Part shown: positions 1-41,667 of the stretch, piece by piece
How the letters are laid out: the number at the start of each line of letters is the position of its first letter
Numbering within the stretch: the first letter of the stretch is position 1
From: a virus
Lineage: Duplodnaviria > Heunggongvirae > Uroviricota > Caudoviricetes
IMG/VR virus record: IMGVR_UViG_2841729706_000003
Span: 1-41,667 of that record
Direction: 5' to 3' (one strand)
Length of the DNA: 41,667 nucleotides
The notes under the pieces: generated by a model
Told to the model about the DNA's origin: nothing
The model's input: the letters and a program-made list of their open reading frames with translations, nothing else
The model's database searches: none
Program-made: the position numbers and the translations under genes

Positions 1-522
1 TCAATCGCACCAGCTCTGACGACGACCTGTCCACTGCCGCGCAAGACCTTCCTCGACCAGCATCGCGCCGACGCTGACACCATCGATCTCAATCACCGCC
101 AGCGTGCGACCGTGCCGGTCGACAAGCCTGCCGTCGAGCGGATCGCCTCGCTTGATCTCGAATGCGCCTGGGCCGAGCAACTCGGCCAGGCGGTCGGCGG
201 CAGCGGCCGCACCCACGCGCTCCCGTTCGCACCGTGCTTCCGTTTCGGGCGTGTCGATGTCCGCCAGCCTGATCTTTTCGCCTTGAATCCAGACGGTATC
301 GCCATCAACGACGCAAGTGTGCCGCTTTGAACTCGAACATAGCTCGAAGGCCGCCGCTGGCGAAGCCAACGCACCGACCAAAGCAATGCTCAATAGGGTG
401 ATTCCGACCTGGAGGCGGTTACGATCAGATAAAATCGAATCGCTTAGAGCCGCCACAAAGAACCCTCTTTGGATCTCCGCCGTACCATATTCACTATCTG
501 CGCTGGTCGATGAGCTTTGCAA
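1..522 (-). CDS. Thermonuclease (SNase-like) family protein, probably exported; start uncertain and likely downstream of 522
   Basis: VVDGDT...IRLADIDTPE...DRHGRTLA...LVEEGLA are SNase motifs. A hydrophobic signal-like stretch (LLSIALVGALASPAAA) precedes them. Stop TGA at 1-3. Confidence 0.85.
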   Translation of the reverse strand: MQSSSTSADSEYGTAEIQRGFFVAALSDSILSDRNRLQVGITLLSIALVGALASPAAAFELCSSSKRHTCVVDGDTVWIQGEKIRLADIDTPETEARCERERVGAAAAADRLAELLGPGAFEIKRGDPLDGRLVDRHGRTLAVIEIDGVSVGAMLVEEGLARQWTGRRQSWCD

Positions 523-1735
523 TATTCCCCGATATGGACAGGTCCGGTGCGGCGTCCTCTTTCACAATCCCGTCCGCAGTAGGGCGGAATAGAGAACTGA
601 GAACGATATGACGGTCGTCCGTGCCCTCGGTTGCCTTCTCCGCGATGAGAGCGAGGTATGTCATCACCATCGTCTCCCTTTCGCGAGCATCCATTCCCAA
701 ATGAAGCTCGCTGAGGTAGAGCCGGACCAAGACCCTTCCAGCCCAGAAGGCGACGGTCGATACCACTACGCCAATTGTTGTCAGTATCAGGAATACAGCT
801 GCTGGCCGTTGAACGACCTCATTATTGTGCATAACTGGCTCAGCGAACTCGAAAGCCACACACGCGAGCACCGACAACGCAACCAGCAACGCCAACGTCG
901 CCAGGACTGCATAATAGGTGACGATAGTTTGGAGCCCTTTTGCCTTTCCTTCATGCTTTGACGCTTTGTTGCTCCAGTATTCGACCGGAGCCTTCAAAGC
1001 CATTTGTTCGCGATAAGCCGCCTCGACAGCCTTAAGGTCCGAGATTGCCGTTGAAATGTCCGATACGGCCTTCGACTTTTGCACTCTTCGTCGTGAAGCC
1101 GCCCAACGGGTGAGGACCGTCTGCCGTTTCTGCGCCTGACCAAGCAACGCTGCCGTCGATGCGGCAAGTTCGTTGTAGTTTTGATGGTCGGTTTCCGCCT
1201 GCGCCCGGAAGCGCTTGCTGACCGCATCCATTGCACTCTTCGCCGCGTAAGGGGTGCGCCTATTTATGCCAAGTCGATAGGTGCCAACGGCAGTTGCGGC
1301 CAACAGATGTTCGGGATCATTGGCATTGATCGAACGTTTTAAGATTATGGCCAGCGCTACCGTTGCGGCGGTATCGCCCAAAGCCTCCCGAGTATTTCTA
1401 ATAAAACTCGCATCCTCCGTCGAGCTGTGAAGAATCTGCCGGCTACCAGACGTCGGAGCGTAGAGCTGCTCGACATGAGCGACAAAGGCCTCCCGACTGA
1501 CCGACCCATCCTGAACGCCAACGACATGCGCTCTAAGAGTTTTCAGCGAGCTGCGAGTGATATTTGGAACATCTGTCCCGGACCGGGACGCGTTCGGCTC
1601 TTCATAAATCCACTCCCAAAACTCTGTCTCTTCGTCCACAAAAGACAGCAACTCATCTGCTGTCTTGGCACGAAACACCCCTCCGTTGTCTCCAAGGTCC
1701 CAAGACAAGAAAGGCTCTATATTTATCTCGTCCAT
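494..1735 (-). CDS. DUF6161-like coiled-coil protein with two C-terminal TM helices
   Basis: KAPVEYW..KA..H, two TM helices, then RLYLSELHL..DARER.TM..TYLAL and SLFRP..DGIVKED. The ATG at 1735 has a GGGGGG SD-like run and is preferred over the TTG at 1801. Confidence 0.7.
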   Translation of the reverse strand: MDEINIEPFLSWDLGDNGGVFRAKTADELLSFVDEETEFWEWIYEEPNASRSGTDVPNITRSSLKTLRAHVVGVQDGSVSREAFVAHVEQLYAPTSGSRQILHSSTEDASFIRNTREALGDTAATVALAIILKRSINANDPEHLLAATAVGTYRLGINRRTPYAAKSAMDAVSKRFRAQAETDHQNYNELAASTAALLGQAQKRQTVLTRWAASRRRVQKSKAVSDISTAISDLKAVEAAYREQMALKAPVEYWSNKASKHEGKAKGLQTIVTYYAVLATLALLVALSVLACVAFEFAEPVMHNNEVVQRPAAVFLILTTIGVVVSTVAFWAGRVLVRLYLSELHLGMDARERETMVMTYLALIAEKATEGTDDRHIVLSSLFRPTADGIVKEDAAPDLSISGNIAKLIDQRR

Positions 1736-1744
1736 ATCACGCCC

Positions 1745-1785
1745 CCCGACACTTCTAAGAGACGCTACTTTGATTCCCGACACTT
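1745..1785. repeat. Perfect 10-bp direct repeat CCCGACACTT, two copies 31 bp apart
   Basis: Copies at 1745-1754 and 1776-1785, just upstream of the DUF6161-like start. Confidence 0.85.
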
Positions 1786-1924
1786 TGCATCGATTGTTCA
1801 ATATCTGTCAGAGCAAACGTTGAATCTTGCTCATTTCAGCAGCAAGGCCCGCACGGCCTGTGATGTATGCTCGGGCGTCCGCCGACATGCCCGAAGCGGT
1901 GCATATCCGCGGTCTTGGCTTCGC

Positions 1925-2851
1925 TCAAGACTCGCTCACACTCCGGTCAAAGGACTGGCCGGTCGCTTCGTTCAAGGTGGGCAGCCTTGAGAGTTCGCCA
2001 CGCATATGCCGCAGCCAGGCTGACCACTCCGTTACCGGCTGCGAGGGCGCGGTCCATCCGATCGGCCATCCCATCAGCCAGTCCGAGAAGTTCGGGTTGA
2101 AGATCAGGTCGCCCGGCGAGTACCGCGTCCCAACGGTCAAATTCAAATGGAGCGGGAGCGAAGAGTGGAAGCGATACGCCCCGAACCGGCCCGCGCCGCA
2201 GGCCTTCATGATCAGGTAGATCATCGTCCACGCCCTGGCGACCTTGCCGAGCGCCAACTGACTGCCCGTCTCGTCCGGATCGTCCCTGAAGCGCAGGCCC
2301 GTCGAAGACATCTCGATCTGGACCTTGTTCGCATAGAGCGTCCGGGTCGGCGTAGGCCACAATGAAGAGGCGCCGCCGCAGGTGCGATGCGCCAGCTTCG
2401 AGCGCTGAAAACAGGCCTGCTTTGACCGCGTAGCCCATTTCCCGAAGGTCTCGGCAGACTTCGGCGGCGCCCAGATCGAGATGGCCCTCGACGTTTTCGA
2501 AAAAACACCAGACTGGCCGCACCTCCTCGACGATGCGGCGGATCGACGGCCAGAGATGCCGGGGGTCGTCGGCACCCTTTCGCCGGCCAGCGAAGGAGAA
2601 GGGTTGGCATGGATATCCGCCAGCGACGAGATGAACCTTGCCGCGCCACGGTCGGCCGTCGAAGCTGGTAACATCGTCCCAGACAGGCGCGTGATCCAGC
2701 GCCTGGTCCTCCATCCGGGCCACGAGGGTCGCCGCCGCGTAGGCTTCCCGCTCGACGAAACAGACAGTTCGATATCCGGGTTCTGCGATATGGAGGCCAA
2801 GCTCCAGTCCGCCAACGCCGGCGCAGAGCGCGATTCCTGTGAGTTGATCAT
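1925..2851 (-). CDS. Overprinted +1-frame ORF (308 aa): candidate TRD/motif-IX (beta-like) chain of the MTase
   Basis: Stop-free frame across the whole MTase gene. It carries LWPTP (2348-2362) and FNPNFSDWLMGWPIGWT (2051-2101). The ATG at 2851 overlaps the com stop (ATGA). The true start could be further downstream. Confidence 0.6.
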   Translation of the reverse strand: MINSQESRSAPALADWSLASISQNPDIELSVSSSGKPTRRRPSWPGWRTRRWITRLSGTMLPASTADRGAARFISSLADIHANPSPSLAGERVPTTPGISGRRSAASSRRCGQSGVFSKTSRAISIWAPPKSAETFGKWATRSKQACFQRSKLAHRTCGGASSLWPTPTRTLYANKVQIEMSSTGLRFRDDPDETGSQLALGKVARAWTMIYLIMKACGAGRFGAYRFHSSLPLHLNLTVGTRYSPGDLIFNPNFSDWLMGWPIGWTAPSQPVTEWSAWLRHMRGELSRLPTLNEATGQSFDRSVSES

Positions 2852-2882
2852 TTCCGGGGGGAGATAGAGCCACACGAGACAT
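1947..2882 (-). CDS. C5 DNA cytosine methyltransferase, catalytic (alpha-like) chain at the Mu mom position
   Basis: Motif I CAGVGG, IV GGYPCQPFS, VI FFENV, VIII HLRRRLFIV, X AGNGVV. No motif IX in this frame. SD GGAAAGGG; the start lies inside com. Confidence 0.93.
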   Translation of the reverse strand: MSRVALSPPGNDQLTGIALCAGVGGLELGLHIAEPGYRTVCFVEREAYAAATLVARMEDQALDHAPVWDDVTSFDGRPWRGKVHLVAGGYPCQPFSFAGRRKGADDPRHLWPSIRRIVEEVRPVWCFFENVEGHLDLGAAEVCRDLREMGYAVKAGLFSALEAGASHLRRRLFIVAYADPDALCEQGPDRDVFDGPALQGRSGRDGQSVGARQGRQGVDDDLPDHEGLRRGPVRGVSLPLFAPAPFEFDRWDAVLAGRPDLQPELLGLADGMADRMDRALAAGNGVVSLAAAYAWRTLKAAHLERSDRPVL

Positions 2883-3036
2883 CCCTTTCCAGTCGCTCTT
2901 GGCGCTCGGGTTCGGGCTCGTTTGGCCTCAAATGATTGACCGTGCCGCAGCGGCGGCACTTGATCTCGATTTCGTTGGTAGCGCCGCTCATCCTGAAGAG
3001 CAAGGCTCGGCATTTGCCGCATCGGATATCCTTCAT
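2848..3036 (-). CDS. com: Com-family zinc-ribbon translational regulator
   Basis: MKDIRCGKCRALL...IEIKCRRCGTVN (CxxC...CxxC), 62 aa, directly upstream of and overlapping a DNA-modification gene, as in Mu com-mom. Confidence 0.92.
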   Translation of the reverse strand: MKDIRCGKCRALLFRMSGATNEIEIKCRRCGTVNHLRPNEPEPERQERLERDVSCGSISPRK

Positions 3037-3043
3037 TTCAGTT

Positions 3044-3164
3044 TAACCGCAGGTCGGCCACACTCCATTTGCCCGGCCGGGCAACGGGTGCGGCGGTTAT
3101 CTTCGGTCATCGTCGGGCGGGCTTGGTTTGGCGATCGACCCGCCGCCGGCGCTCACGCGCCGGC
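3044..3164 (-). promoter_or_regulatory. Structured leader upstream of com (tandem hairpins)
   Basis: 8-bp stem with GUGA loop (3145-3164); 6-bp stem 3116-3121/3139-3144; 7-bp stem 3044-3050/3093-3099 enclosing a 16-bp palindrome TTGCCCGGCCGGGCAA (3069-3084). Confidence 0.55.
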
Positions 3165-3173
3165 CATCCGTGT

Positions 3174-3938
3174 TCAGGCGATGCGATATGATCCAGCCAC
3201 GCGAATACCAATGGCGTTCGTCGAGGGCAGAATATTCGCGATCCCCATCGCCACGACGCTTGCCGCCGAACGCACGCTGTAGAACCATATCTGGTTGGTG
3301 TTTGCCCTCGCAAAGGCGACCGCCCACCGGTCGAGTGCGTTCAACGTCACCATGCTCAGGAAGGGTGATGAACCGGGATCAAACCCAAGATCAGCGTCGT
3401 TGACGACAGGAAACGGCAATCCACCGATATAGAATTGTCCCGCAGCCGTGGTGTAGGCATTCGAATTGAACCCGACATAAAGCCAATAGTGACAAACCCC
3501 GCCGATCAAGACGTAGCGCCCCACTTGCGCGGTATAGGTCGGAACGAAGTTGCCGGGCGTGGTGAAATTGCCCGTGGGAGTGAAATTGCCGCTTTCTCTT
3601 TTGGCCAGACCGCTATCCCAGGACGTGCCGAATGTCAGAAGGACACCTTCGTCCTCGACCCAGCAAAGCCACCCGCGTCTGGGCACAAGCTTAACCCAAG
3701 CGCCATCTGTATAGAGCGCGATGTTGTGGTCCCATCCAGCCCAGGCGCCGGTCGCGCCAGAGGCGGGTAAATAGACGTCCCCCTCGGATGGCGTCCCCGG
3801 AGGAGCGGTCAGGTCACGGTCCTTGACCGAAAGCTGCACGATCGTGTCCAGCTTGCGCAGGCTTTCATTGACTGGAACGTGCTTCTGCGCCTGTGCCGGC
3901 GCGATCAGCGGCAAGTTGAGCTTCGTCGTCGTGGTCAT
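3174..3938 (-). CDS. DUF2793-domain fibre/spike-associated protein with a variable C-terminal domain
   Basis: MTTTTKLNLPLIAPAQAQKHVPVNESLRKLD...PPGTPSEGDVY...GAWAG...GAW..LVPRRGW..WVEDE. SD GAGGGT before the ATG at 3938. Confidence 0.88.
   Translation of the reverse strand: MTTTTKLNLPLIAPAQAQKHVPVNESLRKLDTIVQLSVKDRDLTAPPGTPSEGDVYLPASGATGAWAGWDHNIALYTDGAWVKLVPRRGWLCWVEDEGVLLTFGTSWDSGLAKRESGNFTPTGNFTTPGNFVPTYTAQVGRYVLIGGVCHYWLYVGFNSNAYTTAAGQFYIGGLPFPVVNDADLGFDPGSSPFLSMVTLNALDRWAVAFARANTNQIWFYSVRSAASVVAMGIANILPSTNAIGIRVAGSYRIA
3537..3590 (-). repeat. 3 x 18-bp imperfect tandem repeat encoding GNFTPT-GNFTTP-GNFVPT
   Basis: Read directly; it sits at the junction between DUF2793 and the C-terminal domain. 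Confidence 0.85.
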
Positions 3939-3948
3939 AATAGCACCC

Positions 3949-5091
3949 TCATTCGAACATCCAGACCCAAACCATGCCGGTAGCACCCGCGCCGCCGGCG
4001 CGGCCGGTCGCCGAGTTCGCGACCACGCCGCCGCCGCCGCCATCGCCGCGCGCAAAGCCGGCCTGTCCGGCCGAATTGCCGGCGAAGCCGTTGCCGCCGC
4101 CCGCCAGCATTGCCGCCGGCGCGCCGCGGCCGGCGGCGCCGTTCTGCATGTCCAGGCGGATTCCAGGCGCGCCGGGTGAGCCGGTCACGTTGAAGTCGCC
4201 GCTCGACGCGGAGCCGCCCGAACCGCCGGCAACGATCTGGCCGAAGTTTCCCGCCGTCTGGCCGGCCCCGCCGGTGCCGCCAGTCGCGGAGATATGGGAG
4301 CCGAAGGTGGTCGTGCCGCCGGTGCCACCAGTACCGCCGGCCGTGGAGCCGGCTGCACCGCCGGTGCCGATCGTCACCGCCACCGACGCGATCGACGACA
4401 CGTCGATCCACTTCCAGCCGAATCCGCCGGCACCGCCGCCGGCGCCGCAAGCGCCGTTGGACGCTCCGCCCTGGGCACCGCCGCCGCCACCGCCTGCGCC
4501 CCAGCAATAGACAAGGATGCGGCGAATTCCCGTTGGTTTCGTCCAGGTGCCGGACGCGATGAATGTCTGCTGCGCGCGCAGGATGCCTGCCGGGATGTTT
4601 GCCGTGGTCACCACGCGGACGGAGTTGACATAGAGGCTGGTGCCGTCTCCGGAGAGCGGCGTCCCGCCCAGCGCTCCGCCGGCGGCATTCAGCGGCGTAT
4701 AGCCCAGCCGGGCCGGAATGTTGGTGAAATAGCCGCTGTCGAAACCGTCGAGCTGGTCGGCATCGAGGCCGGAACCGGCGCCGTCATTGCCCTGATGCCA
4801 AACCTTGAACGCCCAGACATACATATCGTCGCTGTCGCCGGTCAGGCGGGTTCCGCCGAGTTCGACGAGCGGCACCTCAAGCGGGCCGGTCATTGCGCCA
4901 CCGAACCGGGACAGCTTCGCATCCAGCGCGTCGGCAAGGCCGACGATATCGCCCATGCCATGGGTATGAATGGCGGGCGCGTAATCGCTCGCCTCTTCAA
5001 GCGGCCGATAGCGCTGTCCGTCCCAGAACTCGATGCGGCCCGTCGTCTGGTTGTAGCCAAGCCACGATGTTGTGAGCTGGGTAACGGCCAT
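3949..5091 (-). CDS. Tail fibre-like protein with a C-terminal glycine-rich domain
   Basis: HTHGMGDIVGLADALDAK and VWHQGNDGAGSGLDADQLDG fibre motifs; QTFIASGTWTKPTGIRRILVYCWGAGGGGG Gly-rich domain. The ATG at 5091 overlaps the upstream stop (TGATG). Confidence 0.82.
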   Translation of the reverse strand: MAVTQLTTSWLGYNQTTGRIEFWDGQRYRPLEEASDYAPAIHTHGMGDIVGLADALDAKLSRFGGAMTGPLEVPLVELGGTRLTGDSDDMYVWAFKVWHQGNDGAGSGLDADQLDGFDSGYFTNIPARLGYTPLNAAGGALGGTPLSGDGTSLYVNSVRVVTTANIPAGILRAQQTFIASGTWTKPTGIRRILVYCWGAGGGGGGAQGGASNGACGAGGGAGGFGWKWIDVSSIASVAVTIGTGGAAGSTAGGTGGTGGTTTFGSHISATGGTGGAGQTAGNFGQIVAGGSGGSASSGDFNVTGSPGAPGIRLDMQNGAAGRGAPAAMLAGGGNGFAGNSAGQAGFARGDGGGGGVVANSATGRAGGAGATGMVWVWMFE

Positions 5092-8000
5092 CAGGGAAAC
5101 GTCCCCGGAATGCCGCGGCCGAAAGTGGCGCTGATCTGGTGGACGCGGAACGCAATCGACGTGATCGGTCCACCGAAATCGGCGGCCTGGTCGGCAACGC
5201 GGTAGAGCCATGCCGGCGCGCCGAGACCGAGAACAGTGCGGGCAACCGAGGCACCATTCAGGATTTCGATCTCGTAGCGCTCGAATTCCTCGCCCAGCGG
5301 CACCTCGGCAGCGTCCCAGCTATCGCCGCCGATCCGGGTTCGCCTGATCCATTTCAGCAGGAAGTCGCCGTTCGTCTGGCGGGTGGCGCGCAGGTGAACG
5401 GGCGAAAGGGGCCGGCGGCCGCGGCCGCGAAGCGTGATGGTCGACTGACTGACGCCCGGATCGGAGACGCCGCGATCGGCAGCACCGACGCGCCAGTTGA
5501 GCGGCATGCCGATGAGGCTGGCCGGAACCGATGCCTGTCCGACAGCCTGATCCAGCACGAGCACCCGCGCGCCCGCAGGCACCGGATCGCGCATCGCGTG
5601 TTCGGTGCCTCTTTGCCCGCGCAAAAGATCGGTCAATACCCAGGAGCGCCCGCCGATCGGCGTTGCGGTCGCGAACTGCAGCACTTCCCACTCGCCGACC
5701 TGGTTCTCGATCATGAAGGCGTTGGCGCCGTTGAGGACCGCAAGTTCCGACGCCGAGGTCAGCGTGCCGCGCTTCAGGTCGACATAGATAGAATTGACAC
5801 GGTCCCATCGCACGGTGGGGCCGCTGTAGACATCACCGATGGTCTCGCCGATCGCGCCAGGAACCGGAATGAGGGTGTCCAGCTCGAACCCGGTCGCTGC
5901 CGGCGAACGCCACAGCGCCACCCCGGAGCGGAAGGGCGACATAAGGCCGGCAACATAGGGCGCGTGTGGGGCGTCCTCGTCGCGCAGCAAGGCCGTGTCG
6001 GCAATCACGGCCTCGGCCTGGAGGATGGAGACGACCGGCGCAATCGCACCGGCGCTCGGTTCCGAATCGACCGTGCCGCCGGCAAGCGGGTCAATCTCGA
6101 ATGCCTCTATCCGCCGCGCCTGCGCTTCGCCTGCGCTATCGACTCGCACCGGATGGCCGGACGGCGCGAAGGCGATCACGTCGCCGGGATCGATCGCCAG
6201 GCGCGACGGCGGCAGTGTGAAGGCGTAGCGTTCGCGGCCGACCCATGCCGCATGCAATTCCAGCTCGGCGATTTCGCGGGCGCGTGTATCGGCCATGACG
6301 ACAGGCGGCGAGAACTCTACGACCCGCTGCGACCCGCCCGAAGAGCGGCGCGCTTCGCTGGAACCGGCCTGATCGTCGCGCGCCTGGTCGCCATACTTGA
6401 TCTTGATCGCATCGGGCAGCTCGGTTTCCTGCGCCCGCGTCCGGCGGAACCGCGGCGCATCCGGGCTGTCCGGGTTTATCACCAGCTCGTCGGCCGTGAT
6501 GGTGGCGACCGGCGCGCGGCCGTGTCGGGCGAGGAATTTCATAACGCCGTCGCTTTCGACCGCATCGAACTGATAGGCCGGCCGAAGCGAGTCGAGCAGC
6601 GAGCGCGGCGAAATCACATTGCCGACTGTGATTCCGTCGACCACGCCGGGGATCGGTTCGATCAGCCGCAGGCCGAAACCCGCCTCGTCGAGAATGGTTC
6701 GGATCGTCTCGGGCGCGGGTGCGGCACCCATGCGGCCCGAAAGCCAGTGTCCAGATTGCCAGTTCTGCCAGTCGCCCCAGAAATTGCGGCTGATCGGAAA
6801 GGACGGCCAGGGCCGCGAATCCCACGCCCAGATGTTCGACCGGGCGAGATCTATCATGCGCCCGCCGTAGACGGACGAAACCGGGTTGTTTGCCGCCGTG
6901 TTGTAATAGCCGATCATCGCCTGAAGCCACGATCGTTGCATCTGATCGTCGCGGGCGCGGGTCGAGTACCAGGGCAAGCCGCCTTCCGACGAAATGCGGT
7001 CGGGAAAGATATTCGGCTGGTTCGCGCCCTTGTCGACGGCGCCGCAGCCCATCTCCGTGAAGCGGATCGGCTTGGACATCGGCGTCCAGGCGGTCGCGGC
7101 ACCGCTACGCACGCCGCCGGGCCGGTTGCGATGCGCGTTGCTCCACCATCCCCGGATATCCTTGTTCCGGTAGACGAAGGGTTCGTTGTAGGCGCCGTCC
7201 GCGATCGGGGCGCGGGTCTGGGCGTCGCGCGCCGCCTTGCTGGCATAGTACCATGCGTAATGTTCACCACCTTCGACATTCGAGCGGAGATACGCCTGGT
7301 CGTAGATCGTCGCCGGCCCGGCCGGGTTGAAATCCAGATGACCGGAACCATCGCGCCAGTCCGACAACGGCAGATAGTTGTCGATGCCGATGAAGTCGAT
7401 ATTGGCGTTCGACCAGAGCGGATCGAGATGGAAGAACACGTCGCCCGATCCGTCGCCGGGCCGGTGGCTGTGATACTCCGACCAGTCGGCCGCGTAGGAA
7501 ATCTTGGTGGCGGCGCCGACGATCGAGCGGACATCGCCGGCAAGTGCTGCAAGCGCGGTCACGAAGGGATAGGCCGATGCGCTGGAGCGCACCGTCGAGA
7601 GGCCGACCATTTCCGAGCCGATCAGGAAGGACTCGACGCCGCCGGCGAGCTGCGCGAGCTTGGCGTTGTGCAGCACGAAACGCCGATAGCTCCATTCCGC
7701 CGGCCCCGAATAGGTGACGGTCGTTCCCGATCCGCCGAAATGGCCGGGCGCTGCCGTGCCGACGAAGGCGGAGACCTGCGTGCCGGCGGTGGCCGTCTTG
7801 TCGGGCGAACCCGCAAAACTGGCAGCCGGCGAACAGGTGATGCGCCCACGCCATGGAAAGGCCGGCTGGCCGCTGGCGCCTGCATTGTTGCTGTAAGGGT
7901 CCGGAAGGCTGTTGCCGGGCGGCACGTCCATCATCATGAAGGGCAGAAACATCACGTCCAGCCCGCGCGCCTTCAGCATGCGGATGCATCGGATCACGCT

Positions 8001-8981
8001 GGCGTCGTCGGGCGTGCCGCCATAGGCAGGCTTGCCGTCGACATAGGAGACGATGGTCGCGGTGTCGCGCGTCAATGCGCTGACGCGCCATTGATGCGGC
8101 CGCGTCCTTTTGCGCGACTCTATCTTCGGGCGGATGCTGCAGGTGCCGGCGCGCAGATCGTCGCCGAACCAGGAGACGACAAGCATAACCTGCCGGATCG
8201 ACGGGCAGACCATCTGAAGGCGGTCGATCGACGCGACTATATCCGTCGAAGCGGCCAGCGTGTGGCGGTTCTCGCTCGGCCCGTCGACCTGGTGAACGTA
8301 TTCGGTGTCGAGGCCGTGCTCGTTGCCGGGGATCACCGCCACGCCCCGGACCATCGGCTCCAGATCGCCAACCGGCCGGAACACCTCGGCCGTGATCTGC
8401 GGCAGGCGGTTGCCGTAGTTCGTCAGGTCCATGCGCTCGAAAACGATGTAGCAAAGGCCGCGATAGGCAGGTGCCGCCCCTTCCTTGGCCTCGATGAGCG
8501 GGTCCGGCGCCTGCGTCTCGGTTCCAGTATGGACGCGGAACTCGATTTCCTCCTGGTCGACCTCCTTGCCATCGGCCCAGATACGGCCGACGCCGGCGAC
8601 CGGCCCCTGGCAAAGCCCCACGGCGAAATTGCCGTAGTAGCTGTATGTCGTGGTCTCGACCTTCGCCCCGCCGCCGAATCCCTTGCCGCCGCTCTTTTCC
8701 TTGGTGACGACTTCCTCGAAGCGTGTCGCCCAGATCACCTGGCCGGCGGTGCGCGCCCTGCCATAGATGCGATTGATGACGCTGCCTTCGGTCGATGTCT
8801 GGATGTCGGTCGTCGTCAGGCGCGGCCCCTGGCGCCGCTGCGTCGGCGTCAGCGCCGAAACGATGGCCTGATCCGCGAACGAGCCGACGAGACCGCCTAT
8901 CGCCTGACCGACGAGGAAGGCCGTCGAGCCGACCGGGCCGGCCAGAAACCCGCCGGCAAGACCGAGGACAACAGTCGCCAT
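5091..8981 (-). CDS. Large tail-tip/host-specificity protein (RcGTA g15-like; GTA TIM-barrel plus phage-tail domains)
   Basis: 1296 aa; GPRL...TSTEG..I.RIYGR.R.AGQVIWAT, VVSWFGDDLR, YAADWSEY, IGIDNYLPLSDWRDG, RRPLSPVHL, W.RRTRIGGDSW. Confidence 0.92.
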   Translation of the reverse strand: MATVVLGLAGGFLAGPVGSTAFLVGQAIGGLVGSFADQAIVSALTPTQRRQGPRLTTTDIQTSTEGSVINRIYGRARTAGQVIWATRFEEVVTKEKSGGKGFGGGAKVETTTYSYYGNFAVGLCQGPVAGVGRIWADGKEVDQEEIEFRVHTGTETQAPDPLIEAKEGAAPAYRGLCYIVFERMDLTNYGNRLPQITAEVFRPVGDLEPMVRGVAVIPGNEHGLDTEYVHQVDGPSENRHTLAASTDIVASIDRLQMVCPSIRQVMLVVSWFGDDLRAGTCSIRPKIESRKRTRPHQWRVSALTRDTATIVSYVDGKPAYGGTPDDASVIRCIRMLKARGLDVMFLPFMMMDVPPGNSLPDPYSNNAGASGQPAFPWRGRITCSPAASFAGSPDKTATAGTQVSAFVGTAAPGHFGGSGTTVTYSGPAEWSYRRFVLHNAKLAQLAGGVESFLIGSEMVGLSTVRSSASAYPFVTALAALAGDVRSIVGAATKISYAADWSEYHSHRPGDGSGDVFFHLDPLWSNANIDFIGIDNYLPLSDWRDGSGHLDFNPAGPATIYDQAYLRSNVEGGEHYAWYYASKAARDAQTRAPIADGAYNEPFVYRNKDIRGWWSNAHRNRPGGVRSGAATAWTPMSKPIRFTEMGCGAVDKGANQPNIFPDRISSEGGLPWYSTRARDDQMQRSWLQAMIGYYNTAANNPVSSVYGGRMIDLARSNIWAWDSRPWPSFPISRNFWGDWQNWQSGHWLSGRMGAAPAPETIRTILDEAGFGLRLIEPIPGVVDGITVGNVISPRSLLDSLRPAYQFDAVESDGVMKFLARHGRAPVATITADELVINPDSPDAPRFRRTRAQETELPDAIKIKYGDQARDDQAGSSEARRSSGGSQRVVEFSPPVVMADTRAREIAELELHAAWVGRERYAFTLPPSRLAIDPGDVIAFAPSGHPVRVDSAGEAQARRIEAFEIDPLAGGTVDSEPSAGAIAPVVSILQAEAVIADTALLRDEDAPHAPYVAGLMSPFRSGVALWRSPAATGFELDTLIPVPGAIGETIGDVYSGPTVRWDRVNSIYVDLKRGTLTSASELAVLNGANAFMIENQVGEWEVLQFATATPIGGRSWVLTDLLRGQRGTEHAMRDPVPAGARVLVLDQAVGQASVPASLIGMPLNWRVGAADRGVSDPGVSQSTITLRGRGRRPLSPVHLRATRQTNGDFLLKWIRRTRIGGDSWDAAEVPLGEEFERYEIEILNGASVARTVLGLGAPAWLYRVADQAADFGGPITSIAFRVHQISATFGRGIPGTFP

Positions 8982-9443
8982 CTATTCCGCCTCCCCGATC
9001 GGCGGGAACACGAAGACGCCGGCAATCCGCCGCTTCCATGCTGGGTCCAGCGATCCCTCGGCAACGAAGCCCGCGGCCTGATAGGCATGGATCATGCGGT
9101 CCGGTTCGGTGACGATCCCGCAATGCTTGGCCGGCAAGTGCGCGCGCCAACGGAATATGAGCAGGTCGCCCGGTTGCCAGCGGCCGTTCCGGCGCTTTTT
9201 CATATGCCTTGAAGCGGCGTTCAACAGCGTTTCTTCGCCTGTCGTTTCGGCCCAATCGGAAGAATATGGCGGCGGCAGTTCGGGATCGGCGCCATAGACC
9301 TTGCGCCACACGCCGCGCACCAGGCCGAGGCAATCGCAACCGATGTCGCGCGCCGATCCCTGATGCCGGTATGGCGTGCCGATCCAGCGCCGCGCCTCGG
9401 CAATGATCGGGCTGGCGTCAGTTGAAGAACGAGCCGCCATCAT
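8982..9443 (-). CDS. NlpC/P60 tail-associated peptidase (RcGTA g14-like)
   Basis: EARRWIGTPYRHQGS...GCDCLGLVRGVWR...AKHCGI...MIHAY (Cys/His catalytic residues). Confidence 0.93.
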   Translation of the reverse strand: MMAARSSTDASPIIAEARRWIGTPYRHQGSARDIGCDCLGLVRGVWRKVYGADPELPPPYSSDWAETTGEETLLNAASRHMKKRRNGRWQPGDLLIFRWRAHLPAKHCGIVTEPDRMIHAYQAAGFVAEGSLDPAWKRRIAGVFVFPPIGEAE

Positions 9444-10296
9444 TCACCTCGTCGCGTTTGGCTACGCCGAGCGCGAAATCGTCGCCCGGAATGTGCGGAA
9501 ATCCTCTGAAATTGGCGGTGTTCGAAAAGCGGGCGCGGCACATCTCCCAGCTCTTGTCGCAGCCCGCCACGACCTTGAATCCGTCGCCGGGTGCGACCGG
9601 CAGTGCTGCCCGGCGCCAAAGGGACAGACAGCCGGCGGAATGCCCCCTGATCTCGATCGACGCGCCGGCGTTCGCGCCGCTCGTCCAGGTCAACAGACCG
9701 TTGGCGAAAAGCCTGACAGCAAAGCCGTTCAATCCCGACACCGACAGCAGCCGGTCGTCGGTCGACGAAATCACCTGACCGGTGCCCGAGAATGCGGCCT
9801 GGGTGAGATTGACCTTGCAGCGCCCGTCGCCAAGCACCGCGTCGCAAAGGCGCTGATAGGTGCGCCCGGTCTCCTGGTTGAGCCGGTGTGCCAGGCCACG
9901 GATTTCAGCCTCATAGGCGAGATCACCGCGCGTTACCTCGCCGATCGAGCCGCGCCGTTCGATAAGGCGGTTCGCGACATTGCTCCAATCCACGATCCAC
10001 GCCTCGACATTGGCATCGTCCCAGAGGCCAAGGGAGATATCGCCATCGGTAATGCGGTCCGACGAGACCGCGCCGGCGACTTCCATCGTGTCTACGGCAA
10101 GGCCCAAAGTGGCCTCGGTTTCGGACGCGCTGAAGCCGGTTTCCGGCTCGTAGTCGACGCCACCGAATGTCAATATCCGGTCGTGATCGGTGAAGCCCAT
10201 CACCATGCCGTCGCGCCGCTCCAGGCGCCAGCAGCGGCAAAGCGTGGTAACGCCGGAAGCGACGAGGTTTGCAAGGCCCAGAGGAACCGTCTTCAT
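9418..10296 (-). CDS. DUF2163 baseplate hub protein (RcGTA g13-like)
   Basis: TTLCRCWRLERRDG..MGFTDHD, CDAVLGDGRC, GCDK...CR.RF.N..NFRGFPHIPGDD. Confidence 0.93.
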   Translation of the reverse strand: MKTVPLGLANLVASGVTTLCRCWRLERRDGMVMGFTDHDRILTFGGVDYEPETGFSASETEATLGLAVDTMEVAGAVSSDRITDGDISLGLWDDANVEAWIVDWSNVANRLIERRGSIGEVTRGDLAYEAEIRGLAHRLNQETGRTYQRLCDAVLGDGRCKVNLTQAAFSGTGQVISSTDDRLLSVSGLNGFAVRLFANGLLTWTSGANAGASIEIRGHSAGCLSLWRRAALPVAPGDGFKVVAGCDKSWEMCRARFSNTANFRGFPHIPGDDFALGVAKRDEVNDGGSFFN

Positions 10297-10336
10297 GCTT
10301 TCCCCCTCGCGCCGGCGGCGCTCGACGCCTCTTGTT

Positions 10337-10972
10337 TCAAACCCTGATCTCCTTCAGCAGGATCGAGGGAATGTCGCCGATCGTCGCCGTGCGATGGCTG
10401 ATCTGGTCGAGCCGGCAATCGAAGCGGACGGGCACATGGAACTCGCCGCCCCAGGTGAGCGAAGCACCTGCGGCTGGCGCAGCAGTGAAGGTGACGATGC
10501 CGGTCGCCGCATCGAGCGACCAGCCCGACGAGAGTTGCGCGCCGTTCAAGCCGATCCTGACCGTGCCGGCGACCGGCTTACGAATCGGCCGGAAGAATTC
10601 ATGCGCGCCGCGCGCATAGCGCTTGATCAACTGAAATTGTCGGTTGCTGCCGTTGCCGGTGCCGAGGTCCTGATCGGTATGGGTCGGCACCTGATGCGGC
10701 GCGCGCGAGCGATAATCCGACCAGTCCTTGAGGCGGAAACCCTTCAGCCGGCCCATGGCGACATAATAGAGTTCCAGCACTTCATAGAGTTCGTTCTGCG
10801 TCCGGACGCCGTAGCGGGCGTCATAGGTGCGGCGCGGCTGCGAGATGCGGGTGTTGCGCTCCTCGTGGCCGGATGACAGCTCGACGATTTCAGCCGGCCA
10901 GTCCGGACCGCCGGCGGTGCCGGACGAGACGTGAACGGGGAAGAGCTGATCCTCAAGGAAAGGTGCGGCCAT
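10337..10972 (-). CDS. DUF2460 distal tail protein (RcGTA g12-like)
   Basis: GGPDW...IVELSSGHEERN, GRLKGFRLKDWSDY, RPIRKPVAGTV, GGEFHVPVRFD. Confidence 0.93.
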   Translation of the reverse strand: MAAPFLEDQLFPVHVSSGTAGGPDWPAEIVELSSGHEERNTRISQPRRTYDARYGVRTQNELYEVLELYYVAMGRLKGFRLKDWSDYRSRAPHQVPTHTDQDLGTGNGSNRQFQLIKRYARGAHEFFRPIRKPVAGTVRIGLNGAQLSSGWSLDAATGIVTFTAAPAAGASLTWGGEFHVPVRFDCRLDQISHRTATIGDIPSILLKEIRV

Positions 10973-10975
10973 CGC

Positions 10976-12949
10976 TTAGCTGAACCTTTCGCTGCGCGAG
11001 GCAAGCCGGCCGGCGGCGCGTGCCAGCGACGAGCGGCTTTCGCCAAAGGCCTTCGGGTTCGGCGTCTCGACATGGAAATTGTTGATGACCGTCTGCCCGC
11101 CGCCGCCATACTTGCGCGAAAGATCGTCCGGCCAGCCGATCTCCTCGCCGTCCATCGCGATCACCGGGCGCTCGCCCGGTTTCAGCCATCCACCGCCATG
11201 CATGCGCGGCGCGTCCATGAAAACGCTTGGCGGGACCATGCGCGAAGTCGACGGCATCGGGCCGACCCTGCCGCCGCCGTGATAGAGCCCGACGCCGACA
11301 GCGGAAGGCGCCGGCGGGAAATAGTTGAGGCCGGTGCCGCCGATGCCGAGAAGATTGCCGATCAGGCCGAAAGCGCCGCCGGCGCCCGATGCCTTGCCGC
11401 TGCCGAGCAGCAACTGGTCGAGCGCGCCCAGGGAGAGATCAAGGAAGCGCTGCGAGACGGACTGGATGACGGTGCCGAGTGCGGCCCCGGCATCCTTCGT
11501 TTGCCACAGCGTCATGCCGAACTGGCGCATGGAACCGCGCAGCACGCCGAACTCATCGGCAAGCCCGCCGGCGGCTCCCGCTCGGCCGGCTGTCGCGCCT
11601 GCCATCGGCAGCGATCCGACATAGCCGCCGGCGGCATAGCCTTTCACGCCGCGCCGGATCGCATCGAGATTGCCGACGCCGATGCGCGCCGTCGCTTCGG
11701 CGTCGAAGACATATTCGCGGCCATGGACGAAGCCGGCGATCTGGTCAGGTGGCATGTCGCCCGTCCAGCCGCCGGCGGCGAACTGCCGCCCTTCAAGGAT
11801 CGGCGTCAACGCGGCACGGTTCGGATTGCCGAGGTTAGGGCCGGCGCCACCTGCGGCGATCGACTTCAACAGCCGGTCATATTCGCCAAGCGCGGGAATG
11901 GCCGTTGTCGCGGCGCGTTCCGTCCGCTCGATCTGGTCGGCGCTGCCGCCGATCGCTTCGCCGGCCGTAGCGGCGCTGTCCTTCAACTCGCCGTATTTTT
12001 CGGCCTTGCCGCCCAGAGCGGTCGCGGCCGCTTCCGCATCACCCTTCAGGCCCTGGAGCAGATCGCGGGCGCGCTCCAGCTCCGATTGCAGCTTTGCGGC
12101 GACTTCGGTCTGTTCGAGCAACTGCTCGGCAAAGGCTCGCGACGGTGAATCGGCCGGCAGCGCCTCGGCCAGAGTGGCGATGCGATTGCGAAAGGCGATG
12201 ACATCTGCCTCGCCCTCGCGCAGTTCCTGGCGGAACTTGCGGACTTCTTCGGCGAGCGGGCCAAGGTCGCGGGTGTTGTTGTGCAGGGAGTCGACGGCGG
12301 GGTGAAGTGCGCCGGTCCGATAGTCGTTGGTCGCCGCATCCAGATCGCGCTCCAGGCGGCCGACATTCTGCTGCGCCTGGAAACGCAGCACCGAAGCCGA
12401 ATTGAGGCCGTAGGACGATGCGCCGCCCGCCGCCTCCGCCCATGCGCCCTTGATCCGCTTGACCAACTGCTCATGGCTTTTCAGGTCGCGCTCGATCATC
12501 GGCGCGTTGGAGGTGATTTCGAAGAAAAGGTCGCCGGCCGCACCCGCCGCCGCCTTCAGGCCTTCCCCGATCGCCGTTATGGCAATGCCGGCCGCAAGAC
12601 CGCCGGCAATGCCGACCAGCACGCCCGACAGACCGGAGAATTTCCCCGTCGCGACGCCGGCGGCTTCTCCGAGATTGCCGAGTTCCGGGGTGGCCTTCGC
12701 ACCGGCGTCGGCGACGGCTGAAACATTATCCGCCGCCCGTTGTCCTTCGTCCGCCGTTTCCTTCAGGCCAAGCCGGGCACGGTCGAATTCGGCGGTGTTC
12801 CACTCGATCGGCTTGCCAACCTTCTCGACCTTCTTGGCGGTCTCATCCGCCGCCTTGCCCAGCTCCTCGATCTCGCGCTTGGTCTCTCCCGCCGCCTGCT
12901 TCGCGCCAGTTGCATTCCCATCGATGACGAGTGAGAGGCGCAGCGTCAT
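10976..12949 (-). CDS. Tape measure protein
   Basis: 657 aa, Ala/Gly-rich and helical, between the chaperones and the distal tail; C-terminal FAAGGWTG..FVHGREYV and YHGGG motifs. Confidence 0.88.
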   Translation of the reverse strand: MTLRLSLVIDGNATGAKQAAGETKREIEELGKAADETAKKVEKVGKPIEWNTAEFDRARLGLKETADEGQRAADNVSAVADAGAKATPELGNLGEAAGVATGKFSGLSGVLVGIAGGLAAGIAITAIGEGLKAAAGAAGDLFFEITSNAPMIERDLKSHEQLVKRIKGAWAEAAGGASSYGLNSASVLRFQAQQNVGRLERDLDAATNDYRTGALHPAVDSLHNNTRDLGPLAEEVRKFRQELREGEADVIAFRNRIATLAEALPADSPSRAFAEQLLEQTEVAAKLQSELERARDLLQGLKGDAEAAATALGGKAEKYGELKDSAATAGEAIGGSADQIERTERAATTAIPALGEYDRLLKSIAAGGAGPNLGNPNRAALTPILEGRQFAAGGWTGDMPPDQIAGFVHGREYVFDAEATARIGVGNLDAIRRGVKGYAAGGYVGSLPMAGATAGRAGAAGGLADEFGVLRGSMRQFGMTLWQTKDAGAALGTVIQSVSQRFLDLSLGALDQLLLGSGKASGAGGAFGLIGNLLGIGGTGLNYFPPAPSAVGVGLYHGGGRVGPMPSTSRMVPPSVFMDAPRMHGGGWLKPGERPVIAMDGEEIGWPDDLSRKYGGGGQTVINNFHVETPNPKAFGESRSSLARAAGRLASRSERFS

Positions 12950-13299
12950 GTGGCCGTACTCCTGTTGAGTGCGTTACGGGCCGCTTGCTCCATGATCTGG
13001 ATGCCGGTCATCAGGTCGGCGTCGAGCGCTATCCCGCGCGCATCGAGTGCGACGCGAATGCCCGCATAGTCGAGGCCGATCCAGAGTGTCGTCATGCGCC
13101 TTTCCACCATCGTCGTCGCCGTCCGCCACTGGCTGGCAGCGAACAGGAAGGCGTCGACCGCCTTGCGATTGTCGGGCCAGACACCGGCGAAACCGGCACC
13201 AAGCGGCTGCCACAACGCGGCCTTGAGCGCTACGATCTCGGCTTCCGGCAGTTGCCAGCGCCGCGCATCCGCGACCGCCTCTTCCTCCTCGCCGGGCAC
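12946..13299 (-). CDS. DUF1799-like tail assembly chaperone T part, probably made as a -1 frameshift fusion with the upstream chaperone
   Basis: VWPDNRKAVDAFL...QWR...GLDYAGIRVAL...IQIMEQAA. The frame stays open upstream to the slippery site. Confidence 0.85.
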   Translation of the reverse strand: MPGEEEEAVADARRWQLPEAEIVALKAALWQPLGAGFAGVWPDNRKAVDAFLFAASQWRTATTMVERRMTTLWIGLDYAGIRVALDARGIALDADLMTGIQIMEQAARNALNRSTAT

Positions 13300-13320
13300 C
13301 TCGGCACCCGCGAGGAGATC

Positions 13321-13359
13321 GCCTGCCGCCCAGCTCCGGGCGGTGGCTGTCAGTTTCCC
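13321..13359 (-). promoter_or_regulatory. Programmed -1 ribosomal frameshift signal: G GGA AAC plus a 3' hairpin
   Basis: GGGAAAC at 13359-13353, in X XXY YYZ register just before the stop. Stem-loop GCC-A-CCGCCCG-GAGC-UGGGCGG-CA-GGC at 13347-13321. Confidence 0.85.
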
Positions 13360-13673
13360 GAGAGCGCCTCACGAAACGTCGCGTGATAGGCGTTCACCAT
13401 CGCTAAGCGGACATGGGAGAGGTCGATAAGCTGGTCGCGGATGGCGTCGCTGTAGGCTAACGATTTTCCGTCGAGCGTCTGGATGTCCTCAACGTCCTCC
13501 AACGTATCGACGAGGAAATCGCGGGTCTGCTCCGGATTGTTCAGATCGTATGCGTTGTACTCACTCGCCGGCAAAGCGCGGAATTTGACGCGGAAATCCT
13601 CGTTGGCGCCGCCGCCGAGCGGCCGCACCGTCACTTTCGCCCAGAATGTCGGATTTGGATCGAGTCTGTACAT
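13350..13673 (-). CDS. Tail assembly chaperone (lambda gpG-like)
   Basis: 107 aa between the tail tube and tape measure genes; ends in the slippery heptamer. Confidence 0.85.
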   Translation of the reverse strand: MYRLDPNPTFWAKVTVRPLGGGANEDFRVKFRALPASEYNAYDLNNPEQTRDFLVDTLEDVEDIQTLDGKSLAYSDAIRDQLIDLSHVRLAMVNAYHATFREALSGN

Positions 13674-13698
13674 GTTGCCTTCCTTTCCTTCGAAGCTT

Positions 13699-14631
13699 TC
13701 AGGTGAGCGTGAGCGTCCACTGGTCGTTGCCGGCTGTCGGCAGCGGCACCATGCGCAGCGGCCATTCCTTGACGTTCTGGCTGTTCTCGAAACCCTGCAG
13801 GCGCTGCACCTGGGCGCCGCCGATCATCAGCGTGGCGATGCGGCCGGCGGTTTTGCCATGCACCAGGCGAACCGGCACCGCGTTCTGGTCGAGCGCCTCC
13901 GAGAACGGGTCCCATGTCGTAAGGGGCACGGCCTCGACCTGGGCCGTCGCGAGGTCTCCTCGATCGACGATCAGGACGCTTTCAGAGCCGACCAGGAACC
14001 GGGTCTGGACGTCATTGGCGAGATCCAATGCAAAGGAGCGCATGACGAGCGAAACGCCGTCGACGGTAAAGGTCGGCGTGTTGGCGCTTGTGACCAGATC
14101 GGGCTTGAGGAAGGCCGAAAGCGTCGGCGTCGGCCGCGTCTGCTCGGTCGGAAGTGAGAACAGGCCGAGGATGGTGAATTCCAGATAGGCGATGCCTTGC
14201 GCCGTGAAGCGCAGCGCGCAGGTGCCGCGCGAACCCTTCATGACGTAGCGGGTGGAGCCGACCCAGAAATGTATGGTGCCGCTTTCGTGGCTGTCGGTGA
14301 CCGGATTGAAGGCGACCGACGTTCCCGGCGTGAGCGTCTGCGCCACGCCGCAAAGGCGAAGCAGCGGCGCCCAGGCTGGCGCGGTGCCGGGCGACCCGGA
14401 CGGAACCAGTTCGACGCGGAAAGTCATGCGGCTGTGCAGCCCGGCCGGGAGCGTCGCCTGCGCAGCGAGCCAGGGCAATTCGAGTTCCCGGCTTACATCC
14501 TGGCCTTCCATCGGCTGGAAAACGATGTTGGTGGCGAGGATGCCATTCGCCAAGCCGGTAGGTGCGGAGTCGGTGCCGTAAATCGTCTCGATCTTGGCGA
14601 GAAGGATTTTCGATTTCCATTTGATCGCCAT
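13699..14631 (-). CDS. Major tail tube protein (siphovirus type)
   Basis: KSKILLAKIET.YGTD..PT, F.VEL..SG.PGTAPAW..LL..CG. No sheath gene is present. Confidence 0.85.
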   Translation of the reverse strand: MAIKWKSKILLAKIETIYGTDSAPTGLANGILATNIVFQPMEGQDVSRELELPWLAAQATLPAGLHSRMTFRVELVPSGSPGTAPAWAPLLRLCGVAQTLTPGTSVAFNPVTDSHESGTIHFWVGSTRYVMKGSRGTCALRFTAQGIAYLEFTILGLFSLPTEQTRPTPTLSAFLKPDLVTSANTPTFTVDGVSLVMRSFALDLANDVQTRFLVGSESVLIVDRGDLATAQVEAVPLTTWDPFSEALDQNAVPVRLVHGKTAGRIATLMIGGAQVQRLQGFENSQNVKEWPLRMVPLPTAGNDQWTLTLT

Positions 14632-14632
14632 T

Positions 14633-14797
14633 TCAAGCCTCCTTCGAAGCGGCTTCTTCGGCCGCGCTTTCGGACACGAGCGTCCCGTCCGGCATCATGA
14701 CGAAGCTGCCGCCCTGCTGCGGCAGCGCCGGCGGCACCGACGCGGGAGCCGGTTCCGGTTTCTGCGGCGCGGCTTGTTCTGGCTGGGGCTTTTTCAC
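14633..14797 (-). CDS. Small Pro/Ala-rich hypothetical protein (54 aa)
   Basis: GTG start overlapping the gp37-like stop (GTGA); GGSFVMMPDGTL motif; fills the gap to the tail tube gene. Confidence 0.6.
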   Translation of the reverse strand: MKKPQPEQAAPQKPEPAPASVPPALPQQGGSFVMMPDGTLVSESAAEEAASKEA

Positions 14798-15234
14798 GGG
14801 AACGTCCTCACCTGTTGCTGAAGGGCGAAATCGAGCTGGTAGATGACGGCGCCGGCCTCGACCGAGAGGAGCTGGCCGCGGCGAAGATGAAAGACGCCGA
14901 TCGCCTCGTCCGGACCCCAGCCGCAAACCGCGTCGATGATCGCCCAGACCGTCGCGTCGATCGTCGGCATGGCCTTGCCGCCGGTTATGTCGCCGGAGGC
15001 GCGGACGAAGAGGACCACGCCGAAAACCTCGTCGACCATCTGGGTAAAGGCACCGGTCGAGGCGTCGCCTTCGGACCTGGCATGGAGGCCGAGCGGCAGG
15101 ACGAAGGCGAAGGGCGAGGCCTGCGGCAGCGCCTTGCGGCGGATCAGTTCGGACATCTCGGCGGCGGCTTCCACGCGGCCCTTGAGCGGGTCGACGGCCG
15201 TGCCGAGATGCGCGACGAGATCAGCGACCAGCAT
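14794..15234 (-). CDS. Mu gp37-like tail terminator
   Basis: MLVADLVAHL...P.AFVLPLG...QMVDEVFGVV...WGPD...G.LLSVEAGAVIYQLDF. SD GGAGGG. Confidence 0.75.
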   Translation of the reverse strand: MLVADLVAHLGTAVDPLKGRVEAAAEMSELIRRKALPQASPFAFVLPLGLHARSEGDASTGAFTQMVDEVFGVVLFVRASGDITGGKAMPTIDATVWAIIDAVCGWGPDEAIGVFHLRRGQLLSVEAGAVIYQLDFALQQQVRTFP

Positions 15235-15736
15235 TGGCCCCTCCATCGTCCTCGGCTCCAAGCCAGTCGGCACTAAGCGCCCGGATTTCGGCCTCATCGT
15301 CCTGGTCGAGGCCAAGGAAGGCGCGCTGTGGAATGGTCACTTCCTGTTTCGTGATCCAGCCGCCATTGCCCAGGCCGCGAAAACGCAGGCCCTTGGAGGT
15401 CTTGGCCCTGATCGCGCCGCCCATCTGGTGGATAGCGGCATGGATTTCGTTCGTGCCGACCGCGACGGAACTTTCGGTCGCCTCATGGGTGATAGACTGG
15501 ACCAGGCGCGCCGTGTCGGTGAGCGTCCGGCCGCCGACAGTCAGGGCGCGCAGCGATGCGGGCCACGGATTGCCTTCCGGGTCGGTCTCGTCCTCGAAAC
15601 GCTTCTGTGTCGACACGACCAGCGACGCGCCGATCGCGTCGAACAGGCCGCGCTTGTCATCTGTCCGCTCGATCGTGCGCGACAGGAAAGCGAGCGTCTC
15701 CTCCCGGCCGGTCAGCTCCATGCGGGCGCCGGCCAT
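15221..15736 (-). CDS. Mu gpG-like virion morphogenesis protein
   Basis: RFEDETDPEGNPW, LTDTARLVQSI, VGTNEIHAAIHQMGG, IPQRAFLGL. Confidence 0.9.
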   Translation of the reverse strand: MAGARMELTGREETLAFLSRTIERTDDKRGLFDAIGASLVVSTQKRFEDETDPEGNPWPASLRALTVGGRTLTDTARLVQSITHEATESSVAVGTNEIHAAIHQMGGAIRAKTSKGLRFRGLGNGGWITKQEVTIPQRAFLGLDQDDEAEIRALSADWLGAEDDGGANAGR

Positions 15737-16164
15737 CAGATATAGCCCTTCATCGTTTCAGCGGTCATAGGGCGTTCCGGCTGGTTCGTGCGAACCTCCG
15801 AAGCGCCGGAAGCGGCAGGCTCGGCGCCGTCCAGGTCGAGCCGGATCAGCCCGATCGATATGTCGCGCAGCGCCTTCAACGCCTCCTCATAGTCCTTGCG
15901 GATTTTCTCGGCCGCGACATGCGCATGGGCGTAGTAGATCGCAATCCGCAGCGACAGGTCCGTGACCAGGCGCGGCACCGAGGCGAGCGGCAGGGCGTAA
16001 CGCACCTTCAGGTAGCCGTCGATCAGCGCGTCGGCGTCTGCGATGGCGCGATCGACAAGCACCTGGTCGATCGTTCCGGTGGGCGCATCGCCACGGTCGG
16101 AAATATCGACCAGCATGCGTTCCGAATAGCGGTCGATCAGCTCCTGAAGGGTGCAATAAGCCAT
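15736..16164 (-). CDS. Mu gp36-like (DUF1320) head-tail adaptor
   Basis: MAYCTLQELIDRY...AIADADALIDGYL..RY.LPL...Y..ALK.LRDIS.G.I.L. Confidence 0.92.
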   Translation of the reverse strand: MAYCTLQELIDRYSERMLVDISDRGDAPTGTIDQVLVDRAIADADALIDGYLKVRYALPLASVPRLVTDLSLRIAIYYAHAHVAAEKIRKDYEEALKALRDISIGLIRLDLDGAEPAASGASEVRTNQPERPMTAETMKGYI

Positions 16165-16168
16165 AGGG

Positions 16169-16846
16169 TCAAACCAGCTCGACCGTAAGCAGCGGCTCGG
16201 CCAGAAGCCGTTCCAGCTCGTTCGGCGTGAAGTGTTCGACCGCGTGATCGGTCGCGGCTTTCGGATGCGCGAGGCCACAGCGGCGGAAACCATCGCGTTT
16301 CGCGCTGATGCGAACGGTCGGGCCGGCTTTGATGCTGCCCATCGACCCCGCCAGTTCCGCCCAACGTTGCACAGCCTCGATGACCAGCGGATACCGCCGG
16401 CGCGCTTCGTCTTCCCCCAGCTCTTCAAGCTCCAGCCACGCGGCATGTCCCGGCGGCACGACGGAGGCGCCCAATTCTGGCGCGCCTCCGTCGCCCTTCT
16501 CGCTCTGCGGGGTATTGGGGAACAAGGCAGCGACATCGCCGCCGATGTTTTCGATCGCTCTTTCCAGCATTTCACGATCAGCGGAATTGGTCCCGGCCGG
16601 AGCGTCGCCGAACGGGTCGGCCGAGGCGGACGGCGAACCCGTCCCAGGTGCGCCGGACGCATCCGGGCGATCCTCTGGCCGTTCATTGGACAGCCGCGCT
16701 GCCGCAGCCGCGATCCATTCGGCCTTGACACCGTTCTGGCCCGCAACCGCATTGTGAGCAAGTTGCTCGAAAGTCGTGATGCCGGCGGCTGCGAGCTTGT
16801 CGGCCGCGGCCTTGCCGATGCCCTTGATGGTGGTCAGATCGTCCAT
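16169..16846 (-). CDS. Helix-hairpin-helix domain fused to an HI1506/Mu gp35-like domain
   Basis: N-terminal DDLTTIKGIGKAAADKLAAAGITTFEQLA (HhH), low-complexity linker, C-terminal KRDGFRRCG.AH...L..L.AEP.L.V. SD GAGGA. Confidence 0.75.
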   Translation of the reverse strand: MDDLTTIKGIGKAAADKLAAAGITTFEQLAHNAVAGQNGVKAEWIAAAAARLSNERPEDRPDASGAPGTGSPSASADPFGDAPAGTNSADREMLERAIENIGGDVAALFPNTPQSEKGDGGAPELGASVVPPGHAAWLELEELGEDEARRRYPLVIEAVQRWAELAGSMGSIKAGPTVRISAKRDGFRRCGLAHPKAATDHAVEHFTPNELERLLAEPLLTVELV

Positions 16847-16878
16847 GTTGCCATCCTCACGTTGCCGGTTCGGAAACT

Positions 16879-16975
16879 GCCCGCCGCCCCGCGGCAACAA
16901 TCGGGGCGGCGGGCGATCGGCGCGCCGGGAGGATGTGGCGCGGCCGAACTGGAACCGCCGGCGTCAAGCCGGCGG
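16879..16975 (-). terminator. Three consecutive hairpins after the capsid gene (attenuator/RNA stability element)
   Basis: 8-bp stem 16955-16975; bulged stem ~16917-16947; perfect 13-bp GC stem 16879-16891/16902-16914. No clear U-tract. Confidence 0.5.
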
Positions 16976-16982
16976 CAAGCCG

Positions 16983-17876
16983 TTAGGCGAGCCAGGGCGT
17001 GACGAGCAGCTCGGCGGTTGCGCGGTAGGTGTTGGTCGCGCCGGCCGCATCGCGCTCGGCCTTGAGCACGTCGAAGGCAGCGCCTTCGTTCGACGGCGAA
17101 ACGACAAGGAGGTCCGGCCTGAGGCCGAGGGGCCGGCCATAATCGCCCTTCATTTCCATGATGGCCGTGCGGGCAGCGATATAGCGCTGCTTTGTCAACG
17201 GCTGGGTCGAACCGAACGCCATCTGCCAGAAGCCGTAACCGACATTGCGCCGGCAATCGACGCCGTAGACGAATTCCTTGTTCATGAAGACGTTGTCGTC
17301 GCGCGGATCGTCCTTAGCGACGAATGTCGGCTTCTCGCGCTCTTGGAAGATGATCGGCTTGAGCGCCCGGCGTGTCGACAGAAGGAACCAGGGCGCGGCC
17401 GAGCCCTCGTCGGTGTTCGTCACCGAATAGGGCGTGCCGTCTGCGTCAAGAACGGCATGATCGCCGTCAAAGTAGTTCTGGCCGTCATAGCATGGCCGCG
17501 ACCATCCCTCCTTGGCGGCTTCCCAGACCAGAAGATCGGGATGCGCCGCAGTGCTCTCGCCCATCTCCACGAACATGGGTTCGTAGACGCCGAGATTGTC
17601 GTCGCGGATGTCGTCGCGGTCGACGCCCACGGTCATCTCGAAAGGCTTGTTCTTGATCGCGTAGTCATGTTCCGCCAGCCCATGCACCGCGCGTGGGCCG
17701 ATCCACTCGCGCAGGTTCGGCAGCTTGCCGAGCCAGCCATATTTGTTTTCCTTCGTGCTCGACGGAACGGTGGTGGCGATGCGGCTGTAGTCGGTCTCGG
17801 CCTGGCCGAGGCCGCGCCGGAAGGCGGTGGAGAAGCCGACGCGGATAGCGTCGAGATTGGCGGAGTTGATGATCAT
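16983..17876 (-). CDS. Mu gpT-like major capsid protein
   Basis: VPSSTKENKYGWLGKLPNLREWIG, Y.IKNK.FE.TV.VDRDDI.DD.LG.Y.P, LKPIIFQER, G.PLG..P..LVV.P. Confidence 0.96.
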   Translation of the reverse strand: MIINSANLDAIRVGFSTAFRRGLGQAETDYSRIATTVPSSTKENKYGWLGKLPNLREWIGPRAVHGLAEHDYAIKNKPFEMTVGVDRDDIRDDNLGVYEPMFVEMGESTAAHPDLLVWEAAKEGWSRPCYDGQNYFDGDHAVLDADGTPYSVTNTDEGSAAPWFLLSTRRALKPIIFQEREKPTFVAKDDPRDDNVFMNKEFVYGVDCRRNVGYGFWQMAFGSTQPLTKQRYIAARTAIMEMKGDYGRPLGLRPDLLVVSPSNEGAAFDVLKAERDAAGATNTYRATAELLVTPWLA

Positions 17877-17921
17877 GAGCGGAGTCCTGGTTGAGTGACG
17901 GGCTGCTGGGCGGCCGGCCGA

Positions 17922-18374
17922 TCAGGTCGGCAGAGTGATACCGGCGAGGTAAGACTGGACTGCGGCCTCGTCGAAGCGCACCCAGACGCCCAGATCGTCC
18001 AGGTGATCGACATAGCCGGCGATCGAGCGGGTGTTGGTGCCGGAAGTCTTGGCCACCGTCTGGTCGTCGACCGCGTAGACTGGCTTGCCGATGTCGGCGA
18101 TTCCGATCTGGTCGGCGCCTGCGGAGTTGGCGAAGCGGAACGTGCCGGCCCGGTACTTCAGATTGGCAGCCCCGGCCGAACCGGCGTTGATGACGCGCTC
18201 CTCGGCGCGGCCGACGCCAACGAGATTGAGCGCAGCGGTACCCTTGGTCAGGTAGCCGGCCGCGTTGCGCATGACCATCGCGCCGGCATAGATCGTCGTT
18301 GCGGCGGCGACGCCGCCGGAGCGGATGTCGCCGATGGCCTGCGGGGTGTTCCTGTCTTCGGTCAGAGCCGGCAT
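17922..18374 (-). CDS. Head decoration/cement protein
   Basis: 150 aa between protease and capsid; TIYAGAMV..NAAGY...G.A, DIGKPVYAVDDQTV, GVWVRF. Confidence 0.75.
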   Translation of the reverse strand: MPALTEDRNTPQAIGDIRSGGVAAATTIYAGAMVMRNAAGYLTKGTAALNLVGVGRAEERVINAGSAGAANLKYRAGTFRFANSAGADQIGIADIGKPVYAVDDQTVAKTSGTNTRSIAGYVDHLDDLGVWVRFDEAAVQSYLAGITLPT

Positions 18375-18418
18375 GGTCGGAGTCCTTGTGCTTGTTGCGC
18401 GGAAGTGTCGTCAGTCCG

Positions 18419-19015
18419 TCAGAGCGCGGCCGCGCGCTCCGCCTTGAGGGTTTCGGCGTAGTCCTTGGGATCGATGCCAAGCATCTTCGCGACTTCGAGC
18501 TGTTCGGCCTGGAGGGAGACCTCGCCCTCCCTGGCCGGCGGCGTCGCAGGGACGACCGAGCCACCGGCGCCGAGCACCGGCATGGCACTGATCAGCGCCT
18601 CGGTATTGGCGGGGTCGGCCATGTGCATCGTCACGTAGCGGTCGCGCACCGGCTTGAGGCCGACGCGGCCAAGCTTGATCGCATCGTCGACAAAGGTCGC
18701 GGCCGCCTTGCGCTTGGTTTCTTCGGTAAGCGTGTTGAGCGTCGTGGTGACCGTTGCAAGCTCGGCCTGGAGAGCGATCACCGCATCTTCGGAACCGGAC
18801 GACCGCTTCAGGGCTTCGACGCCGATCAGGACCGCGGACGCTTCGGCATCGACCGCAAGCCCCACCGCCTTTGCGATGGGTGAGAGTGCGGCCTGCAGCG
18901 CGGTCGACACCTCGGCCTGGGCCGCATGCATGGAGGTCACGCGCTCGACGAGTTGATCTGCGGTCGTGCCGGCCGGCAGGCCGAGCGCGTTCAAGAGCTG
19001 TTGAAGCAGGTCCAT
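18419..19015 (-). CDS. Nested in-frame scaffolding protein (Mu gpZ-like)
   Basis: Internal ATG with strong SD (CAGGAGAACACA-ATG) right after the protease domain; helical, Ala-rich product. Mu Z is made the same way. Confidence 0.7.
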   Translation of the reverse strand: MDLLQQLLNALGLPAGTTADQLVERVTSMHAAQAEVSTALQAALSPIAKAVGLAVDAEASAVLIGVEALKRSSGSEDAVIALQAELATVTTTLNTLTEETKRKAAATFVDDAIKLGRVGLKPVRDRYVTMHMADPANTEALISAMPVLGAGGSVVPATPPAREGEVSLQAEQLEVAKMLGIDPKDYAETLKAERAAAL

Positions 19016-19519
19016 TGTGTTCTCCTGGTGAAGCGCGGTCAGGCCGCGAAGATTGGGGCGGTTGACGAGCGAGGCGCGCAGGATGGCGGTGATCTCGCCC
19101 GACTTCTGATGCTGAATGACCGGAGACAGCCCGCGATAGGCGCGTCCGGCCACGAGACGTCGGCCGTGCGCGGTCCACTCGACGCGGCCCCATATGCCGT
19201 CCTGGCGATGCTGAAGCTCGACGATCCAACCACGCGCCGGCGCCGGTTCGCCGCGCGGGGCGGCAAGGTCGGTCGCGTGGTTCTCATCGATCGGCAGCCG
19301 GTCCCCGCCGTCGAGGCGGCTGTTGCGGATCAGCGATTGCGGATCGGCCACGCGGTAAGGCCCGCGGTTGTCCCCGGTGCGAATTTCACCTGCCGGTAGC
19401 AGATGAACCCATTCCGGCACGGCCGATCCTTCGGCCGGCAGGTCCAGTGCGGCGCAAAGCGCTACGGCGTCGACCGAAGCGGCGTTGAGGGAAACGAAGC
19501 GAGTGCGGTTGCCAAACAT
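18419..19519 (-). CDS. Mu gpI-like prohead protease (alternative GTG start at 19528)
   Basis: PEWVHLLPAG, LPIDENHAT, PARGWI..L..R.DGIWG.VEWT, YRGLSPV, ASLVNRPNL. Confidence 0.94.
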   Translation of the reverse strand: MFGNRTRFVSLNAASVDAVALCAALDLPAEGSAVPEWVHLLPAGEIRTGDNRGPYRVADPQSLIRNSRLDGGDRLPIDENHATDLAAPRGEPAPARGWIVELQHRQDGIWGRVEWTAHGRRLVAGRAYRGLSPVIQHQKSGEITAILRASLVNRPNLRGLTALHQENTMDLLQQLLNALGLPAGTTADQLVERVTSMHAAQAEVSTALQAALSPIAKAVGLAVDAEASAVLIGVEALKRSSGSEDAVIALQAELATVTTTLNTLTEETKRKAAATFVDDAIKLGRVGLKPVRDRYVTMHMADPANTEALISAMPVLGAGGSVVPATPPAREGEVSLQAEQLEVAKMLGIDPKDYAETLKAERAAAL

Positions 19520-19526
19520 GGCCCGC

Positions 19527-19572
19527 ACATTCGCCGGTCGGCTGTCGGCAAAACAGCCACAAGGTGTTGCGG
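19527..19572 (-). promoter_or_regulatory. Candidate Mor/C-activated late promoter for the head operon
   Basis: AAACAGCCACAAGGTGTTGCGG (19551-19572) matches 32440-32461 at 19/22 positions; GAATGT -10-like hexamer 18 nt downstream on the minus strand. Confidence 0.6.
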
Positions 19573-19741
19573 GGGGATGCCGGCAGTTAGTGAGAATGTG
19601 CGGTCCAATGGCGATTGGAGCCCGACCGGTGACGCAGCGGAGAGAAAGCTGTCACGATAGGCATTAACGGTCAATCGCAATCCCTTGCCTGCACAGACGA
19701 CTCAGGAGCACATTCAGTTTCAGGGATAGGGGGAGGCTCAA

Positions 19742-20773
19742 ATGAACGACGATCCAGATTCGAAACCGGCACCAATCATCGGCCAGGTTACCGATTTGCT
19801 TGGTGCCGGAGCGGTAGCAAGCCGTTTCCTGACCATGGTGGAACGGGGCATAGGGCCATTGCTCGGGCCTCTGGCCGATCGCTGGAAGAACAAGCACATC
19901 CGCGCCGATGCAGACCGATTTTTCTCCGATATGAATTCGAAAGGACTTGCTCCCACATCGGCAGAGCTCACGATCGACGGCCGGGCAAACCTTCGCGTCA
20001 GCTTCGAAACCGTCCGGCAACAGGAAAACCGGGAAGCGATCGCTGTTGAAGGGCTCATCGAGGCCGAACGCATAGCTGGCGAATTGCCTCCGCCAAGCGA
20101 TCCCCTGCCGGACATCGAAGCTGAATGGATCGATCACTTCTGGGATCTGGCCGGGCGTGTCAGTTCCGAAGGGCGGCAAGCGCTATGGGGTCGAATTCTG
20201 GCACGTTCGGCAGCGGGTCGCTTCACGAGCGCTCGCGCGTTGACACTACTTTCCACTTTGAGTGGCGAGGAGGCACGACAGCTTGAAAGATTGGCCCAAT
20301 TTACCTGCCGGTTCGAGATTGATGAAGTCGTCACAGGCTTTGGGCTGTTCCGGCGAATCCCTTCACCTCTCCAGGATTCGGACCGGGCAATTCTAGAAGA
20401 GGCCAACGCCCGTCTATTTGAGAAAATGCAGCCGTTGTCGCAACGTCTCTTTGGGTCGATCGGTATTTTCGTTGAGGACGGCTTTGCGTTCAGTTTCCAG
20501 CAGAGGCCTAGGGGCGACGTCATCAGATTGGCTCTTGCGGGACGTTCATTCCGGCTGCACGGTCGGAGCCGACTAATCAGTCCATTACCTGGCGATACAC
20601 ATGGGTTCGTCGGTTTCGGCAGCGGCGTTGAAATATCCCCGATAGGTGCGGAGATATTCGAACTCATTCGAATCGAACCGAACCACGAATGGTTGCGTAT
20701 TCTTGCTGGAGCGTTCGCGGTACTTGGCTGGCAGCTTTGTGAAGCGGACGGGTCTCCAGTGGCTCCAGGTTAG
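19742..20773 (+). CDS. DUF2806/Abi-alpha-like protein (moron)
   Basis: RQQENREAI...EWIDHFWDLA..VS.EG.Q.LWGRILA...S.RAL.LL..LS..EA pattern. SD GGGGGAGG. Opposite strand to the phage genes. Confidence 0.65.
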   Translation: MNDDPDSKPAPIIGQVTDLLGAGAVASRFLTMVERGIGPLLGPLADRWKNKHIRADADRFFSDMNSKGLAPTSAELTIDGRANLRVSFETVRQQENREAIAVEGLIEAERIAGELPPPSDPLPDIEAEWIDHFWDLAGRVSSEGRQALWGRILARSAAGRFTSARALTLLSTLSGEEARQLERLAQFTCRFEIDEVVTGFGLFRRIPSPLQDSDRAILEEANARLFEKMQPLSQRLFGSIGIFVEDGFAFSFQQRPRGDVIRLALAGRSFRLHGRSRLISPLPGDTHGFVGFGSGVEISPIGAEIFELIRIEPNHEWLRILAGAFAVLGWQLCEADGSPVAPG

Positions 20774-20822
20774 GCGCGCATAGGATAATCTTGGACGCTG
20801 AGCGACGATATGAGGGGCGATC

Positions 20823-22208
20823 ATGGAAAGCAGGCGGCAGTTTGCAACCTCGGTGAAGGCAGTGGAGGCCTTCACCGAAGAGTGGGTCGAGACGATCCTT
20901 AAATTCAGATCACTGGAGGAAGCGGGGAAAACCGTCAGCCAAGCTCAGATCGAATTTCTCGACAAAACGGAATTTCTAAATCATTTTGACGGCAACAATT
21001 TTGTTAGTGCAAATGGCTACGACTATTTGCGCTCTGCGGCAGAACTCGTTCTTCACGAGGACAAACTGCAATTTCGGGTAAGGCGTGAAACGGCTCAGGC
21101 TGAACTCGAAAGAGCTTTCGCGACTGACGTCAAAAAACTCAAGAAAAGACGCCGGTTTTCGCCAAACGCCATTGTGAAGGAGGCGAAAGCGAAACTTCAC
21201 GCACTGCCCTTTTCAGACGGCTTATACGTCTTTCCTGCCATATTTGCACCGAATGCGATTGAGCACTCCTTCCTATGCGGTCCAATAGAAATTGTCCCTA
21301 AGGCTCGATTCTTGGCAGAGAACAAAGCCGCGATCGAGAACATGAAGAAGGAGGAATCGAAAGGTAAGTGGCCGAGTTTGGCCGAGCGATGGGAACAATA
21401 TATCGGTCGATACGATCATTTTGTGACCGTTCACATGGATGGCTTCGAAAGCGAGAGGGCATGGGTGGTTGCACGCGAGAGCGCAGAATTCCTGCTGAAT
21501 CTCGTTCGCATGACATTCACCTTTCAAGTGACGGAAAGGATTAAGCTAGCGGGCGGATTTATTTGGGATGAATCAAGCACATTTCTCATGATTTCGCCGA
21601 GTGGTGGCATCGGTCTTTCCTCACAGGACGGCCCTTGGGGATCGCATCTCGATAATGATTGGACTTGTGAGGTGGATCGACAACTGGGTGCGTCTCGCGG
21701 TTACCTTTCAAGTCTGGCAGCTTTGCTTACCAGCGGGAAATATCCGACTTCGCCAATCCTTGAAAGATTGCGCTATGCCAATCAACTAATCTCCGAAGCC
21801 TATTGCGAACCTCATGATCACATCCGCCTTGTGCGCATAGTATCCGCATTGGAAGCGCTTGCTTTGGTCGATGGGAACGAGAAGGCGCGCCCTGTGGCGG
21901 TGCGTTGCGCTTGCGCCGGCGGTTGGTCGGACACCGCACACGCCATGCGAATCTTTGAAGCCGTAAGCCAAGCCTATCACTGGCGGAACGCAATTGTTCA
22001 CGGTGATCCATCTCCACCCGAAGCAATCAAAGAGGCTTTTCTGCGCCTGGAGCAGTTTTTGGTTCACATCTACGAGGGGTTTGTAGTTCTTTTTGGCGGT
22101 ATCTGGAATGCCAAGAAACCCGAAACAATTCGCGACCTCCGTCGAGAAGTACGAGAAAGGATAGATCTTTTTTTCTGGTCCCCCGAGTTGGCAACCTCGG
22201 ACGGGTAA
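20823..22208 (+). CDS. HEPN-domain protein (ApeA-like architecture), putative RNase
   Basis: C-terminal RLRYA...IVSALEAL...YHWRNAIVHG with R-x4-H at 21984-22001. SD GAGGGG. Low GC (21/60 at 20941-21000). Confidence 0.8.
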   Translation: MESRRQFATSVKAVEAFTEEWVETILKFRSLEEAGKTVSQAQIEFLDKTEFLNHFDGNNFVSANGYDYLRSAAELVLHEDKLQFRVRRETAQAELERAFATDVKKLKKRRRFSPNAIVKEAKAKLHALPFSDGLYVFPAIFAPNAIEHSFLCGPIEIVPKARFLAENKAAIENMKKEESKGKWPSLAERWEQYIGRYDHFVTVHMDGFESERAWVVARESAEFLLNLVRMTFTFQVTERIKLAGGFIWDESSTFLMISPSGGIGLSSQDGPWGSHLDNDWTCEVDRQLGASRGYLSSLAALLTSGKYPTSPILERLRYANQLISEAYCEPHDHIRLVRIVSALEALALVDGNEKARPVAVRCACAGGWSDTAHAMRIFEAVSQAYHWRNAIVHGDPSPPEAIKEAFLRLEQFLVHIYEGFVVLFGGIWNAKKPETIRDLRREVRERIDLFFWSPELATSDG

Positions 22209-22244
22209 ATCCTATTTTTGACCGGACGCCACTAGGTGGGATTG

Positions 22245-24431
22245 ATGGAAGAAATTTACAAATTCAGTGATGACATGCCCGGTCGGAATGCCTTCCGGGA
22301 CGACAAATTGGGATTTCGCCCGTTCGCGTCACGGCTGGCTAAAGTTCTCTTGTCGATGGATGCGCCGAACGGTTATGTCATTGGCCTGCACGGAGTTTGG
22401 GGCAGCGGCAAGTCCACCGCGCTGAATTTCGTTCGTCAGCATGTCGAAAAGCACAACCAGGAGATCGAGCGGCCCGAAGAGCAGGTGGTGCTGATCGAGT
22501 TTCAGCCCTGGCTGATATCAGGTCATCAGGATTTAATCGGTGCGTTCTTCAAGGTCCTGTCAGAACGCCTGCCTGTGCTATCGGAGCAACCTAGCAACCT
22601 ACTTGGCAAGCTTCAGAGTGTCGGGAAAAAGGCCGGTGATCCTATTATCGACGCGGCGGCGGCCATCGGAGCACTTTTTGATCCAACTGCCGGGATTGGT
22701 TCGAAAGCTGTTGCAACTGTCGCGAAGAGCACTTTGAAGGACCGGCTGGATAGATGGCAGGCGATTCCTTCTCTGCAGTCAAGCTATCAAACGCTGGTGG
22801 TCAAGCTTGCCCAGCAGAAGCGCAGAATAGTCGTCTTTATTGACGACGTCGACCGGCTAAGCCAGGACGAAATCCGCAACATGATGCAGCTTGTGAAGTC
22901 CGTCGGCCGCTTGCCGTATGTTACCTACGTTCTTGCCTATGATCGACGCATCGTTTGGGCCGCGCTGGATCGCGAAGATTCCACTCATGAAGGGCCGCGG
23001 TTTGCAGAAAAAATCATTCAGCATGAATTGGAACTTCCGCGCCCGACGCAAAATGCGCTTCTCAGAGTGTTCGATAGTGCGGCCAGGGACTTCCTGGACG
23101 GCATCGAGTCAAACGAACGTCTGCATCGCATAGTTCTTCATGGGCTCTACAATTGGATCGCAACGCCTCGCGACGCGATACGGCTCGCGAACGCGATTAA
23201 GTTCTCCTGGGGTGCCATTCGCGGCGAGATTGATCCCCACGACCTCCTCGCGATGGAGGGGCTGCGTGTGTTCGACTACGACACTTTTCAGTGGTTGAGA
23301 AAGAACCGCGGTTTTCTGATAGGCGATGACCTTACGATGCTCAATGATGACGAGCGCAAGAAAATAGCCTCGAAGTTGCGAACGCAACTCACTGAGAATG
23401 ACAAGAATTACGTAATTGAACTTCTGGCGAACTTGTTTCCCGGACGCGAAAAAGAGCTCCGTGGTGGCCTTCAACATCATGGGGAGCCATATTATTCCAT
23501 AGTGAAACGTGGCGGCGTGGGAGCGGCACAAGGCTACGACGCCTACTTCAGTCTATTTCCACCGGAGGGGGAAATCTCGAAATCAGCCGCTGATAGCCTG
23601 GCCTCCCGTCTCGACGATCGTGAATACATCGAGCAAATGATTGTCGAGACGTTTGGCAATGCCGACCGCAAAGGCGAGCCGCTTGTCGGAAGTTTTCTGG
23701 CACAGCTACACTATAGGATGCTTGGCAATTCCAATATCAAGCCGACAACGCAGTTGCTTGCGGCTCTGATGGCAACTGGTGATAAGATTGTTTCAATCGA
23801 GTGGACGGGCCGCTGGTTTGCCGCTCCGGCATATATCGGGTTGTCCGGCTTATTGAGGGAGATGGTCAAGCGTTGGGGGCAGGAAATGGCGCTTCAAGAG
23901 TTTTGCACTGTGGCCAAGGACGGCTCACCCCTGATGTCCTCTTTCTTGCTCGCACAGGTATCGCCGAGCTTGGCTTCTCAGGGCGCCGATCGCGATGGAC
24001 TTCTGACGGAGGACCAAGCCAATGAGCTGGCGGCAGTAGTTCAGGAACGCATCAGAGATGCAATTGGCAAGAAAGCCTTGCACACTTTGCCCGATCTTTG
24101 GCCGGTTTTTCAAGTGTGGAGGCAAGTGGCTCAATCGGATGAAATTAAGAATTGGGTTTCAGAAACCCTCAGCAACCATCCCAGCTTACTGGCCAAATTG
24201 CCCATCTTCAGAACAAGAAGTGCGAGCGGTGATGGGGTTGACTACTCGCTAGGTTCGAAACCCGATCCGAGCTTATTTCAGATGGAGGACCTCGTGAGCG
24301 CTGCCAACGAGCTCGTCGCCAATGAGGAAACGGACAAAGTCACTCGCGCTAAAGCCGAAGCCATCCTAAGGGGCGTCAGAGATGGCATTCCTGACTATGC
24401 TACGGATGGAGTCGCAGATGACGACCAATAA
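22245..24431 (+). CDS. KAP-family P-loop NTPase with a long C-terminal region (alternative GTG start at 22236)
   Basis: DDKLGFRPFA, YVIGLHGVWGSGKST (Walker A), IEFQPW, VFIDDVDRL (Walker B), YVLAYDR, FAEKII, TPRDAIRLAN. Confidence 0.92.
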   Translation: MEEIYKFSDDMPGRNAFRDDKLGFRPFASRLAKVLLSMDAPNGYVIGLHGVWGSGKSTALNFVRQHVEKHNQEIERPEEQVVLIEFQPWLISGHQDLIGAFFKVLSERLPVLSEQPSNLLGKLQSVGKKAGDPIIDAAAAIGALFDPTAGIGSKAVATVAKSTLKDRLDRWQAIPSLQSSYQTLVVKLAQQKRRIVVFIDDVDRLSQDEIRNMMQLVKSVGRLPYVTYVLAYDRRIVWAALDREDSTHEGPRFAEKIIQHELELPRPTQNALLRVFDSAARDFLDGIESNERLHRIVLHGLYNWIATPRDAIRLANAIKFSWGAIRGEIDPHDLLAMEGLRVFDYDTFQWLRKNRGFLIGDDLTMLNDDERKKIASKLRTQLTENDKNYVIELLANLFPGREKELRGGLQHHGEPYYSIVKRGGVGAAQGYDAYFSLFPPEGEISKSAADSLASRLDDREYIEQMIVETFGNADRKGEPLVGSFLAQLHYRMLGNSNIKPTTQLLAALMATGDKIVSIEWTGRWFAAPAYIGLSGLLREMVKRWGQEMALQEFCTVAKDGSPLMSSFLLAQVSPSLASQGADRDGLLTEDQANELAAVVQERIRDAIGKKALHTLPDLWPVFQVWRQVAQSDEIKNWVSETLSNHPSLLAKLPIFRTRSASGDGVDYSLGSKPDPSLFQMEDLVSAANELVANEETDKVTRAKAEAILRGVRDGIPDYATDGVADDDQ

Positions 24432-24577
24432 GTACTGATAGTCTTTCTATTAAACGGGTTTTGAACGGGTCAGGGCAGCCGGCAAGGCATTTCGTCGACA
24501 CATGGCGCGGACAAGCAGCGCTGAGGTGCCCCAGGGCCACTTTTGGCAAAACTGCAATCTCAGCGTAGGATGGCGCC

Positions 24578-24760
24578 ATGGGATGGCGGGCTGACCTCGC
24601 ATATGACAAGGCCGAACGGGAAGAATGGCGCCGCTTCATGCGGGCGCAGCCTGTCTGGCGGCGGCTAAATATCTACGTCTGGCAGTTTCTGTTCCTGGTC
24701 GCCGTTGCTGTGATCCTTGCCGGCCCGTTCGTCTTCTCCATCATCGGCTCCCCCTCCTGA
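24578..24760 (+). CDS. Small single-TM membrane protein (60 aa)
   Basis: Charged N-terminus, then IYVWQFLFLVAVAVILAGPFVFSII. AGGA upstream. Confidence 0.55.
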   Translation: MGWRADLAYDKAEREEWRRFMRAQPVWRRLNIYVWQFLFLVAVAVILAGPFVFSIIGSPS

Positions 24761-24929
24761 TCGACCGCAAGCGATCGGGGCTCGATCAGTATGAGGCCAA
24801 GGTCCAACTATCGCCGCCGTGGCGAAATGTTATCGATCGACGGATTGGATGGGGCGGTCGCGCCTATCCCCAGTTGGCGCTGCCAGTTGCTAGACCGGCA
24901 ACTTTCTAGCCTTGAAATGGGAGACCATC

Positions 24930-25955
24930 ATGAGAAGCTTGTTTCGCTCTTGCGTCTTTGCAATTGTGCTTGCAGTCATGCCATGTGCCGAGGCGTTGGC
25001 TGACGACCCCATTCCCGTAACGCCAGACAACTTCGTCAGGGCCGAGTCGGACTTGTACTTCGGCAATATCGTCAAGGATGGCGGCCTCGGGAAATTTGTC
25101 CACCGCCGCGAGCCTGCGGAAATCGACAATCAAACGGTCATCCGGCTCAACCGCGACACATTATATTCCGCCGCCGTGTTCGATCTCGATGCTGGTTCGG
25201 TGACCGTAAAGATACCTGAAGTCGGCAAACGCTTCGTCTCAATGCAGGTCATCAACGAAGATCAGTATACGCCGGCCGTCTATTACGGCAAAGGAAACCA
25301 CACCTTTACCAGGAAAGAGATCGGTACGCGTTACGTTATCGTCGCCATCCGGACCCTGGTTGATCCGGCCGATGCCAAGGACCTGGAAAAGGTTCACGCC
25401 CTGCAAGATGCGATCAAGGTAGACCAGAAGAGCGCCGGCAAATTCGAAATCCCGAATTGGGATGCCGCCAGCCAGGCGAAGGTGCGTGAAGCACTCCTCG
25501 TCCTCGCCTCAACGCTGCCAGACGCGAACCGGATGTTCGGCACCAAAGCCCAGGTCGACCCTGTCCGGCGGTTGATCGGCGCGGCTTCGGCCTGGGGCGG
25601 AAATCCCGACAAGGAAGCGATCTATCTCAATGTCACGCCTTCCAAAAACGACGGCAAGACAATCTACAAGGTCACGGCGGCGAAGGTTCCTGTCGATGGC
25701 TTCTGGTCGGTCAGCCTCTACAATGCCAAGGGCTTCTACGAGAAAAACCCCTACGACGCCTATAGTTTCAACAGCATTACGGCTCAGAAGGCTGCCGATG
25801 GGTCTGTGACGATCCAGTTCGGAGGGTGCGACGGAAAAATCCCGAATTGCCTGCCTGTCATGGCGGACTGGAACTACATGGTCCGTCTCTACAGGCCTCA
25901 TCCCGAGGTCCTGAACGGCAAATGGAAGTTTCCAGAGGCGCAGGCAGTTAACTGA
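24930..25955 (+). CDS. Exported DUF1254/DUF1214 protein (alternative start 24912)
   Basis: Signal peptide MRSLFRSCVFAIVLAVMPCAEALA; VTPDNFVRAESD.YF, IRLNRDTLYS, PVDGFWSVSLYN, WNYMVRLYRP. Confidence 0.88.
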   Translation: MRSLFRSCVFAIVLAVMPCAEALADDPIPVTPDNFVRAESDLYFGNIVKDGGLGKFVHRREPAEIDNQTVIRLNRDTLYSAAVFDLDAGSVTVKIPEVGKRFVSMQVINEDQYTPAVYYGKGNHTFTRKEIGTRYVIVAIRTLVDPADAKDLEKVHALQDAIKVDQKSAGKFEIPNWDAASQAKVREALLVLASTLPDANRMFGTKAQVDPVRRLIGAASAWGGNPDKEAIYLNVTPSKNDGKTIYKVTAAKVPVDGFWSVSLYNAKGFYEKNPYDAYSFNSITAQKAADGSVTIQFGGCDGKIPNCLPVMADWNYMVRLYRPHPEVLNGKWKFPEAQAVN

Positions 25956-25965
25956 GAGGACCTCC

Positions 25966-26655
25966 TTAGCCGGCCAGCGCCAGCCCGACTATGCCTGGAT
26001 TAAATGCGAAGCCCGGGTCGATGCCTGCCGGCGTCTCGATCGGCCGGCCGCGGACGAATTTGATCAGCGTCCGCTCCGGGGGAGCCTCGTCCGAAACTTC
26101 CCAGCCGTAGCGCGCTAGATCTCGCTCCGAAAGCGACTGCACGTAGCAACGGCAGTTCCAGCCATTGGGCGGGTAATGCGTGATCCACCATGGATGATCG
26201 ACCGGCAGGATGACGCCGTGCCATTCGGCATGTTCATGCCGCGAATAGCGTTGCGTCAGCTCGGGATCGACATGGACGTAGCGCAGATAAGGCCGCACAC
26301 GCTTCAGCCGCTGGATTTGCTGCCAGCGGCCCGCCGCATAGGCCTGCGCCGTCATGATCCTGAAGGTAAGCCCAGCACGGTAGCCGTCCGATCCGTCTTC
26401 CCAGCCGTGGCGGCGTATGGCGGTGTCCCAGCCATCCAGGAAGCCGCCGAGGCCGGTACCGTCCTCGATCGCGCGCAGCACTTCGGCCAGGATATCGGTC
26501 AGCAGCGCGTCGGTCATGCCGGCGGAACGGTCGGTTGCTGCCTCATCAATCTGGCGGACGAGTTCGGCCCAGCGGTCGGCCGGCAGCTCCAGGCGACGGC
26601 GCAGGAAGGTGATAGCCTCCTCGAAGCGGACGTTCGAGACTTCAGGCGTCGCCAC
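25966..26655 (-). CDS. Mu gpF-like minor head protein
   Basis: RFEEAITFL, AQAYAAGRW.Q, PYLRYVH, RHEHAEWHG.ILPVDHPWW..HYPPNGWNCRCYV, IDPGFAFNPG. GTG at 26655 preferred over 26676. Confidence 0.92.
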   Translation of the reverse strand: MATPEVSNVRFEEAITFLRRRLELPADRWAELVRQIDEAATDRSAGMTDALLTDILAEVLRAIEDGTGLGGFLDGWDTAIRRHGWEDGSDGYRAGLTFRIMTAQAYAAGRWQQIQRLKRVRPYLRYVHVDPELTQRYSRHEHAEWHGVILPVDHPWWITHYPPNGWNCRCYVQSLSERDLARYGWEVSDEAPPERTLIKFVRGRPIETPAGIDPGFAFNPGIVGLALAG

Positions 26656-28210
26656 GATCCGCCTCCGCGGCCTCACCGGACAACCAGGCGAGCAGTAAGG
26701 CCTGTCGCATCGCGGCGGTCAGGTCAGCCGGGGCGGCGAAGGCGGTACCGGCATGCTCAAGCGCTGCATGTGCCTCCTCGAGACTGCCGGCGCCGGCAAC
26801 AAGGCCGCGGACCTTGGAGACCAGGCCATCGACCGCAGGGCCGGCAAGCTTCAGCGCGGCTTCGGCAAGCAGTTCTTCTGCCGTTCTGGACGCCGGCGCC
26901 TGTTCCTGATGAAGCGACTGCGTGCCGGCCGGCTGGCGATCCGGTTTCGACGGCGCGGGATTTGGCGCGCCAAGAACCTCGGCCCCGTCCTCCGGATCGG
27001 ACAGGCCGAACTTGTCGCGGATTTCTGACGCCTGGACGCGAAGGCCGAGCGGGACGAGCTGCGAAAGCGAGGTAGAAAGCTGCGCCAAATCCTCCTCGTC
27101 CGGCCGGGCGATGCGCAGGCGCGGATAGCGCTCCTGCGGCCCATATTCCAGGTCGATCCAGATGCGTATCAGGTCGCGATTGAGGATCGCCGAGAGTGCG
27201 CGGGCGTCGGCCCGCTCGATATCGGCCTGGACCTGTCTATGCTCCTGGCTGACGGCATGACCGCCCGATATCGCATCCGTTGTCGTCGTCTGGCCGAGGA
27301 CAGCTTTAGAGACCTGACGGTCGAGCCAGTCGACGCGCTTTTCGTACAGGTCCGACGAAGCGCCGACCGACTTCGATTCGATGAACTCGATGTTCATTCC
27401 TTCCGGCATGATCGCGGCGCAATCACCGGCAATGTTCGCCACCGCGCGATAGAGCGTGTCGCGATCGGCTTCGGTCGCGCCCGGTCCATATTTGCCGACC
27501 CGGATCGGCTGGCCGTAAGTCTGCGTGAAGATCGCCCAATCGCGATTTGAAAAGGCCTTGAACATCCATGCCCATGTCGCGGCGCGGGCAATGCCCGAGC
27601 GGATCGGCAGGCCGGATTTCGCCTTCAGCACGGCGCTGACGAACTTGCCGCCGGGCAGTTCCAGCTCCTCGCCATGTTCGCCAAGCATCAGGGGTGTCGT
27701 CAGGTCGCGCCGTGCCGGCCGGAACCAGCGCGGATCACGCCATTCGAGTCGGCCCGGCTGCCACTGGCCTTCAGACGTATCCCAGATGATCTCGGTGAAG
27801 GAATAGCCCTTTCCGACCGCGTCGAGGATGTCGAACAGCTCGTCGGCCAGTTCGTCACGTAGCAGCCACTCGCGCACCATATCGGCCTTGTCGACATCGG
27901 CCGAGTCGTCGCTGGCGGCTTCGACGCTCACCTCGATCTGGGCGACAGAGCGTTTGCGCGTACCGATGACGCCCAGATAATGGAGGTCGCGCTCCTCGAT
28001 CGTTTCCGCCAGTTCCAGGTAGCGCAGCGGATCGCCGGCGTCGGCCTCGCGCAGGATGGTCGCGAGCCGCGCGGGATTGAGCCCGTCGCCGGGATAGCCG
28101 CTGATCGGCGAACGCACGCCTGTAACGGTCGCCGCAGCAATCTCCTGCGTCAGCACCTTACGCTCGATCGGCCGGCCCCACTGGTCGAGGATTTTGGAAG
28201 TGATCGCCAT
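26642..28210 (-). CDS. Mu gp29-like portal protein (DUF935)
   Basis: GLNPARLA.IL..AD.G, E.D.HY..V..TRK..V, FTQTYGQP.RVGKY, SKAVLGQT.TTD...G.HA...EH. Confidence 0.95.
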   Translation of the reverse strand: MAITSKILDQWGRPIERKVLTQEIAAATVTGVRSPISGYPGDGLNPARLATILREADAGDPLRYLELAETIEERDLHYLGVIGTRKRSVAQIEVSVEAASDDSADVDKADMVREWLLRDELADELFDILDAVGKGYSFTEIIWDTSEGQWQPGRLEWRDPRWFRPARRDLTTPLMLGEHGEELELPGGKFVSAVLKAKSGLPIRSGIARAATWAWMFKAFSNRDWAIFTQTYGQPIRVGKYGPGATEADRDTLYRAVANIAGDCAAIMPEGMNIEFIESKSVGASSDLYEKRVDWLDRQVSKAVLGQTTTTDAISGGHAVSQEHRQVQADIERADARALSAILNRDLIRIWIDLEYGPQERYPRLRIARPDEEDLAQLSTSLSQLVPLGLRVQASEIRDKFGLSDPEDGAEVLGAPNPAPSKPDRQPAGTQSLHQEQAPASRTAEELLAEAALKLAGPAVDGLVSKVRGLVAGAGSLEEAHAALEHAGTAFAAPADLTAAMRQALLLAWLSGEAAEADRGDA

Positions 28211-29583
28211 TACCAGGTACCTCCTCGAATGCCGGCGCCGAGCGGCGAGCGATAGGGATCGAGCTCGCCCATGTCGAAACGGTCGTCAGGCGCGTGGTCG
28301 AAGCCGCGCCTCGATGCCCCTTGAACACCCGTCGAAACGGCCTGATAGCGGTATTCGTAATGAGCGCCGCCGGCCGCATTGACGGCCAGGAAGCACGCCC
28401 AGGTGCGATCGGCGTGATCGTCGGTGCGCTCGGCAACAAACCGCGGCGCGCCTGTTGGCCCGGAGACCTTGCGGAGTTTGTGCAGATCGGCGCGCAAGGC
28501 CGGACGACCTTCCGGAATACGGATTGTCCTATCCTCGAAGCGTTCCTTGCCGGCCGTCGCCATGACGAGCTTGTTTGGTCCGGTGAAAAGCACGCCCTCG
28601 ACACGGTGTTCGCCGTAACGACGTTGCGCATCCTCGATCGGCTTTTCGCCCATGCCGGTCTGGTCGCCGCAAAGGCGGGCAACGCGGTAGCGGCGCATGA
28701 CCTGGTCAAGCGCCTCGTCCTGTTCGGCAAAGGTGGCGCGCTTCATCTCGACGATTTCGCGCGTCCAGAGCACATCGCCGACCTGCTCCAGCACCCATAT
28801 GACGAAGAGATCGTTGCGACGGCCGATATCCATGCCGACGAAGCAGACGCCGCCCTGATAGCCGTCAGGATCGCCGGCAGCCTCGTCCTCGACCGAAGAG
28901 ATCAAGTCGTATGGCAGCCAGGCGCTCGCCTCGTCGAGATAGCGAAGCTCGTATTCCTGCGCCCATGCGTCGTCGTCGGCAATGCCGGCGCGCAGTTCCT
29001 CGATGTCGCGCGGCAAGCCGTCCGCCACCGCCTGATAGATATCAACCGTGTGGCGCGACCACGTTTGATCCTCGGCCGTGTCGAGTTCGTAGAATTTGCC
29101 GCTCTTGCCGTTCGGGGTCGAGGTGATGCGCAGTTTCCAGCCGGCCGAGATGACCGGAAACAGTGCCTTCCAGATCGCACCGGAATCCTTGTGGAAGGCG
29201 AATTCGTCGAGGAAGACATTGGAGGAGAAACCGCGAGCGGTATCGGGATTGGCAGGCAGCGCGGTTATCTTCGAGCCGTGCGGCAGCTCGACCTCCATCG
29301 CCCGGTAGGAGCCGGAAGCGCCCTTCCAATCGAACTCCTGCGCTTCGAGCGCGAGGCCGTAGGCCTGCGCATGGCGCTTAACGCCTTCGTCCATAGCCTC
29401 CTTGGCCTGGCGCTCGCCGCGCGAGAGTATGACCCAGCGGCTACGATGCTGCTTGATTGCCACCTCCAGGGTTGTGGTGAACGTCTTTCCGGTCTGGCGG
29501 GCGAATTTGCCGATCTTGAAGCGCGAGCGGTCGAGAAACCAGCGGCGCTGGAAGCCATAAAGGGGAACGGCCGAGGCGCTCAT
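28210..29583 (-). CDS. Terminase large subunit (Mu gp28-like)
   Basis: ARQTGKT (Walker A), NVFLDEFAFH (Walker B), ITSTPNGK, GMDIGR (nuclease), HADRTWA. Confidence 0.95.
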   Translation of the reverse strand: MSASAVPLYGFQRRWFLDRSRFKIGKFARQTGKTFTTTLEVAIKQHRSRWVILSRGERQAKEAMDEGVKRHAQAYGLALEAQEFDWKGASGSYRAMEVELPHGSKITALPANPDTARGFSSNVFLDEFAFHKDSGAIWKALFPVISAGWKLRITSTPNGKSGKFYELDTAEDQTWSRHTVDIYQAVADGLPRDIEELRAGIADDDAWAQEYELRYLDEASAWLPYDLISSVEDEAAGDPDGYQGGVCFVGMDIGRRNDLFVIWVLEQVGDVLWTREIVEMKRATFAEQDEALDQVMRRYRVARLCGDQTGMGEKPIEDAQRRYGEHRVEGVLFTGPNKLVMATAGKERFEDRTIRIPEGRPALRADLHKLRKVSGPTGAPRFVAERTDDHADRTWACFLAVNAAGGAHYEYRYQAVSTGVQGASRRGFDHAPDDRFDMGELDPYRSPLGAGIRGGTW

Positions 29584-30164
29584 TTCTCGAAAATCCCATA
29601 GATGTCCTGACGGATTTTGCGAAGCACCTCTGCGCCATCGGCTGCCGACGCGCCCGATGCGGCCAGCTCGCTTTCTGCCGCGTCGACCGCTTTTTCGAGT
29701 TTTGCCCTGATGCCGGCCTCCAGTTTCGAGCGATGCTCGGCCGAGGTCTTCTGGGCGGAGCCGATAGCCTGGACCGCACGCGCCAGTTCCATCGCGCCCT
29801 TGGTGTCCACCTTGTTGCCGCCTTCGAGCAGCTCATAGGCGCGGGTTTTGATGAGCTGAGCGATTGCGGTTGTCAGGGCGTCGTCATCGCCCGGTCCCAA
29901 GGCGGCCGTGATTGCGTTGGAGATTTCGCGCACCTCGCGAAGCCGCGTGAAAGCCATGCGCTTGCGCAGCGCATAGCGCGAAAAGGCGGAATGCGAGATC
30001 GGGCCGATGCCGCGATCGGCAAGACGCGCATTGAATTCGGCGTGAATGTCGATCTGGAGCCGGCCGCCGGCCTCGATCTCGCCGATCGCCCAGGCAACGT
30101 CTGCCTCAGCCTCCGCTGGAAGGAGGTCGATCGAAGACGGGCGATGGCGGCGCGCCGTCGCCAT
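29580..30164 (-). CDS. DUF3486 / Mu gp27-like putative small terminase
   Basis: RPSSIDLLP...IS.SAFSRYA; position directly upstream of TerL. Confidence 0.85.
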   Translation of the reverse strand: MATARRHRPSSIDLLPAEAEADVAWAIGEIEAGGRLQIDIHAEFNARLADRGIGPISHSAFSRYALRKRMAFTRLREVREISNAITAALGPGDDDALTTAIAQLIKTRAYELLEGGNKVDTKGAMELARAVQAIGSAQKTSAEHRSKLEAGIRAKLEKAVDAAESELAASGASAADGAEVLRKIRQDIYGIFEK

Positions 30165-30165
30165 G

Positions 30166-30480
30166 CTATTCGCCCGGCCGAGACGGACGCTTCACGCCCT
30201 CGATGGCGATCTCGCGTCGCAAATGCCGGTGGCCCTTTTCAGTCAGGGTCGCTACCTGGACGCTGCCGGCCGGCGTCACGACAATGGCCCCATGGTCCGC
30301 CAACCAGGCGTATTCGTCATGCACCCAGGCGCGATCCTTGCGGATGGCGAACGGACGCAGCTCCTCGATCATCAGGTCGGAATTGAGCGACTCGTCGATC
30401 TGTGCGGCGAGCGCCTTCAAGATGATGAGGCGCGCCTGCTCCCTCAAAACACGGTTGGCGGCTTCCGGGTCCAGCGTCAT
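30166..30480 (-). CDS. Mu gp26-like winged-helix protein
   Basis: RL.IL..L...N...WL...G...V..ATLTE.G...I.GV.RP; ATGA overlap. Confidence 0.8.
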   Translation of the reverse strand: MTLDPEAANRVLREQARLIILKALAAQIDESLNSDLMIEELRPFAIRKDRAWVHDEYAWLADHGAIVVTPAGSVQVATLTEKGHRHLRREIAIEGVKRPSRPGE

Positions 30481-30785
30481 TTCTTTGCCTCTTCCAAAAT
30501 CAGTTCCTGCCAACGCTCGCTGATCGCGGCGATTGGCTCAATGCTTTTGGCCAGGGTGTCGACGCGACCCGAAAGCCTCTCGATCGCCAGTTCCATCCGA
30601 TGCGACTGCTCGCGATCGGGCAGATGCTTCATGTCGCTTTCCAGCGACTGAATACGCCGATCGTGGTCGGCGAGCTTTTCCTCGGCCTTCTTCGAATCGG
30701 ACTTCAAGTAGGAATGCACCGCGCCAACGATCGAGATGATCAGCGCCGCCGCCGACAGCCAGGGCATCAAAGGCGTGATGTCCAT
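30477..30785 (-). CDS. DUF2730 / Mu gp25-like membrane-anchored coiled-coil protein
   Basis: N-terminal TM helix, then RIQSLESDMKHLPD...ELAIERLSG. Confidence 0.8.
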   Translation of the reverse strand: MDITPLMPWLSAAALIISIVGAVHSYLKSDSKKAEEKLADHDRRIQSLESDMKHLPDREQSHRMELAIERLSGRVDTLAKSIEPIAAISERWQELILEEAKK

Positions 30786-30877
30786 CAGAACGTCCTCGGA
30801 AATGCCAGCCACATAAGAACGCCCGCAAAAGTGGTGGCGGCGATCGCGATTAGGCAGGTTGTCGAAGCTGCCTTCAT
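30785..30877 (-). CDS. 30-aa single-TM peptide in the lysis cassette (not in the ORF track)
   Basis: MKAASTTCLIAIAATTFAGVLMWLAFPRTF. Start overlaps the o-spanin stop (ATGA) and stop overlaps the next start (TGATG). Confidence 0.7.
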   Translation of the reverse strand: MKAASTTCLIAIAATTFAGVLMWLAFPRTF

Positions 30878-31119
30878 TTGCGCGTCTCCCCGCCATGTCT
30901 GGCGCATTCCGAGGGCGTCCAGATCGCCGCGCCACAAAGGCCCGCCACGGTCTGGTCGATATTCATCTGGTCGGCTGGCGTCGCGCCCTTCGTGCCGACA
31001 AGGGACGTACCGACGACTTTGCGCAGGCCGTCAGCGCTTGCAGGTGCCTTTGACGAAGTCGAACACGCCGCCAGCATCAACGCAGCTGCGATGATCGGAA
31101 CGCCTCTTTTCAGCGGCAT
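30874..31119 (-). CDS. o-spanin (Rz1-like lipoprotein)
   Basis: Lipobox IIAAALMLAAC; SD GAGGAGG; starts inside the i-spanin gene. Confidence 0.8.
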   Translation of the reverse strand: MPLKRGVPIIAAALMLAACSTSSKAPASADGLRKVVGTSLVGTKGATPADQMNIDQTVAGLCGAAIWTPSECARHGGETRK

Positions 31120-31279
31120 CACCAGCCTCCTCGTTTTTCCGATTGATGTTTGCGGTGGAAGTCGCCTCTCCAAGCAGTCCGCCGTCCGCGCAGCCCTTGA
31201 GGTAGGCGATACAGGCGAGCGCCAGCGCGCCGGCGGTCAGCCAGGCGGTAAGCACTCCGGTTGGCCGAGGGCCGATCAT
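31031..31279 (-). CDS. i-spanin (Rz-like)
   Basis: N-terminal TM helix, short periplasmic helix, C-terminal Cys pair; ATGA overlap with the endolysin stop. Confidence 0.7.
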   Translation of the reverse strand: MIGPRPTGVLTAWLTAGALALACIAYLKGCADGGLLGEATSTANINRKNEEAGDAAEKRRSDHRSCVDAGGVFDFVKGTCKR

Positions 31280-32361
31280 GCCGGCACTTCCACGGTGCGA
31301 CGCCGGCGCCAGATGCCAATGCAAGCCCAGGCAAGACCGCCGATCGCCAACGCCACGGCCGCGACGGTGAGACTTGCCGAAAGCCATTCGAGGCCCGCCA
31401 AGCCACCGATTTTAGCGGCGGCTTCCTCGATCGTCCGCCGGGTGGCCTCAATAGTAAGACCGCCACCAAGACCGCTGAAAAGACCGTCGCGAACCTCCTT
31501 CAGCTCAGCCAGTTTCTGTTCGCCCGGCCGATCCGCCGCGCCCTGGCGGTAGCGGTCGACGGCGCGCATCGTCTCCGGGCCGGCAATGCCATCGACCGTC
31601 AGGCCGAACGCCGCCTGAAACGCGCGCACCGCCGAGGCGGTGGCCGGGCCGAAATCGCCATCGATGGAAACTGATTGTCCGGCCCGGACGAGCAGCGTCT
31701 GAAGCTCGCGAACACGCGCGCCGCGGCTGCCGAGCCGCAGCATGCCCTCCGACGAGGGCGGCGCCGAACTGGCGGCCGCGCCGGCATGGCGGCGATAGGC
31801 GGCCGCGATCTTCGTATGATAGCCGTCCTTGGCGAAGTTCGGCCCGTTGTAGCCGCGGGCGAAGGCCGTCCAGTCGCGCCGCTGAAGCGCACCGGCGAGC
31901 CCCGCCTTTTCGATATAGCGCACCATAAGCTCGATCTGGCCGGCGACGCCGTCGCGGGCCGTGTTCACCAGCTTGGCAACACTTTCATACCCCAGCCAAT
32001 TCCAGTGCGCGCCCATCACCTGGCCGAGGCCCCAGGATACCGATTCCAGGGCTGCAATCGCATCGATCTCGATCGCCCGGTTGATCAGCGTCCAGCGGGC
32101 TTCCTGCGTCGAGGGGTTCTTGACGGCGCCGGCGTTCGGATGCGCCAGTCCCAGGCGGCGGGCCTCAACGCGGGCTTCACCCGTCAGACGGCGGTCGAAG
32201 TAATGACCCTCGAAGCGGATCATCGGTTCCTTGCGGCCGTTGACGATGGCATAGACGCGGCCGCCGCTTTCGATCTCGATCACGGCTAGAAGTGCGGCCG
32301 TCTCGCATCCAAGCCGCTGCGCGAATTGCCGCGCGGCGATCATCGTCTCGCTATCGAACAT
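31276..32361 (-). CDS. Endolysin: DUF3380-type N-acetylmuramidase, PG-binding domain and C-terminal TM helix
   Basis: VIEIESGG, IRFEGHYF, ESVSWGLGQVMG, FARGYNGP; LRLGSRG..V..LQ..L...DGDFGP.T..AV..FQ...GL.VDGIAGP.T. Confidence 0.93.
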   Translation of the reverse strand: MFDSETMIAARQFAQRLGCETAALLAVIEIESGGRVYAIVNGRKEPMIRFEGHYFDRRLTGEARVEARRLGLAHPNAGAVKNPSTQEARWTLINRAIEIDAIAALESVSWGLGQVMGAHWNWLGYESVAKLVNTARDGVAGQIELMVRYIEKAGLAGALQRRDWTAFARGYNGPNFAKDGYHTKIAAAYRRHAGAAASSAPPSSEGMLRLGSRGARVRELQTLLVRAGQSVSIDGDFGPATASAVRAFQAAFGLTVDGIAGPETMRAVDRYRQGAADRPGEQKLAELKEVRDGLFSGLGGGLTIEATRRTIEEAAAKIGGLAGLEWLSASLTVAAVALAIGGLAWACIGIWRRRRTVEVPA

Positions 32362-32415
32362 GACATTGCCCTACGCCGTTGCAGAAGTCGGCAGGACAGG
32401 GTCCAGCCGACGCGC

Positions 32416-32461
32416 AGAATGGGCGCATGGGCGGTTGCGAAACAGCCACAAGTCCTTGCGG
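32416..32461 (-). promoter_or_regulatory. Candidate Mor/C-activated late promoter for the lysis/packaging operon
   Basis: AAACAGCCACAAGTCCTTGCGG at 32440-32461; CATTCT -10-like hexamer 18 nt downstream, the same spacing as at the head promoter. Confidence 0.6.
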
Positions 32462-32466
32462 AGAAG

Positions 32467-32817
32467 TCAGAAGAGATCGAGCTGACGCTCTTTGGCAGGC
32501 TTGAGCCATCCGCGCACGGAGACGTCAGTGCTCCTCAATCTGCGCGCGATTTCTGCTGTCGACAAGCCCTTTGACCAATAGACCTCGGCGATCCAGCGCT
32601 TCGCAAGCGGCACCCGGCGCGGCAAGCGCTCTGCCGCCTCGGCCAGGGCGGCGGCCTTGTCGCGTCCGACCAGGCGCGCAACGCGCGACCGGCCTTGCGG
32701 CATCCGCGCCAGATAAAGCTCGGCACCGCCGAATTCCGTCAGGAACGCAATCGTGAGGTCGATGCCGAGGACTCTCACATAGGGCTCCACATTGGCGGGG
32801 ACGGGAATCTCGGTCAT
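32467..32817 (-). CDS. Mor/C-family late transcription activator
   Basis: FLTEFGGAELY...RVPLAKRW...GLS.AEIARRLR.T..SVR.WL (C-terminal HTH); last gene before the lysis cassette. Confidence 0.8.
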   Translation of the reverse strand: MTEIPVPANVEPYVRVLGIDLTIAFLTEFGGAELYLARMPQGRSRVARLVGRDKAAALAEAAERLPRRVPLAKRWIAEVYWSKGLSTAEIARRLRSTDVSVRGWLKPAKERQLDLF

Positions 32818-33038
32818 TTGCGATTGCTCAACTGGCATTCCAGGCGCATTTGGCGTGAGCGGAGATCGCGCAGCCGCACCTCCAGTTCCAAGCGATAGTG
32901 ACTGCGCGGCCGCAGGCCCGATATCCGCACCGCCAGGGACTGACACTCCTCCTCGATGCGCGCCATCTCGCTCTGCTCGCGCCAGACCAGAAGCGGCGGC
33001 GGAAGCGATGAGACTGGCGAGCGCTGCGCGGTCATCAT
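32814..33038 (-). CDS. Hypothetical coiled-coil phage protein
   Basis: RISGLRPRSHYRLELE.RL..L; ATGA overlaps at both ends. Confidence 0.7.
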   Translation of the reverse strand: MMTAQRSPVSSLPPPLLVWREQSEMARIEEECQSLAVRISGLRPRSHYRLELEVRLRDLRSRQMRLECQLSNRK

Positions 33039-33937
33039 ACTTTCCCCCATCGCCGCGGCCTGTTACCGTCAAGGCCATGCGCAACCTGCTTTCCATGCTC
33101 CTTGTCCTTGCGGCCGGCTCGCCCGCCCTTGCCGACGATCGGGCGCTCGGCGTCGCCATGGCGATCGCGGCCGGAAAGGAATGCAGCGGGATCTCGCTCG
33201 ACCTGGATGCTGTCGCCCGTCTGATCGCCGAAGAGACCGTTTCCGATCCCGCTTTCGAGGACCGCGTTACCGGCGGCTATCTGGAAGGCGCCATCCTTCG
33301 CATCCGCCATGCCGACGCCGCCGACCGGGTCACTCATTGCAACCGGATGCGGGAAATCATCGTGCAGGCCGGGTTCGGAAACTGAAAACTTGGCGGTCTC
33401 ATTGCCCCACACGTCATTGCCAGGCCAAGGCTCACGGGCGAACAGCTCGGCCATGAACTGATCTGGCAGGAGTGCCGACATCATGGCGCGCGCCTCGGGC
33501 GGCTTGCGACTGTGTTCGCGGCGAATGGAGTCGATCAGATTGCGAACGGATTTCGAGCGAACCACCGGCTCGCCTATCGTGCCGATCAGGAACGGTTCTG
33601 TCGACGATCGCAAAATGTAGCCGGTGCCGAAGGTCGGCTTGCCTTTGGGTGTCCGCTTCACCCAGGCGCCGCCGGTTTTGTATGTGAAGCCGTAGTGTTT
33701 CATGAGCCGCATCGCCACTGGCAGATGAGGCCAAGTCGACCACATCCAAAGCAGGCAATTCCCCGAGGCGAGATAACCAACGGGCAACGCCGCCAGTTCG
33801 TCCTCACTCATCGTCTCGTAGTGTGCTTCCGGGCTTTTCTCGTATCCCTTTTCCGACCGCATCTCGTAGCGGTAACAGGGGTCGATCAGGAGACCGCCGT
33901 ATTTGAGCGGCGTCAGCCCATGGAAAGGCCACGTCAT
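33035..33937 (-). CDS. MT-A70-family adenine methyltransferase with a ~116-aa C-terminal read-through extension antisense to the moron
   Basis: IDPCYRY, EAHYETM, LWMWST.P, GFTYKT..AWVK, GTGY..RS..EPFLIG, REHSRKP, ELFAR, WGNE..KF. Confidence 0.9.
   Translation of the reverse strand: MTWPFHGLTPLKYGGLLIDPCYRYEMRSEKGYEKSPEAHYETMSEDELAALPVGYLASGNCLLWMWSTWPHLPVAMRLMKHYGFTYKTGGAWVKRTPKGKPTFGTGYILRSSTEPFLIGTIGEPVVRSKSVRNLIDSIRREHSRKPPEARAMMSALLPDQFMAELFAREPWPGNDVWGNETAKFSVSEPGLHDDFPHPVAMSDPVGGVGMADAKDGAFQIAAGNAVLESGIGNGLFGDQTGDSIQVERDPAAFLSGRDRHGDAERPIVGKGGRAGRKDKEHGKQVAHGLDGNRPRRWGKV
33077..33385 (+). CDS. Small exported moron protein (102 aa, two Cys)
   Basis: Signal peptide MRNLLSMLLVLAAGSPALA; opposite strand within the early operon. 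Confidence 0.7.
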   Translation: MRNLLSMLLVLAAGSPALADDRALGVAMAIAAGKECSGISLDLDAVARLIAEETVSDPAFEDRVTGGYLEGAILRIRHADAADRVTHCNRMREIIVQAGFGN

Positions 33938-34173
33938 GGGCGGTCCTCGTCGATACGCCAGCCTGCCTTGAGCGCCGTCACCACCGACACGCTATCGGCG
34001 TGACGCTTTATCACCAGCTTGACGTTCTCGATCGTGACGCCGATTGCGCCGAGGCGCACACCGTTGGTCACGCGGCTGGCGAGATGATTGCGAACGGCCT
34101 CCACGTCGAGGCCATGCGCGCGCTCCAGGTAGCGCAGCACTGCATGGTCGGTGACGCGGATCGGCGGCTTCAT
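33934..34173 (-). CDS. Small conserved phage protein with a TDHAVLRYLER motif (RelE/DUF4258-like fold suspected)
   Basis: 79 aa; ATGA overlaps at both ends. Confidence 0.7.
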   Translation of the reverse strand: MKPPIRVTDHAVLRYLERAHGLDVEAVRNHLASRVTNGVRLGAIGVTIENVKLVIKRHADSVSVVTALKAGWRIDEDRP

Positions 34174-34781
34174 CCGGCCTTCACCGTTCTGATCAACGCG
34201 CCAAGCGCGTTCATCACTGGCATCCAATCGCGTTCGCCCATCCGGTCGACCGGTTTCGCGAGGTCGGAAACGAAAGCACGAAAACCTTGCGGATCGACCT
34301 TTTCGCACCGCGCCAGTATCTGCCATTGCGCCACCGCGATTTTCGCACCTGGGCAGCGCAGCCAAGCCGGAAGGGCGACGCTGTCGCTCCAGTCGACATG
34401 CGCCTCGCGCGCCATCCAGGCCTTCAAGGCATCGACGGCCTTGGCCGCATCTTTGCCGTCGAGGAGAAATCGGGTGTGGTCGATGTTTGTCTGTCTTTTG
34501 ACAAACATCAGCATGGCGGCATCGCGCCGATCGCGGACGATGCCGAGGTTCCAGGCATCGATCCAGAGCGCCTGGAGCTTCTTTGCAAACGGCCCCTGAA
34601 GGCCCTTTTGAACGGGCATGAAACCATGATTGCGAAACTCCGAAACAACGCGCTGGCGCTCGGCCTCGCTCATATCGCGGGTGGAGCCCTTGCCGGTGAC
34701 GCGGACGAGGACCGCACGATAGGTGTCCTCGTCCAGGCCGAGCTGCTTGCGGGCAATTTGGATGACAGCGAGCGCGTTCAT
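34170..34781 (-). CDS. gemA: GemA (Mu gp16, DUF1018)
   Basis: IQIARKQLGLDEDTYR..L..VTGK.ST.DM, KKLQALWI, FVKRQT, A.KA.DALKAW. Confidence 0.92.
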   Translation of the reverse strand: MNALAVIQIARKQLGLDEDTYRAVLVRVTGKGSTRDMSEAERQRVVSEFRNHGFMPVQKGLQGPFAKKLQALWIDAWNLGIVRDRRDAAMLMFVKRQTNIDHTRFLLDGKDAAKAVDALKAWMAREAHVDWSDSVALPAWLRCPGAKIAVAQWQILARCEKVDPQGFRAFVSDLAKPVDRMGERDWMPVMNALGALIRTVKAG

Positions 34782-34833
34782 GCCGCGACCGCCTTATCAA
34801 GCCACAAAGAGAAACCGGGAGTCGCTCGCACAA

Positions 34834-34861
34834 TTGCAGAAAACCGTTTTGCGCGTACGAT
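34834..34861 (+). promoter_or_regulatory. Sigma70-like promoter for the plus-strand moron
   Basis: TTGCAG-N16-TACGAT, followed by SD GAGGGGG and the ATG at 34886. Confidence 0.5.
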
Positions 34862-34885
34862 CGTCATCGCACGAGGGGGGCACTG

Positions 34886-35590
34886 ATGAGAGCTGACGCG
34901 GTACTGCAAGCCTGCAGCAACGTAATTTCGATTGCGATTGGAATTTTTCTCGGATTGGCCTTGGCAGACATCTCTGCGGGGGAGCGTGATTTGTGGGAGT
35001 GGCAAACGCTTATCGCCGGAATTCTGGCCGTGGCAGCTGCCGGCATAACAGTGTTCCAAATGCAGCGAATTGATGCGCGTCAGCACGAGCGGCATGGCGA
35101 GGTGATGGCGCTCAACCTTCGGGCTGATCGGCTCCGCATTCAACGTGCGACCGTTCCGGCTGCATCTGATTTTAGAAAATGGTCTCAGGAAATGACGGCG
35201 CGGCTCAAGCTGTACCAGGATGAGAAGAGCGATCCTGATGTTTTCAAGCCTTCCTTCGAGACGATGGGCAATCTTTCTGACAAGGCAGGTCAGATCAATA
35301 CACTGCTGCTTGGGAAGGGATTGAAGGCTGCCGAGGACCTCTATGGCCCGGAGCTTACTCAGAGGCTTGCCGAAGCGCGCTCTGGATGGGTTAACCTGAA
35401 TGAGCAACTCAACGCCGCGAAAAGCTACCTGAACGTTAGTGGGATTAGTTCGAGCGACGCCGAGCACGCCATGGACGGCTGCGTACTCTCCATTCGACCG
35501 TTGATCCCGCTGGCAGACATCATCGCTGGCGCGCTCGAAGCATTGGCAACCGAATATCGCCGAACGGTGGGCAACCCCTTTGCCGATTAG
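34886..35590 (+). CDS. Two-TM membrane moron protein with a helical cytoplasmic domain
   Basis: ISIAIGIFLGLALA and WQTLIAGILAVAAAGITVFQM; own SD and promoter; AT-richer codons than the flanking genes. Confidence 0.75.
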   Translation: MRADAVLQACSNVISIAIGIFLGLALADISAGERDLWEWQTLIAGILAVAAAGITVFQMQRIDARQHERHGEVMALNLRADRLRIQRATVPAASDFRKWSQEMTARLKLYQDEKSDPDVFKPSFETMGNLSDKAGQINTLLLGKGLKAAEDLYGPELTQRLAEARSGWVNLNEQLNAAKSYLNVSGISSSDAEHAMDGCVLSIRPLIPLADIIAGALEALATEYRRTVGNPFAD

Positions 35591-35626
35591 CTTCCGAAGA
35601 TTCTCAATGTTGACCTTGGTCATGGC

Positions 35627-35845
35627 TCAACCCTCCCTCGGCTCGATCGGCACGGGACCGCTGCCGTGCGGATTGAAGCCGTGTTCCGCATCCGATAGCT
35701 CCCGCTCCAGCCGGTCGACTTCCGCCTGCCAAAGCCGCATCTGCGCTTCGCGCCGACCGAAATTGTCGATCATGTCGGCACAGACAAGCTGCTGGCGGGC
35801 ATGCTGCAGGCGGCGTTCCAGGTCTTCGATCCGTTCCATCGCCAT
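35627..35845 (-). CDS. Hypothetical coiled-coil phage protein (72 aa)
   Basis: TGATG overlap with the gam stop. Confidence 0.65.
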   Translation of the reverse strand: MAMERIEDLERRLQHARQQLVCADMIDNFGRREAQMRLWQAEVDRLERELSDAEHGFNPHGSGPVPIEPREG

Positions 35846-36366
35846 CACCCCACCGCCGTTTCGAGTTCGGCCGGTTCGATGACGAAATCCTCGCCTTCGG
35901 AAGAAATCGTAACGCCGGCGATCTGACGGGCCGTGTCGGCATCGGCAAGCATGGCGTCCCGATTGATTTCCTCCTTCACGCGAAGGAACCGGCTCAGGCC
36001 GAGCCGCTTGCAGCCCTCGATGACAGCTTCCATGCCACGAATGCCGACCTTCGGCGGGCGCAGGCGCCAACTGATGCGCCCGGTGCCGAAATCATGAAAC
36101 TTGACCTTGCCTTCATTGGTCAGGGAAAGGCGATTGACCTCGCAATAGGCCTGCATGCCCTCTTCAAGCTGCGCGAGTTCCTGGGCGAGCGGAGCAAGTG
36201 CCGCCTCGACCATTTCGCCTACAGTTCTGATCTGCTCGTCAGCAGCGGCTTTCCTGGCAGCGATATCGCGCCGCAAGGTGCCGATGCGACCGACAGTCCA
36301 GACGGCATCTTCGCGCGACTGCGGTACGCGAATCAGTGCTTTTGCTTTAGCTTTGGCTTTCGCCAT
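35845..36366 (-). CDS. gam: Gam host-nuclease inhibitor (Mu Gam-like)
   Basis: VPQSRE.A...IG.L.R, G..AYCE.NR..LT..GK.K...F.TG.I.WR.RPP.V, R.KEEIN.DAM, EDF.IEP. Confidence 0.93.
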   Translation of the reverse strand: MAKAKAKAKALIRVPQSREDAVWTVGRIGTLRRDIAARKAAADEQIRTVGEMVEAALAPLAQELAQLEEGMQAYCEVNRLSLTNEGKVKFHDFGTGRISWRLRPPKVGIRGMEAVIEGCKRLGLSRFLRVKEEINRDAMLADADTARQIAGVTISSEGEDFVIEPAELETAVG

Positions 36367-36674
36367 CGGGTCTTTTCCTCTTCGGTGGTTTCGCCGCGAA
36401 CCGCGGCCAAGATTGTCCGGATGGCGATGCAATGGCCGACGCAAAGGTCGCGCAGCGCCGCGCGCTCCTCGCTGGTGGCATCGGCGAGCTGCTCGATCGC
36501 GTTGACCAGCGTTTCCGCCTCGATCGCGATCGACCAGAATGTCTCGACGGCAAAGGCGAGCGCCAGCTCCCCCGCCTGGCTGGCATTCGCGCGCCGCGGG
36601 CTGGCTATGATGCGGCCGGCAAGATCGAGCACATCGACCTGCGCTGCCTCCTGCAAAAGCTTCGGATCGCTCAT
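36333..36674 (-). CDS. Hypothetical phage protein
   Basis: ATGA overlap; operon continuity. Confidence 0.6.
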   Translation of the reverse strand: MSDPKLLQEAAQVDVLDLAGRIIASPRRANASQAGELALAFAVETFWSIAIEAETLVNAIEQLADATSEERAALRDLCVGHCIAIRTILAAVRGETTEEEKTRWRKPKLKQKH

Positions 36675-36949
36675 CGCGCAAACCTCTTCAGAACCGTTTT
36701 CAGTGCCCGAGCCTGCTGTTCCAGTGATCGACGCGCGGCGATTTCGCCGCGCGTGTATTTGGCGTGGTCCAGCCGGCCGACCGCTTCCGCCACCCGCGTT
36801 GCCGCCGCGATCAAGTCGGGATCGGGCACATGGACAAGGCGAGGTCGCAATTCGCGGCGCGCCTCCTCCAGATGCTGTTCGATCAGCGGCGAGATGGTTT
36901 CGACCAGCCGTTTGACGTGTGTGGCGGCGTGATCGGCCGGCGCGCTCAT
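36671..36949 (-). CDS. Hypothetical phage protein
   Basis: ATGA overlap at 36946-36949; operon continuity. Confidence 0.6.
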   Translation of the reverse strand: MSAPADHAATHVKRLVETISPLIEQHLEEARRELRPRLVHVPDPDLIAAATRVAEAVGRLDHAKYTRGEIAARRSLEQQARALKTVLKRFAR

Positions 36950-37356
36950 GCCCGTTCCCTGTCCGGCTTGTGCGAGGAATGCGGGCAACCAGCCCGGCAA
37001 GCGCGATAGACGGCGGCGCGAACCGACGAGGTGGCGGCGAATGGCTTTTTCTGCCATGTCAGGCACTGGTCGCGCCCGACTTCCCCGAGCACCGGGCAAG
37101 ACACGACATGCCCCATCAAGGCCCCGCGCACGGTCTCCTCGACGCGAGCCATGTCGCCGCGATAGCGGTTGTTGATGACGGTGGAGATGGCGCTCGCCGA
37201 GTAGCCGACGCGCTTTTCAACGCCCCTCAAGCCCTCGCGATCGGCGAGCGTGGCAAGTTCTGCCACCCAATCCGGCGGCATGCCCCAGGCATCGGCCGCT
37301 TTCTGCGCCATACTGCGCTCAACCCGAACCGTGCCGGGTGCCGGTCCGCGGTTCAT
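36946..37356 (-). CDS. HTH transcriptional regulator with a Cys-rich C-terminus
   Basis: RVGYSASAISTVINNRY.GD (HTH); CPVLGE...C...C..GCPHS. Confidence 0.8.
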   Translation of the reverse strand: MNRGPAPGTVRVERSMAQKAADAWGMPPDWVAELATLADREGLRGVEKRVGYSASAISTVINNRYRGDMARVEETVRGALMGHVVSCPVLGEVGRDQCLTWQKKPFAATSSVRAAVYRACRAGCPHSSHKPDRERA

Positions 37357-37994
37357 GGCCGGTCCTCCTCGGCGATCGTCTCGCCCATCACCGCGTGGCG
37401 GTTCTGGTCGAAGACCAGCTTGGCGCGAAGGATCATGGGCGGTCGCGGCCCGGTATTGCGCGACGGTTTAAGCCGCCAGACCGCGAAACGAGCCGGACCG
37501 CCTTCAGCCACCTGGAGAAGGTAGCCGGCACGGGCGAGGTTCTGGATGTAGGTTTTTGCCGTGGCCAATGTGACCGCGATGTCGTCCGTGGAGCCGAAGG
37601 TCACGAGGTCTTGGGGCGTAAATCCGCGCCGCCCGGTCGGTCCCCGCATCACATTCCACATCTGTTGCTGTCCGGTGGTCGGACGGACGATCTGCCCGTC
37701 GCGAGATACGATCGGCGTCTCTTCGGGCCGTTTCAGCAGACGATAGACGCGTTCGTCTCGTCCGAGCAGGCTCGCTTGGCTCGATGTCACTTCCGCCACG
37801 CCAGACTGCACGAGGCGCTTTACGAAAGCGCGGATTGGCGCCGTTCCCGCATCGTCTGTGACCGAACGAATCTGGCTTACGGTGAATTCACGCCCATCGC
37901 CGGCGTCGAGCGCCCGCATGACGCGCCAATAATGGTCTTGTCCACGATAAAGCGGCTCGGTCTTCTTGAGTGTCAGCTTGAGGGTAACCGGCAT
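37353..37994 (-). CDS. Tandem winged-helix DNA-binding protein
   Basis: Two wHTH-like repeats (YW..MR...FTV; MW..MR...FT..DL...A.TY...L..AGYL); TGATG overlap with the MuB stop. Confidence 0.75.
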   Translation of the reverse strand: MPVTLKLTLKKTEPLYRGQDHYWRVMRALDAGDGREFTVSQIRSVTDDAGTAPIRAFVKRLVQSGVAEVTSSQASLLGRDERVYRLLKRPEETPIVSRDGQIVRPTTGQQQMWNVMRGPTGRRGFTPQDLVTFGSTDDIAVTLATAKTYIQNLARAGYLLQVAEGGPARFAVWRLKPSRNTGPRPPMILRAKLVFDQNRHAVMGETIAEEDRP

Positions 37995-38752
37995 CAGGCC
38001 ACCCTCCGCGACTGGAAGCGTTTCGGGGTTTCGCCGGTGAAGATGCGACCCTGATAGGTGCCGACATCCAGTTCCGGCAGTCCCGCATTGGCGGCAAAGC
38101 TCGCTGCCGCGTTGAGCGTGGTCGCAATGCGCCGTGCCTTCCCGCCGGTCTGCTCCCGGATGGCGTCGAGCAGGCGGTCGGTTATGGTCAGCTTGGGATA
38201 GAGGAATGACGCCAATGCCCGCGCATCGTCGAGGTCGCAGGGCTGCGCAAGCACCCAATCCAGCACACGGTTATGGACCCGTTCGAACGGCTCCAGCTTT
38301 TGCGGCAACAACTCCTCGCCAACGAGCAGGACGGGAACCTGTGCCGCCTTGTTGATGTCGCGGACCAGTTCAATCATGCCCTTGTCGACCAGCTTGTCGG
38401 CCTCGTCGATGATGACAGGCCGGGCCGGATCGTCGCCCAGCCGCGCAATGATCTCGTCCATCATGTCGCCGATCGTGCCCCGCGGACGAGCCACCCCCAG
38501 CTCGGCGAGAAGCGCCTGACAGAATTTCTTGCGCGTCCAGAAGTCGAAGACCTCGACGAACAATGCGCCCGTCCGGTTCCAGCAATATTGCGCCGCCATC
38601 GTCTTGCCGTAGCCGGAAAAGCCGCTGAAAACCCCGATGTTGGGTAGATGCGCTGGGCGATGTATCAGCGCATCGACAAGCGCGAGACAGGAAGCCACGT
38701 TCTTGAGAGGAGCCACCGATCCGGGTTTAACAGTGTGGGTGTTGCCGTTCAT
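37994..38752 (-). CDS. MuB-like AAA+ transposition ATPase
   Basis: GFSGYGKT (Walker A), VIIDEAD (Walker B), VLLVGEE, RVHNRV; directly after the transposase. Confidence 0.95.
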   Translation of the reverse strand: MNGNTHTVKPGSVAPLKNVASCLALVDALIHRPAHLPNIGVFSGFSGYGKTMAAQYCWNRTGALFVEVFDFWTRKKFCQALLAELGVARPRGTIGDMMDEIIARLGDDPARPVIIDEADKLVDKGMIELVRDINKAAQVPVLLVGEELLPQKLEPFERVHNRVLDWVLAQPCDLDDARALASFLYPKLTITDRLLDAIREQTGGKARRIATTLNAAASFAANAGLPELDVGTYQGRIFTGETPKRFQSRRVA

Positions 38753-38806
38753 GTTGCCGTCCTTATTTTCCGTGTTGCCTTACCCGGCCATCATTTTAGC
38801 AATCTC

Positions 38807-40975
38807 TTAAAGACGCATGGCCTCGGCGCCGAACTCGTCGAACATTGCGCGCATGGCGCGGTACTCGGACCCGGTCTGATACGCTCCGAGCCATAGAAGA
38901 TCGTCGTCGCGAAGCCGCTCGCCACGGTTGCGGCGCTGCTCCAGATCGAGCGCGCGCCGAAACCGCTGCTCGCGTGTTTCCGGTAGGCGCGTCACCGCCG
39001 CGGTCGACATGTTCGACGATGAGGGGATCGGTTCCGCTGCCGTGGCCTCGTCGCGCATCTGCGCATGGATTTCGGCAGCACGGTCGGACAAGGCGTTCGG
39101 TTGCGCCGGGGCGGAAGCCGACGCCGCAGCGCCGAGGGCCGGCGTGGTGTGGATTTCGGCGCGCTGCGGGAAAGCCAGCAGATTGCCGGCGCGCTTTTCG
39201 GCCTGGTTGCGCATGGCATCCACGACCGCGCGTGGACCGATACGGCGCATTTCGCGCCGGATGTCCTTTATACGACCGTCGACATGCGCCTTTTGCGCAG
39301 CCTTGACCTTGGCGATGGTTTCCACCGGATCGAGGCCGCCAAGTTCGGGGCAAACCGCTTCGCCTAGATAGGTCTCGCCGTCCGCTTCGAACAAAAGCAC
39401 GCGACCGAGGTCGGCGGGGTCCATGCGGCAGAACACGGTTTCGCCGGGCATGACCGAACCGGTCAGATAATGCGCGCCGTCGATGCGTATGCCGGTTTTC
39501 GTGACGGTGCGCAGCCCGTCCTTGCCGGGCACCGGCGCAAGCAGGATGTCGAGTGCGGCAACATTGTCGAGGCGACGGATCGAGCCAGCGAAGGATGCAG
39601 CGACTTCGAAGGGAGTCCGCCGGCCGAGTCCCTCATGCGGCGTCGAGGCGTAGATTTTGTCCGTCCAGTCGTCGCACCACGCCTGAAACGCTGCGAGGTC
39701 CATGTCGACGCCGAAGAGCTCGGAAGGATCGGCTCCGAGCCGCTGGGCGAATGCCTTGCGCCCCTCGATGATCTTGCGGTCCGCAACGCTGTGGCCGACG
39801 AAGCCCGGCAGTCCGGCAAGATCGCGCTGAAACGTCCCGATCGCGCGTTCCACCATGCCTTTCTGTTTCGGGCTGTAGGGCGCCGAGAACTCGACCTCGA
39901 TGCCAAGGGCGGCAAACAGCCGTTGCGTCGCGGTGGCGGCGAAATCGCTGCCATTGTCGATCTTGATCTTTTCCGGCACGCCCCACGCGAGGATGGCTTT
40001 GCGGGTGAGCAGGCCGACGCCGGATGCACGCGGTGTTCGGGTTGCAAGCACCTTCGTCCGGCGCGTTAGCACGTCGATCGCCAGATAGATCGAGTGGCGT
40101 CCCTCTTTCAGCATCACGTCGGCGGGAGATGCGTCGATCTGCCAGCATTCGTTGATGCGCGAAGCCCTCGCCGCATTGACGAGCGCGAATTCGGTCTTGG
40201 AACGATAGCCGTCCGGGTCGGTGAGAAGCTGGAGTTCGTTGCAATACTCCTCTTTCCAGAGCGCAAGCTGGCGCTGGAATGTGCGGATTGGCGGTGCGCG
40301 GAATTCGTCGCCGAATTTGTCCGTGACAAGCTCCAGCGCCCGCTTTGTAGACAGGAAAGGCATCTTGGCGATCGCCGCCAGGGCGAAGGTGCGCACACGC
40401 CCGTCAAGCGCCCGGTCGAGCTGGCTCGTGCCCTTGCGTGCGGTTGCTGGATCGTGCCCGAGTGCGTTGGAGCCGGAGCCGTCCCTAGTCGACCGCCACC
40501 GGGCCAGCGACCGGGCGCTTGCCTGCCGTATCTGCTCCCGAACCCAAGCGGGAACGTCAATTGAACGGCTGTTGTAGACGCCGGCAAAGAGTGTATCGGC
40601 GGCAACGATCGAAAGATTCTGCTCACGGCGAAAGCGATCTGCAAGATTGAGCAGCACGAGTCGCGCGTCGCGCTCGGTGCGCGCCCTGGCCGTTAGCCTG
40701 TCATCCTCGCAGAGCGACGGGCGCAAATCGGCCGGCTCGACTCGGCAATGACGGCCGGCATAGGCAATGCGCGTCGAGAGCGGCAAGAGATCGATATGGA
40801 ATTCGTCGCCGCCGCCGCCGGCCCGCCCGGCGCGCGGACGGCAAAGACCGGCATGGCTGGCCCAATTTTCGCGGGCGATAAGTGCGTTCATGCCGCGCTT
40901 CGTCGCCGGAAGTCCGGGCAATTCCCCGGTGGCTGCAAGATCGGCGAACTCGGCAGCGGTGAACCAAACCTTCAT
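38807..40975 (-). CDS. MuA-like DDE transposase
   Basis: N-terminal Mu-type HTH (WFTAAEFA...LP.TKRG); DDE WQIDAS / IDNGSDF / KGMVERAIGT; Mu-transposase C domain. The ATG at 40975 overlaps the upstream stop. Confidence 0.97.
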   Translation of the reverse strand: MKVWFTAAEFADLAATGELPGLPATKRGMNALIARENWASHAGLCRPRAGRAGGGGDEFHIDLLPLSTRIAYAGRHCRVEPADLRPSLCEDDRLTARARTERDARLVLLNLADRFRREQNLSIVAADTLFAGVYNSRSIDVPAWVREQIRQASARSLARWRSTRDGSGSNALGHDPATARKGTSQLDRALDGRVRTFALAAIAKMPFLSTKRALELVTDKFGDEFRAPPIRTFQRQLALWKEEYCNELQLLTDPDGYRSKTEFALVNAARASRINECWQIDASPADVMLKEGRHSIYLAIDVLTRRTKVLATRTPRASGVGLLTRKAILAWGVPEKIKIDNGSDFAATATQRLFAALGIEVEFSAPYSPKQKGMVERAIGTFQRDLAGLPGFVGHSVADRKIIEGRKAFAQRLGADPSELFGVDMDLAAFQAWCDDWTDKIYASTPHEGLGRRTPFEVAASFAGSIRRLDNVAALDILLAPVPGKDGLRTVTKTGIRIDGAHYLTGSVMPGETVFCRMDPADLGRVLLFEADGETYLGEAVCPELGGLDPVETIAKVKAAQKAHVDGRIKDIRREMRRIGPRAVVDAMRNQAEKRAGNLLAFPQRAEIHTTPALGAAASASAPAQPNALSDRAAEIHAQMRDEATAAEPIPSSSNMSTAAVTRLPETREQRFRRALDLEQRRNRGERLRDDDLLWLGAYQTGSEYRAMRAMFDEFGAEAMRL

Positions 40976-41427
40976 CGGCCCGCCTTCCATCGCGCTTCGA
41001 CGGCTTGTTTCCGGCGCGAAACCTCGCGCTCATGCTCTTCGATGAGGTGCAACTCGATGAGCGAGCCATAGCGTTCCGGCACCACGACATGGCCGAACAA
41101 GGAGGCGACGAAACCGAGCAAGTCATGGCAGCCGGTCGCCGTCACCAAGGCGACGAACCGCTCCAGCGTAATCCGATGGCCTTCCTTGGCCTCGGAGGCG
41201 TAGGCGTCCAGCATGTCGGCACTGATCGAATAGCCGAGTTCCTCGCTCATTCTGGCGGCGACCTCGGCGCGGGGCTTGCCGCATTCGCGCAAGGCCAGAG
41301 CCACGGCCCGGCTGATCTTGGAGCCGAGCCGGTTGCCGGCAAGTTGGTCGGGTTCGAAACCGAGCGCGACCTTCGGTGGTTCCCAATCGAAAAGGTCCGG
41401 TGTGAGGCGATCCCGGCTCCTGCTCAT
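40972..41427 (-). CDS. Phage regulatory protein (CII-like HTH)
   Basis: RAEVAARMS..LG..IS..MLDAYAS.AKE.H.I.LERF.AL; position just before the transposase. Confidence 0.7.
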   Translation of the reverse strand: MSRSRDRLTPDLFDWEPPKVALGFEPDQLAGNRLGSKISRAVALALRECGKPRAEVAARMSEELGYSISADMLDAYASEAKEGHRITLERFVALVTATGCHDLLGFVASLFGHVVVPERYGSLIELHLIEEHEREVSRRKQAVEARWKAGR

Positions 41428-41667
41428 CAGAACCAGCCCCGGCTCTTGGCATGATCGCGGATCGCCACTTCATGGGCATCGAGGAAGTCGGCGCGCTGCC
41501 TGCCGGACAGGCGGGACCAGTTGCCGACCGTGGAGGCGAAGAGCTTTTCTGCTGGCGACAGGAGCCGCCGGCCTTCGATCAGTGTGAGCGCGTCGGCAAC
41601 GCTTCCGGCCGCCGGCGGGCTGGCAAACAGCATGTCGCAAATACGGGCCTGGACATCATGAGGCTGT
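41427..41667 (-). CDS. C-terminal part of an early gene running off the window (ParB-like by position)
   Basis: The frame is open from the window edge (QPHDVQARICDMLFASPPAAGSVADAL...). The family guess is positional only. Confidence 0.5.
   Translation of the reverse strand, partial: QPHDVQARICDMLFASPPAAGSVADALTLIEGRRLLSPAEKLFASTVGNWSRLSGRQRADFLDAHEVAIRDHAKSRGWF

What the first reader, a model, noticed from the sequence alone, without database searches (positions are those of the whole stretch)
1925..2882. C5-methyltransferase split across two fully overlapping reading frames
Seen: the 311-aa frame has motifs I, IV, VI, VIII and X but no IX, and its variable region is low-complexity (R/G/D/Q-rich). 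The +1 frame is stop-free over the entire gene. It encodes LWPTP on the same bases as the end of motif VIII, and FNPNFSDWLMGWPIGWT (motif-IX-like) on the same bases as the first frame's LQPELLGLADGMADRMD, just before motif X. Known: M.EcoHK31I is a two-chain C5 MTase whose motif IX chain is encoded in an alternative frame inside the main gene. Inference: this is a phage heterodimeric, overprinted MTase whose second chain standard annotation would miss.
Basis: partly seen in the sequence, partly recalled or inferred. Interest (0 to 1): 0.8.

Follow-up and report, generated by a model that had tools for sequence, protein, structure and literature searches.

The report
Two-frame prophage cytosine methyltransferase gene
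One 0.95-kb stretch of this prophage is read in two frames offset by one base, one giving the catalytic core of a DNA cytosine methyltransferase and the other a conserved 316-residue partner that probably supplies DNA recognition; annotation records only the first.

Summary
Frame A (window 1950-2873, minus strand) is a C5 methyltransferase with motifs I-VIII and X. Its "variable region" is an unconserved linker. Frame B (+1; 1928-2875) is not a small nested ORF. It is 316 codons long and covers the same stretch as A. Its own start codon lies 2 nt upstream of A's (GTGTG), behind one Shine-Dalgarno sequence.

In 22 close homologues and about 8 distant ones (Bacteroidota, Nitrospinota, Beta/Gammaproteobacteria, Acinetobacter and Salmonella phages) the +1 frame has no stop. 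Eleven single-chain C5-MTase genes from related genomes have 4-26 stops there. Codon-position variability shows that B is the selected frame in the linker and at its own N-terminus, and that both frames are constrained elsewhere.

B carries WPTP and an "LMGWPIGWT" motif that resembles motif IX of single-chain relatives. That homology is not statistically established, and heterodimer formation could not be tested.

A Com zinc-ribbon gene overlaps both starts. The closest precedent is M.EcoHK31I, but the layout differs. This scan has reported the same layout before on other DNA. I found no family-level description in the papers I could search. Verdict: real dual coding, probably a two-chain enzyme; a new variant of a known kind.

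The parts
1947..2873 (-). Frame A CDS: C5-MTase catalytic chain, 308 aa from GTG 2873 (or 311 aa if ATG 2882 is used); stop at 1947-1949
   Evidence: PF00145 E 2.7e-30 over residues 16-179. A profile of the family matches M.HhaI/M.HaeIII through motif VIII only. Homologues begin MAL.. at the GTG.
1925..2875 (-). Frame B CDS (+1 relative to A): 316 aa from GTG 2875; stop at 1925-1927
   Evidence: No stop in 22/22 close homologues. Conserved along its whole length in 30 sequences (A2). No Pfam family. Codon-position pattern shows selection on B.
2871..2890 (-). Shared initiation region: SD GGAAAGGG (2883-2890), B start GTG (2873-2875) and A start GTG (2871-2873), overlapping as GTGTG
   Evidence: NTGTGGCT is present in 22/22 loci. 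The first base of B's start is G in 18, T in 3, A in 1 and never C, at a site that is a third codon position in com. An SD-like AAGGA/GGAGA lies 6-10 nt upstream.
2346..2837 (-). A catalytic core, motifs I-VIII (A residues 16-179, counted from ATG 2882; PCQ Cys92 at 2607-2609)
2172..2345 (-). A linker (residues 180-237): unconserved in A and without indels; the same bases encode B's conserved WPTP region
   Evidence: A identity 0.30 against B identity 0.49. Most variable position is A pos1 (= B pos3), 0.50-0.56.
1983..2171 (-). A C-terminal conserved segment including motif X, GNGVV (2022-2036)
   Evidence: Alignment A1. Dual constraint: all three codon positions show low variability at A 261-280.
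2576..2875 (-). B N-terminal conserved half (WLYLP..., SW.GW.TR.W..RLSG....PST...G..FISSL), overlapping A motifs I-IV
   Evidence: B codons 3-6 vary only at B third positions. A third-position variability falls to 0.27 here against 0.45-0.51 in flanking segments. 39% identity to the B protein of a distant member, E 4e-17. AF2 alone gives pLDDT about 30.
1976..2383 (-). B C-terminal domain: LWPTP (2348-2362), beta-hairpin plus helices, motif-IX-like FNPNFSDWLMGWPIGWT (2051-2101), terminal helix
   Evidence: 600 database relatives at E<=1e-3. AF2 domain model has pLDDT 72. hhalign places the motif on motif IX of single-chain enzymes, E 0.32.
2848..3036 (-). com-like zinc-ribbon gene (62 aa) whose last 25-35 nt overlap both MTase starts, so three frames code at 2848-2875
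   Evidence: PF10122 E 2.5e-14. phrog_6417 translational regulator, E 1.6e-14. A com-like ORF ends 19-37 nt past B's start in at least 15 of 23 loci.

Best explanation
The locus is a dual-coding gene that makes two full-length proteins from one mRNA. Ribosomes bound at a single Shine-Dalgarno sequence start either at GTG 2875 (chain B) or at GTG 2873 (chain A). The two starts overlap as GTGTG.

Chain A (308 aa) is the AdoMet-binding and catalytic core of a C5 cytosine methyltransferase, with motifs I-VIII and X. Where single-chain enzymes have the target-recognition domain and motif IX, A has only a passive, unconserved linker.

Chain B (316 aa) carries, on the bases of that linker and of A's C-terminus, a conserved WPTP-containing domain and an LMGWPIGWT segment like motif IX. 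On the bases of A's motifs I-IV it carries a conserved, probably disordered N-terminal half. A and B are proposed to assemble into one active methyltransferase, as the alpha and beta chains of M.EcoHK31I do.

The upstream Com zinc-ribbon protein, whose gene overlaps both starts, probably controls their translation late in prophage induction, as Com does for mom in phage Mu.

Shown: both frames are open and under purifying selection, and B has a conserved start codon. Inferred: both are translated, they bind each other, B supplies DNA recognition, and Com regulates them.
For: (1) The +1 frame has no stops in 22/22 close homologues. Synonymous shuffles predict 2.3-6 stops; the +2 frame behaves as the shuffles predict.
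(2) Eleven single-chain C5-MTase genes from related genomes have 4-26 +1-frame stops.
(3) Distant members are also fully dual-framed: a Bacteroidales locus at 43% GC (335 and 321 codons), Nitrospinaceae, Paracoccus, Pseudomonas, Massilia, a metagenomic member with 476 and 475 codons, Acinetobacter phage ABMM1 and Salmonella phage S9-5.
(4) In the linker the most variable codon position is A pos1 (= B pos3), and B identity (0.49) exceeds A identity (0.30).
(5) B codons 3-6 vary only at B third positions, while A third positions are invariant.
(6) B's start is GTG, ATG or TTG in 22/22 loci and never CTG, at a base that is a third codon position in com.
(7) B identity exceeds a synonymous-resampling null in every segment. 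The excess is smallest in an internal control segment (0.41 against 0.33) and largest at A 31-95 (0.70 against 0.37).
(8) A keeps an open frame through the unconserved linker, including about 210 codons in L036, so A is read through to motif X.
(9) A lacks the TRD and motif IX by Pfam and PDB profiles. Related single-chain enzymes read ..RLQGFPDGWT..R..LGNAV, which is recreated here as B's LMGWPIGWT followed by A's R..AAGNGVV.
(10) Precedent: the M.EcoHK31I beta chain is encoded in another frame of the alpha gene, and both chains are needed (PMC2836561).
Against: There is no direct evidence of translation of either frame. No protein-protein test was possible.

B has no Pfam family, no PDB sequence match and no structural match (best Z 2.6), so its role as TRD/motif IX rests on a short motif and on complementarity with A.

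AF2 predicts B's N-terminal 135 residues with pLDDT about 30, so the function of that conserved half is unknown.

The synonymous-resampling null ignores shared ancestry. The homologues are related, so per-gene probabilities cannot be multiplied.

One single-chain control gene (L045) has a 272-codon +1 ORF.
Confidence: 0.7

Rival explanations
1. A single polypeptide is made by programmed frameshifting, either A to B after motif VIII and B back to A before motif X, or A to B only. This would recreate the usual order I-VIII / TRD / IX / X. The full-length B ORF would not be translated on its own.
For: The A-B-A mosaic matches the motif order of single-chain relatives. Databases hold ORFs that join A's N-terminal part to B's C-terminal part in one frame (P0162, P0237). 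Cresawn et al. 2015 left frameshift, ribosome hop or two products open for a related arrangement in Cluster O mycobacteriophages (PMC4351075).
Against: LWPTP and the end of motif VIII use the same bases, so a shift of one base cannot keep both. B has its own conserved start codon, and its first codons evolve as B-coded. B's N-terminal half is under selection, which a fusion product would not need. A's unconserved linker stays open, which a fusion product would not need either. I saw no conserved slippery heptamer by eye at either junction; this was not scanned systematically. Two low-efficiency shifts would give little product.
Confidence: 0.1
2. B is a real, translated overprinted protein, but it is not a methyltransferase subunit. 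It could, for example, be a regulator or a phage-host interaction factor that merely shares the DNA.
For: B shows no detectable sequence or fold relation to known TRDs. Half of B is predicted disordered, as is usual for overprinted proteins.
Against: A on its own lacks any conserved segment between motifs VIII and X, so it would have no DNA-recognition domain. B's best-conserved motif falls exactly in the register of motif IX. B length variants (WPTP repeats) expand together with A's linker, as expected of a variable TRD. M.EcoHK31I is a precedent.
Confidence: 0.12
3. The second open frame is a by-product of high GC content, codon bias, or an assembly or frameshift error, and carries no information of its own.
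For: The gene is 64% GC, and long alternative ORFs are common in GC-rich DNA. Some MAG-derived loci have broken or swapped frames (L016, L025, L029).
Against: Shuffles and the +2 frame rule out composition as the cause. Single-chain controls at similar GC have 9-16 stops. A 43% GC member keeps both frames open. The codon-position pattern shows selection on B. The layout recurs in more than 25 independent genomes.
Confidence: 0.02

Closest known systems
M.EcoHK31I (E. coli HK31, YGGCCR; Lee, Kam & Shaw 1995, as described in PMC2836561 and PMC3404938)
   Same: It is a C5-MTase made of two polypeptides. [quoted passage not shown] Both are needed for activity.
   Different: In M.EcoHK31I beta is described as lying entirely within alpha, and alpha is credited with the TRD. 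Here the two ORFs cover the same stretch (308 and 316 codons) with start codons 2 nt apart. The variable region of A is unselected, and B carries the conserved middle domain plus a conserved N-terminal half. I could not obtain the M.EcoHK31I sequence, so I could not test whether it belongs to this family.
M.AquI (two-subunit C5-MTase; PMC3404938)
   Same: The enzyme is assembled from two polypeptides split within the variable region.
   Different: The M.AquI subunits carry I-VIII and IX-X. Here motif X stays with the catalytic chain, and the two genes overlap completely.
Cluster O mycobacteriophage methylase genes (Corndog gp7/gp6; Cresawn et al. 2015, PMC4351075)
   Same: In these phages, cytosine-MTase segments lie in two frames with coding potential in the overlap. 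The authors noted similar arrangements in other phages and left the mechanism open.
   Different: That case is described as two adjacent, partly overlapping genes. No full-length coextensive frames, shared start region or selection analysis were reported.
Monomeric C5-MTases (M.HhaI, M.HaeIII; Pfam PF00145)
   Same: Chain A aligns to them through motifs I-VIII and ends with a GN.V motif X.
   Different: They carry the TRD and motif IX in the same chain, and their genes have many +1-frame stops.
Phage Mu com-mom
   Same: A Com zinc-ribbon gene lies immediately upstream of, and overlaps the start of, a DNA-modification gene at the end of the late (tail) operon.
   Different: The regulated gene is a C5-MTase pair rather than Mom. 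Com binding and an inhibitory hairpin are not shown (fold z = -0.8).

Membership tests
C5 cytosine DNA methyltransferase (PF00145), chain A | Motif I (AdoMet-binding F/L.G.GG), motif IV (PCQ catalytic Cys), motif VI (ENV), motif VIII (Q/H.R.R) | tested here: met
   PF00145 E 2.7e-30 over residues 16-179. The family profile aligns to M.HhaI residues 73-177 and M.HaeIII residues 3-163.
C5 cytosine DNA methyltransferase (PF00145), chain A | A conserved target-recognition domain and motif IX between motifs VIII and X in the same chain | tested here: not met
   There is no Pfam or PDB profile match beyond residue 181. Residues 180-237 have A identity 0.30 and evolve as B-coded sequence.
C5 cytosine DNA methyltransferase (PF00145), chain A | Motif X (GN.V) at the C-terminus | tested here: inconclusive
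   GNGVV is invariant in 19 homologues, but the Pfam match does not extend to it in this protein.
M.EcoHK31I-type two-chain C5-MTase | Second chain encoded in another frame of the first chain's gene | tested here: met
   B is the +1 frame of A, open and selected. It is not nested, however: it starts 2 nt before A and ends 22 nt after it.
M.EcoHK31I-type two-chain C5-MTase | Second chain carries motif IX | tested here: inconclusive
   The LMGWPIGWT segment resembles RLQGFPDGWT of single-chain relatives, and hhalign aligns it to motif IX, but at E 0.32 and probability 0.2%. No member hits PF00145.
M.EcoHK31I-type two-chain C5-MTase | Large chain carries the TRD | tested here: not met
   A's variable region is not under selection as protein; the conserved sequence there is in B.
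M.EcoHK31I-type two-chain C5-MTase | Both chains are made, associate and are required for methylation | not testable with these tools
This needs bench work.
M.EcoHK31I-type two-chain C5-MTase | Sequence homology to M.EcoHK31I alpha and beta | not tested
Mu-type Com translational control | Com zinc ribbon encoded upstream of, and overlapping, the start of the modification gene | tested here: met
   PF10122 E 2.5e-14. phrog_6417. The overlap is conserved in at least 15 of 23 loci.
Mu-type Com translational control | An RNA structure that masks the start and is opened by Com | tested here: inconclusive
   The minimum-free-energy fold pairs the start region with upstream sequence, but z = -0.82 against shuffles.

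The most novel reading that the evidence does not exclude
A whole, widespread family of phage and prophage C5 methyltransferases is encoded as two full-length same-strand ORFs offset by one base and covering the same stretch (about 240-475 codons). Translation starts from start codons 2-5 nt apart on one ribosome-binding site. Both proteins are under selection along most of their length, including a B N-terminal domain of unknown function written over the catalytic motifs. At this locus there is in addition a three-frame overlap with com. If both are translated, these would be among the longest same-strand dual-coding regions I know of in bacteria and their phages. It would also mean that thousands of annotated 'DNA cytosine methyltransferases' are only half of an enzyme.
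Probability: 0.55. Interest if true: 0.85.

Novelty: new variant of a known kind. Interest (0 to 1): 0.75.

Why it matters
Long same-strand overlapping genes are considered rare outside small viruses, and annotation pipelines discard them. Here about 950 bases appear to encode two conserved proteins over their full length, and the layout recurs across bacterial phyla and phages.

If the two chains form one enzyme, then:
- thousands of database entries describe half an enzyme;
- specificity predictions for these methyltransferases are looking at the wrong chain;
- the family offers a natural system for studying how two proteins co-evolve on the same nucleotides, and how adjacent start codons set subunit ratios.

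It also bears on phage evasion of restriction, and on Com-type translational control of a modification gene other than mom.

Tried and rejected
- AF2 on full-length B gave a poor model (pLDDT 46). Searches with it found only single-helix matches, Z <= 3.2.
- The B C-terminal domain model (pLDDT 72) found no known fold in pdb (Foldseek, no E <= 1e-3), pdb_via_wide (best Z 2.6) or BFVD. afdb_clusters returned only sequence relatives annotated as uncharacterised.
- A PDB sequence search with the B profile gave only a spurious short MS2 coat protein match.
- A Pfam scan of 49 B C-terminal sequences gave no PF00145 hit.
- hhalign of the B domain against 4 single-chain MTases chose the motif IX register, but at E 0.32.
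- tblastn of the B C-terminus against the phage collection found nothing at 1e-3, although A-frame relatives there do carry B frames.
- A protein-atlas feature search placed B near PF00145 clusters. The tool warns that a wrong frame over a real gene can do this, so I did not use it.
- No RNA holder was listed for the locus.
- The Lee et al. 1995 paper is not held. A plasmid search did not reveal M.EcoHK31I.
- The RNA fold of the start region was not significant.
- I rejected ATG 2851 as B's start, and treat ATG 2882 as the less likely A start. The Met at 2851 is not conserved in homologues. ATG 2882 abuts the SD and is absent from the homologues, whose A chains begin at the conserved GTG.

Full report
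**Observation.**
The gene lies on the minus strand. Pfam recognises A as a C5 DNA methylase only over residues 16-179 (E 2.7e-30), and finds nothing in the +1 frame. A profile of the A family matches M.HhaI and M.HaeIII through motif VIII and stops at about residue 181. LWPTP (2348-2362) is written on the bases of FIVAYAD. FNPNFSDWLMGWPIGWT (2051-2101) is written on those of LQPELLGLADGMADRMD, 14 nt upstream of GNGVV (2022-2036).

**Relatives of frame A.**
More than 4,700 proteins of about 300 aa match A over its full length. In an alignment of 19 of them (57-80% identical to the window's A chain), residues 1-178 and 238-300 are well conserved. Residues 180-237 are almost unconserved yet nearly free of indels. 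That pattern suggests constraint in another frame.

**Is the second frame kept open?**
- I fetched 35 genomic loci. In the 22 close homologues with an intact A, the +1 frame has no stop within B's extent.
- Shuffling synonymous codons within each gene predicts 2.3-6 stops in +1, with P(no stop) between 0 and 0.05. The N-terminal half taken alone also has none, against 1-3.6 expected. The +2 frame has about 10 stops, as predicted.
- Eleven single-chain C5-MTase genes from related genomes (GC 0.40-0.61) have 4-26 +1-frame stops.
- Distant members keep both frames open: Paracoccus, two Bacteroidota loci (one at 43% GC, 335 and 321 codons), Nitrospinaceae, Hydrogenophaga, Pseudomonas, Massilia, a metagenomic contig with 476 and 475 codons, Acinetobacter phage ABMM1 and Salmonella phage S9-5.
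- In both phage records only frame A is annotated.
- A few loci are broken or have swapped frames (L016, L025, L029); two of the three are MAG-derived.

**Is frame B selected as protein?**
- Frame B peptides are strongly conserved from SSLWPTPT to WSAWLRRMRGELSRL. In a 30-sequence alignment they are conserved along the whole length, with invariant residues in both halves.
- Codon-position variability gives the clearest evidence. In the linker the most variable position is A pos1, which is B pos3 (0.50-0.56), and the least variable is A pos3, which is B pos2 (0.32-0.35). So B, not A, is the selected frame there.
- At A 15-30 and 96-125 the pattern is that of ordinary A coding (pos3 0.45-0.51).
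- At A 31-95 and 261-280, A's third-position variability is depressed (0.27 and 0.15), which indicates that both frames are constrained.
- Synonymous divergence in A follows the same profile, with a minimum of 0.08 over the LMGWPIGWT bases.
- Against a null in which each gene's synonymous codons are resampled, B identity is higher in every segment. The excess is smallest in the internal control A 96-125 (0.41 against 0.33). It is large at A 31-95 (0.70 against 0.37), in the linker (0.49 against 0.19, above A's own 0.30) and at A 261-280 (0.78 against 0.33).
- This null ignores shared ancestry, so I rely on the contrast between segments rather than on the z-scores.

**Where does B start?**
Every close homologue has NTGTGGCT 6-10 nt downstream of an AAGGA/GGAGA-like Shine-Dalgarno sequence. 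NTG is B's start (GTG in 18, TTG in 3, ATG in 1, never CTG). The overlapping GTG two bases later is A's start, which matches the annotated MAL... N-termini. The variable base is a third codon position in the overlapping com frame, and usually a fourfold-degenerate one (TCN or ACN), so the absence of C points to start-codon constraint. B codons 3-6 (L-Y-I-P) vary only at B third positions, while A third positions are invariant. That is the reverse of what an A-only gene would show.

In the window this gives:
- B = 1928-2875 (316 aa);
- A most likely = 1950-2873 (308 aa);
- ATG 2882 abuts the SD (2883-2890) and is absent from the homologues, whose A chains begin at the conserved GTG.

In more distant members the two starts lie 2-5 nt apart, with B's upstream in some and A's upstream in others.

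**What is B?**
- B has no Pfam family. Database proteins that match its C-terminal 148 residues (600 at E <= 1e-3) are either short calls or full-length calls of the same frame, beginning MWLYIP... None of 20 tested carries PF00145, apart from two apparent A-to-B fusion ORFs.
- Longer members insert WPTP-type repeats in B, and A's linker grows by the same amount.
- AF2 on B alone leaves residues 1-135 at pLDDT about 30 and folds residues 180-270 at 70-77. A domain model from a deeper alignment reaches pLDDT 72: a beta-hairpin, a long helix and two short helices.
- The fold searches (PDB by two methods, AFDB clusters and BFVD) found no known fold.
- Single-chain relatives from related genomes read ...RLQGFPDGWT...R..LGNAV.... 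Here B reads ...WLMGWPIGWT and A, a few codons later on the same DNA, reads R..AAGNGVV.
- hhalign aligns B's motif to motif IX of single-chain enzymes, but without significance (E 0.32).
- So the statement "B supplies target recognition and motif IX" is an inference from the motif and from what A lacks.

**Mechanism and rivals.**
- The best reading is two chains initiated from overlapping start codons that assemble into one enzyme.
- A frameshift product (A-B-A or A-B) is less likely. LWPTP and the end of motif VIII share bases. B's own start and N-terminal half are selected. A's unconserved linker is kept open. I saw no conserved slippery site.
- An unrelated function for B cannot be excluded.
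- Chance or artefact is excluded.

**Context.**
- The gene ends a prophage tail operon: tail protein phrog_4271 with E = 0, tape measure and fibre proteins. The prophage lies in a 4.84-Mb chromosome that has no other PF00145 gene.
- Immediately upstream is a 62-aa Com zinc ribbon (PF10122 E 2.5e-14). Its stop lies 25 nt past B's start, so three frames code at 2848-2875.
- This overlap recurs in at least 15 of 23 loci.
- By analogy with Mu com-mom, Com may activate translation of both chains. The predicted hairpin over the starts is not significant.

**Literature and earlier notes.**
- M.EcoHK31I has its beta chain in another frame of the alpha gene; alpha holds I-VIII, X and the presumed TRD, and beta holds motif IX (PMC2836561, PMC3404938).
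- Cresawn et al. 2015 noted overlapping methylase segments in Cluster O mycobacteriophages and left the mechanism open (PMC4351075).
- Six full-text searches found no description of a family-wide two-frame layout in which both ORFs cover the same stretch.
- This scan has reported the same layout on other DNA many times: 93 notes in at least 91 genomes. My tests here were independent of those notes and agree with them.

**Verdict.**
Dual coding is strongly supported. The two-subunit enzyme is the most likely mechanism, but no experiment has tested it. I class it as a new variant of a known kind.

Noticed in passing
window 2848-3036 (-): A Com-like zinc-ribbon translational regulator (PF10122, phrog_6417) lies upstream. 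Its 3' end overlaps both MTase start codons, so three reading frames code at 2848-2875. The Com C-terminus (..SCGSISPRK) is written on the same bases as B's VWLYLPPEM and A's VALSPPGND.
   Followed up: partly
L045 (related genome, single-chain 328-aa C5-MTase with motifs IX-X in frame): This single-chain control gene (GC 0.51) has a 272-codon open +1 frame with no WPTP or LMG motif. It is the only outlier among 11 controls and is unexplained.
   Followed up: no
L025, L016, L029 (family members): In L025 the A and B motifs swap frames mid-gene (one indel). In L016, A has a single in-frame stop while B is intact. L029 is broken. These may be assembly errors or decaying copies.
   Followed up: no
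P0162 (308 aa) and P0237 (378 aa), database proteins: These single ORFs join A's N-terminal catalytic part to B's C-terminal part, by a frame change in the linker (P0162) or just before motif VIII (P0237). They could be natural frameshift variants or sequencing errors. They lack motif X.
   Followed up: no
window 494-1801 (-): A 435-aa ORF downstream of the MTase pair has a DUF6161 domain (E 3e-24) and no PHROG match. It may be prophage cargo of unknown function.
   Followed up: no
window 3174-4055 (-) and 3949-5211 (-): A DUF2793 tail-fibre-like protein and a tail fibre assembly-like protein sit just upstream of com. Together with the 1296-aa tail protein (5091-8981), this places the MTase pair where mom sits in Mu, at the end of the late operon.
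   Followed up: partly
phrog_1008 and phrog_27243: Two PHROG families (one named DNA methyltransferase, one of unknown function) match the window's frame B rather than frame A. Some phage annotations therefore appear to have called the B frame as the gene.
   Followed up: no

What the first reader, a model, noticed from the sequence alone, without database searches (positions are those of the whole stretch)
19742..24431. Candidate unnamed anti-phage cassette (DUF2806-like + HEPN RNase + KAP NTPase) in the Mu F/G-I accessory hotspot
Seen: three tightly spaced plus-strand genes (gaps of 49 and 36 nt), antisense to the phage and lower in GC (21/60 at 20941-21000 versus 44/60 at 18541-18600), placed between gpF and the protease promoter. 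Known: HEPN R-x4-H RNases (ApeA), KAP NTPases (PifA, QatA-type) and Abi-alpha-like proteins are each linked to abortive infection or exclusion. In D3112/JBD30-type Mu-like phages the slot just upstream of the protease gene is the accessory (anti-CRISPR) hotspot. Inference: this is a prophage-encoded defence operon; I do not recognise the three-gene combination as a named system.
Basis: partly seen in the sequence, partly recalled or inferred. Interest (0 to 1): 0.85.

Follow-up and report, generated by a model that had tools for sequence, protein, structure and literature searches.

The report
Stacked defence genes in Mu-prophage hotspot
A Mu-like prophage carries, in a swap-in slot between two head genes, three separate one-gene anti-phage candidates (a DUF2806/Abi-alpha-like protein, an ApeA-like HEPN RNase and a PifA-like KAP NTPase) rather than one new three-gene system, so it is a fairly ordinary prophage defence hotspot.

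Summary
Three plus-strand genes (19742-20773, 20823-22208, 22245-24431; gaps 49 and 36 nt) lie antisense in a low-GC insert (54.6% against about 64%) between the Mu-like protease and gpF genes. The insert runs on to 25965 and also holds a secreted DUF1254/DUF1214 gene.

Identities:
- Gene 1 is DUF2806.
- Gene 2 belongs to a rare, unannotated ApeA-like HEPN family with an invariant R-x4-H motif.
- Gene 3 matches PADLOC's PifA model over its full length (E 3.6e-91), so part of the cassette is a named system.

The three-gene system reading is not supported.
- Relatives of each gene stand alone elsewhere: 13 other gene-2 loci, about 95 PifA-like loci and about 17 DUF2806 loci show no such partners.
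- One related Mu-like phage carries DUF2806 alone in this same slot.
- Other relatives carry different cargo there: PD-Lambda-4, PD-Lambda-5, type IIG R-M, PDC-S49, even Cas13a with a CRISPR array.

One thread stays open. All three prophages with this PifA-like clade also carry an ApeA-like HEPN gene in the slot, in varying order and from non-sister or different families.

The scan has noted this Mu slot before on other DNA. No function was tested here. Verdict: a new member of a known kind.

The parts
18419..19528 (-). Mu-like protease/scaffold gene (gpI), left border of the cargo slot
   Evidence: Pfam Mu-like_Pro PF10123, E 3.2e-51. It is 58-76% identical to the protease of sister phages L112-L114.
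19529..19741 (.). 213-nt divergent intergenic region between the protease start and the gene 1 start. It presumably holds the promoters for both directions.
   Evidence: Read directly from the sequence; GGAGG lies 7 nt before the gene 1 ATG. The consensus scan found no sigma-70-like site here, so promoter function is inferred.
19742..20773 (+). Gene 1: DUF2806 (Abi-alpha-related) protein, 343 aa. Candidate one-gene abortive-infection protein.
   Evidence: Pfam DUF2806, 60.8 bits against a cut-off of 24.5. 788 representative clusters match at E<=1e-3. The AF2 model has pLDDT 85, and ESM Atlas matches DUF2806 and Abi_alpha clusters. A 43%-identical relative sits alone in the same slot in L131.
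20823..22208 (+). Gene 2: ApeA-like HEPN protein, 461 aa, with a predicted RNase active site at R388/H393
   Evidence: R388, H393 and G394 are invariant in 25 homologues. In the AF2 model (pLDDT 87), residues 306-431 align with solved HEPN domains at Z 9.9-8.1. The whole chain matches 'Apea-like HEPN' clusters: ESM Atlas TM 0.73 over 420 residues, several AFDB hits. There is no Pfam or PADLOC family hit.
22245..24431 (+). Gene 3: PifA-like KAP-family P-loop NTPase, 728 aa from the ATG (731 aa from the GTG at 22236)
   Evidence: PADLOC PifA PDLC02361, E 3.6e-91, residues 21-700 against model positions 15-706 of 720. Pfam KAP_NTPase, E 3e-43. The Walker A residues G53-K59 and Walker B residues D203/D204 are invariant in 30 homologues. 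The gene on record is 728 aa.
24578..24760 (+). 60-codon ORF for a possible single-pass membrane peptide. Whether it is a real gene is unverified.
   Evidence: ORF list. A promoter-like site lies at 24543-24571. The Kyte-Doolittle maximum is 2.77. No Pfam hit.
24930..25955 (+). Gene 4: secreted DUF1254/DUF1214 protein. It is further cargo in the same low-GC insert and not an evident defence gene.
   Evidence: Pfam DUF1254 (E 6e-16) and DUF1214 (E 8e-15). It has a hydrophobic N-terminal leader and GGGAG before the ATG at 24930. No PADLOC hit.
25966..26676 (-). Mu gpF-like head morphogenesis gene, right border of the slot
   Evidence: Pfam Phage_Mu_F PF04233, E 1.9e-13. It is 75-78% identical in sister phages.

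Best explanation
The 6.4-kb low-GC insert between gpI and gpF is the filled state of a cargo hotspot in this lineage of Mu-like prophages. It holds a stack of independent modules that were acquired separately and sit side by side on the antisense strand. They are probably transcribed together in the lysogen, when the late operon is silent, and protect it from other phages.

Inferred mode of action, by analogy in every case:
- Gene 1 (DUF2806/Abi-alpha-like) acts alone as an abortive-infection protein, like the DUF2806 cassette Belisama.
- Gene 2 acts alone as a HEPN ribonuclease that is activated by infection. It dimerises through its C-terminal HEPN domain and cuts RNA, probably tRNA anticodon loops as ApeA does.
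- Gene 3 acts alone as an NTP-driven sensor/switch of the PifA type.
- Gene 4 (secreted DUF1254/DUF1214) is unrelated cargo.

What is shown here: gene identities, folds, motifs, the lack of conserved partners, and the hotspot. What is inferred: defence activity, triggers, targets and co-transcription.
For: 1. No co-occurrence.
- Nine GTDB species genomes carry a gene 2 relative. None has a gene 1 or gene 3 relative within 10 kb. Four further gene 2 contexts are the same.
- About 95 PifA-like loci (80 metagenomic, 6 viral, 9 genomic) contain no gene 1-family or gene 2-family ORF. Sixty-three immediate neighbours of close PifA-like genes share no Pfam family.
- In a 400-genome class sample, 12 genomes have DUF2806 and 9 have a PifA-like gene. 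Only one genome has both, 277 kb apart.

2. Mix-and-match in the same slot.
- L131/L132 carry DUF2806 alone.
- L011 carries KAP followed by a gene 2-family HEPN, in the reverse order, plus an AriAB-like ATPase.
- L127 carries KAP, two small genes, then a different ApeA-like protein.

3. The slot is a hotspot.
- Of 63 IMG/VR relatives that have both F and I, 50 have a slot of 1.35 kb or less and 13 have slots of 1.7-7.9 kb, 12 of them at lower GC than the rest of the contig.
- Their cargo includes PD-Lambda-4_A (E 6e-304), Cas13a (E 3e-251), PDC-S49, type IIG R-M and PD-Lambda-5 A+B.

4. One-gene precedents exist for each family.
- PADLOC treats PifA as a single gene, and other KAP NTPases defend alone (PMC13552941).
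- ApeA is a stand-alone HEPN tRNase (bioRxiv 10.64898/2026.01.26.701840).
- Belisama is a one-gene DUF2806 integron cassette that causes lysis on infection (bioRxiv 10.1101/2024.07.02.601686).

5. The gene 2 copies of the window and of L011 are not sisters in the family tree. GC3 also differs between the genes: 0.57, 0.53, 0.60 and 0.71.
Against: - The three genes are tightly spaced on one strand, and no terminator-like site lies in either short gap. They are probably co-transcribed, which is also what a multi-gene system would look like.
- The PifA-like genes of the window, L011 and L127 form a 100/100 clade, and all three prophages also carry an ApeA-like HEPN gene in the slot. Some cooperation is therefore not excluded.
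- Gene 3 is only 22.5% identical to the F-plasmid 'phage T7 exclusion protein', over residues 22-403.
- Gene 2 matches no ApeA sequence model.
- No member of these exact families has been tested for defence, and no expression data were available.
Confidence: 0.7

Rival explanations
1. The HEPN protein (gene 2) and the PifA-like KAP NTPase (gene 3) work together. Either they form a sensor/effector pair, or they are two systems selected for synergy. DUF2806 would then be a separate neighbour.
For: - The two genes are adjacent on the same strand, 36 nt apart.
- L011, a sister Mu-like phage, has a KAP gene (53% identical) followed about 80 nt later by a gene 2-family HEPN gene.
- L127 has a KAP gene of the same clade, and in the same slot a 459-aa protein with a weak ApeA_NTD1 hit (E 1.7e-4) and an R-x4-H motif.
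- So 3 of 3 prophages with this KAP clade carry an ApeA-like HEPN gene. The HEPN genes are not sisters, or belong to different families, which could mean the pairing arose more than once.
Against: - Gene order and spacing are not conserved: HEPN-KAP in the window, KAP-HEPN in L011, and KAP with two genes before the HEPN gene in L127.
- None of 13 other gene 2-family loci has a KAP gene nearby.
- About 95 other PifA-like loci have no gene 2-family neighbour and no recurrent neighbour of any Pfam family.
- ApeA and other KAP NTPases each work alone in published tests.
- Three related prophages are too small a sample, and they are not independent of each other.
Confidence: 0.15
2. All three genes form one obligate three-component system of a new type.
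For: The genes are tightly spaced and on one strand, and no terminator-like site lies in either short gap. No named three-gene system matches them.
Against: - No other locus examined holds all three genes, or gene 1 together with either of the others.
- DUF2806 stands alone in the same slot in L131.
- The KAP clade occurs without DUF2806 in L011 and L127.
Confidence: 0.04
3. The cargo is not antiviral. The genes would serve the phage or the host in another way, for example as toxin-like addiction modules that stabilise the prophage, as counter-defence, or as host-fitness morons like the neighbouring secreted DUF1254/DUF1214 protein.
For: - Nothing here was tested for function.
- The same slot also carries a non-defence-looking secreted protein.
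- From my own knowledge, in Pseudomonas Mu-like phages the corresponding region holds anti-CRISPR genes.
- A paper cites the view that phage restriction may not be PifA's primary role (PMC13552941).
Against: - All three families have experimentally validated defence members or models.
- Sister phages fill the slot with recognised defence systems.
- The proteins are large and enzyme-like, unlike typical small anti-defence proteins.
Confidence: 0.1

Closest known systems
PifA of the F plasmid (PADLOC/DefenseFinder single-gene system 'PifA'; excludes T7, triggered by gp1.2 and gp10)
   Same: Gene 3 matches the PADLOC PifA model end to end (E 3.6e-91). It has a KAP-family P-loop domain with intact Walker A and B motifs, is of similar length, and has no conserved partner gene.
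   Different: It is only 22.5% identical to the annotated F-type 'phage T7 exclusion protein', and only over residues 22-403. It is carried by a prophage in a host with about 64% GC, not by a plasmid. There is no pifC/pifB context. The trigger and any membrane effect are unknown, and no hydrophobic transmembrane segment is predicted.
ApeA (stand-alone HEPN anticodon tRNase, activated by deoxydinucleotides; bioRxiv 10.64898/2026.01.26.701840)
   Same: Gene 2 is a stand-alone gene. It has a helical N-terminal part, a mixed middle part and a C-terminal HEPN domain with an invariant R-x4-H motif. The whole-chain fold matches clusters named 'Apea-like HEPN domain-containing protein'. One family member carries that name in UniRef.
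   Different: No Pfam (HEPN_Apea, ApeA_NTD1) or PADLOC model matches any of 25 family members. The protein is shorter (461 aa; the Ec2ApeA HEPN domain alone reaches residue 583). The family is small, 37 clusters in 5.8 billion proteins. The ligand pocket, oligomeric state and RNA target are unknown.
Belisama (DUF2806 single-gene integron cassette of Vibrio cholerae) and Abi-alpha; bioRxiv 10.1101/2024.07.02.601686
   Same: Gene 1 is a DUF2806 protein above Pfam's cut-off. Structure clusters link DUF2806 with Abi_alpha. Relatives occur as single genes, including alone in this same phage slot.
   Different: The best NCBIfam match (TIGR03899) is partial and far below its cut-off. The mechanism of the whole family is unknown.
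Prophage defence hotspots (P2/P4 hotspots, Rousset et al. 2022, PMC9122126) and the accessory locus upstream of the protease gene in Pseudomonas Mu-like phages (own knowledge)
   Same: Two conserved flanking genes bound a slot whose length ranges from 0.25 to 7.9 kb across the relatives examined. Its cargo is lower in GC, often antisense, and differs between sister phages. Much of that cargo is recognised defence systems.
   Different: This is another phage lineage, in hosts that appear to be alphaproteobacteria judging by the names of the relatives' records. Here the slot is bounded directly by F and I. The cargo seen is defence-type rather than anti-CRISPR.

Membership tests
PifA (single-gene defence system as modelled in PADLOC) | Full-length match to the PifA profile | tested here: met
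   PDLC02361, E 3.6e-91, 304.8 bits, residues 21-700 against model positions 15-706 of 720. The L127 orthologue matches at E 3.6e-88.
PifA (single-gene defence system as modelled in PADLOC) | KAP-family P-loop NTPase domain with intact Walker A and Walker B motifs | tested here: met
   Pfam KAP_NTPase, 148.6 bits against a cut-off of 20. G53, G56, G58, K59, D203 and D204 are invariant in 30 homologues.
PifA (single-gene defence system as modelled in PADLOC) | Close kinship to the experimentally studied F-plasmid PifA | tested here: inconclusive
   tblastn gives 22.5% identity over residues 22-403 to genes annotated 'phage T7 exclusion protein', E 1e-15. The C-terminal half is not aligned by BLAST.
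PifA (single-gene defence system as modelled in PADLOC) | Excludes phage on sensing specific phage proteins, with membrane leakage | not testable with these tools
   This needs plating and physiology assays.
ApeA (stand-alone HEPN tRNase) | C-terminal HEPN domain with a conserved R-x4-H catalytic motif | tested here: met
   R388 and H393 are invariant in 25 sequences. Residues 306-431 align with YutE (Z 9.9, rmsd 3.8, 120 aligned), HepT 7ae2 (Z 8.7), 8xdj (Z 8.1) and 5yep (Z 7.5). These Z values are modest for a helical domain, so the motif carries much of the weight.
ApeA (stand-alone HEPN tRNase) | Match to the ApeA sequence models (Pfam HEPN_Apea, ApeA_NTD1; PADLOC ApeA) | tested here: not met
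   PADLOC gives no ApeA hit at E<=0.1. Pfam gives no such hit at E<=10 for gene 2 or at E<=1 for any of 25 family members.
ApeA (stand-alone HEPN tRNase) | Whole-protein, three-part fold like ApeA-type proteins | tested here: met
   ESM Atlas gives TM 0.73 over 420 residues to the cluster 'Apea-like HEPN domain-containing protein'. Several AFDB clusters of that name match at E 3e-6 to 3e-4. No solved ApeA chain appeared in the PDB searches, so there is no direct comparison with the published structures.
ApeA (stand-alone HEPN tRNase) | Ligand-activated oligomer that cleaves tRNA anticodon loops | not testable with these tools
   This is a biochemical property described in bioRxiv 10.64898/2026.01.26.701840.
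DUF2806 / Abi-alpha-like one-gene defence (Belisama type) | DUF2806 domain above Pfam's gathering score | tested here: met
   60.8 bits against a cut-off of 24.5, profile positions 2-220 of 221. The whole-genome scan gives the same result.
DUF2806 / Abi-alpha-like one-gene defence (Belisama type) | Occurs as a self-sufficient single gene | tested here: met
   It stands alone between housekeeping genes in L012. It stands alone in the F|I slot of L131/L132. Neither the gene 2 nor the gene 3 profile matched in any of about 17 other DUF2806 loci. One branch (L014/L015) has an unrelated 346-365-aa gene 11 nt upstream.
DUF2806 / Abi-alpha-like one-gene defence (Belisama type) | Sequence kinship to Belisama itself, and abortive lysis on infection | not tested
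The phenotype needs experiments.
Multi-gene defence system (one functional unit) | Components co-occur, in conserved order, across unrelated genomes | tested here: not met
   The trio was found nowhere else. The gene 2 + gene 3 pair was found only in L011, in reversed order. Gene 1 was never found with gene 2 or gene 3.
Prophage defence hotspot | Variable cargo between conserved flanking genes, with sister phages carrying known defence systems there | tested here: met
   Slot lengths range from 379 to 7852 nt in 63 relatives. Cargo includes PD-Lambda-4, PD-Lambda-5, Cas13a, PDC-S49, type IIG R-M and an AriAB-like ATPase.

The most novel reading that the evidence does not exclude
This PifA-like KAP NTPase clade and ApeA-like HEPN ribonucleases cooperate. 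The KAP protein might sense infection and license or boost the HEPN RNase, or the two might be selected for synergy. That would explain why all three prophages that carry this KAP clade also carry an ApeA-like HEPN gene in the same slot, even though the HEPN genes are not sisters or belong to different families.
Probability: 0.13. Interest if true: 0.6.

Novelty: new member of a known kind. Interest (0 to 1): 0.35.

Why it matters
The result maps a defence hotspot between gpF and gpI in a lineage of Mu-like prophages. Judging by the names of the relatives' records, the hosts are alphaproteobacteria, where prophage-borne immunity is little studied. It gives three clean single-gene candidates for testing.

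The most useful candidate is gene 2. It belongs to a small, unannotated family with an ApeA-like fold that current Pfam and PADLOC models miss, so defence annotation would benefit from a model for it. Gene 3 extends the PifA-type family far from F plasmids.

The result also corrects an over-reading. Tight spacing in a hotspot is not evidence that the genes form one system.

Tried and rejected
- The look-up of sequencing runs listed no run and no RNA holder, so co-transcription could not be checked.
- Megablast of the slot against the phage collection found no match.
- Foldseek against the PDB gave nothing at E<=0.001 for either model. VIA-align gave no Z>=5 for gene 1, so I name no known fold for it and make no claim of a new fold.
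- phmmer of gene 2 against PDB sequences gave no hit.
- IMG/VR scans with the gene 2 alignment and with gene 1 found no relatives. The gene 1 alignment was too diverse to scan with.
- hhalign of the L127 459-aa protein against the gene 2 family showed no relationship (probability 1%), so I treat it as a different ApeA-like family.
- My first tree of gene 2 used a wrong reading frame for L011 and was discarded; one search is the valid tree.
- I considered that the cassette might include a Mu G gene or small minus-strand genes. I did not search the window itself for a G-like gene; in the relatives the G-like gene lies elsewhere.
Full report
**What is there**

The window is a Mu-like prophage read on the minus strand. 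The portal gene is at 26642-28210, gpF at 25966-26676 and the protease/scaffold gene gpI at 18419-19528 (Pfam). Between gpF and gpI lies a 6,437-nt insert (19529-25965) of 54.6% GC, in a phage of about 64% GC. GC3 is 0.53-0.71 in the insert genes and 0.77-0.80 in the phage genes.

All the insert's genes are on the plus strand, antisense to the late operon.
- Gene 1 is at 19742-20773 (343 aa).
- Gene 2 is at 20823-22208 (461 aa).
- Gene 3 is at 22245-24431 (728 aa; an in-frame GTG lies at 22236).
- A 60-codon ORF for a single-helix membrane peptide is at 24578-24760.
- Gene 4 is at 24930-25955 and encodes a secreted DUF1254/DUF1214 protein.

Each gene start has a Shine-Dalgarno-like motif, and no terminator-like site lies in either short gap. 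A shared transcript is therefore plausible, but I could not test it because no sequencing run was listed.

**Gene identities**

Gene 1 is a DUF2806 protein (60.8 bits, cut-off 24.5). An exhaustive search found 788 representative clusters, mostly proteins of about 330 aa. An AlphaFold model built on 61 sequences (pLDDT 85) shows a long N-terminal helical hairpin and a C-terminal alpha/beta domain. It matched no solved structure. In the ESM Atlas it matches DUF2806 clusters and clusters that also carry Abi_alpha.

Gene 2 has no Pfam, NCBIfam, PHROG or significant PADLOC hit. Its family is small, 37 clusters among 5.8 billion proteins. R388, H393 and G394 are invariant across 25 members, which gives a textbook HEPN R-x4-H motif. 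The model (pLDDT 87) places this motif in a C-terminal four-helix domain. That domain aligns with solved HEPN proteins: YutE at Z 9.9, and the HepT toxins 7ae2, 8xdj and 5yep at Z 8.7-7.5. The whole chain matches predicted-structure clusters named 'Apea-like HEPN domain-containing protein' (TM 0.73 over 420 residues in ESM Atlas; several AFDB clusters). So gene 2 works like an ApeA-type protein by fold and motif. It is not a member by any current ApeA sequence model.

Gene 3 is a KAP-family P-loop NTPase (E 3e-43) that matches PADLOC's PifA profile end to end (E 3.6e-91). Its Walker A and B residues are invariant among 30 homologues. It is only 22.5% identical to the F-type 'phage T7 exclusion protein', and only over the N-terminal half. 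It belongs to the PifA-type family but is not a close relative of the studied protein.

**Is it one system?

For gene 2, the only nine relatives among 185,579 species genomes have no gene 1 or gene 3 relative within 10 kb. Four more contexts from assemblies agree.

For gene 3, about 95 loci (80 metagenomic, 6 viral, 9 genomic) hold no gene 1-family or gene 2-family ORF. Clustering of flanking ORFs shows no recurrent partner. Sixty-three immediate neighbours of close relatives share no Pfam family.

For gene 1, close relatives sit alone between housekeeping genes or behind an unrelated gene. In a 400-genome class sample, DUF2806 occurs in 12 genomes and a PifA-like gene in 9. Only one genome has both, 277 kb apart.

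The trio was found nowhere else.

**The same slot in related phages**

- L131/L132 is a Mu-like contig whose I|F slot holds a 43%-identical DUF2806 gene and nothing else of size.
- L011 (portal 70% identical) holds a PifA-like gene (53% identical). About 80 nt later comes a gene 2-family HEPN gene, which is the reverse of the window's order. An AriAB/OLD-like ATPase sits on the other strand.
- L127, a Nitratireductor prophage, holds a PifA-like gene, two small genes, and a 459-aa protein with a weak ApeA_NTD1 hit and an R-x4-H motif. That protein is unrelated to the gene 2 family by hhalign.
- Among 63 IMG/VR relatives with both F and I, the slot is 1.35 kb or less in 50 and 1.7-7.9 kb in 13, at lower GC than the rest of the contig in 12 of those 13. 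None carries any of the three families.
- Their cargo includes PD-Lambda-4_A (E 6e-304), a full-length Cas13a (E 3e-251) followed by a CRISPR array, PDC-S49, a type IIG restriction-modification enzyme, a PLD-type nuclease and PD-Lambda-5 A+B.

The slot is therefore a genuine defence hotspot. The three genes behave as interchangeable single-gene cargo.

**The one loose thread**

The PifA-like genes of the window, L011 and L127 form a 100/100 clade. Each of these three prophages also carries an ApeA-like HEPN gene in the slot. The HEPN genes of the window and L011 are not sisters. L011's copy groups at 95/94 support with chromosomal stand-alone genes that lack any KAP neighbour. L127's HEPN gene belongs to another family.

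This could reflect selection for the combination. It could equally reflect a resident KAP gene beside which common hotspot cargo comes and goes. Three related phages cannot decide the question. Variable order and spacing, the many stand-alone relatives, and published stand-alone activity of ApeA and of KAP NTPases all argue for independence. I give cooperation about 0.15.

**Mechanism: shown and inferred**

Shown here: identities, folds, catalytic-type motifs, absence of conserved partners, and the hotspot context.

Inferred by analogy:
- Gene 1 acts like Belisama, a one-gene DUF2806 cassette. Belisama is toxic when over-expressed and causes unrecoverable culture lysis at high multiplicity of infection (bioRxiv 10.1101/2024.07.02.601686).
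- Gene 2 acts like ApeA. It would be a HEPN dimer or oligomer that is switched on during infection and cuts tRNA anticodon loops (bioRxiv 10.64898/2026.01.26.701840).
- Gene 3 acts as an NTP-dependent sensor/switch of the PifA/KAP type. In tested KAP proteins, the Walker motifs and the C-terminal region are both needed (PMC13552941).

Antisense placement would let the lysogen express the cargo while the late operon is off.

**Verdict**

This is a stack of one-gene defence candidates in a prophage hotspot: a new member of a known kind. One component (gene 3) is already covered by a named model, and one (gene 2) belongs to a rare family missing from current annotation resources.

Earlier notes of this scan describe the same Mu slot holding other cargo on other DNA. 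They also raise the HEPN-KAP pair idea for this stretch. I tested the pair idea only by genomic context.

Noticed in passing
L136:13616-17697 (IMGVR_UViG_2889914905_000002): A related Mu-like viral contig carries, in the same F|I slot, a full-length Cas13a (PADLOC E 3e-251). It is followed by a CRISPR array of at least 6 repeats of 36 nt with a period of 65-66 nt. This looks like a phage-borne type VI-A CRISPR-Cas in a late-operon hotspot.
   Followed up: partly
window 24930-25955: A fourth plus-strand gene in the same low-GC insert encodes a secreted DUF1254/DUF1214 protein with an N-terminal leader. It has no defence-model hit and its GC3 (0.71) is higher than that of the three defence candidates. 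It is probably separate, non-defence cargo.
   Followed up: partly
window 24578-24760: A 60-codon ORF with one strongly hydrophobic helix lies 146 nt after gene 3 and directly behind a promoter-like site at 24543-24571. No family hit. Whether it is a real gene is unknown.
   Followed up: no
L011:13770-15233 (minus strand): The sister phage's slot also holds a 487-aa ABC/OLD-type ATPase that matches PADLOC AriAB/AriA (PARIS) and PtuA/GajA models (E 5e-22 and weaker).
   Followed up: no
L131:2036-2494 (minus strand): The Mu-like contig that carries DUF2806 alone also has a gene with an Acb2_Tad1_hairpin Pfam hit inside its head-tail module. This is a family of signal-sponge counter-defence proteins. 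tblastn found no counterpart in the window.
   Followed up: partly
L014:8949-9989 and L015:442-1539: In one branch of close gene 1 relatives, the DUF2806 gene is preceded by a 346-365-aa gene of no known family, with a gap of only 11 nt. This may be a partner specific to that branch.
   Followed up: no
L003:11299-12513 and L004:11284-12498: Two gene 2-family relatives are followed by an overlapping 404-aa gene with no Pfam or PADLOC hit. The other relatives lack it.
   Followed up: no
L134-L213 (63 IMG/VR Mu-like contigs): Most relatives have an F-to-I distance close to 1.2 kb, which suggests a common resident element or a longer gpF in the unfilled slot. I did not look at what it is.
   Followed up: no
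L169:13135-17175 and L210:13368-17363 (minus strand): Two relatives carry antisense genes of 1331-1346 aa in the slot with no PADLOC hit at E<=1e-5. These are large unannotated hotspot cargo and would be worth a look.
   Followed up: no

What the first reader, a model, noticed from the sequence alone, without database searches (positions are those of the whole stretch)
20823..24431. HEPN-KAP pair as a possible sensor/effector two-gene module
Seen: an intact RNAIVH motif and intact Walker A/B motifs. The HEPN gene has its own SD and a GATAAT -10-like hexamer just upstream (~20784), so the pair may be expressed without the DUF2806-like gene. The KAP protein has a C-terminal region of about 330 aa that I cannot assign. 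Inference: the NTPase restrains or triggers the RNase on sensing a phage protein, with the C-terminal region as the sensor.
Basis: partly seen in the sequence, partly recalled or inferred. Interest (0 to 1): 0.7.

Follow-up and report, generated by a model that had tools for sequence, protein, structure and literature searches.

The report
Prophage defence stack: HEPN plus PifA
The two genes are real, but they look like two self-sufficient anti-phage genes (a stand-alone HEPN RNase-type protein and a full-length relative of the F-plasmid T7-exclusion protein PifA) parked side by side in the cargo slot of a Mu-like prophage, not like an obligate sensor/effector pair.

Summary
Both genes and their motifs are there. 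The 461-aa protein (20823-22208) ends in a HEPN domain. Evidence: a confident model whose residues 307-434 match solved HEPN proteins, and a family-invariant R388-x4-H393. The 728-aa protein (22245-24431) is an end-to-end homologue of F-plasmid PifA, so its "unassignable" C-terminal region is the ordinary PifA C-terminal region.

The sensor/effector reading is poorly supported.
- HEPN relatives: none of 10 usable genome loci has a KAP or DUF2806 gene within 8 kb. No neighbour is conserved across them (one unknown ORF is shared by two loci), and several neighbours are defence genes.
- KAP relatives: none of 97 loci has the HEPN or DUF2806 gene nearby.
- Both families keep one fixed length, and no fusions were seen.

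One exception exists. The closest relative of each protein lies on the same two public contigs, so the two genes travel together in one nearby lineage.

The genes and an upstream DUF2806 gene form a low-GC cassette on the opposite strand, inside the head-gene module of a Mu-like prophage. This slot holds different cargo in related phages.

Best reading: stacked single-gene defences carried by a prophage. A cooperating pair in a small clade remains possible. The scan has no look-alike on other DNA.

The parts
19742..20773 (+). DUF2806-domain protein (343 aa), first gene of the low-GC cassette
   Evidence: Pfam PF10987 at E 2.2e-16. GC3 is 0.57 against 0.77-0.83 in the flanking phage genes. Only 7 close relatives were found, none on a contig length shared with the HEPN or KAP hits. 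A DUF2806 protein ('Belisama') is reported as a single-gene anti-phage cassette in bioRxiv 10.1101/2024.07.02.601686.
20823..22208 (+). Stand-alone two-domain HEPN protein (461 aa): N-terminal alpha/beta domain of about 300 aa plus a C-terminal HEPN domain with R388-N-A-I-V-H393
   Evidence: AF2 model with pLDDT 87.8 and pTM 0.84. For residues 307-434 the VIA-align list is dominated by HEPN proteins: YutE Z 9.9, MNT-HEPN toxin Z 8.7, AF_0298 Z 8.3, and also AbiA, Csm6, AbiV, Csx1 and sacsin HEPN. R388 and H393 are invariant. No Pfam match passes the cut-off (HEPN_RiboL-PSP, E 0.013) and there is no PADLOC match.
20784..20789 (+).
   Evidence: The hexamer is present. The promoter scan does not call it. 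The same hexamer occurs 7 times in the window on both strands.
22245..24431 (+). PifA-like KAP P-loop NTPase (728 aa from ATG 22245; an alternative GTG is at 22236)
   Evidence: Pfam KAP_NTPase at E 3.1e-43. PADLOC PifA at E 3.6e-91, covering residues 21-700 against profile positions 15-706 of 720. hhalign of A2 against the F-type plasmid 'phage T7 exclusion protein' gives probability 99.8%, E 2.4e-28, residues 22-709 against 22-736 of 741. AF2 model has pLDDT 79.7, and its best PDB matches are the RADAR ATPase RdrA and ORC/Cdc6-type ATPases.
24930..25955 (+). Secreted DUF1254/DUF1214 protein, last plus-strand gene in the slot; probably separate cargo
   Evidence: Pfam PF06863 and PF06742. It has a hydrophobic N-terminal signal-like segment. 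GC3 is 0.71, between the cassette and the phage genes.
25966..26676 (-). Mu F-like head morphogenesis gene, one border of the cargo slot
   Evidence: Pfam Phage_Mu_F at E 1.9e-13. Portal_Mu and the large terminase lie next to it at 26642-29583.
18419..19528 (-). Mu I-like protease/scaffold gene, the other border of the cargo slot
   Evidence: Pfam Mu-like_Pro at E 3.2e-51. The major head gene gpT is at 16983-17876. In three related viral contigs the F-I interval is 1.7-2.8 kb and holds unrelated cargo.

Best explanation
A Mu-like prophage carries a horizontally acquired, lower-GC cassette in the variable slot between its F and I head genes, on the opposite strand. The cassette stacks three genes that each resemble a self-contained abortive-infection or exclusion protein.

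1. A DUF2806 protein.
2. A stand-alone HEPN protein. By inference, its N-terminal domain senses an infection cue and releases the C-terminal Rx4H RNase, probably against tRNA or other host RNA. ApeA works this way.
3. A full-length PifA homologue. By inference, it acts like F-plasmid PifA: an NTPase that responds to phage proteins and aborts infection.

The HEPN and KAP genes are probably co-transcribed and protect the lysogen from other phages in parallel. They are not an obligate sensor/effector pair.

Shown here: gene structures, domain identities, prophage context, variable slot, and lack of pair conservation. Inferred: RNase activity, triggers, and independence of action.
For: - Full-length PifA homology covers the previously unassigned C-terminal region.
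- HEPN fold plus an invariant Rx4H motif.
- HEPN family, 10 usable genome loci out of 13 found across 185,579 species representatives. None has a PifA-like KAP or DUF2806 gene within 8 kb. No neighbour is conserved across them, apart from one unknown ORF shared by two loci (L005/L006).
- Neighbours of HEPN relatives include a type I methyltransferase, a WYL regulator, a PDC-S49 candidate, a helicase and a resolvase.
- KAP family, 9 genome loci, 80 metagenome loci and 8 viral loci. None has the HEPN family nearby (tblastn on all 97; the family HMM on the 89 genome and metagenome loci). None has DUF2806, and there is no conserved neighbour of any kind.
- An exhaustive profile search found 932 HEPN-family representatives. 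The top 150 are at most 510 aa long (full-length members about 410-510 aa, the rest shorter fragments), so no NTPase fusions were seen.
- The cassette has GC3 0.53-0.60 against 0.77-0.83 for phage genes, and lies between Mu F and Mu I.
- The same slot holds a PD-Lambda-5_A-like gene plus a methyltransferase in one related phage, and unrelated ORFs in two others.
- Literature: KAP NTPases fused to unknown C-terminal regions defend as single proteins (bioRxiv 10.1101/2025.10.07.681051). ApeA is a single-protein HEPN anticodon nuclease (bioRxiv 10.64898/2026.01.26.701840). A DUF2806 protein is a single-cassette defence.
Against: - The closest homologue of each protein (HEPN P0010 at 48% identity, KAP P0042 at 53%) and their cluster mates occur on the same two Logan contigs (47,318 and 31,440 bases). 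Linkage has therefore survived roughly 50% protein divergence in one lineage.
- A second possible case is P0008/P0137, both listed with a 3,941-base contig.
- The genes are 36 nt apart on one strand with no terminator between them.
- There are precedents for a KAP-type or related ATPase working with a separate effector. QatA gives weak hits, and RdrA is the best structural match.
Confidence: 0.6

Rival explanations
1. In a small clade (this prophage and the lineage behind the two Logan contigs), the HEPN protein and the PifA-like NTPase form a true two-gene system. The NTPase senses a phage protein and gates or activates the HEPN RNase.
For: - The closest homologues of both proteins co-occur on two contigs.
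- The genes are tightly spaced and co-directional, with similar GC3.
- The KAP model resembles RdrA, an ATPase that docks a separate effector (PMC9994260).
Against: - Both proteins have the standard length and architecture of families that are solitary everywhere else sampled.
- No extra docking domain and no fusions were seen.
- The starts and stops do not overlap.
Confidence: 0.22
2. All three genes (DUF2806, HEPN, KAP) form one three-component system expressed as an operon.
For: - They share a strand, have short gaps (49 and 36 nt) and no terminator-like sites between them.
- All three have low GC3.
Against:
- DUF2806 is absent from all 10 HEPN loci and all 97 KAP loci.
Confidence: 0.08
3. 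The cassette is not defensive. It could be a toxin-type addiction module that stabilises the prophage, or decaying cargo with no current function.
For: HEPN proteins are often toxins of toxin-antitoxin pairs. No function has been tested.
Against: - Both ORFs are intact, with all catalytic motifs conserved.
- Relatives of the HEPN gene lie beside restriction-modification and other defence genes.
- PifA homology is strong.
Confidence: 0.1

Closest known systems
PifA of the F plasmid (phage T7 exclusion protein; PADLOC/DefenseFinder 'PifA')
   Same: It is a KAP P-loop NTPase followed by a long helical C-terminal region of about 730-740 aa. The alignment runs end to end (hhalign probability 99.8%). 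The PADLOC PifA model matches over its full length at E 3.6e-91. Both are carried on a mobile element.
   Different: - tblastn identity to F PifA is only about 22%, and only over the N-terminal half.
- There is no pifC repressor gene upstream (one search shows pifC-pifA in F).
- The element is a prophage in a high-GC genome, not an enterobacterial plasmid.
- Triggers and mechanism are untested.
ApeA (single-protein HEPN anti-phage tRNA anticodon nuclease)
   Same: The build is the same: an N-terminal domain of about 300 aa followed by a C-terminal HEPN domain with Rx4-6H, in a stand-alone gene found in defence contexts. A homologue (P0006) is named 'Apea-like HEPN domain-containing protein' by UniRef. 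The nearest structure cluster in the ESM Atlas carries that name, at TM 0.72.
   Different: - Neither 39 family members scanned against Pfam (HEPN_Apea, ApeA_NTD1) nor the 11 scanned against PADLOC give a match.
- hhalign against six PF18739-positive proteins gives probability 0.1%.
- The N-terminal domain here is mixed alpha/beta, whereas ApeA-NTD1 is described as mostly beta (PMC3710099).
RADAR (RdrA ATPase + RdrB deaminase) and Qat (QatA KAP NTPase + partners)
   Same: In these systems an ATPase of this general kind works with a separately encoded effector. RdrA is the best PDB match to the KAP model (Foldseek E 6e-6). QatA models give weak hits to the P-loop region.
   Different: - No RdrB or QatB-D homologues are present.
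- The QatA hits cover only the first ~130 residues (32-165) at best and fall far below the NCBIfam cut-off (34.6 against 600 bits).
- The pairing with HEPN is not conserved.
Accessory (moron) slot between the G and protease/I head genes of Mu-like phages, where Pseudomonas Mu-like phages carry anti-CRISPR genes (my own knowledge of Bondy-Denomy et al. 2013, not checked here)
   Same: The position is the same, in the head module between F/G and I. The cargo is variable and partly on the opposite strand.
   Different: The cargo here is host-protective defence genes rather than counter-defence genes, and the insert is unusually large at 6.4 kb.
Belisama (DUF2806 single-cassette defence from Vibrio chromosomal integrons)
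   Same: The upstream gene carries DUF2806. The paper reports a DUF2806 protein as an anti-phage cassette with Abi-alpha-like homology.
   Different: No sequence comparison with Belisama itself was possible, because no sequence was at hand.

Membership tests
PifA (PADLOC PifA; F-plasmid T7 exclusion protein family) | KAP-family P-loop NTPase domain with intact Walker A and B motifs | tested here: met
   Pfam PF07693 at E 3.1e-43. GSGKST and DDVDR are invariant in 37 relatives.
PifA (PADLOC PifA; F-plasmid T7 exclusion protein family) | Full-length homology to F PifA, including the C-terminal half | tested here: met
   PADLOC PifA model at E 3.6e-91, profile positions 15-706 of 720. hhalign against the plasmid-annotated 'phage T7 exclusion protein' gives probability 99.8%, residues 22-709 against 22-736 of 741.
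PifA (PADLOC PifA; F-plasmid T7 exclusion protein family) | Excludes phage on sensing phage proteins (T7 gp1.2 / gp10 in F) | not testable with these tools
   This needs an infection assay.
HEPN superfamily | Conserved Rx4-6H motif, usually with a polar residue after R | tested here: met
   The motif is R388-N-A-I-V-H393. R and H are invariant in 29 sequences.
HEPN superfamily | Four-helix up-down bundle fold | tested here: met
   Model residues 307-434 match YutE (Z 9.9), HEPN toxins 7ae2/8xdj/5yep (Z 7.6-8.7), AF_0298 (Z 8.3), and also Csm6, AbiV, AbiA and sacsin HEPN. Caveat: Z below 13 is not decisive for helical bundles. The case rests on HEPN entries dominating the list together with the motif.
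HEPN superfamily | Significant sequence match to a curated HEPN model | tested here: not met
   The best match is HEPN_RiboL-PSP at E 0.013, 15.9 bits against a 28.4-bit cut-off. No PDB sequence hit with the family profile.
ApeA | Match to HEPN_Apea (PF18739), ApeA_NTD1 (PF18862) or the PADLOC ApeA model | tested here: not met
   None of the 39 members scanned against Pfam matches, and none of the 11 scanned against PADLOC. hhalign of A1 against A3 gives probability 0.1%, though A3 is a small and poor alignment.
   0 of 10 HEPN loci and 0 of 97 KAP loci show the pair. Only one near lineage shares contigs.

The most novel reading that the evidence does not exclude
The HEPN protein belongs to a large family that has no curated description. 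An exhaustive search found 932 representative clusters, with no Pfam or PADLOC model. This could be a new single-gene anti-phage system with a novel alpha/beta sensor domain. In this prophage lineage it may have been recruited as the RNase arm of a PifA-type NTPase. That would give PifA, whose killing mechanism is still unknown, a defined effector partner.
Probability: 0.2. Interest if true: 0.7.

Novelty: new member of a known kind. Interest (0 to 1): 0.4.

Why it matters
It shows a Mu-like prophage using its head-module cargo slot to carry a stack of anti-phage genes. That fits the growing picture of prophages as vehicles of host immunity. It also flags a sizeable stand-alone HEPN family with an uncharacterised N-terminal domain that current defence catalogues do not cover. 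If the minority reading is right, a PifA-type NTPase working with a HEPN RNase would bear on how PifA-like proteins stop infection, which has been an open question since F exclusion of T7 was described.

Tried and rejected
The two Logan contigs that carry both closest homologues could not be fetched, so adjacency there is unknown.
- Foldseek of the whole HEPN model against PDB gave nothing below E 0.3. Only the VIA-align wide search exposed the C-terminal HEPN domain.
- The family profile against PDB sequences gave no hit.
- HEPN family in IMG/VR viral contigs: no relatives.
- HEPN family in genome samples: only a weak partial match in one other genome among 400 of the class, and none among 200 of the order.
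- ApeA membership by profile-profile comparison: not supported.
- PHROGs: no annotation for the DUF2806 or HEPN proteins, and only an unknown-function family for the KAP protein.
- Transmembrane insertion in the KAP domain (a frequent KAP feature): no 19-residue stretch reaches a Kyte-Doolittle mean of 1.6. The Walker A-B insert (115-178) is simply low-confidence in the model.
- A VIA-align search for the KAP model could not be run because the machine was busy. The C-terminal helical region therefore has no independent fold assignment.
- An own promoter for the HEPN gene was rejected as unsupported.
Full report
**Observation.**
The window holds three co-directional plus-strand ORFs:
- 19742-20773, a DUF2806 protein of 343 aa;
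- 20823-22208, a protein of 461 aa;
- 22236/22245-24431, a protein of 731/728 aa.

RNAIVH sits at residues 388-393 of the 461-aa protein. GVWGSGKST and VVFIDDVDR are in the third protein.

The GATAAT hexamer at 20784-20789 and a GAGGGG Shine-Dalgarno before the ATG at 20823 are also there. However, the consensus promoter scan does not call a promoter at that position, and it finds no terminator-like site between the three genes. GATAAT occurs seven times in the window on both strands. An own promoter for the pair is therefore not supported beyond chance.

The KAP gene most likely starts at ATG 22245. That codon has an AGGTGG Shine-Dalgarno, and the protein on record is 728 aa.

**The KAP protein is a full-length PifA homologue.**
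- Pfam gives KAP_NTPase at E 3.1e-43.
- The PADLOC PifA model matches residues 21-700 against profile positions 15-706 of 720, at E 3.6e-91.
- By tblastn the protein finds the 'phage T7 exclusion protein' of F-type plasmids only over its N-terminal half, at about 22% identity.
- A profile of 37 relatives (A2) aligns with that plasmid protein end to end. hhalign gives probability 99.8%, E 2.4e-28, window residues 22-709 against 22-736 of 741.

The AF2 model (pLDDT 79.7) shows an all-helical C-terminal half and a disordered insert between Walker A and B. Its best PDB matches are the RADAR ATPase RdrA and ORC/Cdc6-type ATPases. No hydrophobic stretch suggests a membrane helix.

**The 461-aa protein carries a C-terminal HEPN domain.**
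- Sequence models barely see it. The best Pfam match is HEPN_RiboL-PSP at E 0.013, and neither PADLOC nor PDB sequences give a hit.
- A model built on 29 family members is confident, with pLDDT 87.8 and pTM 0.84.
- An all-against-representatives structural search puts HEPN proteins at the top for residues 307-434. These are YutE (Z 9.9), the MNT-HEPN toxin (Z 8.7), AF_0298 (Z 8.3), and also AbiA, Csm6, Csx1, AbiV and sacsin HEPN.
- Z values of this size are not decisive for helical bundles. The case rests on three things together: HEPN entries dominate the list, R388 and H393 are invariant, and an asparagine follows the arginine, which is typical of HEPN.

The N-terminal ~300 residues form a mixed alpha/beta domain with no assignment.

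An exhaustive profile search finds 932 representative clusters at E <= 1e-3. Among the top 150, none exceeds 510 aa and the full-length members run from about 410 aa, the rest being shorter fragments. Ten distant members have no Pfam or PADLOC family.

ApeA-like naming appears for one homologue and for the nearest ESM Atlas structure cluster. Membership in ApeA is nevertheless not supported by Pfam, PADLOC or hhalign.

**Is the pair conserved?**
A scan of one genome for each of 185,579 species found 13 HEPN-family loci, 10 of them with a whole gene and flanks.
- None has a relative of the KAP or DUF2806 protein within 8 kb, by tblastn or by a KAP-family HMM.
- No neighbour is conserved across them. 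The one exception is an unknown ORF shared by two loci, L005 and L006.
- Their neighbours include a type I methyltransferase with a WYL regulator, a divergent PDC-S49 KAP-type candidate, a large helicase and a resolvase. This is a defence-island setting.

In the other direction, I examined 97 loci encoding PifA-like KAP relatives: 9 genome, 80 metagenome and 8 viral.
- None has the HEPN family nearby. tblastn covered all 97, and the family HMM covered the 89 genome and metagenome loci. None has DUF2806 nearby.
- Clustering of the neighbours in the 89 genome and metagenome loci found no conserved partner at all.

The HEPN family was found only as a weak partial match in one of 400 other genomes of the class, and in none of 200 other genomes of the order.

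There is one exception. The closest homologue of each protein lies on a 47,318-base Logan contig: HEPN P0010 at 48% identity and KAP P0042 at 53%. Their cluster mates P0161 and P0162 both lie on a 31,440-base contig. The two genes therefore travel together in one nearby lineage.

P0008 and P0137 both list a 3,941-base contig, which may be a second case or a coincidence.

**Context.**
The cassette has GC3 of 0.53-0.60, against 0.77-0.83 for the genes around it.

Those surrounding genes lie on the minus strand and form the head module of a Mu-like prophage:

| Gene | Coordinates |
|---|---|
| Large terminase | 28210-29583 |
| Mu portal | 26642-28210 |
| Mu F | 25966-26676 |
| Cassette (plus strand) | between F and I |
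| Mu I protease | 18419-19528 |
| Major head protein gpT | 16983-17876 |

In three related Mu-like viral contigs, the portal, F, I and T proteins are 58-84% identical to the window's. Their F-I interval is only 1.7-2.8 kb and carries unrelated cargo.
- One holds an opposite-strand PD-Lambda-5_A-like gene plus a D12 methyltransferase.
- Another holds an opposite-strand 519-aa ORF.

This is therefore a hypervariable cargo slot that tends to hold defence-type genes.

**Literature.**
- KAP NTPases fused to unknown C-terminal regions defend as single proteins. Both the Walker B motif and the C-terminal region are required (bioRxiv 10.1101/2025.10.07.681051).
- ApeA is a single-protein HEPN anticodon nuclease, activated through a ligand pocket outside the catalytic centre (bioRxiv 10.64898/2026.01.26.701840).
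- A DUF2806 protein ('Belisama') is reported as a single-cassette defence (bioRxiv 10.1101/2024.07.02.601686).
- The HEPN survey lists no KAP association (PMC3710099).

**Verdict.**
The most economical reading (confidence about 0.6) is a stack of self-sufficient defence genes carried as prophage cargo. They are probably co-transcribed and act in parallel.

A genuinely coupled HEPN-PifA pair restricted to a small clade remains possible (about 0.2). This is because of the shared contigs, the tight spacing, and precedents such as RADAR.

Its mechanism does not gain support, and its own refutation criterion of non-conservation is largely met. Other notes in this scan cover the same stretch of this genome, but nothing similar was found on other DNA.

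Noticed in passing
window 18419-29583 (and L135, L136, L137): The head module of a Mu-like prophage is split by a 6.4-kb opposite-strand insert between Mu F and Mu I. In three related viral contigs the same interval is 1.7-2.8 kb and none of its ORFs match each other or the window convincingly (one weak hit, E 0.001). L135 holds a PD-Lambda-5_A-like gene and a D12 methyltransferase. L137 holds a 519-aa opposite-strand ORF with a weak PIN hit. No Mu G-like gene was recognised in the window's interval.
   Followed up: partly
window 19551-19572 and 32440-32461: A shared motif (AAACAGCCACAAG ... TTGCGG) lies just outside the cassette, next to the start of Mu I, and again about 13 kb away. If so, it could restart late transcription after the insert. 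I only confirmed that the two copies align.
   Followed up: partly
window 24930-25955: A secreted DUF1254/DUF1214 protein is a fourth plus-strand gene in the slot. Its GC3 (0.71) is between that of the cassette and the phage, so it was probably acquired separately.
   Followed up: no
window 24543-24760: A promoter-like site (TTGGCA-17-TAGGAT) precedes a 60-aa ORF with one hydrophobic helix, in the 480-nt gap after the KAP gene. A weak minus-strand similarity (E 0.001) to an ORF downstream of Mu F in L135 overlaps it, so the coding strand is uncertain.
   Followed up: no
L005:9299-10513 and L006:9284-10498: In two HEPN-family loci (a Proteobacteria MAG and a Hyphomicrobium MAG), a conserved 404-aa ORF with no Pfam or PADLOC family overlaps the HEPN gene's stop by 4 nt. 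It may be a partner gene in that subclade.
   Followed up: partly
L003:5636-7363 (minus strand): In Phyllobacterium trifolii, a different KAP-type NTPase (PADLOC PDC-S49 at E 6.9e-22) lies divergently upstream of the HEPN homologue. It is unrelated to the PifA-like family by HMM.
   Followed up: partly
protein family of window 20823-22208: The HEPN protein belongs to a family of at least 932 representative clusters, with full-length members of about 410-510 aa. It has no Pfam or PADLOC model and often sits beside defence genes. It is a candidate uncatalogued single-gene defence family.
   Followed up: partly

Follow-up and report, generated by a model that had tools for sequence, protein, structure and literature searches.

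The locus studied here raises the question of how the early operon of a Mu-like phage can hold a gene that lies backwards in it, and of what the long open reading frame (ORF) antisense to this gene is for. The window, i.e. the entire analysed stretch of 41,667 nucleotides from IMG/VR virus record IMGVR_UViG_2841729706_000003, contains a Mu-like prophage with its early operon on the minus strand, as identified by Pfam and PHROG profile matches (rve and Mu-transpos_C, AAA_22, Phage_Mu_Gam with 1e-33, GemA with 1.5e-26 and the late activator phrog_836). MuA, MuB, Gam, GemA and a Mor-type activator are co-oriented in a single gene run, in which gemA is followed by an MT-A70 methyltransferase gene and this in turn by the Mor-type activator. 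Between the Gam-like gene and gemA, the minus strand carries a small gene and an ORF denoted as the bridge in the following:

38807-40990, minus strand: MuA (Pfam/PHROG).
37994-38752, minus strand: MuB (Pfam/PHROG).
35845-36360, minus strand: Mu Gam-like gene (Pfam/PHROG), upstream member of the coupled chain.
35627-35848, minus strand: gene for a small coiled-coil protein of 72-73 aa (from its translation), upstream of the bridge.
35631-35639, minus strand: Shine-Dalgarno-like sequence GAGGGAGGG, read from the sequence and ending 7 nt before the bridge ATG.
34778-35623, minus strand: bridge, a 281-codon ORF without internal stops that shares its codon register with the plus-strand gene.
34170-34781, minus strand: gemA (Pfam GemA, 1.5e-26), downstream of the bridge with an ATGA overlap.

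In translational coupling, termination and reinitiation take place at an overlapping stop and start codon, such as ATGA or TGATG. The small coiled-coil gene, for which family matches above threshold are absent in Pfam and PHROGs, is coupled to the Gam stop in this manner via GTGA/TGATG at 35848-35843. The bridge shows the geometry of a translationally coupled operon gene at both ends. Its ATG is found 3 nt past the TGA (35629-35627) of the small gene, within the last codons of which the Shine-Dalgarno sequence GAGGGAGGG of the bridge falls, and its own TGA (34780-34778) overlaps the ATG of gemA (34781-34779) as ATGA. The preliminary description of this locus had reported a minus-strand ORF which starts 3 nt after the previous gene with a strong Shine-Dalgarno sequence and stops in overlap with the gemA ATG, and every detail of it is correct.

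On the opposite strand, the same region harbors the backward gene:

34886-35590, plus strand: backward gene for a membrane-anchored alpha-helical protein of 234 aa (from homologues and substitution pattern).
34873-34880, plus strand: Shine-Dalgarno-like sequence GAGGGGGG, read from the sequence, 5 nt before the ATG of the plus-strand gene.
34834-34861, plus strand: weak candidate promoter TTGCAG-N16-TACGAT, seen by eye and below the scan threshold.

All earlier statements about the sequence of this gene hold, namely that a 234-codon gene on the plus strand interrupts the minus-strand operon, is AT-richer (GC 0.559 versus 0.61-0.65 in the neighbours) and contains zero TTA, CTA and TCA codons. 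The promoter of its own with which it had been credited could not be confirmed: a consensus scan, which covers alphaproteobacterial promoters poorly, gave neither a promoter nor a terminator around the gene, and upstream of it only the weak candidate listed above is discernible by eye.

Homologues of the plus-strand protein are 22-65% identical, of similar length, and have in common a hydrophobic N-terminus and the motif WQTLIAGILAVAAA...RH..L..LNLRADRLR. Several of them are ordinary chromosomal genes with a minus frame broken by stops; the homologue of Aminobacter aganoensis, for example, is located in the chromosome between a racemase gene and uvrA. Among the phage copies the differences per plus-frame codon position amount to 0.61/0.53/0.71, which is a plus-strand coding signature and indicates that the plus product is constrained. 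Because the relatives are conserved and their variation is patterned as plus-strand coding, the plus-strand gene is judged to be real and to belong to a conserved, uncharacterised family of membrane-anchored helical proteins. This family has no match in Pfam, PHROGs or PADLOC, and for the window protein the ESM Atlas holds unnamed clusters and four-helix-bundle-like structural neighbours only. Since the plus and minus frames are codon-aligned, GC content by codon position cannot separate the strands and is useless for choosing between them, and substitution patterns were used instead. The converse assignment, with the minus ORF as the real gene and the plus ORF as its shadow, was ruled out by the minus-strand stops of those homologues that are not embedded in an opposing operon, as well as by variation that peaks at the third positions of the plus frame.

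The plus and minus frames form one codon register. In this aligned register antisense stops correspond to sense TTA, CTA and TCA codons only, all of which are avoidable by synonymous choice. For the window locus, the probability of an open frame is 0.062 under the codon usage of the flanking early genes and 0.0027 under that of non-embedded homologues. In the host genome (61.9% GC), 31% of the genes of 200-280 codons are open in the aligned antisense frame, and so is 1 of the 11 host genes at GC3 0.60-0.65. The window case alone is therefore only mildly unusual, and the caveat that antisense frames are often open by chance in GC-rich genomes, which accompanied the original proposal, is a fair one for a single locus (9-31% of host genes). 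Furthermore, gemA and gam are likewise free of TTA, CTA and TCA codons. The four large plus-strand genes at 19742-25955, cited before as genes that do contain them, have 8, 10, 20 and 3.

Taken by themselves, the 31% of open host genes and the state of gemA and gam would agree with a chance shadow ORF in a genome of 62% GC, the start and stop coincidences of which would be accidental or relics of a displaced gene. It is the comparison with relatives, rather than the single locus, that on present codon counts places the open frame beyond chance. From viral, genomic and metagenomic contigs scanned with the family motif, and from the contigs encoding the first homologues, 45 clusters at <80% identity were obtained. 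A copy was classed as embedded if it lies backwards in a Mu-like early operon, as called by tblastn with Mu early proteins. This applies to 27 clusters. Their operon strand, opposite to the gene, encodes MuA, MuB and DUF3164 (or Gam) upstream of it and GemA/Mor downstream, and the slot is the same as in the window. In 25 of these 27 the aligned antisense frame has no stop, and ribosome cover is kept in the two exceptions as well: in L016 the only stop is found shortly before the bridge ATG, and in L050 the bridge consists of two abutting ORFs. The non-embedded copies (11 clusters, a status assigned partly from ORF maps that were viewed after the stop counts were known) are co-oriented with their neighbours or located at divergent junctions and contain 1-10 stops each; one of them, L070, is itself a viral contig. 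In four additional viral or metagenomic clusters (L012, L015, L020 and L036) the gene lies within a run of opposite-strand genes from a phage type that was not recognised, and the frame is again free of stops. Three clusters of unclear context (L003, L041 and L045) were excluded from the test.

Embedded copies contain 2 TTA/CTA/TCA codons in 6,230 and non-embedded copies 54 in 2,492 (0.32 versus 21.7 per 1000 codons; Fisher 1.4e-27; Mann-Whitney on the counts per gene 2e-8). The two groups are matched in GC3 (0.58 embedded, 0.60 non-embedded) and equal in the eleven other A-ending codons (175 versus 167 per 1000), and the number of stops in their two non-aligned antisense frames is alike at about 9-10 per gene. 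In the phage genes by which the embedded copies are flanked, the three codons occur at 5.8 per 1000 despite a much higher GC3, which is 18-fold above the embedded copies (Fisher 2e-10). The check that had been proposed for this locus, depletion of TTA, CTA and TCA in intra-operon versus other copies measured against codon nulls, thus gave a strongly positive result. The embedded genes are ambigrammatic in the sense that across diverged relatives the aligned reverse ORF is open through avoidance of these codons (2 versus 54).

These data leave the chance shadow ORF hardly credible. Its frame should be open no more often than codon usage predicts; instead, cover is present in 27 of 27 embedded clusters and stops in 11 of 11 non-embedded ones (Fisher 1e-27), and even the most lenient null, based on flanking genes of high GC3, gives a joint probability of about 1e-6 for eight loci alone. 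The frame is open at low GC or GC3, too, as in L011 (GC3 0.51), L050 (GC3 0.40) and L020 (a frame of 785 codons at about 50% GC). Simple inheritance is precluded by the saturation of the third positions of the plus frame, 71% of which differ between relatives, and the open state has therefore been maintained rather than inherited. A quick family tree has the non-embedded copies interspersed among the embedded ones (6-7 state changes) with weak support, its well-supported branches forcing only one change of state, and suggests repeated gain or loss of embedding. The codon data as a whole argue that selection for an open frame acts on embedded copies only.

The fixed position of the family bears on the designation of the plus-strand gene as a moron in the preliminary description. 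Phage morons are autonomous accessory transcription units such as bor and lom of lambda. The gene is indeed an accessory gene of lower GC (0.56 versus 0.61-0.65) with its own ribosome-binding site and a predicted, probable expression in the prophage. The consensus scan gave no terminator or clear promoter for it, and unlike morons it lies backwards inside an operon and not between operons, in a slot that the family fills in at least 27 phage lineages. It resembles a sporadic insertion less than a resident of a fixed slot: the position between DUF3164 or Gam and GemA is occupied throughout a group of Mu-like phages of alphaproteobacteria, by this family in 27 phage clusters, with varying companion genes.

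The junctions of the bridge recur among the relatives as well. At the exit, an ATGA or GTGA overlap joins the bridge to the following gene in about 21 of the 27 embedded loci; by chance such an overlap would be expected in less than one in ten. In 4 more, the bridge stop and the following start are at most 3 nt apart, and coupling geometry is thus present in about 25 of 27 diverged phages. In L037 and L068, gaps of 46 and about 120 nt precede gemA, which starts there with a Shine-Dalgarno sequence of its own, and coupling is therefore not obligatory. At the entry of most loci, the bridge begins in an ATGA/GTGA overlap with the stop of the preceding gene or within 10 nt of that stop, often with a GGAG- or GAGG-type sequence 4-11 nt upstream.

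An ORF that carries all the signals by which an operon gene is recognised, from the Shine-Dalgarno sequence and the ATG to the coupled junctions, and that is open throughout the embedded relatives could be a second functional protein gene, forming with the plus-strand gene a true antisense overlapping pair in which both products matter. A precedent exists in a Mu-like Pseudomonas phage (PMC9936078). In such a pair both products would be under purifying selection; the minus product was found to be unconstrained. The mean pairwise identity of the minus products is 0.139, compared with 0.135 +/- 0.003 after synonymous resampling of the plus genes (z = 1.2), and is thus what plus-strand constraint would produce. 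When closer embedded pairs are compared, substitutions that are silent on the plus strand but alter the minus product far exceed the converse class, with ratios of 29:9, 45:4 and 59:5; minus-nonsynonymous changes are therefore as free as in the non-embedded control pair L022/L023 (55:5). A phmmer search with the bridge product against 1.84 billion representative proteins returned 0 matches, and Pfam, PHROGs and PADLOC gave none either. Fast-evolving early phage proteins could evade constraint tests at such divergence, but a second protein gene would also have to vary from 113 to 785 codons according to the cassette and to be split into two ORFs in two phages (L050 and the isolated phage described below), and we regard it as very unlikely. 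The absence of protein-level constraint is predicted if the frame serves as a bridge for ribosomes and is not predicted for a second functional gene. Taken together, codon avoidance in embedded copies, the junctions and the unconstrained product point to a frame that is selected for openness and not for encoding a particular protein.

The length of the bridge follows the content of the cassette that it spans. In L010 a bridge of about 400 codons runs across a lipoprotein gene and the family gene, and in L020 the 785-codon bridge crosses a pentapeptide-repeat gene and a family-like gene. Two tandem plus-strand genes are likewise bridged in L033, L054 and L057, with two copies of the family in L054 and L057. 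A common codon register is found for tandem backward genes in 6 of 8 cases, for which chance would predict one in three.

The window plus-strand protein had no match among GenBank phages by tblastn. With two other family members as queries, the isolated Sinorhizobium phage Aussie (OR786373) was found. Two backward genes are annotated in it, AUSSIE_16 and AUSSIE_17, which do not share a frame and are covered by two overlapping minus-strand ORFs. AUSSIE_15 leads into the first of these bridge ORFs through a GTGA overlap, and the second leads into GemA through an ATGA overlap; the annotation contains neither of the two ORFs. Bridges that follow the cassette and may be split would fit an open, coupled frame and not a defined protein.

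We consider it quite probable that the antisense frame of the backward gene is kept open and coupled for continuous ribosome cover, most likely as a protection against Rho polarity. The early mRNA has to traverse about 0.85 kb that are antisense to the backward gene. A ribosome that ends the small upstream gene would restart at the ATG 3 nt further on, assisted by the strong Shine-Dalgarno sequence, read 281 codons with a product that is irrelevant, stop at the TGA overlapping the gemA ATG and reinitiate on gemA. The selected function would then be the unbroken ribosome cover and coupling along the operon, and the likeliest gain is that RNA which would otherwise be long, untranslated and somewhat C-rich is shielded from Rho-dependent polarity and possibly from decay, with the outcome that expression continues into gemA, mor and the late genes.

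The steps of this proposal differ in strength. On the evidence of codons and junctions, selection for an open, coupled frame is tied to the orientation of the operon and independent of the product. From this we infer that the frame is translated during lytic growth, and prevention of Rho polarity, together with delivery of ribosomes to gemA, is its presumable benefit. The bridge interpretation of the preliminary description is supported: the open, coupled frame under selection and its unconstrained product are borne out, and translation as well as the role of Rho are retained in conditional form. The host encodes rho. The C/G ratio of the bridge RNA is 1.13 overall and locally 1.2-1.4, compared with 0.8-0.97 in most neighbours; since MuA also has 1.07 and the enrichment of the bridge is modest, this composition lends Rho weak support. 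Rut-like composition was rejected as proof of a Rho site, the C/G ratio being only modestly raised.

The same sequence evidence would be expected if the frame were selected for translation with a benefit other than Rho, namely protection from RNase E or RNase III, aid to RNA polymerase or delivery of ribosomes. Variants comprise pairing with the plus-strand transcript, head-on collisions and backtracking, and a gemA start without strong signals. RNase protection or help for the polymerase against head-on traffic would fit equally well, the C-over-G enrichment is modest as described above, and in narnaviruses the proposed gain from translation is ribosome cover itself (PMC8316113). ATGA overlaps predominate at the exit junction, in keeping with this alternative. 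Ribosome delivery as a sole reason is made less likely by L037 and L068, where uncoupled gemA starts with their own Shine-Dalgarno sequence are tolerated. We hold a benefit other than Rho to be unlikely, and shielding from Rho remains the preferred explanation.

The bridge combines known principles, i.e. aligned ambigrammatic coding, translational coupling and translation as a shield against polarity. Ordinary coupling joins two genes with products that matter, whereas the middle ORF of the bridge apparently only carries ribosomes; the coupling geometry itself is present at both junctions in most relatives. Devices that counteract Rho include translated leader or upstream ORFs, N of lambda, put of HK022 and Psu of P4. 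They address the same problem, a long and partly untranslated transcript that has to be protected from Rho, by short ORFs, RNA elements or protein factors, whereas in the bridge the codon choice of the backward gene itself would do so.

The closest resemblance in coding is found in ambigrammatic narnaviruses (Culex narnavirus 1 and relatives), where an aligned reverse ORF is open by codon avoidance, only the aligned register can be freed by synonymous change, and the reverse product is without homology (PMC6884476, PMC8316113). As in the bridge, the frames are codon-aligned, the same stop-reading codons are avoided and the product has no homologues. However, narnaviruses are eukaryotic RNA viruses with a genome-length overlap, while the bridge belongs to a DNA phage, is local and is confined to the backward gene or cassette. 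Contrary to narnaviruses, its open frame is placed on the operon strand, is joined stop-to-start to the flanking genes and tracks the orientation of the gene in the operon.

Among Mu-like transposable phages, the beetrevirus Fc02 offers a comparable overlap of an early ORF with opposite-strand genes. Its early gene 10 fully overlaps olg1/olg2, which are located on the opposite strand and transcribed in the lysogen; active exclusion proteins are reportedly made from either strand, one direction serving lysogeny and the other lytic growth, and a bridging role was not proposed (Ramirez-Sanchez et al. 2023, PMC9936078). The overlap in Fc02 adjoins ner/repressor, whereas the bridge is situated between Gam or DUF3164 and gemA and its product is unconstrained. 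No description of bridge ORFs across antisense phage genes in phage operons was found in the literature.

Chances appear about even that bridge frames reflect a general design rule of tailed phages, by which a backward gene or cassette in a coupled operon is written open and coupled; the trait selected under such a rule would be ribosome transit and not the product. If true, the rule would provide a read-out, from sequence only, of where Rho-type polarity constrains phage architecture, an annotation rule for sites with two real 'genes' and one meaningful protein, and a standing pool of translated, unconstrained polypeptides as a source of new phage genes. A gene family that occurs both inside and outside an opposing operon is a clean natural control, and it points to selection on the act of translation instead of the product. 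The bridge would explain how lysogeny-type cargo is carried backwards in essential operons without breaking them, and it bears on the reach of Rho-type polarity beyond enterobacteria. Annotation is affected, since a gene caller lists one strand and omits the other, and so is the interpretation of long antisense ORFs in GC-rich genomes, some of which are selected. The same arrangement in the isolated Sinorhizobium phage Aussie makes the bridge idea experimentally accessible.

A second backward gene is present in the window, under a C-terminal extension of the methyltransferase ORF:

33077-33385, plus strand: second backward gene, for a small secreted protein, in the same register as the methyltransferase ORF.

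The methyltransferase ORF runs about 112 codons beyond its domain and thereby across 33077-33385. The small protein has a 61% identical relative in a Mu-like prophage of Chelativorans. This relative is nested in an opposite-strand gene call, with an overlap of 4 nt at either end.

Upstream of the stop-free minus-strand frame that crosses the backward family gene in the window, referred to here as the bridge, two early genes are coupled at the following junction.

Window 35843-35848: stop of Gam joined to the small coiled-coil gene, as GTGA or TGATG; the bridge lies downstream.

Since the coiled-coil gene is thus coupled to the Gam stop, a chain of coupled ORFs runs without a break from Gam through the bridge to gemA. 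The window harbors a second bridge, formed by the following pair of genes.

Window 33035-33937, minus strand: MT-A70 methyltransferase ORF, extending about 112 codons beyond its domain.
Window 33077-33385, plus strand: gene whose small product is secreted and carries a signal peptide; the methyltransferase ORF extension crosses it.

The two share a common codon register. A relative of the secreted protein with 61% identity is found in a Mu-like prophage of Chelativorans (L072 4001-4336), where it sits inside a called minus-strand gene (3968-4576) with an overlap of 4 nt at either end.

Where backward genes stand in tandem, they lie in one codon register in six of eight cassettes (loci L010, L020, L033, L054, L057 and L003) against an expected one third, the exceptions being L052 and L071; with a shared register, a single bridge ORF is able to cross all genes of such a cassette. 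Two of these loci, L054 and L057, each carry the family as two tandem copies. In L020, a minus-strand frame of 785 codons without stops (2294-4651, about 50% GC) covers two backward genes in a single register, one for a 461-aa pentapeptide-repeat protein and one family-like, with an ATGA overlap at either end of the frame; the type of this phage was not recognized by tblastn. In L003 (5512-7759) the antisense frame is likewise free of stops for about 730 codons, over the family gene and the following plus-strand gene (6811-7455). This locus, which may be a further embedded cassette and was excluded from the statistics, has a non-Mu context adjoining cobalamin genes, with two minus-strand genes upstream. 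In L052 the bridge frame is open over a lipoprotein-like plus-strand ORF (2388-2855) despite a differing register; keeping a non-aligned frame open in this way costs more than it does where the registers match.

Two shortened copies of the family gene, of about 140-160 codons each, cluster with that of the window in the tree.

L022 4004-4477: shortened family copy, Mesorhizobium chromosome.
L023 4010-4423: shortened family copy, Mesorhizobium chromosome.

Neither is embedded, and antisense stops have arisen in both, which may be leftovers of decayed prophages.

In the isolated Sinorhizobium phage Aussie (L071 4923-6454, OR786373) the backward genes AUSSIE_16 and AUSSIE_17 are annotated, differ in frame and are covered by two mutually overlapping ORFs without annotation.

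L071 6454-5570, minus strand: first ORF of the pair.
L071 5750-4923, minus strand: second ORF of the pair.

The pair is coupled to AUSSIE_15 by GTGA and to GemA by ATGA, an arrangement that provides an experimental system ready to use.
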